A program made the position numbers and the translations under genes. A stretch of 62,532 nucleotides of DNA, counting the filler, from Stramenopiles sp. TOSAG23-3 (Eukaryota): NCBI GenBank assembly GCA_900128585.1. It is 3 parts of 3 records of this genome, joined end to end, with 100 filler letters (N's around TTAATTAATTAA, not from the genome) between each part and the next. Parts side by side here need not be neighbours in the genome. Positions count along the whole stretch, not along the records: positions 41,910 to 62,532 come from LT642371.1; 2 more parts are not named here. One strand, written 5' to 3'. A model generated the notes under the pieces. It did no database searches and had not been told where the DNA came from. It worked only from the letters and a program-made list of their open reading frames with translations. Positions 1-62,532 of this stretch are shown here, piece by piece; position 1 is the stretch's first letter; each line of letters starts with the position of its first letter.

Positions 1-519
1 GCAGCTGGTGCCACATTCTCGATGACTATAGCGTCCGATATTGCAGCAAACTCGGCAACAGCTGGTAATGTAGCTTTCACGATGGTAACATCAAAGGATA
101 ACACTGCGACGGCGAGTGCCACTGGTTATACACTAAAGATGTTTGCTGCCGACCCAACGTTTTCTCCAGCGTCTGGGAACGTAACAACGGGTTCGGCCCT
201 AACCCTCACTTCGACCAACGCTACCACAATCTGCCTGCGCTCAGGTACCACAGCCCCAACATGCTACGCGAACGGGACCTGTGGCATGGGTAGCACTGCT
301 TATAATGCCGCGGCCAAGCCAACGATCACTGCAGCGATTACATGGAAAGCAATTGGTTGCGCGGGTACCGGTAAGATTGATTCTGCCGTTGTCACAGCTG
401 CTTACGATGCAACTGCTGCCACCACCACGGCCGCCCCGGCCTCGGGTGCATCTCAAGCCGCTTGGTCGAGTATGTTGACTGTATTTGCCATTGCCATGGC
501 AGCCTTCTCTACGCTTTGA
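1..519 (+). CDS. 3' part of a probable GPI-anchored surface protein with a chitobiase/CHB_HEX_C-like (Fn3-associated) domain; 5'-truncated by the window edge
   Basis: Frame is open from base 1. ADPTFSPASG..LTLTS..TIC resembles CHB_HEX_C_1 repeats. An Ala/Thr-rich stalk is followed by small residues and a hydrophobic C-terminus (SSMLTVFAIAMAAFSTL), typical of a GPI signal. Confidence 0.6.
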   Translation, partial: AAGATFSMTIASDIAANSATAGNVAFTMVTSKDNTATASATGYTLKMFAADPTFSPASGNVTTGSALTLTSTNATTICLRSGTTAPTCYANGTCGMGSTAYNAAAKPTITAAITWKAIGCAGTGKIDSAVVTAAYDATAATTTAAPASGASQAAWSSMLTVFAIAMAAFSTL

Positions 520-725
520 ACATTGTGAATGCCAATGGAGCGAGAGATATTGCTTGTTGGTTTTTGAGGCAGCAGTGTTGTTGTTGTAAAAAAAATGTTC
601 TTCTTCTTCAGAATTATTATTATTCATCGTTTTTTTTATATTATTATTTAACAATATTAATACCACGCAGCATTTTTTATTAATATAAGAATAATAAAAT
701 AAACACAGCATCATCGTTCGTTCTC

Positions 726-2215
726 CTAATCCTCCTTCTTTTCGGCGACAGTCCAAAAGAAATCATCAACAAACGGTTGCATCTTTGAATCACGAGGAAG
801 AGCACGTTTGATAATGAAGCCAACCAATAGCCCGGATGGAATGGCAATAGCAAGGGTACATGCTGCCCCTCCAATTTGTGCCCAGCCTTGGTTTACCCCT
901 TTTGGAAAGTACACGTCCCCGTTGTCCTTTGTAGGGATTGCGGTCACTGCTATGCTTACAGCAATCTAAAATTGTGCGCATGAACGAAAAAGGAGAAAAA
1001 ATAAATTGTTTTTGTTAGATCTTGTTGTGGGGGAATCAGAGAAGTGATATGTAGGGGAATGAAATTACTTACGCTTCCCACGATCGCTGGCATCCCGTGA
1101 AGATTGTGCACCCCACAACTATCGTGCAAGTTCAACCCGTGTTCCAATTTGCTCTGAATTTTGTTAAAGCCGACGACAGAAACGATGGCCGCGGACGTCC
1201 CGATCAACAAGGCGAAGAACGGCGTGATATGCAAGTTCGATGCAGCGCCAACAGCTACTCCACCGGCGAGGGTCGCATTTTGGATGTCAACCGTTGATAT
1301 CCTTCCGTTGATCAATGCACTGACAACGAAAGTGGTCAAACAGCTTGCGCATAGCGACATTACAGTGTTGACGGTTGTCAACAACTGCTGGTTTTGACCG
1401 ATCGGGGCCGTGGCGCCATTGAATGATGGCCAGTAAACCCATAGCATTACCGTTCCAAGGAGGGAGAATACGTCGGAAACTTTACTGGGCTCTGCATTGT
1501 CCCCTGAATTTCCTTTCGGTGGACCAAGGACCCACGCTGCGGCCAGGCCAAAGTACGCCCCAAACAAGTGAATAAAAATGGTTCCCCCCATATCGAGCGT
1601 TCCGATTTGACCAATGCACAAGACTTCTTTGTTGAACGAATAAAAAGGCACTTCCAAAATGGCAAGTAGCGCTGTCTGAGACGGTGTTATTTTTCCGATC
1701 AGTGCACCGAAAGAAATCAAAACGGTGGCAGCCGCGAAATTTCCTTGCAGCAAAGAGTTTACGTTCAGCTCTACTTTCCCCCATGCTTGCGTTTCGTTGT
1801 GGCCGTCGAGTACGCCCGGGTAGCCATCGCTTCCATTGTTTGCTACCGATGCGAAAAACCTTCCAGACAGCACGGCCCACGGAATGCATATGGTTGTGAT
1901 TAGAAATGTAAACCCAACTGCTGAGAGCCCGTAGTCACGCATAAAAGTCATCAAGTAGCCGAACCCAACCACCATCATTATTGTAACGTTCAAGTAAAAT
2001 ACGTACTGAACGTCCTGTTTCAACGCAAATACTTGTTCTGGGTATTCCACAAACAAATAAAATAGAATTAAAATCATGATATTGAAGCTTCCAACTATAG
2101 TCGCCAAACGCCTCGCTTCACGCTTTGAGATCTCATCGGTGGACTCGTCTCCAGCCCCACCCTTTTCAAGGGACCCCGGCAATGAGTTGTAGTTCGTGTT
2201 CTTGTGGTTTAACAT
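726..2215 (-). CDS. Rhesus (Rh)-type ammonium transporter, two exons (2215-1073, 965-726)
   Basis: Rh/Amt motifs GFGYLMTF, DMGGTIFIHLFGAYFGLA, WPSFN, DIQNATLAGGVA, HDSCGVHNLHGMP. A phase-0 GT-AG intron joins ...IVGS to IAVSIAVTAIPTK, in frame with ORF 726..947. Confidence 0.93.
966..1072 (-). other. Spliceosomal intron (107 nt) in the Rh transporter gene
   Basis: Minus strand reads GGAAGC|GTAAGTAA ... TTTTAG|ATTGCT; removing it restores a continuous Rh-like C-terminus. Confidence 0.85.
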
Positions 2216-3314
2216 TTGTTTATCCGATCGCAATTTTTTGTTCTTGTTGTGGTGTTATTCAGGATAGATCATTCTTATATTATCTATTCTTTTCTCTCTT
2301 TGAAACCGTGTTTTGAGAAGTGCGCGTTGAAAAAACATCAATTGTAGAAAATCTTTTTTATTATACAATATATATAGTCACTAAATACAACAACAAAAAA
2401 TCATCGTGCGTGGTGGTGGGGGGGTACAAAATGTAGTATAATAATACCAAGGTAATAATAGCGCTTCTCTTCTTCTTCTTCTTTTTCTTCAGGGGGTCAC
2501 GATCTGACCCAAGATCCCAATGCTGTGCCTATATTATTGTTTAAATCCTTTGAGTCAATTTTCTCGCCCGGTACGTATATAAATTTATACCAGCGAAAGA
2601 AATAGAGAAAAAAGAAAAAAATAATAATAGAAATAAAGAGAGTATAATTTAGTCTAATAAAGAAAGAAAGAAGAAGAAGAAGAAGGATAAAAATATATAA
2701 ACCTACAATTTAAATATAATACTTGTCACTTTTTCACACTTCACACCTTCGCGAAGAAGATTGATTTTAGAACGACTAGACTATAACAATACATAACTAT
2801 AGTGTGAACAACAAAGTGAATCCCAGCTGTGATGATATTTTTATGTATTTCATAAAGCCTAAACAAGGCCCCCGCCCCCCCCGCCTCATGGGAATACCAT
2901 CATATAGGGAATATTATGCTTATTTATTACGATTTCCATTATTCTCTCCTCCTCCTCCTCGATCATCGAGAAGAAGAAGGAAAAAAAAAAGAAGGAAAAA
3001 AAAAAGAGAAAAAAAGAAGAAGAAGAAAAGAAAAGAAGAGAAGAAAGAAGAAGAAAGAAAAAAATAGAATTTAAATTTTCTATATTATATATTTCAAATG
3101 AATATATATACATGTAGAGAGATATAGAGAGAGAATTTAACAAGGTAAGATCAGATTATTTTATTTAACACACACGCGACAGTGAACAATACAGGGGAAT
3201 TTGTCGTTTTAATGTGAACTGAAACTTTTTGTGTGCGTTGTTTCTGGCAATTTTCAACAAGTGCAGCGTTTGTTACAGTTTTCTGCGAGGCGAGGGCTCC
3301 CTCGTGCTCGAGCG

Positions 3315-5345
3315 ATGGTGTTTAGGAGTCTCAATGTACAGCGCCCGACGTATAAAGAAATGACAGATATGTTTGCTGCTATAGAAAAAACACAGAAAAG
3401 AATCGAAATCCAGAACCTTATGACCAATTTTATAATCCGCGTTGTGAATAATGCGCCGCACGAGCTGCTGCCGTCCATGTACTTGGCGTGCAACAAAGTA
3501 GCACCACAATTTAAAAACGTCGAGCTGGGGATAGGGGATGCGTTGATACAAAAAGCGCTGGCGGCGATTTCGGGGCGTGGTATTTCAGAAATCAAGGACA
3601 GGTTTAAAGCCACAGGGGACCTAGGCATTGTCGCAGAAGAGATGTATGTGGACGTGGCCGGTGGGAGTGCAGGGCTGGAAGTAGGGGAAGTGCACCGCAC
3701 GTTCCTTGAGTTGGCGTCGTACAGTGGGGCAAAGTCGCAGGAAAGAAAAATCGACTCAATTTGCAACCTGTTGAAAAAATGCCAGAGCGAAAAGGAACAA
3801 AAGTACATCATACGCAGCTTGCAGAAGAAGATGAGGCTTGGGCTGGCAGAACAAACCGTCCTGTCCTCCCTTGGGCAAGCGGCTCGCCTTCTGGAAATCC
3901 TCGGCGATCAAACAGAGGATCAGGGCGCCGTACGGAAAATGCTCACGGACAAAAGTGCCAAGCAAGGGCTGAACGACGCAGCAGCCTCCGTCAAGAAAGC
4001 GTTTTCGATGGTCCCGTCGTATGATATTATTGTTGGGTCGATTTTGAAGGGGGGGGTGCCGCTCTTGCCTACCCAACCGCAGCTCGGTGTCCCAATCCAA
4101 CCGATGCTGTCCAGGCCCGCGAGAAGCGTTGAAGACGCCGTAAAGATCCTCTCCAGCTATGGTGAGACTAGAAACGGGGAATTGCCTTCGGATGAGGGAC
4201 TGCCATCCTTCGCCTGCGAATGGAAATATGATGGAGAGCGGGGCCAGATCCATATGCTCGAGGATGGGACCGTCCAAATATTTTCCCGGAACATGGAAAA
4301 TTCGACCGAGAGGTTCCCCGACATCGTGTCCGTCCTCAAATCTTGCAACGGTTTCCAAAGCGAAAACCCTGTTCAATCGTGCATCCTGGACTGCGAATTC
4401 GTTGCCTTTGACCGTGCAACGAACGCTATTCTTCCTTTTCAAGTCCTTTCTACCCGCGGCAGAAAGCACGTTAGCAAAGAATCTGTAACAGTGGATGTTC
4501 TAGTTCTACCATTCGACCTGTTGCACATCAATGGTGAATCCACCCTGGACCTGTCGTACACAGAACGGCAGCGCATTCTTCGAAAGCACATCGTAGACAT
4601 ACCTGGCCGGCTGGAGCTAGTATCGTCCCGCTACGCCAACAGCGTCGAGGAAATCGAAGAGTACCTCAGCGAAGCCATTCAAAACTCATGCGAAGGTCTC
4701 ATGATCAAATCAATCGAGGAAGAAAATTCGTCGTACAATCCATCAAAGCGATCTTCGAAGTGGTTAAAGCTGAAGGAGGACTACCTGGATGGGTTCGGGG
4801 ACTCGCTAGATTTGGTGCCCATAGGCGCGTGGATGGGGCGGGGCAAGCGCAGCCAGGTGTATGGAACGTATCTCTGCGCGTGTTTAAATGCGGGCACGGG
4901 AATGTACGAGACTGTGTGTAAACTGGGAACTGGGATGTCCGACTATCAGCTGGAAGAGTTCTATAATTTGTTTCAAGCGAACGAAAGCATAAACGCGGAA
5001 AAACCTGCCAACTATCACGTTAATGACGGAAACGGGTTCGTTGCCCCTGACGTATGGATCGATCCCACCGTGGTGTGGGAAGTTAAAGGTGCGAGCCTTT
5101 CCCTGTCGCCAACACACACGGCTGGTATTGGGCAAGATGACGGCACGGTCTTGGCAGATGCATCTGTTGAAACTGGAAACGAGTGCAAAGAAACACACGA
5201 AAAGAAAGGCATCGCTTTAAGGTTCCCCCGGCTTTTGCGCGTCAGGGATGACAAATCGATAGAAGACATATCAACGAGCGAAGACATCAAGAACATGCTT
5301 CCCGCAGAGTTGCAACAACGTGGGGGGGCGGCGTATAGAAAATGA
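3315..5345 (+). CDS. LIG1: ATP-dependent DNA ligase I-like (N-terminally short, possibly organellar); start uncertain (frame open from 3231)
   Basis: Motif I EWKYDGERGQIH, CEGLMIK, WLKLK.DY, GRGKR, VCKLGTG, LRFPR, and DNA-binding-domain motif ELGIGD...GDLG. Confidence 0.9.
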   Translation: MVFRSLNVQRPTYKEMTDMFAAIEKTQKRIEIQNLMTNFIIRVVNNAPHELLPSMYLACNKVAPQFKNVELGIGDALIQKALAAISGRGISEIKDRFKATGDLGIVAEEMYVDVAGGSAGLEVGEVHRTFLELASYSGAKSQERKIDSICNLLKKCQSEKEQKYIIRSLQKKMRLGLAEQTVLSSLGQAARLLEILGDQTEDQGAVRKMLTDKSAKQGLNDAAASVKKAFSMVPSYDIIVGSILKGGVPLLPTQPQLGVPIQPMLSRPARSVEDAVKILSSYGETRNGELPSDEGLPSFACEWKYDGERGQIHMLEDGTVQIFSRNMENSTERFPDIVSVLKSCNGFQSENPVQSCILDCEFVAFDRATNAILPFQVLSTRGRKHVSKESVTVDVLVLPFDLLHINGESTLDLSYTERQRILRKHIVDIPGRLELVSSRYANSVEEIEEYLSEAIQNSCEGLMIKSIEEENSSYNPSKRSSKWLKLKEDYLDGFGDSLDLVPIGAWMGRGKRSQVYGTYLCACLNAGTGMYETVCKLGTGMSDYQLEEFYNLFQANESINAEKPANYHVNDGNGFVAPDVWIDPTVVWEVKGASLSLSPTHTAGIGQDDGTVLADASVETGNECKETHEKKGIALRFPRLLRVRDDKSIEDISTSEDIKNMLPAELQQRGGAAYRK

Positions 5346-5473
5346 GATCTATTGATTTTGAACTTCTCGTATTTTTCTTCAAGTTACTCTTAAAAACAAA
5401 ATAATGGCTATTAATTATTAGGTATTTAAACTCTTCAATCAAGGATTTTAAAGTTTACAACCACGTGCCAACC

Positions 5474-7963
5474 TCAAACTAGTCTTTCGTCTGGGTTCTT
5501 CCTGCCGCTTTTCCCGAGGATACTCCGTCGGTTGCCAGCGGCGGCCAAACTTTGCTTTCTAGCTTTTTCAAAAAGTAACTGGATTGGAGAGGGCCCAGCC
5601 GCATTCTCTTGAACCAGTGATGCCCGACTTCGTTCAATTAATGGCGTACGATGGCTGGCGGGCGACGTGTCGTTCTCGTCTGCAACATCACCGTGCCCTT
5701 TTTGCTTCTGCATTTGAAGAGCCGTTTCATGTTTTGACCTCAGCTCAATTTCAGTTTTCAGGGACCTCTGCTTCACCGACTCTATCTCTCGGCTGTACTG
5801 CTCTTCGGCGTGCACCAGCCGATTCTCCATGTCCTTTTTTGCGCTTGCGGTTTTTACCAATTTTGATGTTGTATCTCCCAGTCGCTCTTTCATGGACTGA
5901 TTTTCGAGCTTTAGCGCGACGACTTCTTTCGAATTTTCAGCCTTGAAGGCTTCCAGGTCGCTGTCGTACTTTTGTTTCATAGCCGACAATTCCTCTTCGT
6001 ATTCTTGGCGCTGCCGTTCGATCGTAAACCTATGCCGGGCTTCTAGCACCCGTTGAATGCCTTGCATGTAAATTTCTTCTAACTCTTTCAAATCCTCTAG
6101 ACTTTTGTCCTCAATTCCTACCCCGTCTGTAAGCAACGCCAACTCCGAATCCATCTTCATTGCTCTGCTTTCCGCTTCCAGCAGATTTTGCCGTTCGCCT
6201 TCCAACATGCCCGTCACTTGCTCCAGCTCTTCTTCCATGGAGTCCAGCGCATCCTTCAGCTGGTCGGACTCATCAAAAAAGTTCGACGCAGACCTCCAAG
6301 ATTGATTGCTTGTGCGGCCTGACAACTTTCCAGGGCGGTGCTGAGAAAATGACCGAGACTTCGAAAACTCGTTCGACCATTCCCTCGGCCCCCAGGTTTG
6401 CCGGACTCTGTGCTGGCGCTTCTTCACGACACTGCTGGACCCCGAATCGCTGTGCCTTGTGGTGCCAAACCGACCATCTTCCATTTCATGGCCGGCGGCC
6501 GTCAGGACCAACTTTGTCAGCTCTTGCAGCTTGGACTCAAGTTGTTCTCGAAGGGCGGTGGCCTCCTTCGCCTCAGCAGTGATCGTTTCGCGCGCTTCGT
6601 CGATGGCCACTTGCGACTGGGCGTTCCCTGCCGTCGCGACGCTGGCGGCAGCGAGCGACGCGGCCTGTCCGCCCCCGCTCGATATTCCAAAATTCTGCAG
6701 CTGCTGCCGCAGTTTTGTCATTTCGTCTTCGTGCGCGCCCATAATGGACATTCTCATGTCGACTTCGTTGACTTTGGCCCTCGATTTGACACGATTTGCG
6801 TTTGCGGCAAAGGCCAGCGTGGTCCTGGACTCTTCGAAGTGGCGCTGCGATGGTGCTATCGTGCAGACAATAGCCGTTTTTGCATTGCCCCCGAGGGAAC
6901 GCCGCAGGATTCGTGTGAGCTGGCTGTTCCTGTACGGAATGTGACCGTCGGGATCGTTTACTAACTTCCTTATGACACTGCCAAGCGTCATCAAACTCTT
7001 GTTAATGTTCATCCCTTCCTTCCTTCTACCGCCAGTTGTTCCCGCATCCGCGGTCCGCTCCGACCCAGCAAGGTCTACGATGTTCAGTGTCGAGACCCGG
7101 ACACGAATTTTCTCCGACCCTTTCTTGTTCGCCGGGTTTTCTTTCGCATCTCGGCTCTCTATGACCAAACGAAACACCGTGTGGGATCGGCTACTTTCTT
7201 CGTTCAACCCCGTTGCACCAACTGCACGGTTGCCAAACCCCGTGTCCAACAACTGCCAAACGTGGTCTGGGGACGTCACTATTTCCTCTTTCACCCCTTG
7301 GATCAGCACGCCCCTGTGCTTGTCGTTGTACACTTGGAGACGGGTTGCCTTCGGGTTCAGTAAATCACGAACGATTTCATTATAAATCTCAACCATCGAA
7401 ACCCGTAACAGAAACGCCCTGTCCGGGGTCTCGTTAATGTGTCTAAATATATCAATAACACTCAGCAATATCACGCCCGGGGTCGAATGGTTCCCGAGCA
7501 TGGTATGCGTTTTCCCACTACTTGTTTGCCCGTACGCGAGAATCGTGCCGTTTATGCCACGCATAGCTTCCTTCACTACTGGCTTTCCTACTTCCTCGAA
7601 CAGCGATGACGTGTCAAACGAGGAATCGAACACGTTTCCTTCTTTAAATGACGGTATTTTTCGCTTGGTACTGTTTGGGTTTACCGTTCGCTTTCTTGAC
7701 CCCCCCCGTTTGGTCGCAGTGTTGGACCTCTTGCGTGAGCTACCGGCGCGATGGGACAGCGGGGTGCGGCTCTTTGCCTTGGCACTTTTGCCTCCTTTCA
7801 GCGAACCTTCCTTTTCAATGTACTCTTGTAATTTTTCAGACGTCACCAGACGGTCCCTGTTGTCGCTCACACCCCATGCGTTTATGTCCCCCCGCTCCTT
7901 TTCCTTCTCCGACAACGGGCGGATCCGAATCGCTACGTTTACAGTTCCAGACTCTTCCTCCAT
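5474..7963 (-). CDS. Kinesin motor, kinesin-7/CENP-E-like, with C-terminal coiled coil
   Basis: P-loop AYGQTSSGKTHTM, NEESSRSH, VDLAGSER, HIPYRNSQLTRIL. First good ATG (MEEESG) at 7963. Confidence 0.9.
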   Translation of the reverse strand: MEEESGTVNVAIRIRPLSEKEKERGDINAWGVSDNRDRLVTSEKLQEYIEKEGSLKGGKSAKAKSRTPLSHRAGSSRKRSNTATKRGGSRKRTVNPNSTKRKIPSFKEGNVFDSSFDTSSLFEEVGKPVVKEAMRGINGTILAYGQTSSGKTHTMLGNHSTPGVILLSVIDIFRHINETPDRAFLLRVSMVEIYNEIVRDLLNPKATRLQVYNDKHRGVLIQGVKEEIVTSPDHVWQLLDTGFGNRAVGATGLNEESSRSHTVFRLVIESRDAKENPANKKGSEKIRVRVSTLNIVDLAGSERTADAGTTGGRRKEGMNINKSLMTLGSVIRKLVNDPDGHIPYRNSQLTRILRRSLGGNAKTAIVCTIAPSQRHFEESRTTLAFAANANRVKSRAKVNEVDMRMSIMGAHEDEMTKLRQQLQNFGISSGGGQAASLAAASVATAGNAQSQVAIDEARETITAEAKEATALREQLESKLQELTKLVLTAAGHEMEDGRFGTTRHSDSGSSSVVKKRQHRVRQTWGPREWSNEFSKSRSFSQHRPGKLSGRTSNQSWRSASNFFDESDQLKDALDSMEEELEQVTGMLEGERQNLLEAESRAMKMDSELALLTDGVGIEDKSLEDLKELEEIYMQGIQRVLEARHRFTIERQRQEYEEELSAMKQKYDSDLEAFKAENSKEVVALKLENQSMKERLGDTTSKLVKTASAKKDMENRLVHAEEQYSREIESVKQRSLKTEIELRSKHETALQMQKQKGHGDVADENDTSPASHRTPLIERSRASLVQENAAGPSPIQLLFEKARKQSLAAAGNRRSILGKSGRKNPDERLV

Positions 7964-9038
7964 GAGTTGTTTCCTTCTGTTGTTGTTGTTGCGGTTTGAC
8001 AAAATGGCGAACGCCCAATATTTTACCACTACAAGACGTGTGGGTGGATAGAAAGAAGAAACTTCTTTGGCAAAATGAACAACAATTGCGAAAGAAACCC
8101 GTGCCGTGCCTACCTTTGAATGATCGTTCAAGTTTTACTCTTCCTGCTCTTTTCTTCTTGTCTATTTCTTTTCCTCTTTCGTTGTTCTGTATATAAATCA
8201 CCCTACGCACTACAATAACTGTGCGTGCGAAACTAAATTTTTTTAGTATTATATATAGTAAAGAAGAAGAAGAAGAAGAAGACTAACCATAGAAGATAGA
8301 AGAAGAACGAAGACTCTTTTTTTTTGAAGAAGTTGATGAGATGAATTGTGTTCTTTAAATAAATAAATCTAATACACTCTTTTTGTCTTTTCTAATATTA
8401 ACACATTTACTATATTATAATAATGTATACAATACAGTTAAATACATAATAAATAATATATTGAATTGTTATTTATTTTTGAAAATATAAAAATACTGTA
8501 TTGTAGGGTTATAAATCTATTTTTATACAACCTTCCTTCGTTCCTTCTTCTTGAATGACACAACGCAACGTTCATTTTCTCTCTCCTTTTTTTTAATATT
8601 ATAAATTATAAAATCAATTTTATTTTATTATAACTAACTATGGTATCCCGTAGACTATATCCAATAATTCCTATTATAATTAATATCATAATTAACTACG
8701 ATATATCATAGACTATAATAAATAATCCCTATGATAAATAACATCAATTCAACCAAATTTTTTTTTTGGATTCTTCCTTCATCTTCTTCTTTTTCTTTTT
8801 TTTTGTATTAATAAACAAAAAGAAAATAGAAGAAGAAGGAAGAAGAAAAGAAGAAGAGGAGCTTCTTCATTTAATATTTTTTATTATTATTATTATTGTT
8901 GTGTTTTTTTCTTCTTCGTCTTCTTCTTCTTTTTTTTTTTTTTTAATTTTTTTTGAAAATATATTTAATAATAATATTTTTAATAAAATAGAATTTTTCA
9001 ATTTTCAATTTGGTTGTGATGAGGAGGAGGAGGAGATG

Positions 9039-9065
9039 NNNNNNNNNNNNNNNNNNNNNNNNNNN
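9039..9065. other. Scaffold gap (27 N)
   Basis: Run of N. Confidence 0.99.
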
Positions 9066-9302
9066 TTGTTCATTGTTCTTCATTTTTATAGAATTAGAAG
9101 GTTTGTGGAAGGCAGGTATTTGCTATTGGCTTGCTTTGGTTTGGTTTGCTTCTCTTTTTTTTTTTCCTTCGGTGGTTTTTGTTTTAGTGATACTTTTTGC
9201 AGAAACCGTTCTGGGCTGAACGAAGGTAGGGGTGTGTGCGTTGGTCGATAGGTAGGCAGGGAGGCAATTGTGCTGAGTGAAATTTGCCGTGTACAGGTCG
9301 AT

Positions 9303-11339
9303 ATGGATAGATATTCGTACCCGTATGACATGAGCGCTGTCCAAAAACAACACGAACAGTTAGACCGGGCAAGTGCAGGGAAAGAAACGACACGCGGGAC
9401 GGCCGGGTCGAAGGTTGGGGCGGGGGGAGGGGGGAAAGAGGAAGACCCAGCTGCAATGCAAAAGCAGCTAAAAAAGTTAGAGAGTGAACTAAAGATGGCA
9501 TCGCAAATTCCGATGGGCGCCGCCCACGTAGACTGGCGGGAAAAGCGAATGCTGAAACAGCAGGAAAGTGCGAAGGTGCACGCGAAGAGTTCACGACGGA
9601 GCTTTGCGCCGCTGCCGACCAAAGCAAAAGAATACCTTGATCGGCGAGACTTTACTGGGGCGTTGACGACGCTCCGTTTTCTACATAGTCACGACAGCGG
9701 GGCTAGGCAGGAGACAGGTGCCTGGGGGCTGCTCCCATGGGTTGGGTATACGGCGTTTCACGTGGGGGATTTTGAGAAAGCGCTGGAAGTGTACAGAGAG
9801 CTTGAGGGCGGCAGCGTAGCCCCGCCTCCTTTCACCCTGTTGAACACGGCCTGCTGCCTGTACCATATGCAACAGTACGACGAAGCCAAGGAGATATGCC
9901 TTCGGAAAGACCTGGCCGATGGCTGTACAGAAGCCGAGGAAGAAGTCACGTGGCAAACGGCCAATCGCATATTGTTTCACATTGCATACAAGCAAGACGA
10001 CGAGACGAAAATTTTGGAGTATCACGATAAGTTGCAGGAGGCTAGCGTAGAGGACCAGCTGTCCTTGGCCGCAATGCACTTTTTGCGCGGGCACTTCCAG
10101 GAAGCGACGACCATCTACAAGCGTTTGGTAGTCTCCAATAGGGAGGCGCTGGCTATAAACATTTATTTGGCCTTGTGTTACTACAAACTAGATTATTACG
10201 ACGTCAGCGTGGAACTGCTTGGCGTGTATCTGGTGCAGTACCCCGACAGCGGCTTTGCCCGGAACTTAAAAGCCTGCAATGCCTTCCGCCTGTACAACGG
10301 TTTCACCGCAGAGAAAGAGGCAAAATCCCTGCCGGGCGGCAGCACCTCCCAGGCGGACCTGGGGAGCGACCTACTTGCCCACAATCTCTGTGTCTTTCGC
10401 GAGGGGGAGGGGGGCTTAAAAGTCTGGCCCCCGCTCCTCAATTTTATACCAGAGGCGCGGTTGAACCTGACGATCAACCGCCTGAAAACTGGGGACTATG
10501 CGGCGGCGCTGGAGTTGATTGAAGATGCTGTCCCCCTGGACCCGGTCCAGTACATCTTGAAGGCCGTCGCGTATTCGTGCATGGCGGAGCACTGCACCAA
10601 ACCCATCCCCGCCAAAGAGCGGGAAATGTATAAATTGAAAGCGATGGAGCTGTTCAACGCCGTTGGCGCCAGCGCGAGCGAGTGCGATACGATCCCTGGG
10701 CGGCAGAGCATGGCGTCAAAATTGTTTCTGGCTGGCGCATTCGCGGACGTAAACGTCTACTTGAGCTCTGTGAAGCAGTACATGTTTAGTGACGACGCCT
10801 TCAATTGGAACTACGGTATCTCTTTGGCGGCTACGGGAAACTTTAAGGAGGCGCAAGAGGCGCTTCTTAGTGTAAAAAATGAGGAATGGGTGAAGGAGTA
10901 CACTTACTTGCGCTGGCTCTTAAAGTGCTACATTGCAAACAAACAGGCGCCGAAGGCGTGGGCCCTGTACCTCGACTCCGACGACACAGAAGATTCGTTG
11001 GAAATGTTGGTCCTGCTGGCGAACGAATGCTACCTTTGGGGAGCGTTCTTGATCTCTGCGAAAGCGTTCGACGTGTTGCTGAGGCTGGACTCTACAAAGG
11101 AGCTGTACTGGGAGGGAAAACGTGGTGCCTGCATCGGGGTCTTCCAGCAAGTCGTTGCGGGCCTGGAACCCCGAGACTCTTTAGAGGATGTCGTAGAATT
11201 GCTGAAGCGCAATGGGAACGACCGACCACAGGTAGACTACATCGTTCGAGTTATAGCCAAGTGGAACACGGAGATGAACCTAACAAAAATGAAGAGAGTG
11301 CAACCGGTGCTTGACAGCTCGAATGATTCTTACATGTGA
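9303..11339 (+). CDS. TTC26: Intraflagellar transport protein 56 (TTC26/DYF-13), TPR protein
   Basis: Signature segments ALCYYKLDYYDVS, NLKACNAFRLYNG, IPEARLNL, SASECDTIPGRQSMAS, WEGKRGACIG. Start ATG uncertain. Confidence 0.92.
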   Translation: MDRYSYPYDMSAVQKQHEQLDRASAGKETTRGTAGSKVGAGGGGKEEDPAAMQKQLKKLESELKMASQIPMGAAHVDWREKRMLKQQESAKVHAKSSRRSFAPLPTKAKEYLDRRDFTGALTTLRFLHSHDSGARQETGAWGLLPWVGYTAFHVGDFEKALEVYRELEGGSVAPPPFTLLNTACCLYHMQQYDEAKEICLRKDLADGCTEAEEEVTWQTANRILFHIAYKQDDETKILEYHDKLQEASVEDQLSLAAMHFLRGHFQEATTIYKRLVVSNREALAINIYLALCYYKLDYYDVSVELLGVYLVQYPDSGFARNLKACNAFRLYNGFTAEKEAKSLPGGSTSQADLGSDLLAHNLCVFREGEGGLKVWPPLLNFIPEARLNLTINRLKTGDYAAALELIEDAVPLDPVQYILKAVAYSCMAEHCTKPIPAKEREMYKLKAMELFNAVGASASECDTIPGRQSMASKLFLAGAFADVNVYLSSVKQYMFSDDAFNWNYGISLAATGNFKEAQEALLSVKNEEWVKEYTYLRWLLKCYIANKQAPKAWALYLDSDDTEDSLEMLVLLANECYLWGAFLISAKAFDVLLRLDSTKELYWEGKRGACIGVFQQVVAGLEPRDSLEDVVELLKRNGNDRPQVDYIVRVIAKWNTEMNLTKMKRVQPVLDSSNDSYM

Positions 11340-12153
11340 TCATGAGAAGAAGAGGAAGAAAATGAGTGCGCCTCTCTGAACAATTTCCACCTTTCTTTAA
11401 AACAGTTCTGAAACAATTGATGATGAATTCTTTCTACTAGTCACATGCACAATCATCATCTCACTCTTTTTTCTTTTTGTTGTTTTAATTATTTCTTTTG
11501 TAGTTGTTTTGTTTGTTTTTAAAGAGGTTTGTACAACAGGTTTGCGGTTCTTCCAATAGGTGAATAGCATTACAATATTCAAATTTTAACACTATTCCCT
11601 TGTAGTTTTTATCGAACCTTTTTTATAATAATTATAGAGATGCTGTGTAAGTGCTATTTGATTTATTTTTTTAATTATAATCAATAGTCTATCTATAAAA
11701 ATTATTATTTATTATCTCTCATTTTCATCAATTTTCAATCCCATCATATTATTATCATCCTCAACAACAATTATTATTTTTAAAAATAATGCTGTGGTAC
11801 TGTTAAAATTGTTAATATTTTTAACTTATTATCTTTTTTTTTCTTTCTTTCTTTCTTTCTTTCTTTTTTATAATAATAATAATAATTCTATTCTTCTTCT
11901 TCGTTCTTCTTCTTTTTTCCTCCCACATTCTTCTTCTTCCCTTCGTCGGTTCTATATTTTTGTATTTATAAAGAACAGTTCAAGACACTACATACATTAT
12001 TCATTTCTATTTCTCAATTGTATGTGTGGACTCATTTTCAAAAGTGAGACAGATTTATGGGTTGAGGGGGCTAGTAGTAGTAGTGTTTATATTCTAGCCG
12101 TTCCGTTGGTGTATTGTTCGTGTGATAATAGGCCACCCAACCGCCGCCCCACC

Positions 12154-15100
12154 ATGTCTGCCGGGTTTGCCCCAGGGGAACATACGGCTGCGGAGCTGCT
12201 GGAAGATGAACTTCGGAACGAGATGTCCCAAATATCGATAAAGGCCGAGGAAGGGACGGAGCTGCTGACAAACTTGCAGACGGCCTTGCAGAATATTCGT
12301 GTAGCTGGAAAAAAAGACGGGTGGGGGCAATACAACAAGAGGTCGGTGAAACGTGGTACGCCACCGGCGCGTTCGTCCGCCCCGTCGTCGCCCATCAAAA
12401 CGAAGCAGGAAATGGTCGAACAACTTCGTATCGAAAAGAACCTTCTCGAAAACGAACGGAATGCCCTGCTCCAACACGAGGCAATTCTAGCGGAGAAGAA
12501 GAAGGCTGCGGCAGTCGCGTCTCCGCCACCATCAGCTTCGATGGAGACCGTGCTGGAAACGGCCGCCTCGCCGCAAAAATTGCAGGCCATCCTATCGAAA
12601 GCACAACAGAGTGCTGTAGTTGCGGACGCCCTGATAAAGTCCAACCAGCAAGTCTTGAGCGACTTGAAGCTTGAGACGGATAACATGTCCAACAGTGTGG
12701 GTGAAGGGAGCCCGGAAAAAATAAAAATCTACAATGATTCGGTCGACAAAATAGAGCAAGAGCATATGCACCGTTGGGCGGAAACCAGGCATACTGTCTC
12801 GGCCAATGAGGCAATAAACGAGGACATCAGTCGACTTCAAAAGCGCCATGCCAAAGTTCTAGAAGAGAACATTTTGCTGAAAAACAATGTTGAGGAATTT
12901 GCCAAGCTTCGGCGAAAGCACGTATGGCTTCAGGAGCAGTACAAAGCCCGAAGGGAGGCTATGCTCCAAGTCCAGAAACGGCAGGATGATGCGTGGCGAT
13001 TCGCTTTGCGTGCGCTTGAAGACAAAGCCGCGCTTCAAGCAACGGCCCATTCAGAAACGATCGCGCAGTTGACTATACAGTTGGAAACTGCCCAAGAGAT
13101 AGCCCGAGATTTCGAAAAAAGCGAAGAGGGTGGTGCCGATGGTGGCAATTCGCTGCAAATGTTTCGCAGCCGATGTGTGGAGCTGGAAAGCTACCTTTAC
13201 CAGGTTCGGAAAGAAAACGTGGAAATCAAGAGGATGAATCTCTCGTTGAAAGAGAAGCTGCTGTCCGCGACAGAATTGGGTCAAGACGCCGTGCGGCATG
13301 CGGAGGTAAAGAACATGGAGCTTCAGCAAACTGAGGAAACTGAGGAAAAGAAGCTGCGGTGGTTGGAGCAAGGGAACAAAACGTTGCAAATTAAACTTGA
13401 CCAACTCACGAAGCAGAACGACCTTCTGAAAGCGGAGTTGTATGAAAAGAATAAAACCATTGCTGCCTTGGGGAAGAGCAACGACTGGGCGAAAGAACGC
13501 GAAAAGTTGGAGCAGAAGGTCCGAGATTGTCAGTCCGAGATGCACGCCCTTCACTCGAAGGCGGTCGAGGAAGAAGAGTTGAAAGAAAGGTATTTGGACG
13601 AGAAATTGCAAGCGTTTCAGCGTTTGGAGGATGCCAATAGGATCTCAGAAGAGTACAAACAGTTGGTCATTCAGATGCAAACGGCGTCATCAAATGGTGA
13701 AGAAAAGGTTGGGCAGAGAGCCCTCCCTGACCAGAACCCATCTGAACAGTTTTTGCAAGGTCCTGGGGAGGAAACGGAACCAGCACCAGAGTCAAAGAGT
13801 GCGGATCAAACCATTCGTGATGTGAGAAACGTGTTCAACACTGCCGTGGACATGCAATTGGCTGCAAATCTCGGGGAAGTCTTCTGCGCGTTGGACAAAT
13901 CGAACGACGGCACTTTATCGATGCAGGAACTGAAAGACGGCCTGGCCAAGATGAAGTTCACCCTCCAGGACGAGGAAGTCCGGCAGTTGTGGGATTCCTT
14001 GGACGTGGACCACGACGACAAAATCTCTTACTCTGAGTTTGAGCAGTTTTGCGTGCAGAAACAGCGGCGGCGTAGCATTATGTCAATGGCAGCAAAATCG
14101 GCCACGAAGAGGCGCCTCTACAAGCAGACTGTTAAAACTATTGTCTCAGAGGCGGCTACACTCGGGCATTTGAAGACATCGAGGCGACGTGCTGCCACGG
14201 AAACCGCCCAGTACGCTGCCCGTGTGATGGAACGGAAACGGGTTCGTAAGTGTGCCGTTCTTGACGCTGTGAAAACTGCTGATCTAAAGCGCCGCCGACG
14301 GTCGGTAGCGTCCGATGCCGCCGCAGTGGGGACCACCAAGTCAAGAAAACGCCGGGTCGCAGCCGAGACGGCCAGTTTGGCTGCTGCGACGACCACCAGG
14401 AAGAATTTGCGGAGCATTGCTGTCGCTGAAGCAGTGAAAATAGGGGCAAGGAAAAGCCTGATACGGTCTGCCGCCGTTGAAACGGCCCGCAAAGTGCGAC
14501 ATATTGTAAATAGTAAGAACTACAAGCTGCCCGTCAGCCCGAGAAAACGGCTGAAAATGGAGGCAAAGGAGGCTTTAAAGTCGGACGAAGCTTCCATGTT
14601 TCTGAACGAGCGTATAGATCAGGACGAGCCTGTTCCTGCAGAGACCGAAAAAAGCGTAGAGCTGGAAAAGGCAGAAAACTATAAAGCGGTGATTGCAGAA
14701 ACTGAGCAGTCGATAATGGCTTTGCGGAAAACAAAAGCAGAACACCAAGCGGAGATAAACGAAAGCAAAACGCGAATTCGAGTACTGAAACAAGAAAATA
14801 AACGACTGGGCGCCGAACCAGCAGCGCTGCCTAGTCGAAAGGGCCGTGCCAGCGTCAAGAATTTGACAAAGAAACGTGCTGGCCCCGCGTCTAAAACGAA
14901 AATGGGGACCTCGACAACTGTGGTGCGGCAAAAGAAGGCTGCGAGGGGGGGGGGGGAAGCCCGTAGTAAAAAAGAATACAGGCCTGCGGCACCCAACGGT
15001 GACTGCGGGGAAAGCTGCGGGGAAAAAGGTTTCTGAAAAACGGAACAAAGTGCACTCGGCGTACAATGGGCATCAGAGACAAGCTATCAGGGCAACCGCG

Positions 15101-16408
15101 GTCGCCGCGAAAAAGGCCGAGTCCGGCAAGGGGGCATCTGAGAAGCGTAGCATGCGCACAATAAGTGCTCCAAGGCGACAAGTGAAACAGAAGAAAAAGA
15201 TCGTGCAATCGGATATATCTGTGAAGAAGGCATACAAAACGACTCTTCCAAAAGCTACTAAAACTACAGTAACGTTAAAAAAATCAAAAGCAGTTGTTAA
15301 ACGGAACCCAATAAAGAAAAAAAAGGCAGATCCAGAAGAAAACGCAGCGGACATTGAGCCAATGCCGTTGGAAAAATTGTTGTCTTCTCCCCGCCGAAAA
15401 CCGGTGGTCTTGAAACGGTTTGCGCGGGAGCCACCAACAGGTTCAAAGTGGCTTGACAAAGGCATGAGCCCTGCATCGCGGAAACCAATGAAATACAAGC
15501 CTTACACCGGTCCAATTTCGCCATCAGCAAAAGTGAACACCAAGCGCGCCAAGGGCGAAGGCCAGAATGCTGAAGAGGGCGACCCTGTCGTGAAAACCCT
15601 TGAATTTAAGAAAGACTCCAAGACAGTGGTTGTAAAGAGGCCCAAACGTATTACGACAGGATTTTCGAAAGAAAAGAAGTACAAGCCTATCTTGAGATCA
15701 AAAACAAAGATTGAGAGCACTGCTGTGGTTAAGGCAAGAACAAAGGCGGTGGGAATGGGGCAGAGAATCGTTAAGAAAACGAAGAAGGCTACTCCTATGA
15801 AAAAGGCAAAACACGTCCATAACCCTGCCAACGCTGCGAGAAGCCCTCCTCCTCCGACGATCCCGCCCCCATTATTTTTCCCACAGGAAGATTATAAAAA
15901 TGAGCTTAACGACCTGGAGCAAGACATTAGCGATTTGCTGAAGAATAGAACGAAGCAGAACAAAAGAACCTCTCGCACTGCTAAGATTGCAAAGACAGAT
16001 GAGCAGTTTTCAAAGCTGAAAAAAGATTGGTCTCACATCAAACTGGGCTACGCGCCCAAATACAGTGCCGGTTCGGGCTTGAAGAAAGCAAAACGAGTTG
16101 ACAATCGGCTTGCAAAAATAAGGAAAAAACAAGCAGCCTTGGACGCATCCATTGCCAGCACATTTGGGGGGAGTACAGGGAAAGACAGTGCATCATTCCT
16201 CCTGGAACCGACCGAATCAGCTGCAATCGTGGTCGGCGATGGTCACCGGGAAGAAGGTGATACTGTAACTGAACTAGTTCCGTCGTTCCAAAATCGTAAA
16301 GGAGGGGCAAAGAGACGGTCTACAAAGATCGTAAATGGGAGAGGTTCGATTTACATTCCAGGAGCGGAAGAAGGCGAAGATTGGGAAGATGCAACCCCAT
16401 TCCAATAA
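12154..16408 (+). CDS. Large coiled-coil protein with an EF-hand pair and a long Lys-rich tail; one frameshift at G12 (14945-14956)
   Basis: EF-hands DKSNDGTLSMQEL and DVDHDDKISYSEF. ORFs 11794..15036 and 14876..16408 join if one G is removed (KAARGGG-KPVVKK). Confidence 0.7.
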
Positions 16409-16585
16409 CCACCATCCATTCGTTTTATTTAGTACGAGTAAGTTCGTATTTATCAAGAAGTGACGCTAAGTATTTACGCAGAATGGTGTTGCCAAAGGTA
16501 GAGAAGATTGCGCGACGCTCAAATTCAAAGCACAGAGTCTTCTGTTAAATCAATTCTTACGTATAATTAAAACATCAAGATAGGA

Positions 16586-16613
16586 TTAGGGTTGGAACTG
16601 AAATAGTAATTGA
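16586..16613 (+). repeat. Fragment of the dispersed 3'-spacer repeat family (TTAGGGTTGGAACTGAAAT module)
   Basis: Matches reverse-strand copies near 53910-53925 and 54296-54313. Confidence 0.55.
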
Positions 16614-16951
16614 ATTTGTTTTTTTTATAGCTATATGGTAGTGATGATATAATCAGGGTACCTGGGTACCCGTATATGGTTTTACTAGTCGTCAGTACCA
16701 CAATCGCTTTAAAAAAAAGAAGAATGATTGATTGATTATTTTATATTTTAATATTGATGAGATGCAAAAACAAATTGTTGTAAACAAAACAACATAACAT
16801 ATTTCAAAGCCAATTGAAATAATGTTTTCTCACGTGAGACACTCAATCTATATTATTAGATGCATATTAAAACCCTTTTCTCAGTCTGTTGGAATTGGGA
16901 ATTGCTGCATTTCGCATAATTGAAACAAATGCTTGGAAGGCGTTGGCAGTG

Positions 16952-18529
16952 ATGATACTGCGAGCAGTTTTTGCAGTATGCTGCGTTGCACGCCTCGCCG
17001 TTGCTCCGTATTCGAGTCTAGTTCGCACCGAGGTTTCCGTTGAACATGTGGAAATATTAAGGGCGCTGCATGAAAAAAACGAGGAGGCCCTTGATTTATA
17101 CTGGGGCGGGGATGCTGCGTCCGCACTAGCTGTGCTCAAATCCGCTTTTTCCCCGTCCGAAGTTGCCCCAATTGGTATGTGGAAGACGTATGCATGGATC
17201 CTCCGCTCTAAAAATATGGAAACGGAAGCGTCGATTGCGCGGAAAACCATTCGAAGCATCTCGTCGTTTTTAGCGCTTCTTCAACTACAAGATTCTATGA
17301 TTCCTCTCGAAAGCGCAATTGCAAAGACATCTCTATCTGCCTACAATGAAAGCGACGATTCATACAGGGCCACCTGGGTAAGCCCGTCTAGTTTTGGTAA
17401 GTCTGGACAGCGTCTTGTGGCGAATCTGAGATTTACTCGCAGTTCGAAAGACTTTATGCGAGCCGCCGTGTCTGCAATAGTGCCAGACGACAGACTGGGA
17501 ATTCTACTGCCTGGAAATTATGAAAGTCTTGGCCTGACGTTTCGCACAATATATGAACTTGATTTCAAAGCCATGCTCTGCGAATATCCTCTGATGCAGG
17601 GTGAACCACCACCAATGGGCGCGCCCCTGCATGAATGGAAATATTTAGACATGATGAAAAAAAGCGTCACTGGATATTTGGCGGGGGAGAGTTTTGTGAA
17701 AAACCCTATCTGGGATATACCGTTTTCAAACATTTACTCGTTAAACAATTGGAACAGCACCCCGCCTTCGGTCCTCACTGCCACCCACGTTGGCTCCTTG
17801 AATGCAATGCAAGAGATCGTGAGAGAGGTTTTTTATCACAATATCCCCGGCGATATAGTTGAAGCGGGGGTATTTCGCGGGGGTATGTCTATATTTCTTG
17901 CTAGTTTGCTGGACCTTTATGATGGCGACGAAAAACAAAAAAATGCTTCGGGGGCTAGGCGACTATGGTGTGCCGATACCTTTTCCGGGATTCCGGAACG
18001 TCTGCAGAGCGAAGCCAGTGAGGTCGAAGTGAAGTCTGATCCTACGCTGCATTGGCAAAAAAATGCCTACAGCGCGTCGCTGCAGAGTGTCACGTCTCGA
18101 TTTAAGCGTTACAATTTGCTGAGCGAAAACGTTGGATTTGTTGTCGGAAAATTTTCGGAAACGTTTGGGCATTTTTCCATCGGGGGCATTTCAGTGCTCC
18201 GCATCGATTGTGACACGTATATAGGTACAATTCAAACATTGAGATATTTGTATAAAAAGGTCCCGCCCGGCGGGTTTGTAATTGTGGATGACTTTCATCT
18301 TGCTGGTGCCAGAAATGCAGTTCTCGAGTTTCGTTCATTTCAAAACGTTTCTTCCCCGCTGTTGCCCGTTCCTATTGACTACGTAAATTGCTGCGACCCG
18401 ATGAAACCGAAGAAGAACACTGAAAGAATGAAAACATTCATCGAAGATATCCTGTACCAACGAGGGGAAAATAGCAAAATTAACAGAATCATTAGCCCGC
18501 AGGCCGTGTACTGGAGAGTCGGGCAGTAA
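16952..18529 (+). CDS. TylF/MycF/NovP-family SAM-dependent O-methyltransferase with an N-terminal signal/anchor
   Basis: IPGDIVEAGVFRGG, LWCADTFSGIP, VGKFSET, LRIDCDTY..T, GGFVIVDDF match the macrocin O-methyltransferase pattern. Confidence 0.85.
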   Translation: MILRAVFAVCCVARLAVAPYSSLVRTEVSVEHVEILRALHEKNEEALDLYWGGDAASALAVLKSAFSPSEVAPIGMWKTYAWILRSKNMETEASIARKTIRSISSFLALLQLQDSMIPLESAIAKTSLSAYNESDDSYRATWVSPSSFGKSGQRLVANLRFTRSSKDFMRAAVSAIVPDDRLGILLPGNYESLGLTFRTIYELDFKAMLCEYPLMQGEPPPMGAPLHEWKYLDMMKKSVTGYLAGESFVKNPIWDIPFSNIYSLNNWNSTPPSVLTATHVGSLNAMQEIVREVFYHNIPGDIVEAGVFRGGMSIFLASLLDLYDGDEKQKNASGARRLWCADTFSGIPERLQSEASEVEVKSDPTLHWQKNAYSASLQSVTSRFKRYNLLSENVGFVVGKFSETFGHFSIGGISVLRIDCDTYIGTIQTLRYLYKKVPPGGFVIVDDFHLAGARNAVLEFRSFQNVSSPLLPVPIDYVNCCDPMKPKKNTERMKTFIEDILYQRGENSKINRIISPQAVYWRVGQ

Positions 18530-18644
18530 ATTTATGGGCAGGGGAAAAGGAATCTTTTAAACAGCGTATGCGGTGTGACACGATAATATATGAAAGTTAA
18601 CAAATGTTGAAGTTGTGATAATATTTTACAAGTTAAAATTAGGG

Positions 18645-18835
18645 TATGAGGAAGCTAAATTTAATTACTTATTAAATAACAGCCAATTTTCTTGTTTTTA
18701 ATATTTTACAAAGTAATTGATAAATTCTTACGCCAAATAAGCCGCTGTTTACTTGCCAGTTGGAATCTTGACCAGAACTTGGGGAGGATCCGTAATAGGA
18801 GGAGACATTGTTCACAGCCAAATTTTTCTTGTTTA
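18645..18835 (+). repeat. Copy of the dispersed repeat family, including the 26-mer AAATAACAGCCAATTTTCTTGTTTTT (18674-18699)
   Basis: 26-mer is identical to 31877-31902 and to the reverse complement of 56073-56098. AGAACTTGGGGAGGATC.G.AATAGGAGGAGA.ATTGTTC is shared with 54140-54185 (-). Confidence 0.8.
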
Positions 18836-18944
18836 AATTCTTACGCCTACTTCGTACGAACACTTCATGGGAGTCCTTTCCGTGTAAAGCTCTTTCGTGT
18901 GGCATCTAAACTTGTTCTATATGTAATCTACTGATACTCTACAC

Positions 18945-20630
18945 TTATTCCATAGCCATCTGGGCCCCTAAAATCTTCGCGGTGTTTTTAAAACCAAACA
19001 CATGAATTGCCCGTGACCTTGCGTATGGGTACGAGGCCCGAAAAATATCAAATTGAGGGTCACCCGTGAGTGCTATCCCTTCTAGAACGATCAACGCGCG
19101 GGTGATTAACGCAAAATAGTTCGGAACAGTGAACGGGAACTCAAAAAAGATCGAATTCAAATCCTTCGATATGGCCCCAAACCGTTTCCGGCGTTCCACG
19201 GAACGGTACGACACCGCCCCCCCTGCACCGTTCAACAGTGAGTTCTTAATTTCATCCTTCAATTTTGCTTCGTCAAACACGCGCTGCAGGACGGGGAGTA
19301 GATTGTTTCGGTCAACGTCGCTGGGTAAAAATCCTAAATGGATTGCGTCAGTGACTAAATTATCCACGTCCCCCGTCATCAAGTGGACAATGGCGCTGGT
19401 CATGCCTTTCGTATCGGGCTGAGCAACCGTCGCGCAAAGGCCAAAATCGATCAATACCAACCTGCCATATTCATCCACCAAAAGGTTCCCGGGGTGCGGG
19501 TCACTGTGAAAAAAGCCGATGTCCAGAAGCTGGGTCAAGTAAATTTTGACCCCGACTGGAATGAGACGCCTAATTGTATCCTTGTCGGACTTTGCCAACT
19601 GAATTCCGTTTATAAACTCCGAGGCAAGCACTTTTCTTGACGTAAACTTCCAAAACACAGACGGTACGTGCATTTTATCTTTTCCGATTTTAGGCACCAA
19701 GTGCTCCTGTACAAACTCCTGGTTCGTGCCTTCCTTCACATAGTCCAACTCCAGATAACTTGCGCTTGCAAACGTATCCAGAAGCTCTACGTCGTAGCTC
19801 TTTCGTTTTGCAAACAGCCCCTTCTCCATCAAGTAACTCTTAAACCCTTCTACAAAATGAGCATACTTTCGCAACAAGTACAAGTCTAAGGAAACGGCGC
19901 GAAGCATGTCGGGGCGCTGGACTTTGAGTGCAATGGTTTCTCCCGTCGCCTTGATCCTGCATTTGTATACTTGGCCCAACGATGCGGCCGCAATCGGGAT
20001 CGCGTCCTCCTCCAAGCCATCGAGCACCGAGGTTACATCACTAATCCCTAGCTCTTTCTCCACCATTTGAATCGCCGTTCTCGTTGGGAATGCGGGGACA
20101 GAGTCGCACAACTTTTGCAGCTCGTAGACCGCAATAGGTGGGAGGACGTCCGGGCGAATACTTAACATTTGGCCGAACTTGATAAACGTGGGGCCAAGTT
20201 TTGTTAGCAGATGCCGGAACTCAATTGCATAGTCTTGTTTGACCGATTCGTTTTCCATATCGGACGTCAGGTAATTTGTAAACAGGAGCCTGCTCAAAAA
20301 TGGTAAAATTGTACGCCCGATTGTAACTACTCTGGCTAGGGCGATGTTTGGGTGCTTGTCCCAATACTCCTGTATTTCTCCGGGCTGGTAAGTCCGCGGC
20401 AACCCCTCATCGCTCAAACCAACGATTTGCCGGTTGCCGTGGGACTCCGCCCAGCCAAGGTAACCAACCCCCACCGCCCCCGATCCTAGGAGGGTCCATG
20501 CTACATTACGAGCGTATCTCGGAGAGGGAGGTGTGACCTTGGCAGCGTCGATGCTAGAAAACCGAAGGGCACGAAGGCGCGCAGCCCGCGGTGTCCGCAT
20601 ATTTATACGAAGGGTTGCACCGAGAAACAT
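18945..20630 (-). CDS. ABC1/UbiB (ADCK) atypical kinase, probably organelle-targeted
   Basis: LGPTFIKFGQMLSIRPD, IAAASLGQVY, ALKVQRP, ELDY..EG.N, FFHSDPHPGN, LIDFGL; Arg-rich N-terminus. Confidence 0.92.
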   Translation of the reverse strand: MFLGATLRINMRTPRAARLRALRFSSIDAAKVTPPSPRYARNVAWTLLGSGAVGVGYLGWAESHGNRQIVGLSDEGLPRTYQPGEIQEYWDKHPNIALARVVTIGRTILPFLSRLLFTNYLTSDMENESVKQDYAIEFRHLLTKLGPTFIKFGQMLSIRPDVLPPIAVYELQKLCDSVPAFPTRTAIQMVEKELGISDVTSVLDGLEEDAIPIAAASLGQVYKCRIKATGETIALKVQRPDMLRAVSLDLYLLRKYAHFVEGFKSYLMEKGLFAKRKSYDVELLDTFASASYLELDYVKEGTNQEFVQEHLVPKIGKDKMHVPSVFWKFTSRKVLASEFINGIQLAKSDKDTIRRLIPVGVKIYLTQLLDIGFFHSDPHPGNLLVDEYGRLVLIDFGLCATVAQPDTKGMTSAIVHLMTGDVDNLVTDAIHLGFLPSDVDRNNLLPVLQRVFDEAKLKDEIKNSLLNGAGGAVSYRSVERRKRFGAISKDLNSIFFEFPFTVPNYFALITRALIVLEGIALTGDPQFDIFRASYPYARSRAIHVFGFKNTAKILGAQMAME

Positions 20631-20860
20631 CGTGACGGTAAACGCCCTGAACTGCAAAAGTTTTCCGCCGACGGTTCAACGTCTAACAAAAGTTTTCGTG
20701 GATATTGAATTGTCCTGTTGGTTGAAGAATAATTTTACGATGTAACATGCATGCTCAGAAGAAATGCGGCTGAATCTCATTTTCTTTCGTTCACGCAACG
20801 TGAATACTTACATGTTGGTATCCAACGTGTTCAGTTTGATCGATCACCTCCCCCAGGCTG

Positions 20861-20960
20861 NNNNNNNNNNNNNNNNNNNNNNNNNNNNNNNNNNNNNNNN
20901 NNNNTTAATTAATTAANNNNNNNNNNNNNNNNNNNNNNNNNNNNNNNNNNNNNNNNNNNN
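20861..20960. other. Artificial contig-joining spacer (N44-TTAATTAATTAA-N44)
   Basis: Exactly 100 nt with a six-frame stop linker; an identical structure occurs at 41810-41909. Confidence 0.95.
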
Positions 20961-22426
20961 CTCTCCCCTACAAATCGGTGCCGCCTGACCTTGTACTTCC
21001 CTGCTACCTCTTCCGTTTCTACGTTGAAATGGGTGATCTCGTCGAACAGGTCCATTTTGTTGCTCGTGTACGAGCCGGTTGCCGCGAACAAATGCTTCGC
21101 GGGCCCGTGCCCCTGGCCCTCCATCAGCTGGTTGATGCTCAAAAAGTCGCACGGCTTGCCCGAGCACAGCGCCGTCTTCTTTACGATGGTCTTGCGTGCC
21201 AGGTCGCACGTTACTTTGTACAGTGTCTGGGTCCCGAGGCCATCGCTTGACGCGCGTTTCGTGTACACGCTGGAGCCGGGCGAGAACCCGAACTCGTTGC
21301 CAAATTTGTAGCGGTCAAAGGCGCTGGTCACGAGCACGACGTGGTCGTTCGTGCTTTCGTACGCCATCCCGTGGTGCACGCTGAGCGCGCTCTCCCCGAA
21401 ATCAATAACGACTTCTGTTCGAGAACTGTTCCTAGGCACAAAGGCAATTTTCATGGTCTTCGACCGGTCCTGCTCGACGACGTTGATCAGCTGTCCGAAC
21501 CCGGTGGCCGCTTTGATCGCCCCGGGGACGCTGATGGCGATGGGGTTGCAGAGCAAGACGTAGTAGTTCGGGGTGATGAGAAAGTCGTGGCTCTGGTAGA
21601 GTCCGTCGGACTCAAACACTTGCTTGTGTAAGAGTTCGAACTTGTCGTCAAACTCGTAGAAAATGAACCTACTTTTCATGCTGAACTGGTTGACGGAGTC
21701 CCACCCGCAGCCCACGAAGCGGTTCCGCGTGTGGTCCACCCTCGTGTGGGCCAAGAACGGCCGGCGCCGCGATATCCGACCGTTGAAGGTGTAAATCCCT
21801 TTGGTCTCCAAGGTCTTGGGGTCCATCAAATGGGGTGGGCCGCCCTCGTACAGGGCGAGCAGCTGGTTCCCGTACTCCACGATGCAGGTGTTGGCCGTCC
21901 CGTCGCCGTAGGTTGGGGCAAGTATGTTGCGGACGGCCCCGAGGCTGGTGGTCGAGTATGGGTTGCTTCCCAGTCCCCGGTACACCATTCTCCCCTTCTC
22001 TTCCAGCACCTCTTTGTTGTACGTGCTGGTCCTGACGTACTTTCCCTCGTACATTACCCGGTTGTTCCTGGCGCTGAACTGAAACTTTCGAATGAACCCG
22101 TGGCCATCGAACGGGTGCTTGGCCGTCCGGTGCCCCTCCTTGTCGGTGAAGTGGTTGATCCCCGGCCCGTTCAGGTAGTAGGTCCCGTTGAGGCCCTCCG
22201 GAAGCTTTCCCTGCACGATGTCTAACTCGACGGGCGTGTCCGTCTCCTCCGCGTTCGGCCCTCCCAACAAGTACTGCACATCTTTGAGCGTGAACGGCCA
22301 GTCCTCTGAGAACGGTTCGAGCTGTTCCAATTGGTGGGTCGGGCTCGTCGGCACACTACCCGGGCTCACCATGTACGCCCCAACGGCAGCCCCCACCGCG
22401 GCAAGGGTCATTTTCTTCGTATCCAT
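20961..22426 (-). CDS. Carotenoid cleavage oxygenase (RPE65/CCD/ACO family), 3'-truncated by the contig end
   Basis: GKLPEGLNGTYYLNGPG, HPFDGHG, TANT, LLALYEGGPP, FLAH, SHDF.IT.NY, VHH (iron-ligand His positions), GE at the break. Confidence 0.9.
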
Positions 22427-22783
22427 CCGTATGAAACGTGTAGCGTCTAATAATACTTATGGTGTTGAAACTATTCTTCAATAAATGTGTGTACTTCATT
22501 ACATTTCCATCCGACGTTTATTTAAATAAATATGGTAGACGACCATGTCGAAGAGATAGATAGAAATCCATTTCTGATTTAAATATATTATTATTTTTTA
22601 TTTTGTTGTTGTTTTTTGTTGTGTTGTATGAGAAATGTAAATGTGGTGGGTGGGGGGGTTAAAAAATTAAATATATTAAGAGCAACACAGCATTATTAAA
22701 TGAATGATGTTGATTTGTTTTGTTCGATTTGGTATTCTTCCGTATTAATTATATTATTATTGTTGAGAAGAAGATGGAGTCCT

Positions 22784-22830
22784 AGAAAGAAAGAAAGAAA
22801 AAGAAAGAAAGAAAGAAAGAAAGAAAAAAA
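22784..22830 (+). repeat. (GAAA)n microsatellite
   Basis: Directly visible tandem repeat. Confidence 0.9.
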
Positions 22831-23510
22831 GAGAAATTATTAAAAGTTGTGGTTGGTCGGTTGTCCATTTAAAAGAAGAGATTGTTCACCTAACTGTTCA
22901 CCTGTTATTAGTCGTCTATTATCATTATAGTGAGGACCATACCTCGTACTTTTATTGGTACCTGCTATTACCCTTTCCTCCTTTACCTAGTAGTTTATTT
23001 ATTAATTAACATCTAAATAATATAGAGAGATAAGAACTCCAAGAAGAAGAAGAAGAAGAAGAACGAACAAAAAGAAAGAAAGAAACAAACAAATGATGAT
23101 AAAAGGTGATACGCGTAGGTGATATTAATAGGTGATGGCCAGAGTGGATGAGAGGAGACAACATGATTGATTTTGATGATGATGAATGTAAGTATGAATG
23201 ATGTGTTCTTCTTCCTTCTTCTTCTTCTTCATCAATAAGATCATCTTCAATTCATCAACGTATAATAAGAATAAGTAACATAAAAAAATTAAGATATTTA
23301 TATAATACAGTAGTATAAGTATCGATTGGAATGATTATAAAAGTACAAATTAACAGAAGGGTGTACTACGATTCAGAAAGTAGTTTCTATTCCTAACCAG
23401 ACGTAAGATATATATTTGTTATAAGACCAACGGAACAGCGAACACCAACACCGAATAAACGCCTTCTTTTCTTCATTTACGACACCACCAAGCTCCATTC
23501 CACAAACAAT

Positions 23511-24296
23511 ATGCCGCCCAAAAAGTCCCTCGATAGCAAAGATATCGAGATGCAACAACAGAACGCCAACATGAACAGTTGGGCCCTTCCTAAAAACGTG
23601 GGTTACAATCGTCGTCAGTCCCATGCGGTTGCAGCGGCACTGGGGATGGTAATGGTCTCCCGCGTCAACAATGGGCTGTCCGCACTGCCTACCGAGGCCC
23701 ACAGGGCAATTCAGGAAAGCTTCAAGTTCAAAAAGAACCCGATGCGGAACCGGAAAAACAAGAAAGCCGGCGGCGACTCCCAAGACGCCAATCTCCTGAA
23801 AAGTGATCAAGGCAGGCTACCAACGCTATCCGAGGACTTACGGTCGAGCAACGGCAGTTTTAACGACGACGAATATGACGAGGAGGGCGATGGCCTCATA
23901 CCCTTGGACCCGTCGTTAATGTTTTCCATGGAAAGAACCGTTTTGAGCGCGTACAACCAAGCCTTCCAGATCATGATGGTTGGCGGAGGCCTTATGGCCG
24001 TTGGTGCGCAGAACGACAATACCCCCAGCGATATTGGGATCTGCATCTTTGTCTGTGGCATCATTTACGGTGCAATCAGCTACGGGATGCACGTGCACCG
24101 ATTGAATGCCCTCAGGCATGGCCGAAAAATTCCCATTGAGTCCTCACTTTTATGGATCGGGAGTCTCATGTTGTTTGCAACCGCAGGAATGAGCATTGAG
24201 TTGTACTACGCCATCGTCTACCCGTACCTTAGCAGGGCGCAGGAGGTTAGCTTTGCGGGATCCCCGTTTGACGGCGGTAATTCAACGGGCCGGTAA
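23511..24296 (+). CDS. Three-TM membrane protein with a DUF202/VTC1-like domain
   Basis: SMERTVLS followed by three hydrophobic helices resembles the (A/S)NERTFL motif of DUF202/Vtc1. Confidence 0.6.
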   Translation: MPPKKSLDSKDIEMQQQNANMNSWALPKNVGYNRRQSHAVAAALGMVMVSRVNNGLSALPTEAHRAIQESFKFKKNPMRNRKNKKAGGDSQDANLLKSDQGRLPTLSEDLRSSNGSFNDDEYDEEGDGLIPLDPSLMFSMERTVLSAYNQAFQIMMVGGGLMAVGAQNDNTPSDIGICIFVCGIIYGAISYGMHVHRLNALRHGRKIPIESSLLWIGSLMLFATAGMSIELYYAIVYPYLSRAQEVSFAGSPFDGGNSTGR

Positions 24297-24397
24297 GCAA
24301 GCAAAGGCCGTTAAATTTGTAATATATAACAAAAATAAATGAACAATTATCGCGTGTTAAGAAAGTGCCATTATTAATTTATGATATTTTAATTGCT

Positions 24398-24665
24398 TAC
24401 GGGTCTTTTGACATCGACGCAATTCCACGCACCGATTCGGATCATGCATGGAGTACCCGTGAGAATAAATAGTCCAGACTAAGTGACAAGGGTAATATTG
24501 ATTAGTAAAATCTCTGGAGCAGAGATAATTTCGCAGTATATGACGAAGAAATTTTAATTACACATTTTAATAAACACAGGTAGTACATTATGAAGAAATG
24601 TAAACGTTTTTAATTACTTAAAGAACAGACAATTTTCTTGTTTTAACAGACAATTTTCTTGTTTA
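24398..24665 (+). repeat. 5'-truncated copy of the dispersed repeat family
   Basis: TACGGGTCTTTTGACATCGA...CCGATTCGGATCATGCAT...AGACTAAGTGACAAGGGTA...GGAGCAGAGATAA.TTCGCAGTATA is nearly identical to 62273-62420. Ends in two AACAGACAATTTTCTTGTTT copies. Confidence 0.9.
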
Positions 24666-24693
24666 ATTCTTATAAAATTTTCCTAACCTCGTT

Positions 24694-27600
24694 TTAGCAT
24701 ATTGACGACACCCACTGGCCAGAAGGAATTATTTCAGGAAGAATCTTGTCTTTGTTTGTCGTCGTCACTGCAACTCGAGGTGACACTGCCTTGGCTGGGA
24801 CTATAGCGTCCGCTTTCCCGTTGGAAGGCCGAGGACTTCGCTGGACATTCCGAGAATATTTTCCCGATCGGGGCGGGCGCCCTCCCCTCGGCGGTGGCGG
24901 GCTTGGCACAAACGGAGTGTTTGCATTCAGCTTCTTGTATGCGTTTCCGACGGAAAACTTCGAAGAGTAGTACTGGGGCTTGCTTGATGCGTCCGTCCAT
25001 ACCTTTTGCGAAGAGCGCAACACGCCAGTCCAGTTCCGGGGGCTTCGTCTCAAGATAAGGTCTCCCTTCTGCTTTCCCTTTCGCGACCGTTTTCTCCTCT
25101 TTCGAATTCTGTCGGACTCCGTTTCGACACCTCGCAGCTGGCGGTAAACGCGCCCACCCCGTTTTACCGGCTCGGTGCGGGGGTTCCCGTCCACGCTCGG
25201 TCCCCCCAAGGACTTGATCAATAGCTTTTGAAGCAGGTCCCGGCGCCTGGGGGACATGATTTTTGGGGTGCTGAAGAGCTTCGTATCATTGCCGTACTCA
25301 CCATCGTCTTGGAACGTTTCGGGAATTTCTTCGCCGGCAACGCTCGCCTGGGGGGTTGCGTTTCTGCTCGCGGCGGCCCTGGCCGATGCTTCGCGCTGGC
25401 GCCTCAGGTCGGTCTGCATTTGTTTTTTCTTCAAATACGCCGCCCGCCTCTTCTCGCGTTCTAAAAGAGGTGATGGCGGGTTCGGGTTGGTCACCACCAC
25501 GCCCGAGCCCGTGATGGCGGACCCCCTCCGGAGATTCGTGGCGCCTAACATGCGCTTTGGTCTTGTAGAGCCACTCATCGGCCGTTTCTCGAAGTAGCTC
25601 TCCCCAGTGTAGTCTTGGTGAATGTTGCTTATGAACTCCGTCAAATCGATGGTGTTGCTCTTGTCTTCGTCGAATTTAGTGAAGATGTCATCCACCTGCT
25701 GCTTCGTCAGGTTGACCCCCAACAGTTTGAGCTGCTTTCCAAAGTCTGCTCGCCCCATTTGAATCTGGGGCTTTTGCTCCGGGTCGACCACGCCCGCTTT
25801 TTGAAAGCGCCGCATCAGCTGGCGCACGGTGTCGCTGCTTTTGCTTGTCCGACAGTCCACCCGCATGCGAATCTGATCCACAATATCGGAGATGGGTGCG
25901 TTTTTAGAAAAAGTCAAGCCGCCGATAAAGGAGGAGTTGTCTTTCCTCCGTTTTTCTGCCTTGCGGCGGCGGGCGGCGATCATCTTTGCGTCCTTCTCCC
26001 GGGACTTTTCCCACCAAGGCTTGCGCGAAAACTCCTCAGGGAGGATTGCGCGCAGGAACTCGTGCATGGAGACCCCCCCGCTTCGGTCGGTGTCGATGTC
26101 GTTGAAGAGTGCCTCCGTTTCCGCCTGGGTCATCATCACGCCCAGGACCGCGATTTGCTCTTGCAAGACCTCGCTTGTCATCTCCTCTTTTTGGCCAAAG
26201 CTCACTTTGCCATCCCCGTGGGACGCGAAGATGTTCCGCACCTTTCGCAGCTGGTCCGAGGGGCGCTTGCTACGCTGGACGATACGGTCGTGAATCAGCC
26301 GCTTGAGGCTCTTCACGGGCCGCTGCACTTTCTGCACGGCCCGCTGGCGAAACTGCTTGCGCGACAGTTTCCTCTTCCGCCGGGCCGTGCTTAGCTTCTG
26401 TGACTCCTCTAAGTCTTGCCGTGCGGACAAGAACGACGATTGCTCGATCTCGTCGGGGAAAATCGAGCGCATGAACTCTTGGATGGATATTTTCCCGTTC
26501 CCGTTGAGGTCAAATTTCTGAAAGATTGCCTTCAGCTGCTTGTCGTGCAGGGTGATGCCCAACTTTTGCAGTTTCTCGTGAAACTCTGTCTCCCCGCACT
26601 CGCCGCCAAAACCGAAGAGGCGCAGTATTTGGCGGGTCTGGTCGGACTGCCGGGAGCTGTACGCCGTGATCTTCTCGCGGACAAGGTTGATGCAGCCCTC
26701 CACCGTCAGGTTGTCCACGGGACCGGCTTGGTAGTACTGTGACCCTTGTTTGACGATCTGCCGCTTCGCGTGCGCCACTTTCTGTTGGTCCCGCATGCTC
26801 TTGATATGCCACGCCTCCTCGGTCACGTCCTCGCCCAGGATGCCGTTCAAGAACTCGATCAGGGAAATGTCCCCGCTCCCGTCCTTGTCGAACTCTTTGA
26901 ACAAAGCCTTCGACTGGGCGTCTGTCATCGACACCCCGAGCATGGCAACGTGCTCCCGAAAGTCTGGCTCGAGCAAGTCGTGCTTCTTCGAGTCGGTCAG
27001 GCCTTTCTTGAAGATGCGGGAGACTTTGCGGACCTGGTCGCTGGACTTTTTCGACAGCTGCTTCACTTTGTCGCTGATCAGCTGCTTGACCTGCCTCGGG
27101 GAGAGCTCGGGCTGTGCAGGCGACCTAAAATTTCGCTGGTAGTCCGCAGCGTTGTTCCGAAACAAGTTCTTCTTGGCCTTGAGGGCCTTGTTCTGGTCTT
27201 CCCGGGCCTGGATGTACCAGGGCTGCTCTTCCCATCCCGACGGGTTGCACTTTTGGAAGAACTCGTTCATGCTGACGGTGCCGCTGCCATCCTCGTCGAC
27301 GTACTCGAAGAAGCGCTTGGCCTCCTTCTCGGACAGGACGATTTCAATCTTTAGCAGCTGGTTCTGCATCTCCTTTGGCCCCAACTCCTTGGACTTTCCC
27401 GAGCCCTTCCCGTAGGCCGCAAATATCCGCCGAATCTTTCGCATCTGGTCCGTGGGCTTGGCCGTAAGCTGGACGATCCGTTCTGCAATCAGCGTTGCGA
27501 TCTGTTTCGGGGTCCGGTTGCTCGAGGCCATGGCCAGCCGGAACGAGTTGGCGTCCGCGGCCTCCCGCCGTTTGCTCCGCTGCGCGGCCTCCTGGTCGCG

Positions 27601-28059
27601 GCGCTTGTCATGCCACGAGTTCCCGCTGGAGTCTTTTGGGATGACCCCGCGCAAAAACTCGGTCAGGGTGATGCCCCCGCTGTTGTCCGCGTCGATTTTG
27701 CGAAAGAGCCCCTTTGCCTGGTCCTCCGTCAGCGTAAACCCTAGCCGCTCGACCAACCGCTTGAAGGTGTGCTTGTTCAACTCCGACGCCCGGCCGAAAA
27801 GGTTGTGTATGCGCCGCTGCTGGTCGCTTGCCCGGGGAGACAGGCCCTCGATCTTGTACTGGATCTTCTTCTGCACCTCGTCCACGGAGAGGTATGGCTG
27901 CGGCGGCGCCCGCTTCGTGGACTTTTGCAATTCCACTTGCGCCTCGATCGCCTCCATGTCGTACCCTTTCCCGTACTCCTTGTCCGGGGTAGGCTCCCGC
28001 TTTCGCAGGATCGAGCCTTCGTTCTGGTGATCCATCGCCATCGCGCGGTCGATTGACAT
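24694..28059 (-). CDS. Multi-EF-hand protein built from six ~130-aa repeats plus a basic tail
   Basis: Six units each with I..KI.....SDQ.R...LF and an EF loop (DADNSGGITLTEF, DEDGSGTVSMNEF, DKDGSGDISLIEF, DLNGNGKISIQEF, DTDRSGGVSMHEF, DEDKSNTIDLTEF). Confidence 0.85.
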   Translation of the reverse strand: MSIDRAMAMDHQNEGSILRKREPTPDKEYGKGYDMEAIEAQVELQKSTKRAPPQPYLSVDEVQKKIQYKIEGLSPRASDQQRRIHNLFGRASELNKHTFKRLVERLGFTLTEDQAKGLFRKIDADNSGGITLTEFLRGVIPKDSSGNSWHDKRRDQEAAQRSKRREAADANSFRLAMASSNRTPKQIATLIAERIVQLTAKPTDQMRKIRRIFAAYGKGSGKSKELGPKEMQNQLLKIEIVLSEKEAKRFFEYVDEDGSGTVSMNEFFQKCNPSGWEEQPWYIQAREDQNKALKAKKNLFRNNAADYQRNFRSPAQPELSPRQVKQLISDKVKQLSKKSSDQVRKVSRIFKKGLTDSKKHDLLEPDFREHVAMLGVSMTDAQSKALFKEFDKDGSGDISLIEFLNGILGEDVTEEAWHIKSMRDQQKVAHAKRQIVKQGSQYYQAGPVDNLTVEGCINLVREKITAYSSRQSDQTRQILRLFGFGGECGETEFHEKLQKLGITLHDKQLKAIFQKFDLNGNGKISIQEFMRSIFPDEIEQSSFLSARQDLEESQKLSTARRKRKLSRKQFRQRAVQKVQRPVKSLKRLIHDRIVQRSKRPSDQLRKVRNIFASHGDGKVSFGQKEEMTSEVLQEQIAVLGVMMTQAETEALFNDIDTDRSGGVSMHEFLRAILPEEFSRKPWWEKSREKDAKMIAARRRKAEKRRKDNSSFIGGLTFSKNAPISDIVDQIRMRVDCRTSKSSDTVRQLMRRFQKAGVVDPEQKPQIQMGRADFGKQLKLLGVNLTKQQVDDIFTKFDEDKSNTIDLTEFISNIHQDYTGESYFEKRPMSGSTRPKRMLGATNLRRGSAITGSGVVVTNPNPPSPLLEREKRRAAYLKKKQMQTDLRRQREASARAAASRNATPQASVAGEEIPETFQDDGEYGNDTKLFSTPKIMSPRRRDLLQKLLIKSLGGPSVDGNPRTEPVKRGGRVYRQLRGVETESDRIRKRRKRSRKGKQKGDLILRRSPRNWTGVLRSSQKVWTDASSKPQYYSSKFSVGNAYKKLNANTPFVPSPPPPRGGRPPRSGKYSRNVQRSPRPSNGKADAIVPAKAVSPRVAVTTTNKDKILPEIIPSGQWVSSIC

Positions 28060-29394
28060 GATGGACTAGTTGCAATCGGCGCCCGCGCGTGTGTGTGCGT
28101 GCGAATAGGAACAACAACCTCTATGCCTAGAGAAAATAGGATGCTGGAACTCTCTCTCTCTCTCGCTCGCTCGTCAATAGTTAGTTTCAAACACTGAATA
28201 ATAAATAGACTCCGAATCAATCCAATTGACTGAAATGAAATCAATGAAGAATTATTAATTGTAAAAGTGATGACCAAACCTTTTTCTTTATTCAATTCAT
28301 TCCTTTATTCATCAATTCCATATAATACATATTTGTTTTTCCTTCTCCTCTCACAACAAACAAACTCTTCTTCATCTCTTGTATAATATTATATGGACTA
28401 ATAATAATATAGAGAGATAGTATTATAATAGATGACTATATTTTTAACACTTTTTTTTAACTTTTTTGCGCGAGATCTTTCTTCTTCTTCTTCTTCTTTA
28501 TATAATATAGAAATACCATTGGTGGTGGGTTATATAATTTGGCGTAACAGATAAAAAATCCACTTTTTTTCAATTAATTTGTATACTGTATACCTGTATA
28601 TTTATGTATTATTGTATATTATAAGTGAACAATATACCGTATTCTTCTTTCTTTCTTTCTTTCTAATAATTTTATTTCATTAACGAAGAAAAGAAGAAGC
28701 AAAAAGCAAAGCGTTTCAATTGAAAAAAAATGGATTTTCTTTACTCTACATGAAATTGTAGTTGTATGAAATTAATTATATAGAATATACTACTGTATCT
28801 TAAATTGAAAAAAAGGTTTAAATAAAATGCTCTATTTAACTATAATTATGACTACTTTTTTAAAACCCTTTTTAATGCAATATAAACCATTTATAATAAT
28901 TAGATAGAGAGAGATAGAGAAGAGACTATAATATGTATTATTATAAGTACATAATATATTATCAATTTATGTAATTTTAGGAACATTTTCATTTTTCATG
29001 AAACGCCCTAACTAATAAAAAATTAGAAGTGTGCAAATGATAGGTGTACAAATATAAATAGTATAGGATTCTTTTGTAATGTATGTGTTAAACGAAAATA
29101 TGATAAAATAATTTGTGATGAGTGAGTGTGAGGAGTGGTGAGATGATGATGATGGATACGCGAGAGAAAAAAAAGAAGAAGAAGAAGAAGGAGAAAAAGA
29201 AGTATTTATTATTATATGTAAGCGCAGTACGATTTCCTTCCATTTGGGTAACAAACGTTTTCTGCCCTGCTTCCGTTTTCGTTTCATTTCGTTTCGAACC
29301 ATAGATGGTCAACGTATTCATTGATTCGTACAGACACAATTACAGTATAGTATATATTGCAGTTAGATTCCAGCCTGTATCCTCATCACCGTAA

Positions 29395-31645
29395 ATGGGG
29401 GCCGGGGCATCCCTGAACATCCCGGAACACTTGAAAGATGACCCAATTATAAAAGAAACGTACGATCGCATTTTGGACGTGTTTGGGAAGTATGACTCCA
29501 GGAAGTACAAACGGCTGTCCCGCGACGACTTTTATAAACTGTGCCAAGATTTTTCGAAACATTTCACGAACGTAAAGGACATTGAGACAGCGTTCACGTA
29601 CTTGGATAAAAACCACGATGCAGAAATATCCCTTGCAGAGTTCAACCGGCTCTGGGAAGGGTTCTCAACGCCGCCGCCGCTCCATTCCATCGAGCAGCGA
29701 ATGGAAGACTTTCGGATCGACGTTGCCAATAAGTACAAGATTGCGTTCGGGCTCTCATTTCGCGAATTTGAACGGGCCGGGCAGCTGGACGAGAAGCAGT
29801 TTAGAACGTGGGGGGCCCTGGACGTGTACCTGTGGCTGATATTTTGCCCCGCCCTGGCCGTCGTCCGGGAGGACCTGGACCGCGGCATGTGGGCGGACGT
29901 GGACGGGGAGTGCCTGCTGGAGCTGACGGAGGGCAGCTTACGGGAGAAGAGAATCAAGGAATACCATACGAAGAAATTCTTGCAGGCCATCGACGTGCAC
30001 TTGAGGAAACCAGACGGGAAGAAGTCCGTCTCCCCCCCACCCATCATCACCCAAGTTCAGGACAGCACCGACGGTTCGATGGCCGAGACGGTCGCCCAGG
30101 GGCCGAGGAATGGGAGCCCGCGGCCCATGCGCATGTCCCCGAGGGGGGACAGCCTGTCCGGGAGCCAGGGGAGCTCGGGGTTTCAGTGGAAGAAGGGCGA
30201 CCTCTTGGGCCAAGGGGCGTACGGGAAAGTGTACGCTGGGCTTGACACGAGGTCGGGGATCATGATGGCTGTGAAGGAGATGACGTTCACCAGGGACAGC
30301 GCGAAGGAGGTGGAGGAGCTCAAGAACGAGATCCGGCTGCTGAGAAAGTTGCAGCACGAGCACATCGTGCAGTACTTTGGCGCGGAGATACCGGCAGAAA
30401 GCGAAGGGTGCGTCATCCACATCTTCACGGAGCTCATGCCCCAAGGCAGCCTCACCCACATGATGAAGAAGTTTGGAAAGTTCTCGGAAGAGATGACCTG
30501 CAACTACACGCGTCAAATGGTCAGCGGCCTGGTCTACTTGCACGACAACAACATTATCCACCGGGACATAAAACCGGCGAACGTCTTGGTGAACGAGAGC
30601 GGGATCGTTAAGCTCGCCGACTTTGGGGCGAGCAAGAAAATGAGCGGGACGGAAACCGTCGCGATCGAGAACACGACGCTGAAAGGCACCCCGTACTTCA
30701 TGGCCCCTGAGGTGCTGATTCAAAAGGGACATGGTAGGAAAGCGGACGTGTGGAGCTTGGGCGCGACGGTCCTGCAACTTATCAGTGGAGACCCGCCGTG
30801 GAAGTCAATGAAGTTTGACTCCGTCGTCCAGCTGATGTGCCACGTCGCCGGCGACGAGACCGCGAAGCCCGAATTGCCGCCAAAGGGGTCAGTGTCGGAA
30901 AAAATGTACAGTTTCCTAGAAGCGTGCTTTACCCGGGACGTCACGAAACGCCCGAACTCGAAGCAGCTGAGCAAGCACAAGTTTCTTACGTCGAACGGCA
31001 AGGAGGGGGGGGGAGATGGCGGAAGACCCGATGAACAACACGTTGGCTAGCATCGATAGGTCGCTGAGCCAAATGGACGAGAGCCAGAACGCAGGGGTAG
31101 AATCCGAAGACGAGGATTTCTTGGACATGTCGCTAAGCGTTGTGGCGGCTGCAGACCCGGACGAAGAGAGCGTAAAGGCCGCCCCGGTTATCCAAACCAG
31201 CAACATTGGGAACAGCGCGGGGGGCGGTGGAAACCCGTTTGGCAACGGCCCAGGGGGGTTCTCCCCAGACACCCCAGGAGCTCAAATTGCGGCCGTGACC
31301 CCCAAAGGCGACGCGGCGGGGGAAGAAACGTTCGAGGGGGAGGAAACGGCGAAAAAAAAGAAGAAGAAGCACCGGAAGAAACGGCCCGGGACACGGTACA
31401 GCGATGACACGGTTGCAGGCATCGAAGAAGGGGGGCAGGCGGGGAATGCTGCGGAAGTGAGCGAATCGGGAAATGCCTACCAAGCCTACGAAGAACGAGC
31501 CATCAGCTCCGTTTACCACCAGCAAAACTTGGAAACCCTGAATGCAGAGAAAGCGGAAGAGGCCGCAAACGCATTGCGAGACGCGGAATATGCAAAGATG
31601 AGAGTGGAGGAAATTAACAAGTTTCAAGCAAGTCAAAGTATTTGA
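29395..31645 (+). CDS. STE11/MEKK-type MAP3K with an N-myristoylation motif, EF-hand pair and SAM-like domain; probable frameshift at G9 (31005-31013) extends the C-terminus
   Basis: MGAGAS; DKNHDAEISLAEF; W..DVYLWL...DGECLLELT; WKKGDLLGQGAYGKVY, AVKE, HRDIKPAN, DFG, GTPYFMAPE. ORF 31016..31645 joins if one G is removed. Confidence 0.85.
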
Positions 31646-31763
31646 AGTCGGTCCCCTATCTTGTTCTTAGTAAAGGCTAATTTATTACTCCATATGCTTG
31701 TAAATACGCTAAACGACAATTGGTACGGTACCAAAGTATGATTAAAAACAAGAGTAAAAATAG

Positions 31764-31903
31764 GATTGAGTCACCTACGAGTGAGATATCGGATGAGGAA
31801 GTTGATTACGGTTCATTTGAAAGCAGTCTTAATCCATCTACTGATTCAGATCATCAATGGAGTACATCTGAGAATGAAATAACAGCCAATTTTCTTGTTT
31901 TTA
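31764..31903 (+). repeat. Copy of the dispersed repeat family (SEISDEEVDYGS module plus terminal 26-mer)
   Basis: ATCGGATGAGGAAGTTGA is shared with 48665 and 62254; 26-mer at 31877-31902. Confidence 0.85.
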
Positions 31904-32242
31904 AAAATAGTATAAATTGATATAAAAAAATGAGAGTTTTTAAAAAACATTCCAACTGGTACCGTGTACAGGTACAGGTATTAATACCTGGTTCCGTACC
32001 TGTTACCGTACCGGTATTATTATATTATTTTTTTTTATTGAGGAAGAAGAAGGAGGTGTTTTCTTTCCCCCCGCGAGGTGTTTTCTTTTTTCTTTCTTTC
32101 CTTCCTTTTCTTTTTTCTTTCTTTCTGTGGATTGTATACTCGAAGTTTCTATGTTAATCGTGGGACTGCGTGTGTTTTTTTTGGGTTATCGCGTTTAGTT
32201 TACTATTATTTTTGTGTATCTTGTTCTGTTTTTGTCATCAAC

Positions 32243-32575
32243 ATGGACAAACCTACAGGAAGCTCTCACATGAGTTTTACTTTTGCCCTGATGTTTGGGG
32301 CAGGGGGTGCTGTGGGGTTTATTCGTAAGCGAAGCGTTCCAAGTTTAGTGGGTGGCTTGGCTTGCGCTGGATTGTACGCATACAGTGGTTATATTATTAA
32401 TTCAGGGGACCCTGAAGCTGGCCATAAATTGGGGTTGGGAACGTCAACGTTGATCGCTGCCGGGTTTGGGGCTAGAACTTTGAAAACGAAAAAAATGATG
32501 CCGGCTGTCCTGGCTGTTCTTGGGATTGCCGGGTCATTCTACAACTTTCAAAAGTGGTCGGAATGGAGGGAGTGA
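32243..32575 (+). CDS. TMEM14: TMEM14-family small membrane protein
   Basis: GG..GF.RK.S.PSL.GGL and K.MPA motifs; 110 aa, hydrophobic. Confidence 0.85.
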   Translation: MDKPTGSSHMSFTFALMFGAGGAVGFIRKRSVPSLVGGLACAGLYAYSGYIINSGDPEAGHKLGLGTSTLIAAGFGARTLKTKKMMPAVLAVLGIAGSFYNFQKWSEWRE

Positions 32576-32834
32576 GTGATGCTCGTAAGGAAGCTCGCGA
32601 TAGAAACATGTTGATTTCATATTTTAAAGTAATCACCCACCGAATTACGAAAAAAAGGGAAGGCGGGGGGTGGACCCCATTGGGGACAAATTTTACAACG
32701 AGGACGATGACAAAGTATAGAAACGAGCGTTTGAAACTTTTGCCCGGGCTTCATTACAATTAATTTAACGATTTTATAAAACTGAATTACTATGTTAAGT
32801 AGTTTTTTTTTTTTAAATGGTATTCTGGGACATT

Positions 32835-35800
32835 TTAACTCCTGCCACGCCCACCACGCCTTCGGCGGCGCTTTCTATTCCGACCGCCGCCTCCTCCTCC
32901 TCCACCGCCGCCACTTTGAAAGAACGAATCGTCGTCGCCCTCCTCGCTGTTGGTTCGTCCCCGTTTTCTATTTCGGTTTCTGGATCGGTCATTTCGTGAG
33001 TTTGCCCTTCCGTTGTCATCCCTCCTTCGCTTACCTTGGCGGTTGTCTGACCATCGTTTTCTCGGCTCAGCCTCGGTGTCTCTATCCTCCCATCGCTTTC
33101 TGGGGGCCGCGTCTTCGCCATGCGAGTCACCTCTCTCTTCCCACCGAGCAGTGCGGCCGCCACCGTTGCCCTCATCCTCCCACCGCTTTGTGGGTTGCGC
33201 GTCGTCGCCATGCGAATCACGCTCTCCCCACCGCTTTTTTGGTTGCGCATCGTCACCGTGCGAGTCACTCCCTCCCCACCGTTTTTTAGGTTGCGCGTCG
33301 TCACTGTGCGAGTCACTCTCTCCCCACCGTTTTTTGGGTTGCGCGTCGTCGCCTTGCGAATCACTCTCTCTCCACCGCTTTTTAGGTTGCGCGTCGTCGC
33401 CTTGCGAATCACTCTCTCCCCATCGCTTTTTAGGTTGCGCATCGTCACCGTGCGAGTCACTCTCTCCCCAACGCTTTGTTGGTTGCGAATCGCCGCCGTG
33501 CGAGTCACTCTCTCCCCACCGCTTTCTGGGTTGCTCGTCGTTGCGTGAGTCTCTACTCTCTTCCCCTCGAGGTGTGCGGTCGGCACCTTTTGTCTGCGAG
33601 TCGCCGTCCTCGATTTTGTCTCCCCCCTCGGAGCCATTCCCTGCCGGTGGTCTTTCTCTCTCGCCCGGGGCTGGTCCCCTGCGGTCCCGATCGAACCGGT
33701 CGTCGAACCGGTCGTCGAACCGATCGTTGCGCCTTTCGTCACGGTCTCTGTCCCTGCCCCAACCGCCTCGCCTGCCGCCTCTCCAACCATCCCTTCCTCC
33801 GTACCCCACACGGTCGTAATTCCCCCGACGGCCGTAGCCGCCCTGGTCGTGCGGGCGCCGCTCGTCGCTTGGGGGGTTCGGGCACACGTCTGCGCGGTGG
33901 CCTATCTGCTGGCAGCGGTAACACCGCATGTTTGGGCAGTTCGCGGCGAGGTGGCCCTCGCGGTCGCACTTGTAACACACCCGGATCTCGGCCGTGCTGT
34001 TGGGGCACTGGGCCGCAATGTGGCCAGTCTCCTGGCACTTGTAGCACTTTCGCTGCGAAAAGACATCGGTCCTCTGCTGTTCGGTGCGACGGTCTTGTGC
34101 CACTTCGCCTTCGGCACGAGGCAACCCACACCCGTACCCGCTTCCTTGAGCAGCCGCCGGGGACCCCCCACAAAACACATTGTCCGCGCGGTTCTTCCAC
34201 CCACACCTGCACCGCCACGGCGTGGCCGAGGGGGGGGCTGCCCCTTCGCCCTGCCCAGGGTCTTGGGGCGAGCGTGAGGGCTGGTGCCGTTCGTTCTGAT
34301 AGGACCGCCCACGGCTCGTGCTTCTCGGGTTCCACGTCGACGCCGGGGCGCCGTACCCGCTGTAGCCTCCGTTCGACGCCGCAGGGGGGGGGGGCGCCGT
34401 AGCCCCCCAGGCTCCCGTTTGACGGCGGAACCACGGCACCGTAGCCTCCCAGGCTCCCGTTGGATGGTGGGGGGGGAGCCCCATACCCGCCGTAACCCGC
34501 GCTTGCCTGCGGGGGGGGCGGGGCCCCATAGCCCCCGAGGCTTTGGTCGGCGGCTGGCGGGGGAGGGTGCAACCCGGCCGGCGCTTGGGGAGGAGGCGAG
34601 GCTTGGCCGTTGCTCGCTTCCCCCTTGGCGCCGCCCCCCACCTCGTTGTCTTTCGGCGCGTCCACCCTGACGGAAAGCATCAAGTCTGCCCCCTCGCGCT
34701 CCTTCGCCAACGCCGCCTCTCGCTCCCTGTCAACGACAGACTTGGCGTCGACCGATTTGAACTGCTCCTTGACCGCCCGGGAGTCTCCGCTGAGCTCGGT
34801 CGCCTTGACGTACTCTGCGACCGCCCGTCGCACGATGTGGTTGGGCTTCAGGCTGGAGGCCTTGATCGGCTTCTTCTCTTCCCCCTCCTCCAAATAGTAC
34901 GTGGGGCAATCCGGGTTCGGGCAGCAGTAATTGTTTTTGAACAGAAAGTCCTTCGCGGGCTGCTTGGAGACGGTCGTGCCGCAGCACGGCATCAGCACTG
35001 CGTCCACGAGGACCTTCTTCGTCAGGGGGCAGCGAAACTGCTCGGGGATGCTTTCGTCTACCTCCGTGGCGGCCGAGTCCCCGGCGGCATCGACCTTCTT
35101 GAAAGGCGCGCTGATGCCCCCCGCCCCGGACGGCGTGGCGCCGGCGTCCTTCCCCGGGGCCTTCCCGTCGTCCTGCCCTTGAGCCCCCGGGGGGGCGGCG
35201 CCCCGGCCGCGGCCGCGACCGCCGCCGCTGACGAAACGCTTCGGGCCCCGCCGTTTCCCCATGGCCGCCCGTGCGGCTTCCCTCGCCGCCCGCATCTCCT
35301 CGACACGGTTCTGCTCTGCCGAAATGGCCAGCTGCGCGATTTTCTTCTCCTCCTCCTCCTTCTTTTGCTGGAGCAGCGCGAGCATGTCGACCTCCTCGTC
35401 GTCGTCGGAGTCGTCGGAGTCGTCCCGCATCCTTGGGTCCAAAACTGCTTTCGGCTTCTCCGCCTCGGCGGAGGGGAGGGTGCTCCCCGCCGACGCGAAC
35501 TCGGCCCCTAGCTGGTGCACGGGTGGGGCCTTGTGGGTGGCCACCATGCCAGTCCCAGCCGTGCCCCCAACGGCCATGATCTCCTCCTTCTTCTGCTTGG
35601 TCCGCAATTCTTCGATGTGTGAGATGATCCCCCCGGTCGGGGCGGCCGGGGCGCGGCGGACGATGACCCTCGTGTTCTTCGGGACGTGGAACTTGTCGTC
35701 GGCAAAGGCCTCTTCGGTGTCCGCGTTGGTGACGATCAGGTCAAAGTCGAGCCCTTTGTCCAGGCTGTTCTGCTCGACGATCGCGATTTTCAAGTCCAAC

Positions 35801-35874
35801 AGTTTCATCGAGCGACCCTCCACAGGGACCCGGGAAAATGTCCTCGAGCTCTTGAAACGGTAGTGAATCGACAT
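32835..35874 (-). CDS. RBBP6/Mpe1-like protein: DWNN, U-box/RING-like, RanBP2-like Zn finger, three CCHC knuckles, RG/RD-rich and repeat tail; one frameshift at the 11-nt run 34384-34394
   Basis: SIHYRFKS...LK.AI...DFDL...VPKNT.VIVRR.P (DWNN); F.CPLT....DAV..PCCG; CYKCQETGHIAAQC, CYKCDREGHLAANC, CYRCQQIGHRADVC. ORFs 33739..35928 and 32835..34529 join through GYGAPPP(P)AASNGGY. Confidence 0.8.
33050..33560 (-). repeat. Coding tandem repeat, 48-nt unit (KKRWGESDSHGDDAQP), 7 full and ~3 degenerate copies
   Basis: CCACCG.TTT-like unit recurs every 48 nt from ~33180 to ~33516. Confidence 0.92.
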
Positions 35875-36624
35875 GGTGGTCGGTCGCGGTTGGTACTCTG
35901 GTCGTTCTCTCTCTCCCTCTCTCTTCAACGGTAACGCTCCGTTGCTCTATTAAATGTTACGGTTAAAAATAAATACGAAAGTACGTAGTATTCTAAGGCA
36001 CAGGTTCAAATAAACGTCTGTTTGTTTTGTGACAGACAGGGTTTGAATGTAATACAAAATAAGCTTGGTTATAACACAATATATACAAATTCTAGACGTA
36101 TAGACAAATTAGCTGGCCACGGTCGGTCGGTCGGTTGGCGAGCGCGAAAAAACAAATCTGCGACGAAATCAACGAACAACAATTGTGAAAACAACAGGAA
36201 GGAAAGGAAAAGAGGACAGAGAAACGAAACGGGTAGGTTTGTTGAGTTTAAACACAGTGCAATCTCGTTGCAAACCTCTTTTCTCTGACTGCGGGTAGTG
36301 ATTTCTCTCTATTTCTTTCATTTTGTTTCTTTTGTTTTGCTCTGTTTGTTGGTTTTGTTTATACTTTCTCCTAATAATTAAGTTAATCGATATCTTCTTC
36401 TCTTTTGAACCATCCAATCTAAATAATGTATTTTACAATGAACAGAAATAATGAGGAAACAGAAATTAAAATTCTTACAGTATTAGAGTGTTATTGAAAT
36501 TGAATATTTTAATTTCTATTTGGTTGGATGGAATAAAGGAAATACCATCATCATAGAAGGAATCAATCAATCAAAGAAAAAGGCGAAGCGAAGAAGCAGC
36601 GAAGAAAAGAAAGAATGAAAAGAA

Positions 36625-36887
36625 GGAAAGAAAAGAAAAGAAAAGAAAAGAAAAGAAAAGAAAAAAAAGAAAAGAAAAGAAAAGAAAAAAAGGAGAAGAA
36701 GGAGAAGGCGCGAAATGACATGGACCATTTTAAATAGGTAATAATTATATATTAGACTATTATATGTTGTACTTGTATTATAAATGATTTAAATAGGAAT
36801 ATATATAAATTAGAATATTATCATATTGTACTTGTATTATAATTATTAAACTTAAGAATTTTTGAATTTCTTCTTCTTTTTTTCTTT

Positions 36888-36958
<71 letters not shown>
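36625..36958. repeat. (GAAAA)n and (TTTC)n microsatellites in the divergent RBBP6-like/IFT54 spacer
   Basis: Visible at ~36627-36690 and ~36888-36958. Confidence 0.9.
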
Positions 36959-37544
36959 AAGGATCATCTGATTATTTAAGGTGAGTGTATTTAAATTATA
37001 TTTTAATAAATGTACTTTTTATTCTATTTTACTAATACTATATGTATTATTTAAAATTATAAAGTAGAATCAAATAAGAATGAATTTTGTCTTTTAATCC
37101 TTTAATTATAATATTTAATATTTAAGAAATCCTAATTTCAAAATGAATTCTTTCTTTTGAGATACAGGTACGTACCAGGTAGTATAATATATAATGTAGA
37201 AGAAGAAAGAAGAAGAAAAAGTCGTTTTTTTAACTAACTTCTTTTTCTTCTTCTTTAAAATAACTAATAATAACAAAGAAAGAAACAAAAAGAAACAAAA
37301 AATTCGTCTCTTTAACTAACTGCCAATTTTATTACAGAAGATCTTGTTATTCAATTCAATTATTTAACATGATCGCTTGGTTTTGAAAAAGTTATATTTA
37401 ACGATTAGCGACAGAGAAGAAGAAGGAAAAAAAACAGAGTGACCCTCACCAACCACGTCTCCTATTTAATCCTTTAATCGTTTTAATAAACACGCGAAAG
37501 AAAGAAAAAAAGCAACAACCGTCCCTTCCCTCTATCAACACAAC

Positions 37545-39659
37545 ATGGTCGACGCGGAAATATGCGAGGAGACCCGTAGCATTCTGGGTGCGCTCATTCG
37601 GAGGCCAAAGCTGTCCGATAAGCTGCTGTCGAAGCCCCCGTTTCGTTTTCTTCACGACGTTGTCACGAACGTGACAAAGGCGACTGGGTTCGCCGACGGA
37701 CTGTACGAGGGGGACGAGCTCTCCGGGAGCTCCATCAAGGGGAAAGGGCCCAAGTGTTCGTATTTGGACAAGATCATAAACTGCGTCGGTATCGCGCTGG
37801 GGGAAGTCATCGACATACGGACGGGGAAGGTGGTTGCAGGGCTTGAGGCGGAGTGCACGTGCATTTTTCTTCAAGCCCTCGGCCGCGCGGCCTCCGACAG
37901 CTCGGTCGACTCCGCCGAAGCCGTGCGGCGCACGCTGGACGGGGAGCAAATGGGCGAAGGCCCGGCCGCCCGGCGCGGCGGCGGGAGCGGCGGCGGGAAG
38001 ACCGCCGAAGCGGAAGACGCCGGCGGGAAGTCTGCGGCCGACGACGAGCAGGAGGCGCAGGAGCGGGAGGCCGCCGCGCGCCGGGAAACCGAACATCGGG
38101 AGGAGGAGGACGAACGGCGACGGCGAGAGGAGGAGCGCCGGCAGCGGGAGAAGGACGAGGCCACGGCGCGCGAGGAGGCTGAAGAGCGCGCGCGCCGGGA
38201 GCGTGCCAGCGCGGAGGCCGCCGCCGCCGCCGAGCGCGACGCCGGGAGCAAATCGGGCGGCGGGGGCGCCGCGGCAAACGCGCTGCCAGATCTCACCGGG
38301 GACTGGGAGGATACCAAGGCCCTTATGGAGCAAATAATTCAAAGGCCCCGCATGCAGGAGAAGCTGCTCCGGAAGCCGCCCTTTCGGTACCTTCACGACG
38401 TCCTCATGGCCGTGTACCGGGAGACCAACTTCCTTGCGGGCCTGTACGAGGATAACGAGATGAACTCGAAGATGGTGAAAGAGAAACAGGCCAAGATCAA
38501 CTTTCTCCGGAAAGCCGTCGACACGGTGAACCATTTCTATGGGACGACCTTGGAAGTCCAGCCACGGAAGATTGTGGCGGGGATGGAGGCAGACCTGACG
38601 AACAAATTTTTGCAAGCCGTCGCGCACGCGGCCCTCTCTGGGGTGAGCAGCGACGCCTACGTCCAGAGCACCCTGACCGGCGCCCCCGTCGGCAGCGGCG
38701 GGGAGCCCGCGAAAGCGGCCGCGCCCAAGGCCCGCGACCAGAGCGGTTTCACCGAGCAGACGACGAAGAAGTCGCCCGACGCAAAGCCGAGCCGGGACGC
38801 TGGCGGGAAGTCCCAAGAGTCGTCCGCGTTTGGTAGCAAGCAGCCCGAGCAGAGCGAGAAGCCCGGCCGCAGGAAGCCGGCCGGCCGGCCCATGACGGCG
38901 CGCCACCGCCCGCCCCAGATCAAGTCCAACGTCGTGGACGCAAAGAGGGAGGAGGTCAAGCAAAACACGGCCGCCGCCATCATGAGGGAGGGGGACGTGT
39001 CGTCGGACGACGACGAGCCCGCGCCGCAGCCGGCCATGGCCAGCGACCTCGCCTCGAAGATCGACGACGACGGGCCGAAGAGCAAGCTCGTGCGCGACAT
39101 TTTGGACGACGAGGAGAAGAAAAAGAAAGCGGACGAAGCGCTTCGGGCGAAGGACGAGACGAAGGCAAAGGCGGGCGCCCCGCCGGCGGGGCAGCCCACC
39201 ATCCGCATGGGGAAGTTGGGGAAAAAGAAGAAAAAGCACAAGCACCACAAGCACGGGCACCACCACAAGCACCACCACTCCAGCGCTGGCGAAAAAACCA
39301 GCGATAGCGCGGGGAACGGTATCTCGAAAAGCCAGCTCGAGCACTTGAGGGAGTCCATACAAAACCTCTGCCAAAGCGTCAACCCCTTGGGGAAATGCAT
39401 GGACTACGTCCCAGACGACATTGCCCAAATGTCGAAGGAGATCGAGGAGTGGCGGTCCATGCACAGGGACAAAGCGGACATACCCGGTGAAAGCAAAGAT
39501 GACCGGGACGAACACTTGAAGGATTTGAAAGATCGAAAGAATGAATTGGATGACAAAATCGAAGCGCAACAGGTGAAAATCAATAGTGTGAAAGCAACCA
39601 TTGCTAGAAACGATCAGCGAATCCACGAGTTGCTGAGAATGGTTGTCGCGGTTCAGTGA
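37545..39659 (+). CDS. TRAF3IP1: IFT54 / TRAF3IP1 (MIP-T3) with a duplicated N-terminal CH-like domain
   Basis: KLLSKPPFRFLHDV...GKVVAGLEAECT and a second copy KLLRKPPFRYLHDV...KIVAGMEADLTNKFLQ; C-terminal IQNLCQSVNPLGKCMDYV.DD...M.KE coiled coil. Confidence 0.92.
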   Translation: MVDAEICEETRSILGALIRRPKLSDKLLSKPPFRFLHDVVTNVTKATGFADGLYEGDELSGSSIKGKGPKCSYLDKIINCVGIALGEVIDIRTGKVVAGLEAECTCIFLQALGRAASDSSVDSAEAVRRTLDGEQMGEGPAARRGGGSGGGKTAEAEDAGGKSAADDEQEAQEREAAARRETEHREEEDERRRREEERRQREKDEATAREEAEERARRERASAEAAAAAERDAGSKSGGGGAAANALPDLTGDWEDTKALMEQIIQRPRMQEKLLRKPPFRYLHDVLMAVYRETNFLAGLYEDNEMNSKMVKEKQAKINFLRKAVDTVNHFYGTTLEVQPRKIVAGMEADLTNKFLQAVAHAALSGVSSDAYVQSTLTGAPVGSGGEPAKAAAPKARDQSGFTEQTTKKSPDAKPSRDAGGKSQESSAFGSKQPEQSEKPGRRKPAGRPMTARHRPPQIKSNVVDAKREEVKQNTAAAIMREGDVSSDDDEPAPQPAMASDLASKIDDDGPKSKLVRDILDDEEKKKKADEALRAKDETKAKAGAPPAGQPTIRMGKLGKKKKKHKHHKHGHHHKHHHSSAGEKTSDSAGNGISKSQLEHLRESIQNLCQSVNPLGKCMDYVPDDIAQMSKEIEEWRSMHRDKADIPGESKDDRDEHLKDLKDRKNELDDKIEAQQVKINSVKATIARNDQRIHELLRMVVAVQ

Positions 39660-39865
39660 AAAATTTCAAAAGTTTTATCATATTTATTAAGAATTATGAA
39701 TATCTCTCTATATTTTGTTTTTTTTTTATATATTATTTTATGTGTGCGTGTTGTTTTTATTAACTCAACCAAAAAGAAAGATGGACCTGGGCAGTTTAAA
39801 ACTCTTCCCTAGTTAGTAAAATGTTGTTCACTCTTCTCTTCCAGTAAAGTTAATTTTTTTAGTAG

Positions 39866-39972
39866 ACAAGAAAATTGGCTGTTATTTAAGTAAGTAAAAT
39901 TAATGTACTGCGAACTGAACTCTAGATTTAGACATTCATTCAAGGTTTACATTCCCTCATGTACTGCGAACT
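39866..39972 (-). repeat. 3'-end copy of the dispersed repeat family
   Basis: Reverse complement reads TGTCTAAATCTAGAGTT.AGTTCGCAGTACATTAATTTTA...AAATAACAGCCAATTTTCTTGT, matching 48837-48880 and the 26-mer. Confidence 0.85.
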
Positions 39973-40404
39973 TATCTTTTCTCTTTTGGTTTTACTTTTA
40001 GAGAATTTTTTTTTTTATACACAGACGACAGTATTATAAAATTTTCTTGTTGTTTTTAAATATTATTTTAAAATTTAATAAAAAATAATATCATACCGCC
40101 GGCGGGGTATATATTAATATTAATTCTCGAGTGAGGTTGCTCCTTGATTGTTGATAGGCCGGACACCATGCCCTGTGCCGTCATGGGTGCATGCACGACG
40201 CGCCGTTGTGGCGAAAATTAATTTGAGCTTTCCTTCACTTGCATAAGATCATCTAGAGATAAATAAAAATTATTTCCTTTGACTGGTTTCGGTCTGTATG
40301 CCCTTTCAAACGATCGGCAAAGGTTCAATTTTATATTGGTGTTAGAGAGATTGCTGCCTTTTGCGTTTTGATCGTAGCTGTGGCGCGCGCGACGTGGGTA
40401 AAGA

Positions 40405-41433
40405 ATGGAGCCTCCGTTGCCGGAACAACTCTCCGAACTAAACATTTTTGAAACGGTGTTGGGAAGAGGCAAGTTTGGGGTTTGCAAGCTTGCAGGATAC
40501 AAACACGATCGCTACGCGCTCAAATGCATTGACAGAGCACGCGCAGCTTCGAACCAGAACGCGATACGCCATATATTTGCGGAAAAGGAAGCCCTCCAAC
40601 GAACAGCAGACTGTCCATTTGTGGTGAACCTTTACAGGACGTTCAAGGACAAAGACTGTTTGTACTTTTTGTTGGAATTGGTCGAGCCTGGAACGCCCTT
40701 GTACAAATTTGCGCGCCATACGGATATCGGGCACAACCTGCGGTGCATGCTTATCGTTGCTGCCGAAGTCCTCGTGGCCCTGGAACACATGCACGCCAAG
40801 AATATCGTTTACCGAGATTTGAAAGGAAGCAACGTCGTTGTGGACCAAGAAGGCCACGTAAAAATTATTGACCTCGGCTTTGCAAAGCAGTTGGAAAGCA
40901 GCGACGGCAAGTGCAAGACGTTTTGTGGCACCCTGCACGCAATGGCGCCAGAGATGTTGAATCCGGCGGGCGGTCTTACGTATGGAAAAGAAGTCGATTT
41001 TTGGGCGCTCGGTGTTCTGTTTTATGAAATGTGCACCGGGGATCCGCCCATGTCCACCACCGATAGGGGCACGATGTTCCATGCCGCTCGCGAAAGCTAC
41101 GGTTTTGGCCGGCAAGATGGCCTCCAAGACCTCACTCCTTGTGCGGAGTTTCGGAAGAGTTTTACCGGTTGCTCGGGGAGCTGTGAGCCGGTGCGAAAGT
41201 TTTTGGGGGACCTTTGGATGCCTGCACCAACAGACAGGCTGGGCTTTGGAGAGAACGGCGTGGAGAACATCAGAAACCACCTTGTGTGGGCAGAGGGTTC
41301 GAACGATCGGTGGGACTGGGAAGCTGTGCGCACGCGCGCTTTGGAAAACGTTTACTTGAAAAAGGAGTGTGCCCTGCTCAACAAAGCTGCCGGCGGCGAT
41401 GCCATGGTTGACCACGTGTTCAAAGATTTTTGA
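40405..41433 (+). CDS. AGC-group (PKA/PKG-like) Ser/Thr kinase, divergent
   Basis: LGRGKFG, YALK, PFVVNL..TFKD, YRDLKGSN, IDLGFAK, TFCGT..MAPE, VDFWALG, C-terminal F..F. Confidence 0.85.
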   Translation: MEPPLPEQLSELNIFETVLGRGKFGVCKLAGYKHDRYALKCIDRARAASNQNAIRHIFAEKEALQRTADCPFVVNLYRTFKDKDCLYFLLELVEPGTPLYKFARHTDIGHNLRCMLIVAAEVLVALEHMHAKNIVYRDLKGSNVVVDQEGHVKIIDLGFAKQLESSDGKCKTFCGTLHAMAPEMLNPAGGLTYGKEVDFWALGVLFYEMCTGDPPMSTTDRGTMFHAARESYGFGRQDGLQDLTPCAEFRKSFTGCSGSCEPVRKFLGDLWMPAPTDRLGFGENGVENIRNHLVWAEGSNDRWDWEAVRTRALENVYLKKECALLNKAAGGDAMVDHVFKDF

Positions 41434-41653
41434 ATAAATTGTACATATTATTTTTGAAAGAAAATTTAAAACTTGAAGGCATCTCTCAGAAGCTTTTAGA
41501 TTTTAAAATGTATCTCGTTACAAGTTTATGTGATATGATTATTGATAAGACTTCTTTTAGCGTATTTTTTATTTTAATAACTGCGCTAATGACCCTAATT
41601 AATCAGATATTATACACTAATAAGAATAATTCTTAATTGCACACACACAACAG

Positions 41654-41809
41654 TTACACACGTAATCCATCGCTGTGTTTCCATGCTTCTCTCAATGAAT
41701 GTTTCCCTTCATCACCAATCTTGTTCCAGCCCAAATCAATCTTTGTCAACGAAGTATTCACTTTCAACGCCTCTGCAACATATTTTGCCCCTTCATCACC
41801 AATGTTGTT
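41654..41809 (-). CDS. C-terminal fragment of an RNI-like (NLRC3-type) leucine-rich-repeat protein, cut by the contig end; absent from the ORF track
   Basis: Minus strand translates NNIGDEGAKYVAEALKVNTSLTKIDLGWNKIGDEGKHSLREAWKHSDGLRV*, a 28-aa LRR consensus. Confidence 0.85.
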   Translation of the reverse strand, partial: NNIGDEGAKYVAEALKVNTSLTKIDLGWNKIGDEGKHSLREAWKHSDGLRV

Positions 41810-41909
41810 NNNNNNNNNNNNNNNNNNNNNNNNNNNNNNNNNNNNNNNNNNNNTTAATTAATTAANNNNNNNNNNNNNNNNNNNNNNNNNNNNNNNNNNN
41901 NNNNNNNNN
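41810..41909. other. Artificial contig-joining spacer (N44-TTAATTAATTAA-N44)
   Basis: Same as 20861-20960. Confidence 0.95.
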
Positions 41910-43322
41910 GGTTGACCCTGATTTATCTGCAGCCGTTTTACTGGCAAAGATTTTTTCCGACGTCGACTTGACAACATGCTGTGGGGCATTTTTCGGGCCC
42001 TCTAGGGGCTTCACTTTCTTCAACAAAGCAACAAAAAAACCGCCAGTGTCTTGGTCGTGTGGTAGCATGCGCCAGCATCTTTCCAAATTCAGCCTTTCTG
42101 CATCTGCCTTGGAAGGCGGAAACATGGTCTTGCGAATGTGCTGACCATACATTTCCGGCTTTGATTCAAAGTCGTCTACCCATAGTATCTCCGTTTGCCC
42201 TTTGCCCTTTTGGCATGCCACCCGCCACGAATGAAGACCCGGGCGACGGGTCAACTTTGGCAGCATTCCACTTGCATCTACGAGTTCCAACGATCCACCA
42301 CAGCGGCGCAATATTTCTGCAACAACTGCCTCATTTTCAACAGGGTTGAACGAGCATGTTGAGTAAACCATCATCCCTCCGACTTTCAGCAGCCCAGCGC
42401 CGCGCATTGCGATCTGAAGCTGCAAAGGATGAAGGGCAATCCCACTGCTCGTATCCCACTTTCGCCACAGGTCGATGTTCTTTCGCATAGTCCCATCCCC
42501 ACTGCAGGGGACGTCGCAGAGGATACGATCAAATATTCCTTCAGCATACCGTGGCGCGCCATCGGTTTTGGGACCATTCTTCTTCGGGATAAGGTTGGGG
42601 AAGAACTGGGCATCGTGGCAAGTGATAACGAGCCCGGCCGTCTTGATACGTTTCACTTGGTGGGTCAGCATGTACGCCCTCCGAGAGTCGGCATCGTTCG
42701 CTATGACCATGCCTTTCGGGACAACCAAGTTGTCCTCGCCAGCAAGCGCCTCAAGCAATTGGGCAGTTTTCGAACCCGGGGCCGCGCACATGTCGAGAAC
42801 CAAGTGGTGGGACTCCACTCCCAACAGGAAAGGGGGCAGCATGGATACGGACTCCTGGCGACTCAGGTTCCCCGACTCCGTTTCCTGCACTATGAATTTA
42901 TGAATCTTTTTAAGTATCTCAGACTTTCGCAAAAGTTTCTTCCCACACCCTAGCTGCCAGCCATTGCCACCCGGGTACCAGGGCATTGGGCGAGGCGGTG
43001 CTATCATATGCCCGTCTACAATGACATCGCCGATTTCAAAACTAAAGTCTTCGTTGAGTTTTCTCCGAATTTGCTCTTTGTGCGTGCAGTTTGAGTTGAT
43101 GCGAAAAGTCGCCGGCAAAGGCTTTCGCAACTGGGCAGTAAACGCGTCCCACTCGTGGGACTTCATGTAATTAGGTTGGCCTTTGTAGTATGCCTCGAAT
43201 AGTTTGTTATCCCGAACCACAGGGATATCTTTCCATTTCCCACTTCCTGATTTTTGTTTTTTATTTTTCCCGTCCCCGTTTTTCCTTCGCCCCGCCTTCC
43301 GCTTGCTCTTGTATTTTCCCAT
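41910..43322 (-). CDS. NSUN2: tRNA (cytosine-5)-methyltransferase NSUN2/Trm4, 3'-truncated by the contig end
   Basis: RQESVSMLPP, VLDMCAAPGSKT, FDRILCDVPCSGDGT, YSTCSFNPVENEAV, PHDQDTGGFF. Confidence 0.93.
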
Positions 43323-44426
43323 CGTGATTCAAAAGACTATCTCGTTTTTTTCTTTCCAGTTTTTCAGTTGCCTTCGTTTCACTTGCTAAACTTGTGTTAT
43401 TGGTGAGAAACCAAAATGCAACAGTTGAGATTAATGATTTGTTCGCATACCTGCATCCAACCGCATTTCTGTCATACTTTGCCTTTTTCGGAACAAAAAT
43501 GAAATAGTTGTCTGTTGTTTTTTGTCGTTTTTGTGACACCACACCACCCCACCCCCCCGTGATGATGGCATGATGAGGAGAGAAGAAGACGGTGTGTGTG
43601 TGGTTGTGCCCTTTTTTCTCTACTATTCTCCATTATATGGTTATTGCCATTTATTATTAAGACAAATAATGCTGTGTCATCTGTTGCTTTGGATTTATAA
43701 TGCTGTGTGCAAATAATTGGTGGCGCACGACGCGCGGCCATCGAAAAAGGTCCTCAACATAATAATGTAATAGGGAAGTACAAAGCACATTAAGTATATA
43801 GAAAGCTTATACTTGGAGGGGACTATTTATAACTTAAATTATAATTATAATAAAATATATGACGAAGAAAAAAATATATTTTGTTGTACAAGCTGTACAG
43901 TACTACAGTATAAAAATTATTGTTGAATAAAATAATTTCGACGCTTTTTTTATTACATTTTATTATTACCGTATTAATACCACCAAGAAGTAAAAAAATC
44001 AGATTATTATTATTATTATTTTTTAAAATTATTATTTTATATTACTGTATTATTACTACTGTATAGACTATATAAAATTATTATAATAATTATTATACAT
44101 GTACAGTATTAATATTTAGAGCCTATAATATTATTATTAAAATTTATTATTTTTTATTTATAATAATATTATATATTATTATAATATATTTTATTACCGA
44201 GGTTCGTACCGTACAACAAGAAGTCTTCTTCGAATGTACCAGTAAACCAATTGTTATAAATGCTTTTTTTGCACACATTAATGCAAGACGAAGATAGGTG
44301 TAGTTTCGTGCAATTTCTGGCTTTCAGAAGCACGACAAAGGCTACAGTTGGTCGCTGAACGAAAGTTAGCCCCATTTAGCGCAAAGGGTGTTCGTACCCC
44401 CAAGACGGACGGGTACCGCTGAAAGT

Positions 44427-45623
44427 ATGAACCAAGCAAATAAGGAACAAGCCCAACGTGCGTTGGAAATAGGAAAACAATACTTTCATGCGGGGCAATA
44501 TGCAAATGCGCTCAAGATGTTCAATAAAAGCCATCGAATGCACCCTCTCTCTGAAGTTAGTGATTGGCGGCTGAGGGCTGCGAAAAAAGTACGAGAGGAA
44601 GCCTCCGCTGGATCCACACCATCGTCCTCTCGCAGAGCGTCCACCCCTGCATCGTCCTCGTCTTCGCGACCGTCGCAGTCGTCCAGCAGCAGGAGAAGGC
44701 CCAGGGCAGCAACCACGAACACAGCACAGACGAAGAAACCGCCGGTTATGGACGCAAGCATCAGAAAAATAGTAGATTGCACGGATTATTACAAGGTCTT
44801 GGGGATCAGTAAGAAGGCAACCTCTTCGGAACTGAAGAAGGCGTATCGGAAGCTAGCGCTGAAATACCACCCCGACAAAAACAAATCCCCAGGGGCCGAC
44901 GAAGCTTTTAAGCGCATCGCGATGGCGTACGACACTTTGAACGACACAGAGAAACGGCAGGATTACGATCGCTTTGGGAGTGAAGAACAGCAGCAGGCAC
45001 GGCAGCAGCGCTCCCCTTTTGGCGGTGGTATGCGATACCGAAGGGGGAGGCACTACGAACAGGAAATTGACCCGGAGGACATCTTCAATATGTTTTTCGG
45101 CGGCGTGGCCAGGGCCCCACGGCGCAATCGCGGCAACAATGGTGACCAGCGTGATCAGCAGCAGCAAGGGGGACTACACCTGATTCAAATGTTGCCCCTT
45201 CTGTTGCTTATTTTGTCCTCCTTCATGTCCATGCCGACACAAACGAGGGAAGAGTTCTTTTCTTTGCAGCAGACGAGTAGCTTTACTAAGATGAGAACCA
45301 CCGGGAAGTCAGAAGTCACGAAAGGTCAAACTGGGATTGTGAAGGATTTGAAGTATTACGTGGGCAAAAATTTTAAAAACCAGCTTGGGGAAAAGAAAGA
45401 AAGGCGTAAGAAACTCATAGAAGTGGAAGAACGGGTAACATCCCAATATTTAAACCGCTTGGGAAGAAAATGCCAAAGGGAGCATCAAGTACAAAAGATG
45501 GAACTACAACGGGCAAGGATGTCAGGCAATCGAGAGTATTACAAAAAGGCGAGTGAGCGGACTCTTCAGAATTGTGAAGAGTACAATATATTTAAGAGTC
45601 GTCTAGGATATGGTGACTTTTAA
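44427..45623 (+). CDS. DNAJB12: DnaJ homolog subfamily B member 12/14-like ER membrane co-chaperone
   Basis: N-terminal ANK..A.R helix, J-domain DYYKVLG...[24 protein letters not shown], one TM helix, DUF1977-like C-terminus. Confidence 0.88.
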
Positions 45624-46330
45624 ATAAACACAATATTAATATTGTTTTTATATATATATTCTTCCTATTATTATTTGGCTTGTGCATATGTATAATAGGT
45701 TCGGTACGGAAATTGCATGATTATTGTGTAGTTATTAGTGTATAGTATATAATACTTATTAAATGAACGACTTCTTCCTTAATTTTAATAATATTATACT
45801 CCTCTTTTTCATCATCTGGACGGACATCATTATCATTATCCTAATTAGGAATACATTGTTATTTTACAGCAGCAAGCAGCAGTAAAATGAAAAAATTATA
45901 TTATTAATAAAAAATTATTATAATATGGAAGAAATAATATACAGTACAGTAATATAATATTAATACAGTAATAAATAGACTAGTCGTCTAAAAAATAATT
46001 TTTATTATTATTGGAATTACTACTGTATATTTTTATAAGTAGTACAGCAGAGTAGAAGAACCAAAAAAAAATTATTTTTTAGAAGAATATTTATTCTTCT
46101 ACCTTCTACCTACCACTGTTGGTAGAATATTTTTTAGACAAATGGATATTCACTGTATAATTCCGGTATTGCCAGGAAGGATGTTATACTAATATATGTT
46201 CAAAGTTGCCTCTTGTCAGTTGAATTTTGTAGTATTCTCTGAAACAGTCAAGTTTATCGAACATTCGAACGGTCAAATTACGCTAGATCGTACATGAAAC
46301 ACTATAGGACCGTCGAAACAGAGAGTCGTC

Positions 46331-46993
46331 ATGGACCGCACTCAATTCGGATACTGTAACCTCTCGTGCAAGCCCACCAGAGCGGCCGTTGTTACCAAGG
46401 ACGGGTACTTGTACGACCGGGAAATGATTTTGCAGCACATTGTGCAAGAGAAGGAGCTAATCAGAGAGCGGAAAATGGAATATATAGCTCACAAAATTTT
46501 AGATAAGAAAAAAGAGGTCTTAAAAGTGCATGAAGAAGCCTTACGGAAGAAACGTAGCTTTGAGAAAGTAGAGGACGGGAAGAGTGCGCTCAGTGACGGA
46601 CCTGGGGCGGGGGGTAAAGAAAGCGGCGAGAAACAGCCGCTGACTGGCAGCAGCAATTTTTGGCTGGCAGAAGCAACACCGGATGCTGGTGCGAAGGTGA
46701 AAAAACTACTGCACACAACCCCGCTGTGCCCTAGAAGTAGGAGACCGTTAAAATTCAAGAAACTCAAAAAAGTGAATTTTGTGTTCAATGATTCAGTAAA
46801 GTTCGGCAAACCAGGGTATATTCTGTGCTCTGCCACTCGAAAACCAATTACAATCGAAAAATGCGTTTTTATTCGAACTACAGGAGACATTGTGTTGAAA
46901 TCTTTCTTTGAAAATGTTACGAAAGCTACGAAAGAGTCTTTAGTTTGGAATGGAAAAAGCATAAAGTCAGCCGATATCATTTTTCTCAAATAA
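46331..46993 (+). CDS. NOSIP: NOSIP-like (U-box/RING-like) protein; may have an upstream exon
   Basis: F..C.LS...VVT.DGYLYDRE.IL, NFWL...TP, CP.S..PLK.K.L..V.F, C..T...I, D.I.L. In-frame GPSKQR upstream, after a TATAG acceptor-like site, resembles the NOSIP N-terminus. Confidence 0.78.
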   Translation: MDRTQFGYCNLSCKPTRAAVVTKDGYLYDREMILQHIVQEKELIRERKMEYIAHKILDKKKEVLKVHEEALRKKRSFEKVEDGKSALSDGPGAGGKESGEKQPLTGSSNFWLAEATPDAGAKVKKLLHTTPLCPRSRRPLKFKKLKKVNFVFNDSVKFGKPGYILCSATRKPITIEKCVFIRTTGDIVLKSFFENVTKATKESLVWNGKSIKSADIIFLK

Positions 46994-47448
46994 TAATAAT
47001 TTTAATAGAAAACCCATTCCGGGTTTGGTATTGCTTCTGTAGGCACAGGATTATATGTGTACAACATATTATTATTATTATTTATTTATTTATTATTATT
47101 TTATTAATATACAACAACAACAGCAACTATAACACCGGTATATCGAACTACTAATAACTACCAAGGTAAAAGAAGAACATGTTGTTGTTGTTGTATTTAT
47201 TAAAAAAAAATATAATTTTATTAGGTATAAATATAATTATTATCATTTATATTTTTTGTTGCTGTTGTTGTTTTTTGTTGTTGTTGGTGTGTGTGTATGT
47301 TGTTGTGATTGATTATTATTACGTACCAATTATTTACTTTTAGCAAATTGTCAAGAAGTTGTATCATATAATTTAAATGATATGAAATTAAGATTAGTTT
47401 GTTCACCTTCTTCATAACGAGACAGATTGTTATACACCCGCACATAAT

Positions 47449-48186
47449 ATGTTTCACAGCAGTCTTTTAGGAACGTTCCTCCTCTGGTGTTCCCTTTGCA
47501 CTTCTTCGGTAGCTGGGACCAGACGAACCCCAAGGCCATTTGCATTTGGGGACAGGCTAAAAGTAGAGTGTTACTCGGAGGCATCGTTGGCGTGGAAAGG
47601 CATCCCTCCGTGTATAGAAACAGGGCAACCGATCTCCATATTATTTGGCGTAGACAATTTTTTGCAGTGTGGTATCCCCCTGGAATCTTTTGAAGCAGTG
47701 AAAGTTCGCTTGTTGCCTACGGCAACGCAACAACTCTTGTCTTGCCGTATAGCTTCGAGCAAAAAGGATGGGACCTGGATCCCGTTGCCGCTACCGCTGG
47801 CAGGCACTGCTGCCTCCCCATCTGCAAAAGAACTGCACATACAAACGAAGTATAATGTAGTGATCCACGCATCACAGCGGACGGGAAGCAAGGCTGGGCA
47901 CGTTCTAGGTGCCGCGGTCTATCCGGTATACAACAAAGGCACAAATCAATTTGCAAGGAAGGGGAGCACCCTCTCCTTGCAAGGAAAAATTCGGTGGTTC
48001 CGTCGGGAATCTTTCATTGGCTTTAGCAGCAGATCACGCGATGCAGCAGTAGTGTATTCTGGAATTTCGATCAGTCATCTGTTTGGCTTTACGTCCTTCG
48101 CTGTCGTTCTAGTCGTGTTGGTTGCTGTTTTCTGCTTTGCTCGTGAATCTCAGAAAATCCGCAAAAAGTTCTTTAAGGGAAGGTAG
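47449..48186 (+). CDS. Uncharacterised type-I membrane protein (signal peptide, Cys-containing luminal domain, C-terminal TM, basic tail)
   Basis: 245-aa ATG-initiated ORF with a hydrophobic N-terminus, TM FAVVLVVLVAVFCFA and a KKFFKGR tail. Confidence 0.7.
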   Translation: MFHSSLLGTFLLWCSLCTSSVAGTRRTPRPFAFGDRLKVECYSEASLAWKGIPPCIETGQPISILFGVDNFLQCGIPLESFEAVKVRLLPTATQQLLSCRIASSKKDGTWIPLPLPLAGTAASPSAKELHIQTKYNVVIHASQRTGSKAGHVLGAAVYPVYNKGTNQFARKGSTLSLQGKIRWFRRESFIGFSSRSRDAAVVYSGISISHLFGFTSFAVVLVVLVAVFCFARESQKIRKKFFKGR

Positions 48187-48519
48187 AAAGAGGTTAGTTC
48201 GGGCGCACGCAAATAATCCCGAGGAAGGAAGGGGCAGACGCAAGAGTCCTGCCCTGCACCCATTTTTGACCCGGTTTTTTTAACCAAGGAAATTTTTAGG
48301 TCGTTGAGTTTCTTAAATTTCAAATTAGTCGAATTTGAGATTTTTTTAGAATTTTTAAAAGTTCTTAATTTACTTTTTTTAAATTATATCATAGGAAGGG
48401 GACCAGAGCATCGCCAGCAGACCGAGATCCCAATTAGCCCGCCGCAGAACCACAACCACCACAATGCATACCGAATCCTCACCATCGCAACAGAACTTAC
48501 AAAACGCCGATTATGCCCA

Positions 48520-48950
48520 CCGATCCATACGACCCTCTCCCGACAACTCAACTCACAAATGACAATTCCCTGACTGGTTCACAAGACAGACAACGAGCAC
48601 CTTTAAAACATTCACGCCGCTGCTTGGTTAACCACGCAAGGAATGATTCACCTATGAGTGGGACATCGGATGAGGAAGTTGATTATGGGTCTCCTGACAT
48701 CGACGCAATCACACTGATTCGGATCATGCATGGAGTACACAAAATGGATTAGTCAAGACTAAAGTGGTAAGGGTATATTGATAACGAAAACCACAACAGT
48801 AGAGATCATTTTTTAATTTAATGTAAACCGCAAATTTGTCTAAATCTAGAGTTTTAGTTCGCAGTACATTAATTTTAATTATCATATTCCAATTTTCTTG
48901 TGTTGTTTTTACTTGAAGCTTAAAATAATAGCCAATTTTTCGTTTTTTTA
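48520..48950 (+). repeat. Longest + strand copy of the dispersed repeat family
   Basis: TCCCTGACTGGTT.ACA.GACAGACAACGAGC.CCTTTAAAACATTCACGCCGCTGCTTGG is nearly identical to 62156-62217, followed by the DEEVDY module, the TCGCAGTACA module and a degenerate 26-mer. Confidence 0.9.
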
Positions 48951-49002
48951 ATTAATTCCATGCAAAATTAAAATGAATATTTTTAATAAAAACGTTTTTG
49001 TG

Positions 49003-49105
49003 CGAGATACCGGGTGAAGAATTGGACTACGGTTTGATTGGCATCGTTGGAAATTCAAAAAGTATGTAAGAATTATCAATTCTGATCATGCATGGAGTAC
49101 ACAAA
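49003..49105 (+). repeat. Diverged partial copy of the same repeat family
   Basis: Encodes EIPGEELDYG; contains GATCATGCATGGAGTACACAAA identical to ~48722. Confidence 0.75.
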
Positions 49106-49186
49106 GAGTAATTCTTACAAATAGTGAAGACGAAATGGCAGGAGTAAATTGGTTAAGAAAACCACAGTAGAAATAAATGCGCGGCA

Positions 49187-52156
49187 TCACAGGGCCAGCA
49201 GGATACAAGACAAACAGACACGGCTTTTGAACTCATCTCCACACTTTGTAGTGACTGTTTCTGGGCACGTTCGGCCCGAAGCATTCTTGTAAGAACAGCG
49301 ACCACAGACGACGAGTCCACAATAGAAACAGTGGTATTGGCATATAATGGTCTCTCCCTTGTCAAATCGCCCCCCCCCCCGCATAGGAAACATGGTGGGG
49401 AGATGGAAGCGTTTGCCCAAAAGAGAAGAGATGCCTTGCTGTTAAAAGACTTCTTTTGCCGTGCTAACTCTAACTTTTTTTGCCGAGCGTTGTACACACC
49501 AACCGCCGCATCATAACTGATGGTGTCCATTTCTATCTCCGTGTCATCTATTACTGCACCGTTAGAAACCAGCAATGCCAGCAGCCACGCACCCCATTGC
49601 CCAGTGCTGGTTTCGTAATCTGGTTTTATATTGTCTATCATTCTGGATCCCGACTTGTCCTGGGTATTTATATCCCCTCCGGCATTCGCAAGGATGGCAA
49701 TAGTTGTGACATCGTAGCCCGCAGCCGCATAAAACATAGGCGTTCTCCCATACACGTCCAGGGGATCTATGGTGCATACAGCACCACGGCCACGGGAAGC
49801 CCACGCCGTGGCGATCCCCGCCGTCGCAGGAGTAAACAGCATCAGGCCTAGCACAGGTACATGTTTCTGGACAACCGCAATGTGGAGTGCTGACAACCCA
49901 CCGTGTACAAAATCTTGCTCCAGGCCACCACAGCATTCGGTAAAATTTGCACCGTACATTAGCAGCAGCTTCGTAAAAACATAGTCGCCTCTGTAAACAG
50001 CAACGTGCAGTGGCCTCCACCCATATTTATCTGGCAAACACGCGTCGGCACCAAGCTCAAGGAGCGCCTGGCCAGTCCGTAAGGCTTCGTCCCGAATTTC
50101 CTCTTCCCGGATCTTTACCTGTTCTTCTTCGGCCACAAAATCCTTTATATCTTGCTCTGAAAGCGTTCGGGACCGGTATGTTCTCCTCCGCCCAATCAAT
50201 TCAACGTCCTGTCGAGTGGATATCGACGCCACGAAATGCAAGGGGCTTCTACCAAACTCATTGGTCAAGTTCACACGTGCTCCGTAGGCGAGCAACAACT
50301 TTACCATTTCCTCGCTCCCGGACGCAACGGCTGCGTGCAAAGGCATCCAGTAGTTACTATTGGGGTCAGCGCATACACTTGGAATGGTTCCAAAAACGTC
50401 CCCACCTCCTACGCGGCGGGCAACGACAGAGGCCAGGTCCCGCACCTCGTAGTCTTCATCCCCGACCGCCTTGGCCGCTTCTTCTTTAGCAGCCTCCGCG
50501 CACGAATGCTCCAATTGGGAAATCGATGCGCCTCTGAGGATCGCCGCATGGACGGCATGGATGTCATTGTTTGCAATGGCCGCCTTTAGGAATATTTCCT
50601 GCGACTTTTGAATTTTCTGCTTGAATACTGATCCTTTCGATTTTCTCCCGATAGGTGGACTTCCAGTCGTGGCATCACGAGTTTGACCAGCGAGTTTGTT
50701 CGACAGGTGAATAGATTGGACGAGAAGCCCTATGTCACGACTTTGAGCAATGGAACGAAGGGTCGATCGCCCACCCAATAATTCGGTGCTGTCGCCACGA
50801 GACAATGTCTTGGGCGCCGGGCGAGGGTTCATTCTGCAGTGCTCTTTACTAAACTCAACGGAAACGTTGTGAGGAAGTGAGCACTCCACTGCTGGTCTCG
50901 CATCAACTGCCCACAGCTTTACGCGATCTTCCAAACTGTTCTGCGGCCACGACACTCGCTGCAAGAGCCATTTTCTAGCAACCTGCACGATGTCTGGCAG
51001 AATATTCGTATTTCTTAGCACTTCGTTTTCTACATCAACAGGATTTGTCCCATTCCTAAGGAGCACAGACACGCAGGCTTCACTGTTGGCAACGGCCGCC
51101 AGTTTCAATGCCCCCGTGTCTGCAACGGCACCCAAATCAAGTAGGCACTCGATCGCAAGCACGTTTCGTTCCGAGGCAGCAATGTGGAGAGGGGAGAGCC
51201 CCATGTTGTTCCGCTTGTCGATGGGCAAGTCAAAGGCACAGGCGGCCCTGACCATTGCATGGGAGCACTCGTTGCTCGTTGCACCAAAAGATGCGGTAGC
51301 GATATGTACAATACTGTTTCCGAACATGTCGACCGTGCCAGGTTCACAAACAGCCTTAAAATCGTGCGCAACAACAGTGGCACCTTCTTCAATACCCAAG
51401 AAGTACCGAAAAGCCGCGAAATCGCCGCACATGGCAGCCAAATGCAACGGGCTGACTTTTGCGCAACATTCCGAAAAGAGGATATCATCCTGGTCTATTT
51501 CATTACTATTCACAAGTTCAGTCAGAACGTACACTAGTGGATCACCAAACTTACAAAACAATGGCGTCTCACCTGGCACCTGACTCGAGTTCTTAATGAC
51601 AAGTGTTTCAATAAAGGCTTCCAGATCCTGATCCCTGGGCCATGAATCAAACTGCTCCGTCATTGCTTCAGAGAAGAACTTATCTGAGCTTCCGACAACC
51701 GTTTCAATCAGCTGCGGCAGTGTGCAACCCCCGAAACCACAACCGTGCAGGATCTTTAATAATATTTCTAGCACATATTTGTGACTCTTTGTGGGGGTAT
51801 AGCATGTCTTAAACCCAGGGTAACCATTTGAATATCGAACCAAAGAGTCCAGTGCCTTTGCCACCCCCTCCACTCCCCGCCTGGACGCCCCAAACCAAGT
51901 GTTCAGCCAACGTTTGTACGGGTACGTTTCTCGTTCACGGGGGAACATAACACTGGCGTTGGGTTGTTCATCTTGAGACCCCTCCCCCCCCCCCAATGTT
52001 TATACGAGAAATACGAGCAGACATCTGCCAATACATACGGAAGAGCCGGAGAAATTGGTGTTCACTATATACATTTTCTAAAAGCACATTTATTGTAGGG
52101 CTTCCAGCAATGTCGAAAGCAGAGTCCTCCTCCACGCCGGTGGTGGTCCAACTCAT
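49187..52156 (-). CDS. Ankyrin-repeat protein with a C-terminal FYVE-like Zn finger; two homopolymer frameshifts (51984-51994, 49370-49380)
   Basis: Many G.(S/T)PLH.A ankyrin repeats. ORF 49187..49420 supplies YHCFYCGLVVCGRCS...RVCLSC after CFLC. ORF 51968..52168 supplies the ATG (MSWTTT). Confidence 0.75.
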
Positions 52157-53112
52157 GCCTTTCTCCAACTATTATTGTTTGTCTATGAAGACAATTTGGT
52201 AACTTCACACTACCGCTTTGAATATATTAAACACACTTGAATATTTTACTGTTAATTACAACTAAATCCATTCCATACACTAACAGTGACAGAAACTATG
52301 CTAACATTGAAACTGATTAAAGACGGAATCTAGATTTGCGATTTTTCTTATTTCACAGAAGAATAATTATTATTATGATATTATATTATAATAATTATTT
52401 ATTATTATATATTTATTTATTATTATTTTTATTAATAATCAAACACAACCTCTCTACACCTACGTACCTGCCCTCTCACATGATGATGCGATCATCTGAA
52501 GGAATGCTACCTACCGTATACTATTGTTGCAATATTGCCGCCCGATAATAAAATAGTGTTTTAATTTCCCTTAAACTGAAACTATGATCAATCAGTGGAA
52601 AAAAAGCTGGCAAGGAAGGAAGAATGTGATTAATAATAATTACAGTAATTATTAGTCTATTGCGAACAATAGTCGTCTATTATTATTACATTACAGCAGC
52701 TATTTAAATTTAAAAAAAAAAAGTGGAGGAATACGTATACAGTACTGTAATATAAAAAAAAAATAATAAAAAAACAATACTAATACTGAACAGTCAAAAC
52801 ACAAAAAAAAAATAGTAGTGTAAACTAATATCAAATAGATAATACATTAATCCTTAAATATAATTTTGTTAACGTTATATAAAACAACAACAACACGCAC
52901 AAAAAGAACAACAACACGCACGCACGACTTCTATTGACGACTTTCAACTATTGATACCTTCGTACTATGACGAAATGATGCACTACACTTAGCCATTTCC
53001 TGAAATGGAACACAAAAGTAGACAACATTATTCTGTTTTTACACGTTCACCCATCCAGACACCCAAACACAAATTAGAAAAAATTTAGACTCCGCATTTG
53101 TTTTTTCTAACA

Positions 53113-53730
53113 ATGAAAATTCTTTCCATTGCCATAGCACGACTAACCGCCCAAGAACGCCAGGCGGCGGAAGCAGACCCGACGATATTGGGGCAAGTGT
53201 ATGAGGTCTCTGAATTTGGCTTTTTTCAAAGGGGTGGGGTGCGTGAGATGTTGACATTTTTTACACGGACCTTTGTGAAGCGCACGGGGCCTGGAAAACG
53301 GCAATGCGTAGAGCACGAAGGCTACCTTTGCCACGTTCAAATGAAGGCCGACGGCCTAGCGATGTGCGTCGTTACGGATAAAGAGTACCCTAGTCGCGTT
53401 GCCTTCAGTATGGTTGCCGATATACTGCGAAAATACGAGGAAACCACCGGGAAAATGTGGCAGACATCTGTGGCGAATTCGTTTGACACATTTGCTCCTC
53501 TGACAGAGGCCATCCAAAAGTACCAAGATCCTAATGAAGCGGACAAAATATGCAAAATACAGAAAGAACTCGATGACACCATGAACGTTATGCACAGCAC
53601 GATCGATAAAGTTTTGGAGCGTGGGGTCAAGCTGGACGATTTAGTGGAGAAGTCAAAAGATTTGTCGGGGCAATCTAAGATGTTCTACAAGACCGCTCGT
53701 GATCACAATAGGTGCTGTATTGTCATGTAG
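53113..53730 (+). CDS. YKT6: R-SNARE YKT6 (longin domain, SNARE core, prenylation motif)
   Basis: FGFFQR..V.E, D.EYP.RVAF, KYQDP.EADKI.KIQKELD, VLERG.KLDDLV.KS, C-terminal CCIVM. Confidence 0.96.
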   Translation: MKILSIAIARLTAQERQAAEADPTILGQVYEVSEFGFFQRGGVREMLTFFTRTFVKRTGPGKRQCVEHEGYLCHVQMKADGLAMCVVTDKEYPSRVAFSMVADILRKYEETTGKMWQTSVANSFDTFAPLTEAIQKYQDPNEADKICKIQKELDDTMNVMHSTIDKVLERGVKLDDLVEKSKDLSGQSKMFYKTARDHNRCCIVM

Positions 53731-53869
53731 ATGCGGTGCATCAGGTAAGATCGACGGACAGGTGCCTTGTAGTTTGCTGCGACTCGTCCAAGACACGAAG
53801 CAGATTTGCCTTTGTAAATAAATACCCGCAATCAGAAACTTCAAAAAAAACCAAATTTTTTATATATAG

Positions 53870-54372
53870 TATGCTTTAAGACTCTCATTTCATTAGTTTT
53901 TTAATACCATTTCAGTTCCAACTCTAAACTTAAAATTCGTTAGTTGTCGATCACTAAAAATATTCAAAAAAGAAAAAAAAAATATATAACATAATATGCT
54001 ATATATTTTGGGTTTAACATAATATGCTTTATCATACTATATAATTTGTTTTTTTAAAACATAATATGCTTTAAAAACAAGAAAAATTGGCTGTTATTTT
54101 ATAGTAGTAATTAAAATTAAAGAAAGAAGAAGGTGTCAGTTCAAGAACAATATCTCCTCCTATTGCAGATCCTCCCCAAGTTCTAAAAGTACACAGCGGC
54201 ATAAATGTTTTAAAGGGGCTCGTTGTCTGTGGTACTGCTCAATGAATTAATGATCGGTATTGAGCTTGATTGCTTTAAGACTCAATTATTACGAATTTCA
54301 GTTCCAACCCTAAACAACCTAAAATGGATTTTTTAATTTGATTTTTTTAATTTCGTTAGTTGTCAATCACTA
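53870..54372 (-). repeat. Minus-strand copy of the dispersed repeat family with a local duplication of its upstream module
   Basis: Reverse complement contains CAGACAACGAGCCCCTTTAAAACATT.ATGCCGCTG, AGAACTTGGGGAGG and the 26-mer (54073-54099). TTTCAGTTCCAAC.CTAAAC...TTCGTTAGTTGTC.ATCACTAA occurs at both ~53910-53957 and ~54297-54372. Confidence 0.85.
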
Positions 54373-54479
54373 AGGAATTGTTTATATTCCAATGAACAAT
54401 TACTACCAAGTGATAATGTTTCTTTTCTTGTTAAAGGTGATCTATACTCAACAAATCGACCCGATTAAAGTCCCTGATA

Positions 54480-54917
54480 ATTTTAAGAGACTTTTGCGAG
54501 TAGATCACTTCTTCGTCAGAGTCACTTGGAGAATCAATCGTCCCTTTATTACCAAAAATCGAACAGCGGCTAGATTTGTTTTTTTATTGCCTGGATCTGT
54601 GCGTCTCTTTTGATGTTTGGGGGGGGTAGATTATCAGCGTCTCTGAAATTTGGTCCAAGTTCCGGAAAACCCGGCCGGGGAAGCACTCGGTTACACTCAG
54701 CGGAGGAAGCTGTAGAATCCATTTCCACATCATCCCTAGAGTTCAAACGGCGGCTAAATTTGTTTTTTGTTTTGCCTGGATCTGTTCGACTCTTGCGATG
54801 TTGGGGGGGATACATTGTCAGCGTCCGTGAAGTTTGGTCCACGTTTTAGAGACTCCGCCAGGTGATTCTCTCGTTTAGACTCATGGGAGTTGTCTGTAGA
54901 ATTCATTTCCACAATAA
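54480..54917 (-). repeat. Degenerate ~183-nt tandem repeat with coding character, distantly related to the dispersed family
   Basis: GCGGCTA.ATTTGTTTTTT...TTGCCTGGATCTGT...TCAGCGTC..TGAA.TTTGGTCCA at ~54566 and ~54750; CTGTAGAAT.CATTTCCACA at ~54710 and ~54894. Confidence 0.85.
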
Positions 54918-55094
54918 TATATTCATTTGTTTTTTTATAATTGCTTTCTTCTTCATACCCTAAGTATATCTATTATTTGAAAACAAAACATTATTGAGAT
55001 AAAAGCTTATTCAAATTGAGGAAGATTTAAACTAAGCACCACAAACAGTTCATTTATTAAGGCAATAGCCCCCTAGGACAACCCCATGTGTCTA

Positions 55095-55709
55095 TTACTC
55101 CACCTTTTCCCTTTTGCTGCTCCTACTTCCCAGGCAGTAAAAGTACAAGACGCAGAAAAGGAAAAACGCACCAAGTAAATTCGGCGTGACATTGTTGAAC
55201 GCCATCTCCACCGTGAGTTGTTTGCTTCTCCACGTCTCCTTTCCTGTTTTAACGAATTCATGATGGTACCAGCCGCCACATGTGAAAAACGGCTCGTACG
55301 GAAAGTATCGCAGATTCATCGGATTGAAAAATATAGCACTCACATGCGCGGTCAGTATCGTCCCCTCTCGCGTCGTATTGTGAAAATTAAGGTTGGAAAT
55401 AAAATGCTGCGAGCTTCCGAAAAACTGAAATACGCCCTTTAGCCAAACCTTTATTTCTGGAACGGTCCCCTTCCTGCCGCCCGACGCTCTGTAGTCAATA
55501 TTTGCACCCTCTGCAAATAAACTTTCAAAATCAGTATCAAACTTTCTCCGATCGATGACATGCGCGTATTGCGAAAACCAGTCCGAAATTGCAGCCCTAT
55601 CACCCGTCGTCAATTCCTCCGAGTTTACTTCCGCAGCGGACAGCACAGCCACGGCGACAAGTGCCCCAAGTATGTGCAATAACTTGCTCTTGGTGTACAT
55701 CATGACCAT
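55095..55709 (-). CDS. SnoaL/NTF2-like domain protein with a signal peptide and C-terminal TM helix
   Basis: DR.AI......YA..ID...FD....LF......DY...GG..G....I..WL, SQHFISN, GGWYHHEFV.T...WR match the SnoaL_4 pattern. Confidence 0.8.
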   Translation of the reverse strand: MVMMYTKSKLLHILGALVAVAVLSAAEVNSEELTTGDRAAISDWFSQYAHVIDRRKFDTDFESLFAEGANIDYRASGGRKGTVPEIKVWLKGVFQFFGSSQHFISNLNFHNTTREGTILTAHVSAIFFNPMNLRYFPYEPFFTCGGWYHHEFVKTGKETWRSKQLTVEMAFNNVTPNLLGAFFLFCVLYFYCLGSRSSKREKVE

Positions 55710-56072
55710 CTGGGTGTTCTTACAAAAGTATTTGTGCTGAAGATGAAGTAGATAACTAATGATTATCGGGCTTTATCAGCATTAAAAGTGCAATACTTCA
55801 TAGCATATTCTTCTCGTCGGGTGCAAAGAAAAGGAAGATAGAAGTGGTGACTGCGGGACTGTATGTACAAAACGAAAAACAAAAACATTGTACTTGTAAT
55901 GTAATTGCCTATATCAATTGGTATAGTGAAAATAAAATAGTTTGTTAAAATAATGAGTGTTTTCGTCATTTTACCTGCTATTCAATATTATTTTTCGTTA
56001 CACTAACTCGCTGCTCATATATATTTAAAAAAAAAAACATTCATCAGTTTATCTATCGAAATTAAAAAAGTT

Positions 56073-56098
56073 AAAAACAAGAAAATTGGCTGTTATTT
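56073..56098 (-). repeat. Solo terminal 26-mer of the dispersed repeat family
   Basis: AAAAACAAGAAAATTGGCTGTTATTT is the exact reverse complement of 18674-18699. Confidence 0.85.
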
Positions 56099-56422
56099 AA
56101 AAAGTTATAAGAGTACGACCACTGAAATTTCCAATTCGTCCTTTCCTTGCTATGTAATTTGTTTTTGTCCCCTAAAATTTTACTTCCTTCTTGCGGCATT
56201 TACCTCTAAATTATAAAGTAAACGTTTCCATTTGATTGTAAACCACTCAGGTTAATTTCCTTGGCTTGGACGGGCTTCTACGCCCCCCTCCCCGTCGCTT
56301 TTTCGGGATCTTTGCGAATGTGGTGGCAGCTTTCCGGGAACTGAACAGCCCCCCGGGCGTCGAGTCATTATGAACTCGCTGCCCTTTCTAAAGTACTACG
56401 AAGTATTAAATACCGGCACAAT

Positions 56423-59416
56423 TTAACCGCGGCGCTTGCTGAGCCTCCACATGTCTTTCGGACGAAACCGGTCGAACAAAGGCTCTATCTTCTCTTTTCG
56501 CTTTGCATTGGACAAGCGATTCGGGTCACTTCGTTTGTAAAACTGGGGGGCAAGCTCTACCAGCCATTTCGGGTCAATAGCCATAACACTTCGCATGTAC
56601 TCCTTCGTCGTCACAACAAGCTCGTGATAAATGACCCACTCAGGGTTCTTGTTAAACAAGGCGCTAGAAGGGTGCAAGTAAACCGGCTGCCCTTCTACCA
56701 TCGTGCGGTAGCCTTCCTGCGGGTCTCGCTTGGCGCAGTTCGTGAAATAACCACTGACAATAGCGCGCGACACTTTGGTGTAGTCCCTGCCCGTTGAAAT
56801 GATGTCGTACCGATGCTTGTTCATCAATCCGACCAATTGTGTCCGGATGTCTTTCGCTCGGGCTAAAATGCGGGCTTGGACGTAATTCTCATGGCACCAG
56901 TGCGCGGAACATTTGTTTCGTACCCAAGAATCGTAAACTGTCAAAAGCATCATATGGTCCCCCTCCGGCTGGAAAAATTTTGCTTTCTTTTGGTCTGCTG
57001 CAGCTTGTTTTTCTTTGGGACGGTAAAATACATTGTCTATTGAAAGCATACTAGCAACCGTTAACACCTCTTCGCTGCACCCCAGCTCCACCGAAATGAT
57101 CAATATTTTCGAGAGCTGCGGCTCCAGCGGAAAATCCGCCATTTTTCGCCCGAGCCTAGTAAGGAGCCCCTCCTCCCCCAAGGCTCCCAGCGCGTGCAAT
57201 AGCTTCATTGCCGTCAACAGCGATTCGGCAGGTGGAGGGTCCATGAAATCAAACGACATCATGTCGTGTATCCCCATGGCTTTCATTGACAGAACAACGT
57301 TTCCTAAGTTGCTGCGCTGGATTTCTGGGACCGGGCTTGGCAACATCTCATTGTTGTACGCGTTTTCGGTAAAGAGTCGGTAGCACTTCCCGGGACCGGT
57401 GCGCCCTGCACGACCCGCACGTTGGCGCGCGGATGCTTGCGAGCACGGAACAACTACGAGCGAGTCCATTGAGGTGCGGGCATTGTACAGCTTCTCCTTG
57501 CAGAAGCCCGGGTCGACTACGTACAATATTCCATCAATGGTCAAGGATGCCTCCGCAATGTTAGTCGCGACGACAACCTTTCGTGACCCTTTGGGCGCTG
57601 GTTCGAAAATTCTAGTTTGCATTTCCGAGGGCAACGCACTGTACACTGGCAAAACGATCAATTCGGGCACACTTTTCCCGAGCTGTTTCATGCGGTTGTA
57701 CAGCGTCTCACATGCGGTGTCGATTTCTTCCTGCCCGGTCAAAAACACCAGAATGTCCCCAGGGGGTTCGCTCAGGTGGATCTGCATCACCGTGATAAGT
57801 GCGGCCTCCAGGTAGTCCGGCTCGGGCTCTTTCGTGTACATGACATCCACGGGAAACGTACGGCCAGGAATGCGAAATATTGGGCAAGAGAAAAAGTAAG
57901 AAGAAAATTTTTGAGCGTCTAAAGTCGCGCTGGTGACGATCAATTTTAACGACTTACGCCTCCGAAGCAGTTGCTTCAGTAGCCCAAACAGCACGTCCGT
58001 GTGAATCGTCCTTTCGTGGGCCTCGTCCAGCATGATCGCGCTGTAGCGGCTCAACCGATTGTCCATCAAATACTCCCGCATCAGCATCCCATCCGTCATA
58101 TACTTGATCATCGTCTCTTTGCTGGTGCAATCGTCAAAACGAATGTTATACCCGACTTCTTCTCCAAGCCTGCATCCGTACTCCTCAGCAACACGCTTTG
58201 CAACACTCGTTGCAGCGACACGGCGTGGTTGCGTGCATCCAATAATCCCGTGCTTGGAAAACCCCATCTCGGCGAGGTACTGCGTCATTTGAGTCGTTTT
58301 CCCTGAGCCAGTCTCACCGATTACCACTAATATCTGATTGTTCCTCAACGCCTCAACGAGCTGCTTTTTCAATTTGAATATTGGAAGCGACTCACGCTGG
58401 GCTTTTATATTCACCCCTTCATTCTTATAGCCATAAGACACACCCTTGTACCGCGTTTCGTTCTTCCACGCAGGCATGGACAGCTCGGTCGAAAGTCCAA
58501 TACCCCGCAACTCTTCGGCAAGGTGCCGTTCCCCTGGGTTTGCCATTGGGTCGTGCCACGGCCGGTTAAGGTCCTTTGGAATGCTATCTAGAATCTCCTG
58601 CTCTTGGGCCTGTCGAACCTCCCGGCGCTCCCGGGATAGCACCGTCTGCTGCTCGGCCGCCTTGTGCATCGACCCGTTGGGAACTTTTACCACAGGGGCG
58701 GGCTTGCTTTTTGCCAAAAGCTGCACCGACCCCTTTAAGAAAATGGGCTCGGCTTCGTTGAGTTCTATGTCCAGCTGCGCCTCCGTCTCCTCAAAGCCTA
58801 GCACCCCTTCCTCCGCATCAAAGTCAGGGTAATCTTCCACGCTCAGAACCCCAGAACGGATCAATTGCTGGATCTCCCAACGCTCGTAGTCTCCCATTTG
58901 CTGCTTTGGTCGTTTGGCAGACTTTTTCTTGGCCGACCCACTATCGGTCGATTTACCCAGGTCGTTTCTGGGAGGGCTCCCAGGCCGCCTCCGTTTTCCC
59001 AAAGGGATTGCATTCGAAGCGGTCCCGTAACGCCTCTGATCAACGCTCTTCTTCCTGATCTCTTGGGTGACCGTTGGATGCGACGATACCTTCGGCAATG
59101 TGCTCTCGTATGACATACGGACCGAGCTTGTTGGCTTTTGCGCAGGTTTTGAGGACCCAGCGCCCTGTTGCTTCCCCCCGTCGAGGTTCACCCCGTTGGC
59201 GGTTGCAATCATTTTGTAGAGCGTTTCAAACAGTTCACTTGAAAAAGACGCCCCGTTGGACTCCAAGGCCTCCAAAAACTTGCCTTTGTCAAACTTACAT
59301 TCATCAGCAAGATGAACTACAAATTCTGCCAAGTTTATATCCCCCATCCCAAGTTGAGCATTCAACTCCTTCTTCACTTTCCCCACGAGCGCAAGCTTCA
59401 CGAACGCCGCCGCCAT
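56423..59416 (-). CDS. DHX8: Pre-mRNA splicing DEAH helicase DHX8/Prp22
   Basis: [49 protein letters not shown]; Prp22-type [13 protein letters not shown] and IEPL..RF...WRLS. Confidence 0.96.
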
Positions 59417-59801
59417 TGCTTCCTGATCCTCTGCCTTTTCCTATACACAAAACCAAGAAAAGCTTGTGCTAGTGAACATACGATGACAAGTGGTATGTGT
59501 GTTTGTATTATAGCTTGGATGATTGTGTTTAGCTATGTTCACACAGTCTTTCGCCAATTTAAAAATATATGTATAGTATAAGAAGGTAGGTAATGGAAGA
59601 CTATTTTCACTTTCTCCGCATTCATATTTTGCTTCCAAACCATTGTGAATACTACTAATTTTATTATAATAGACTAATAATAATAAATATAATAATTCAT
59701 ATACAGTAGTAGTAGAAGAGAAGAAGAGAGATGTATTTTACTTCCCATTTGTTCGTATTGTGTGGGTGGTGTAAAAAGTTAATGTTTTGTTTAAATATTA
59801 A

Positions 59802-60051
59802 GGATATAATTGCAACTATATCCTATCAAATATGACCCTTCGGGACGCCTGGCAGGGGGTTGGAGCCGATCGTGTGTGTTGCTAAGGCTTCGTATAGACA
59901 CAGCAAGTTTCGCTATGCTGTTTTCGTTCGCCTGATCACACCCACTAAGGCGATTGATTATTAACGAAAGGGTTAAGGCGGCGTCCAGAACGGTCATCTC
60001 AATGTTTTCATAGGATATATGTAATGAATGGTCAATTTAATGGAATATCCC
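59802..60051. other. Nested inverted-repeat element: candidate structured ncRNA or MITE
   Basis: Three nested arm pairs (GGATAT/ATATCC, TATATCCTAT/ATAGGATATA, ATGACCCTTCGGGACGCC/GGCGTCCAGAACGGTCAT) enclose further hairpins in a GC-balanced island within an AT-rich spacer. Confidence 0.55.
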
Positions 60052-60785
60052 TTAATTCCTACTTAAAAAAAGAGAGATTTTCCAGATTTGTCCGTCCACC
60101 CCAAACGAGCCTTAACACGAATCCAATATCGGTACTAATTAATCTATTAATAAATATTATTATTGTTATAAATATTTTTTTTCGGTCTTCGTCGACCACC
60201 ATAATTCTTGATGACAGTAGAACGACCAATAATTTTTTTTTATTATAATATTTATTCTATTTTTTTTAAGGACATCATCGGGGACAGTCGTCGGAAAATA
60301 ATAAAGAAATAAAAAAACACCTAAAAAAATCTTCTTACTATCTTATTTTGGATGCTATTAGATGTTATTTTGTTGAGATTATATTTTCGAACAGATTTGC
60401 CTATCTAATATATGCTTATTTACATACTTGTAAAATACTATACACTACAATTGTAAGAAGAAAAAAAAGATTTTGATGTTACTTTTCGTTATCTCTAAGA
60501 GATAAAACAAGTGACAATTGCCTATATAACGGGTTTCTCACGTTTTTTATATTGGCAATGGGTACGTCGATCTTCTTCTCATGAACAACAAAATCAACAA
60601 AGCAATCATCAAATGAAACAAACACAAATGATTCTACCGAACGTTGTTAGTCGAGTAATTCCAGTTTAAATTACTTATTACCACAGTTCCGTACAGGGGT
60701 TAACAAGGGTATGTGTGTGTAGACGTGGCCGCTTGCATTCGTCGTTGGTGGTAAAATATATAATAGAGATTGAATAAGGCTTGCG

Positions 60786-61952
60786 ATGGACCCTTCTGGC
60801 ATACCTTGGCAGAATACGACGAAGCCATTCTTGCATACGCAGGAGGAAGTGATTTACACTTTGGTTCGTATTAGTTCGGGGTTGTCTGCGATTGGGTCGC
60901 TCTTTATTTTAATCACCTGGTTCCTATTTAGCGATTTGCATTTTTTCAGTCGAAAGCTTATTGTATACATCAGTATCACAGACTTGGCAAGTTCCATCAC
61001 TTTCTTTTATGGGACCTTTCTAAACGGGTACCAGGAGGGAACGTCCCCGACGACTGGTTGCATAGTTCAAGGGATGCTGATCCAATTCTTCTACTTGGCT
61101 TCCTACATGTGGACTGGGTGTTTGGCGATGCACCTTTATCAAATTTTGATTAAAAAGGTCGACAACGCAGAACAGTTCGAGAAGTGGTATCATCTTTTCG
61201 CTTGGGGCTTGCCCCTTTCCATTTGCGGATATTTGTTGTACAGGGAGTTGCATGGGGCGTCCATACTGGGAGGGGCAGACAGGGCATGGTGCTGGATTGC
61301 AGATCATAGTTCGCGTAATTTGACATGGGAAGAGAAGGGCGTATTTGAGCAATTTCTCTGCTTTTATGTTCCGCAAGTGCTGGTGTTTGCGGTCAATGCT
61401 TCCCTCTACAGTATCTTGATCCGACAGGTCAAGGGTTCCCAGCTCGGCGACAAGATCAGGAAACGTTTGCTCTGGTACTTGCTGGCATTTTTGTTCGTAG
61501 CAGTGTGGGGGTTGATTCATAGAGTTTACCAGGTATTTATCCCCGACCACAAGCCATCTTATGTCCTCAGTATAGCAGAATCCTTCTTCGGCCCGTTACA
61601 AGGGTTTCTGAATTGCATTGTGTATGGGCTAAGCAAAAAGATCGCAGCGCGATACTGCAAACTCTGGGTGCAGCAGGGAACTGCCCAAGAAAGTTATTAC
61701 TCGTCTCACGCTAGCAGCAACAATGGCTCGTTTGTAATGAACGAAGAGAGCCATGATGGAGATGCCTGCATGGAGCGAGGAAGCTCATTTCGGGCTTCAC
61801 CCCCCATGCTTGTCGATACACAACATCCCCAGTACCATGCACTGCTAAATGCAGCCGTAGGTGGAGGAGAGTACGGCCATTACAGCCCCAGCCCCACGCG
61901 GCAGCAACCGATCATCGCGCCTGTCCCTAGACGACAGCTGGAGGACATATAA
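60786..61952 (+). CDS. Seven-TM GPCR, cAMP-receptor/GCR1-like
   Basis: LS.IGS.FI, KLI.YISI.DL, C..QG...QFF.LAS..WT, YH...WGLP, WCWI, PLQGFLN.IVYG. Confidence 0.9.
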   Translation: MDPSGIPWQNTTKPFLHTQEEVIYTLVRISSGLSAIGSLFILITWFLFSDLHFFSRKLIVYISITDLASSITFFYGTFLNGYQEGTSPTTGCIVQGMLIQFFYLASYMWTGCLAMHLYQILIKKVDNAEQFEKWYHLFAWGLPLSICGYLLYRELHGASILGGADRAWCWIADHSSRNLTWEEKGVFEQFLCFYVPQVLVFAVNASLYSILIRQVKGSQLGDKIRKRLLWYLLAFLFVAVWGLIHRVYQVFIPDHKPSYVLSIAESFFGPLQGFLNCIVYGLSKKIAARYCKLWVQQGTAQESYYSSHASSNNGSFVMNEESHDGDACMERGSSFRASPPMLVDTQHPQYHALLNAAVGGGEYGHYSPSPTRQQPIIAPVPRRQLEDI

Positions 61953-62155
61953 TATTAGCAGCAGCGAAGACAATTTTAACACAAAAGAACTTAATAAACA
62001 AAATACTGGCTGTGTTGACTGTTAATCTTTATCTTAGGAATATCTAAAACCTTACGTAAGAAGAATACATTTTATAATATCGAACAAATAATACGAGAAA
62101 TTAAAAAAAACAAAATGCGTAAAATATGCTTTTTCCTCTTCTCTATAATTTAATA

Positions 62156-62437
62156 TCCCTGACTGGTTTACAGGACAGACAACGAGCGCCTTTAAAACAT
62201 TCACGCCGCTGCTTGGAAAATTACACAATGGCTGATTCATTTATGAGTGTGGCATCGGATGAGGAAGTTGACTACGGGTCTTTTGACATCGATACAATTC
62301 CACACACCGATTCGGATCATGCATAGAGAACAGAGATGAGAATGATAATAAAGACTAAGTGACAAGGGTATTATTGATTTTAGTAAAATCTCAGGAGCAG
62401 AGATAACTTCGCAGTATAAAAGAAGATAAATTTTAAC
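62156..62437 (+). repeat. Copy of the dispersed repeat family downstream of the GPCR
   Basis: Aligns with 48567-48790 and 24398-24560; encodes SLTGLQDRQRAPLKHSRRCL...SDEEVDYGSFDID. Confidence 0.9.
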
Positions 62438-62532
62438 TTGGGAGAGACATACTAATATGTCCTGGAAATCGCTGACCGGCCTAGCCGTTTAGGATTCCCA
62501 GAAGGTACACTTACATCTGTATGTGTATACGA

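Follow-up and report, generated by a model that had tools for sequence, protein, structure and literature searches.

The window analysed here is a stretch of 62,532 nucleotides, three contig parts joined end to end, from Stramenopiles sp. TOSAG23-3. The host genome assembly spans 28.4 Mb in 7088 contigs. The window comes from an intron-poor, gene-dense eukaryote, and Pfam identifies flagellar genes in it (IFT54/MIP-T3, kinesin). Named relatives of the DHX8 helicase are mostly from oomycetes and diatoms at 72-75% identity, and the public runs containing the region are marine or aquatic wherever they are labelled. We infer that the host is an uncultured marine stramenopile. A tandem repeat lies within the zinc-knuckle part of a DWNN/RBBP6-like gene (33078-33590), and a protein kinase with an N-terminal EF-hand pair (29395-31050) adjoins a gene with many EF-hands (24694-28065).

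Two genes end face to face near position 48500. According to the gene caller and Pfam scan, the left gene (47512-48186, plus strand) has no Pfam family and the right gene (49153-51984, minus strand) encodes an ankyrin-repeat protein. Between them lies a 5'-truncated repeat copy of what we call family A (48388-48950, plus strand), with an nhmmer match at 48388-48807 (393 bits) and 79% identity over 425 bp to the long copy L051. The stop of its Ser/Asp-rich ORF tail is at about 48760-48762 and is followed by AGTTCGCAGTA (48856-48866), a terminal motif (48926-48948) and a T run. An older and more diverged family A fragment follows on the same strand (48995-49170; nhmmer 47.5 bits, E 4e-15). The initial annotation started the repeat at 48520; the nhmmer and motif map moves the start of the main copy to about 48388 and extends the second copy to 49170. 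Translating the end of the minus-strand ankyrin-repeat ORF shows that its final 5 codons and stop (49153-49170, 18 nt) fall inside the old fragment. The predicted C-terminus of this protein is supplied by element DNA.

Repeat copies in the window and the genome

Related modules had been described in nine spacers spread over the three contigs and both strands. Self-BLAST and the nhmmer/motif map agree with that description, and the motifs gave 0 matches in 10 local shuffles. The repeats are real but form two families, A and B, and not one. The module GGTTGGAACTGAAAT, listed as the first of a shared order, belongs instead to the family B 3' UTR. Within the window it occurs only at 16590 (plus), 53909 (minus) and 54295 (minus), always in that UTR.

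A family B 3' UTR fragment with GGTTGGAACTGAAAT lies in a tandem spacer (16565-16614, plus strand, nhmmer 29 bits). An A-type terminal stub of about 67 nt occupies a convergent spacer (18619-18711, plus strand) with a 13-bp target site duplication (TSD; 18619-18631 and 18699-18711), and a variant-C fragment follows at about 18775-18830. Another convergent spacer holds a family A stub identified by nhmmer (109 bits) and the terminal motif (24393-24644, plus strand). Two further family A stubs are in tandem spacers. One has an internal deletion and 9-bp direct repeats (31755-31910, plus strand; repeats 31755-31763 and 31902-31910). The other, from the nhmmer/motif map, is a 3' UTR stub that lies antisense to the IFT54/MIP-T3 gene upstream of it (39863-39996, minus strand).

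The remaining copies are on the third contig. A family B 3' end stub (53866-53955, minus strand; nhmmer 21 bits plus motif) is followed by a composite of a 40-nt family A body piece, a variant-C 3' UTR and an A-type terminus (54072-54233, minus strand; nhmmer/motif map). Beyond it is a family B copy of about 650 bp with a Ser-rich ORF tail and 3' UTR (54269-54916, minus strand; nhmmer 481 and 125 bits), for which there are 118 first-look candidates genome-wide. A micro-copy of about 25 nt consists of the terminus only (56065-56107, minus strand; 9-bp direct repeats 56099-56107 and 56065-56073). Behind a GPCR-like gene (60777-61952) lies a family A stub that lacks the terminal motif (62156-62416, plus strand, nhmmer 233 bits). 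An Rfam scan of the window gave 0 matches.

Alignment of the 30 best genomic family A copies confirmed the variable 5' truncation and mostly common 3' end noted earlier. Successive genome searches, beginning at the 3' end, returned 622 candidates, then 18 candidates (21 matches), 13, 8, 5 and 2. The first of these searches used 48500-48950; 40 of its 622 first-look candidates were scored and gave 65 matches. Most A-type ends with enough flank (71 of 81) reach 134 nt or less. Extrapolation from 560 kb of long contigs gives about 2,300 A-type and about 560 B ends per genome.

The repeats lead to a reverse transcriptase ORF

No transposase had been seen, and there is none; yet the modules from CAGACAACGAGC to GACTAA are the last codons of an ORF. 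This long degenerate ORF leads to a reverse transcriptase (RT). Longer family A copies translate as a knuckle, restriction-like endonuclease (RLE) motifs, a Ser-rich tail and a stop, followed by a 3' UTR of about 100-200 nt. Terminal inverted repeats (TIRs) were not seen; the 5' ends are variable and the element is linked to the RT. The description as a non-autonomous or decayed element was right as to decay, abundance and position behind gene 3' ends. The stubs are not an unrecognisable non-autonomous element, however, but the ends of protein-coding LINEs of at least two families.

The RT was reached through overlaps between natural copies: L084/L083 with L079 (46 bp at 100% and 121 bp at 88%), L079 with L064 (77 bp, 99%), L064 with L051 (185 bp, 77%) and L051 with the window copy (425 bp, 79%). 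The family A pieces tile residues 1-1081 of the 1087-aa JGI metagenomic protein P0004 in order, with the best segments at 24-52% identity. Because the pieces are colinear with P0004, this is an independent check on the overlap chain. The 5' walk enters the thumb and then the RT, with RPIAIGETLRR, DAKNAFNS, QQGDPIG and FADD. It ended at a contig edge inside the RT, with no N-terminus found and no full-length copy assembled; a metagenome scan gave 3 loci, none of which provided the 5' end.

The family A RT piece P0005 has 20 longer homologues, 18 of which carry Pfam RVT_1, and it scores 137 bits on a profile of 19 homologues built without our own sequences. The profile of the RT set matches R2 proteins first in the PDB (E 3e-46) and then L1. 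Queried by itself, P0005 matches nothing in Pfam or the PDB. The RT protein P0025, also used singly, brings up no R2 in the PDB at E<=10, and alignment A2 has no match there. A third family, D (L187 and L188, 83-86% identical to P0004), has an RT that matches RVT_1 (E 8e-7). Two further 3' UTR variants end in the A terminus. An RVT_1 search of the genome returned 8 other RTs (L069-L076), none of this element's family. From their motifs we take three to be Ty3/Gypsy-like, with long open frames, and five to be DIRS-like.

A loose CCHC-like knuckle pattern C-terminal to the RT was present in 6 of 6 copies examined. Its spacing is its own (C-X9-C or C-X13-C), and PHN/PHK stands in place of RHN/D. 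The RLE order QAD/QPD..DVHF..E..K-x-x-Y was read by eye, and profile scores for the knuckle/RLE part are near noise. The predicted product comprises RT, thumb, CCHC-like knuckle and RLE. The RT-region pieces of family A are 93-95% identical and their frames are open, which suggests that the family was active recently. On a public sediment-metagenome contig (L191:7431-8915) a bacterial oxidoreductase-like gene is joined in frame, mid-gene, to the RT of this element at a short common stretch. The junction is probably a misassembly.

The C-terminal extension of families B and D

A genome search with P0004 gave 44 matches, including pieces outside family A at 53-86% identity. The natural B copy L186 contains the linker, knuckle and RLE and then an Ulp1-like and OTU-like region. 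It overlaps L179 and L148, which extend to the B 3' end (window 54269-54916). An Ulp1/CE-clan-like C-terminal domain is found in families B and D (L186:1-861 minus, L179:901-1899, L188), and in B the OTU-like region follows it.

A single-sequence fold of the B extension (pLDDT 40) was discarded. The model used for the Ulp1-like region (pLDDT 67) aligns best with NEDP1 in VIA-align (Z 7.9, rmsd 3.2, 111 aligned) and then with SENP1/Ulp1; its Foldseek rows are all at E>=1e-3. A conserved NNCG motif, presumably the catalytic Cys word of Ulp1, lies about 160 residues upstream of an HWY His motif. This reversed Cys/His order hints at a circular permutation. The OTU-like region has Atlas scores of 0.93-0.94, with 24 of 30 matches in the OTU set. 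Pfam OTU matched 5 of 30 homologues below cut-off and gave no match on the B copy itself.

In the available part of PMC4640811, NeSL and Utopia-1_TSP carry an Ulp1-like protease that is N-terminal, and the accessible text of PMC2836005 reports OTU or Ulp1 domains in Ginger and Helitron proteins. Our literature search, which covered subscription papers and Repbase Reports thinly, found no non-LTR element with a C-terminal Ulp1 and OTU pair.

Copies lie mostly in convergent spacers

The copies were originally said to lie in spacers with a gene 3' end, never in divergent ones. The window supports this: copies occupy 4 of its 6 convergent spacers, 4 of the 7 tandem ones and none of the 8 that are divergent (the 62156 copy, which is behind the last gene, is excluded). 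The enrichment check suggested at the time was run on 20 whole contigs taken by consecutive number (C6510-C6529, 560 kb). Genes were called with a codon model, and gene models are ORF-based. The called strands agree with those of the Pfam-supported window genes that were called, and a zinc-knuckle ORF overlapping the DWNN gene was dropped. With a cleaned library, copies occupied 36 of the 68 convergent spacers, 7 of the 68 tandem ones and none of the 62 that are divergent (convergent vs divergent, Fisher p 3e-13). None lies inside a called ORF in these 560 kb. With looser motifs a single divergent spacer gains a B end, and a degenerate A end was noticed by eye, giving 0-2 of 62 for the divergent class.

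Convergent spacers are the smallest class (24.7 kb vs 74.0 kb divergent) and hold 46 ends, against 8 in 51.9 kb of tandem and 0 in 74.0 kb of divergent DNA. Two independent 3' ends would give an occupancy of 19.5%, which the observed 36/68 exceeds (p 9e-10). In tandem spacers the distance from the stop to the copy is 12-342 bp, and 7 copies are sense and 4 antisense. In the 37 kb of mid-divergent DNA that lies over 300 bp from either start, the tandem rate predicts 9.3 ends and 0 were found (P 9e-5, or 0.005 if 2 ends are counted). The target-like word TTWWAW is no rarer in divergent spacers (30 vs 26 per kb). Sequence preference does not explain the convergent bias.

The numbers of convergent spacers with successive counts of ends (36/21/9/1/1) follow the Poisson expectation (34.6/23.4/7.9/1.8/0.3). 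Strong self-targeting was rejected as the main cause on these counts, despite 3 nested B copies. The 35:14 antisense excess in convergent spacers was set aside as geometric, the element 3' end being nearer to the gene it points at.

The sampled contigs contain other repeats as well. An unrelated MITE-like repeat of about 435 bp has short inverted ends and about 77% identity between copies (C6511:9325-9761 (G000; L085-L144 set); C6515:27590-28013; C6510:28300-28691), and one copy is in a divergent spacer. Many divergent spacers of C6510-C6529 have long TTC/AAG tracts, which, judged by eye, the short convergent spacers lack as a class.

3' ends, target site duplications and insertion

The A-type terminus is mostly CTTG and 3-5 T, usually followed by 1-2 A (87 distinct ends). 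As first reported, there is no long poly(A). The element finishes in a short T run, part of which may be derived from the target. A short telomere-like TTAGGG stretch breaks one element copy (L044, about 80-120), and TTAGGG is also present in the family B 3' UTR and in that of one A-type variant.

TSDs were scored as direct repeats of at least 8 matched bases that start right after the T run and end at the 5' junction. Ends were taken from search loci and unselected contigs, and those with N or short flanks were dropped. TSDs of 8-13 bp occur at 13 of the 77 A ends, where permutation gave a mean of 1.8 (max 6), and at 5 of the 28 B ends, where it gave 0.4 (max 3). Two of the 13 A cases may be tandem duplications of the terminus itself, and 3 B copies with TSDs are nested in A ends. 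The insertion flanks are unrelated, and their target consensus amounts to no more than a loose AT-rich T|A step. The terminal 30-mer was considered as a host target site and rejected; micro-copies have their own TSDs and share no alternative upstream sequence. Some copies are internal pieces or have inverted or tandem termini, with filler-like junctions.

The chemistry of target-primed reverse transcription (TPRT) is established and is the basis for the insertion steps proposed here. The endonuclease would nick a loose AT-rich T|A step in a staggered manner, with about 10-13 bp between the nicks. The U-rich RNA end would pair with an A-ending primer, a mirror image of the pairing between poly(A) and T in L1. 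Reverse transcription would usually halt after 20-130 nt. In the portion of PMC6007223 available, the TSD starts of RTE elements are linked to 3' repeats. TPRT alone does not account for the internal and inverted copies with filler-like junctions, and these point to an origin of some copies at breaks or through template jumps.

Discussion

We interpret the repeats in the nine spacers as copies made by TPRT that were 5'-truncated and dead on arrival, derived from at least two families of CRE-like non-LTR retrotransposons. We give this reading a probability of roughly 0.9. The link to an ORF with RT and RLE, the constant 3' end from which matches drop steeply towards 5', the TSDs of a subset of copies and the convergent bias have all been demonstrated in these data. 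The label CRE-like comes from the RT signature words, which we take to look CRE-like, and from the homologues; it does not file the element as a CRE member.

The cause of the location bias is a matter of plausible readings, with targeting and selection inseparable in these data. There is an even chance that the element prefers to insert into transcription-termination DNA between convergent genes and that selection then sharpens the pattern. Targeting is favoured because even tiny stubs are absent from mid-divergent DNA. Convergent regions in yeast are positively supercoiled and cohesin-bound, according to the accessible part of PMC8360656, and by analogy such DNA is a possible cue for insertion. 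A more specific proposal, which we consider only tentatively, is that an RLE lineage dropped its sequence target, uses transcription geometry and inserts at head-to-head termination as a safe harbour, where the Ulp1/OTU-like domains of B could act on SUMO or ubiquitin. Family A is without these domains and shows the same convergent bias, which counts against a role for them in siting. A search that covered subscription papers and Repbase Reports thinly found no case of a retroelement aimed at convergent 3' ends.

Selection without targeting is a serious competitor, to which we assign somewhat less than even odds. The element would insert anywhere that is AT-rich, and purifying selection in a compact genome would clear it from ORFs and from spacers that hold promoters. 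Selection is favoured because the ranking convergent > tandem > divergent follows promoter number and because bacterial IS elements offer a precedent: the same pattern in 68 of 116 bacterial genomes is ascribed to selection in the available text of PMC2942039. The target word is not special, and the Poisson counts in convergent spacers are those that neutral accumulation would yield. However, selection would have to purge even AT-rich inserts of 22-60 nt from 37 kb of mid-divergent DNA, while tandem spacers retain copies 259-356 bp from the next start and one divergent spacer tolerates the 435-bp MITE-like repeat.

Endonuclease-independent capture is improbable as the source of most copies. 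Here cDNA or RNA ends would be caught at double-strand breaks, which would cluster at the meeting points of convergent transcripts. Capture would fit internal fragments that lack the 3' end, inverted or tandem termini and short filler-like junction repeats, as well as the 64 of 77 A ends at which our test detected no TSD. The copies are 70-90% diverged, however, so old TSDs would have decayed; those that are detected fall within a narrow 8-13 bp and are well above chance in both families, and the fixed 3' end is consistent with priming on the RNA end.

It is very unlikely that the host has come to use the terminal 26-30-mer as a signal for termination, polyadenylation or mRNA stability. The copies do lie close behind stop codons (12-342 bp in tandem spacers), and the partial source available on Leishmania SIDERs provides a precedent. 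Yet copies are missing from 32 of the 68 convergent and 61 of the 68 tandem spacers, orientation in tandem spacers is mixed (7 sense to 4 antisense), micro-copies bear their own TSDs and the Rfam scan had no match. The suggestion of a co-opted 3' regulatory element is unsupported, most gene ends being without a copy. A DNA transposon, MITE or Helitron end is the least credible origin: the OTU-like domain of B recalls some Helitron and Ginger proteins (PMC2836005, in the part available), but the RT overlap chain contradicts it, as does L186, which joins the RLE to the Ulp1/OTU-like region and overlaps copies reaching the B 3' end, and so do the variable TSDs, the variable 5' ends and the lack of any visible TIRs.

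Half of the convergent spacers hold datable stubs, which makes targeting versus selection testable from population metagenomes. If targeting is true, it offers a route to aim an R2-like enzyme at gene-safe sites. If selection acts alone, inserts as short as 25 bp are removed near promoters in this plankton. Annotators should mask these motifs as repeats rather than take them for terminator signals.

Comparison with known systems

The element has a non-LTR retrotransposon's properties and works like a LINE of the RLE type. Members of the CRE group (CRE1/2, SLACS, CZAR, Cnl1, MoTeR, FoTeR) likewise have an RT followed by a CCHC-like knuckle and an RLE. They also have many 5'-truncated copies and nest in earlier copies (for Cnl1, the available part of 10.1101/2022.06.10.495668). 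Unlike them, the element described here is not tied to spliced-leader genes, telomeres or another repeat target, and it has a T-run end, its own knuckle spacing and a long C-terminal extension after the RLE. The REL motif of CRE/SLACS is given as C[X1-3]C[X7-8]H[X3-4]C[X9-10]RHD/N...R/KPD...D/E in the accessible portion of PMC12857005. In its strict form it was found in 0 of 6 own copies, but also in 0 of 20 homologues; the knuckle plus RHD/N part is present in 8 of 19 homologues and in no own copy. Insertion in the CRE clade is mostly site-specific in a multicopy target, as far as the available text of PMC4640811 goes. No such target was found here, the flanks being unrelated.

The best PDB matches of the element's family profile are R2 proteins, and the candidate Ulp1-like domain recalls the Ulp1-like protease that NeSL and Utopia-1_TSP carry (PMC4640811, same portion). 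In contrast to NeSL/Utopia, the Ulp1-like domain here is C-terminal, with the OTU-like region after it and the Cys motif before the His motif. R2, NeSL and Utopia also differ from this element in that it has no fixed target sequence.

EhLINE/EhSINE of Entamoeba are the nearest behavioural parallel. In the available parts of PMC1635306 and PMC3118788, these are untargeted non-LTR elements that are intergenic only, lie near T-rich stretches and create TSDs. The word 'convergent' is absent from the accessible text of PMC3118788, and the short copies here are truncated LINE ends, not SINEs. Leishmania SIDER1/2, in the partial source available, are likewise abundant truncated retroposon remnants behind genes. 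However, SIDERs are extinct and act in 3' UTRs, whereas this element has open RT pieces at 93-95% identity and its co-option is unsupported.

Retroelement safe harbours are known in compact genomes, where they are repeats or tRNA genes. Bacterial IS elements share the convergent excess and divergent deficit (PMC2942039, in part) but are a different class of element, and in the present case the bias is almost complete, with 0-2 of 62 divergent spacers occupied. The DNA transposons T1 and Hermes prefer promoters and keep out of convergent spacers, in the available part of 10.1101/2022.06.10.495668. The near-total confinement to convergent 3' ends is the reverse of that promoter bias. The element is of an ordinary kind; what is unusual is its near-exclusive build-up where two genes end face to face.
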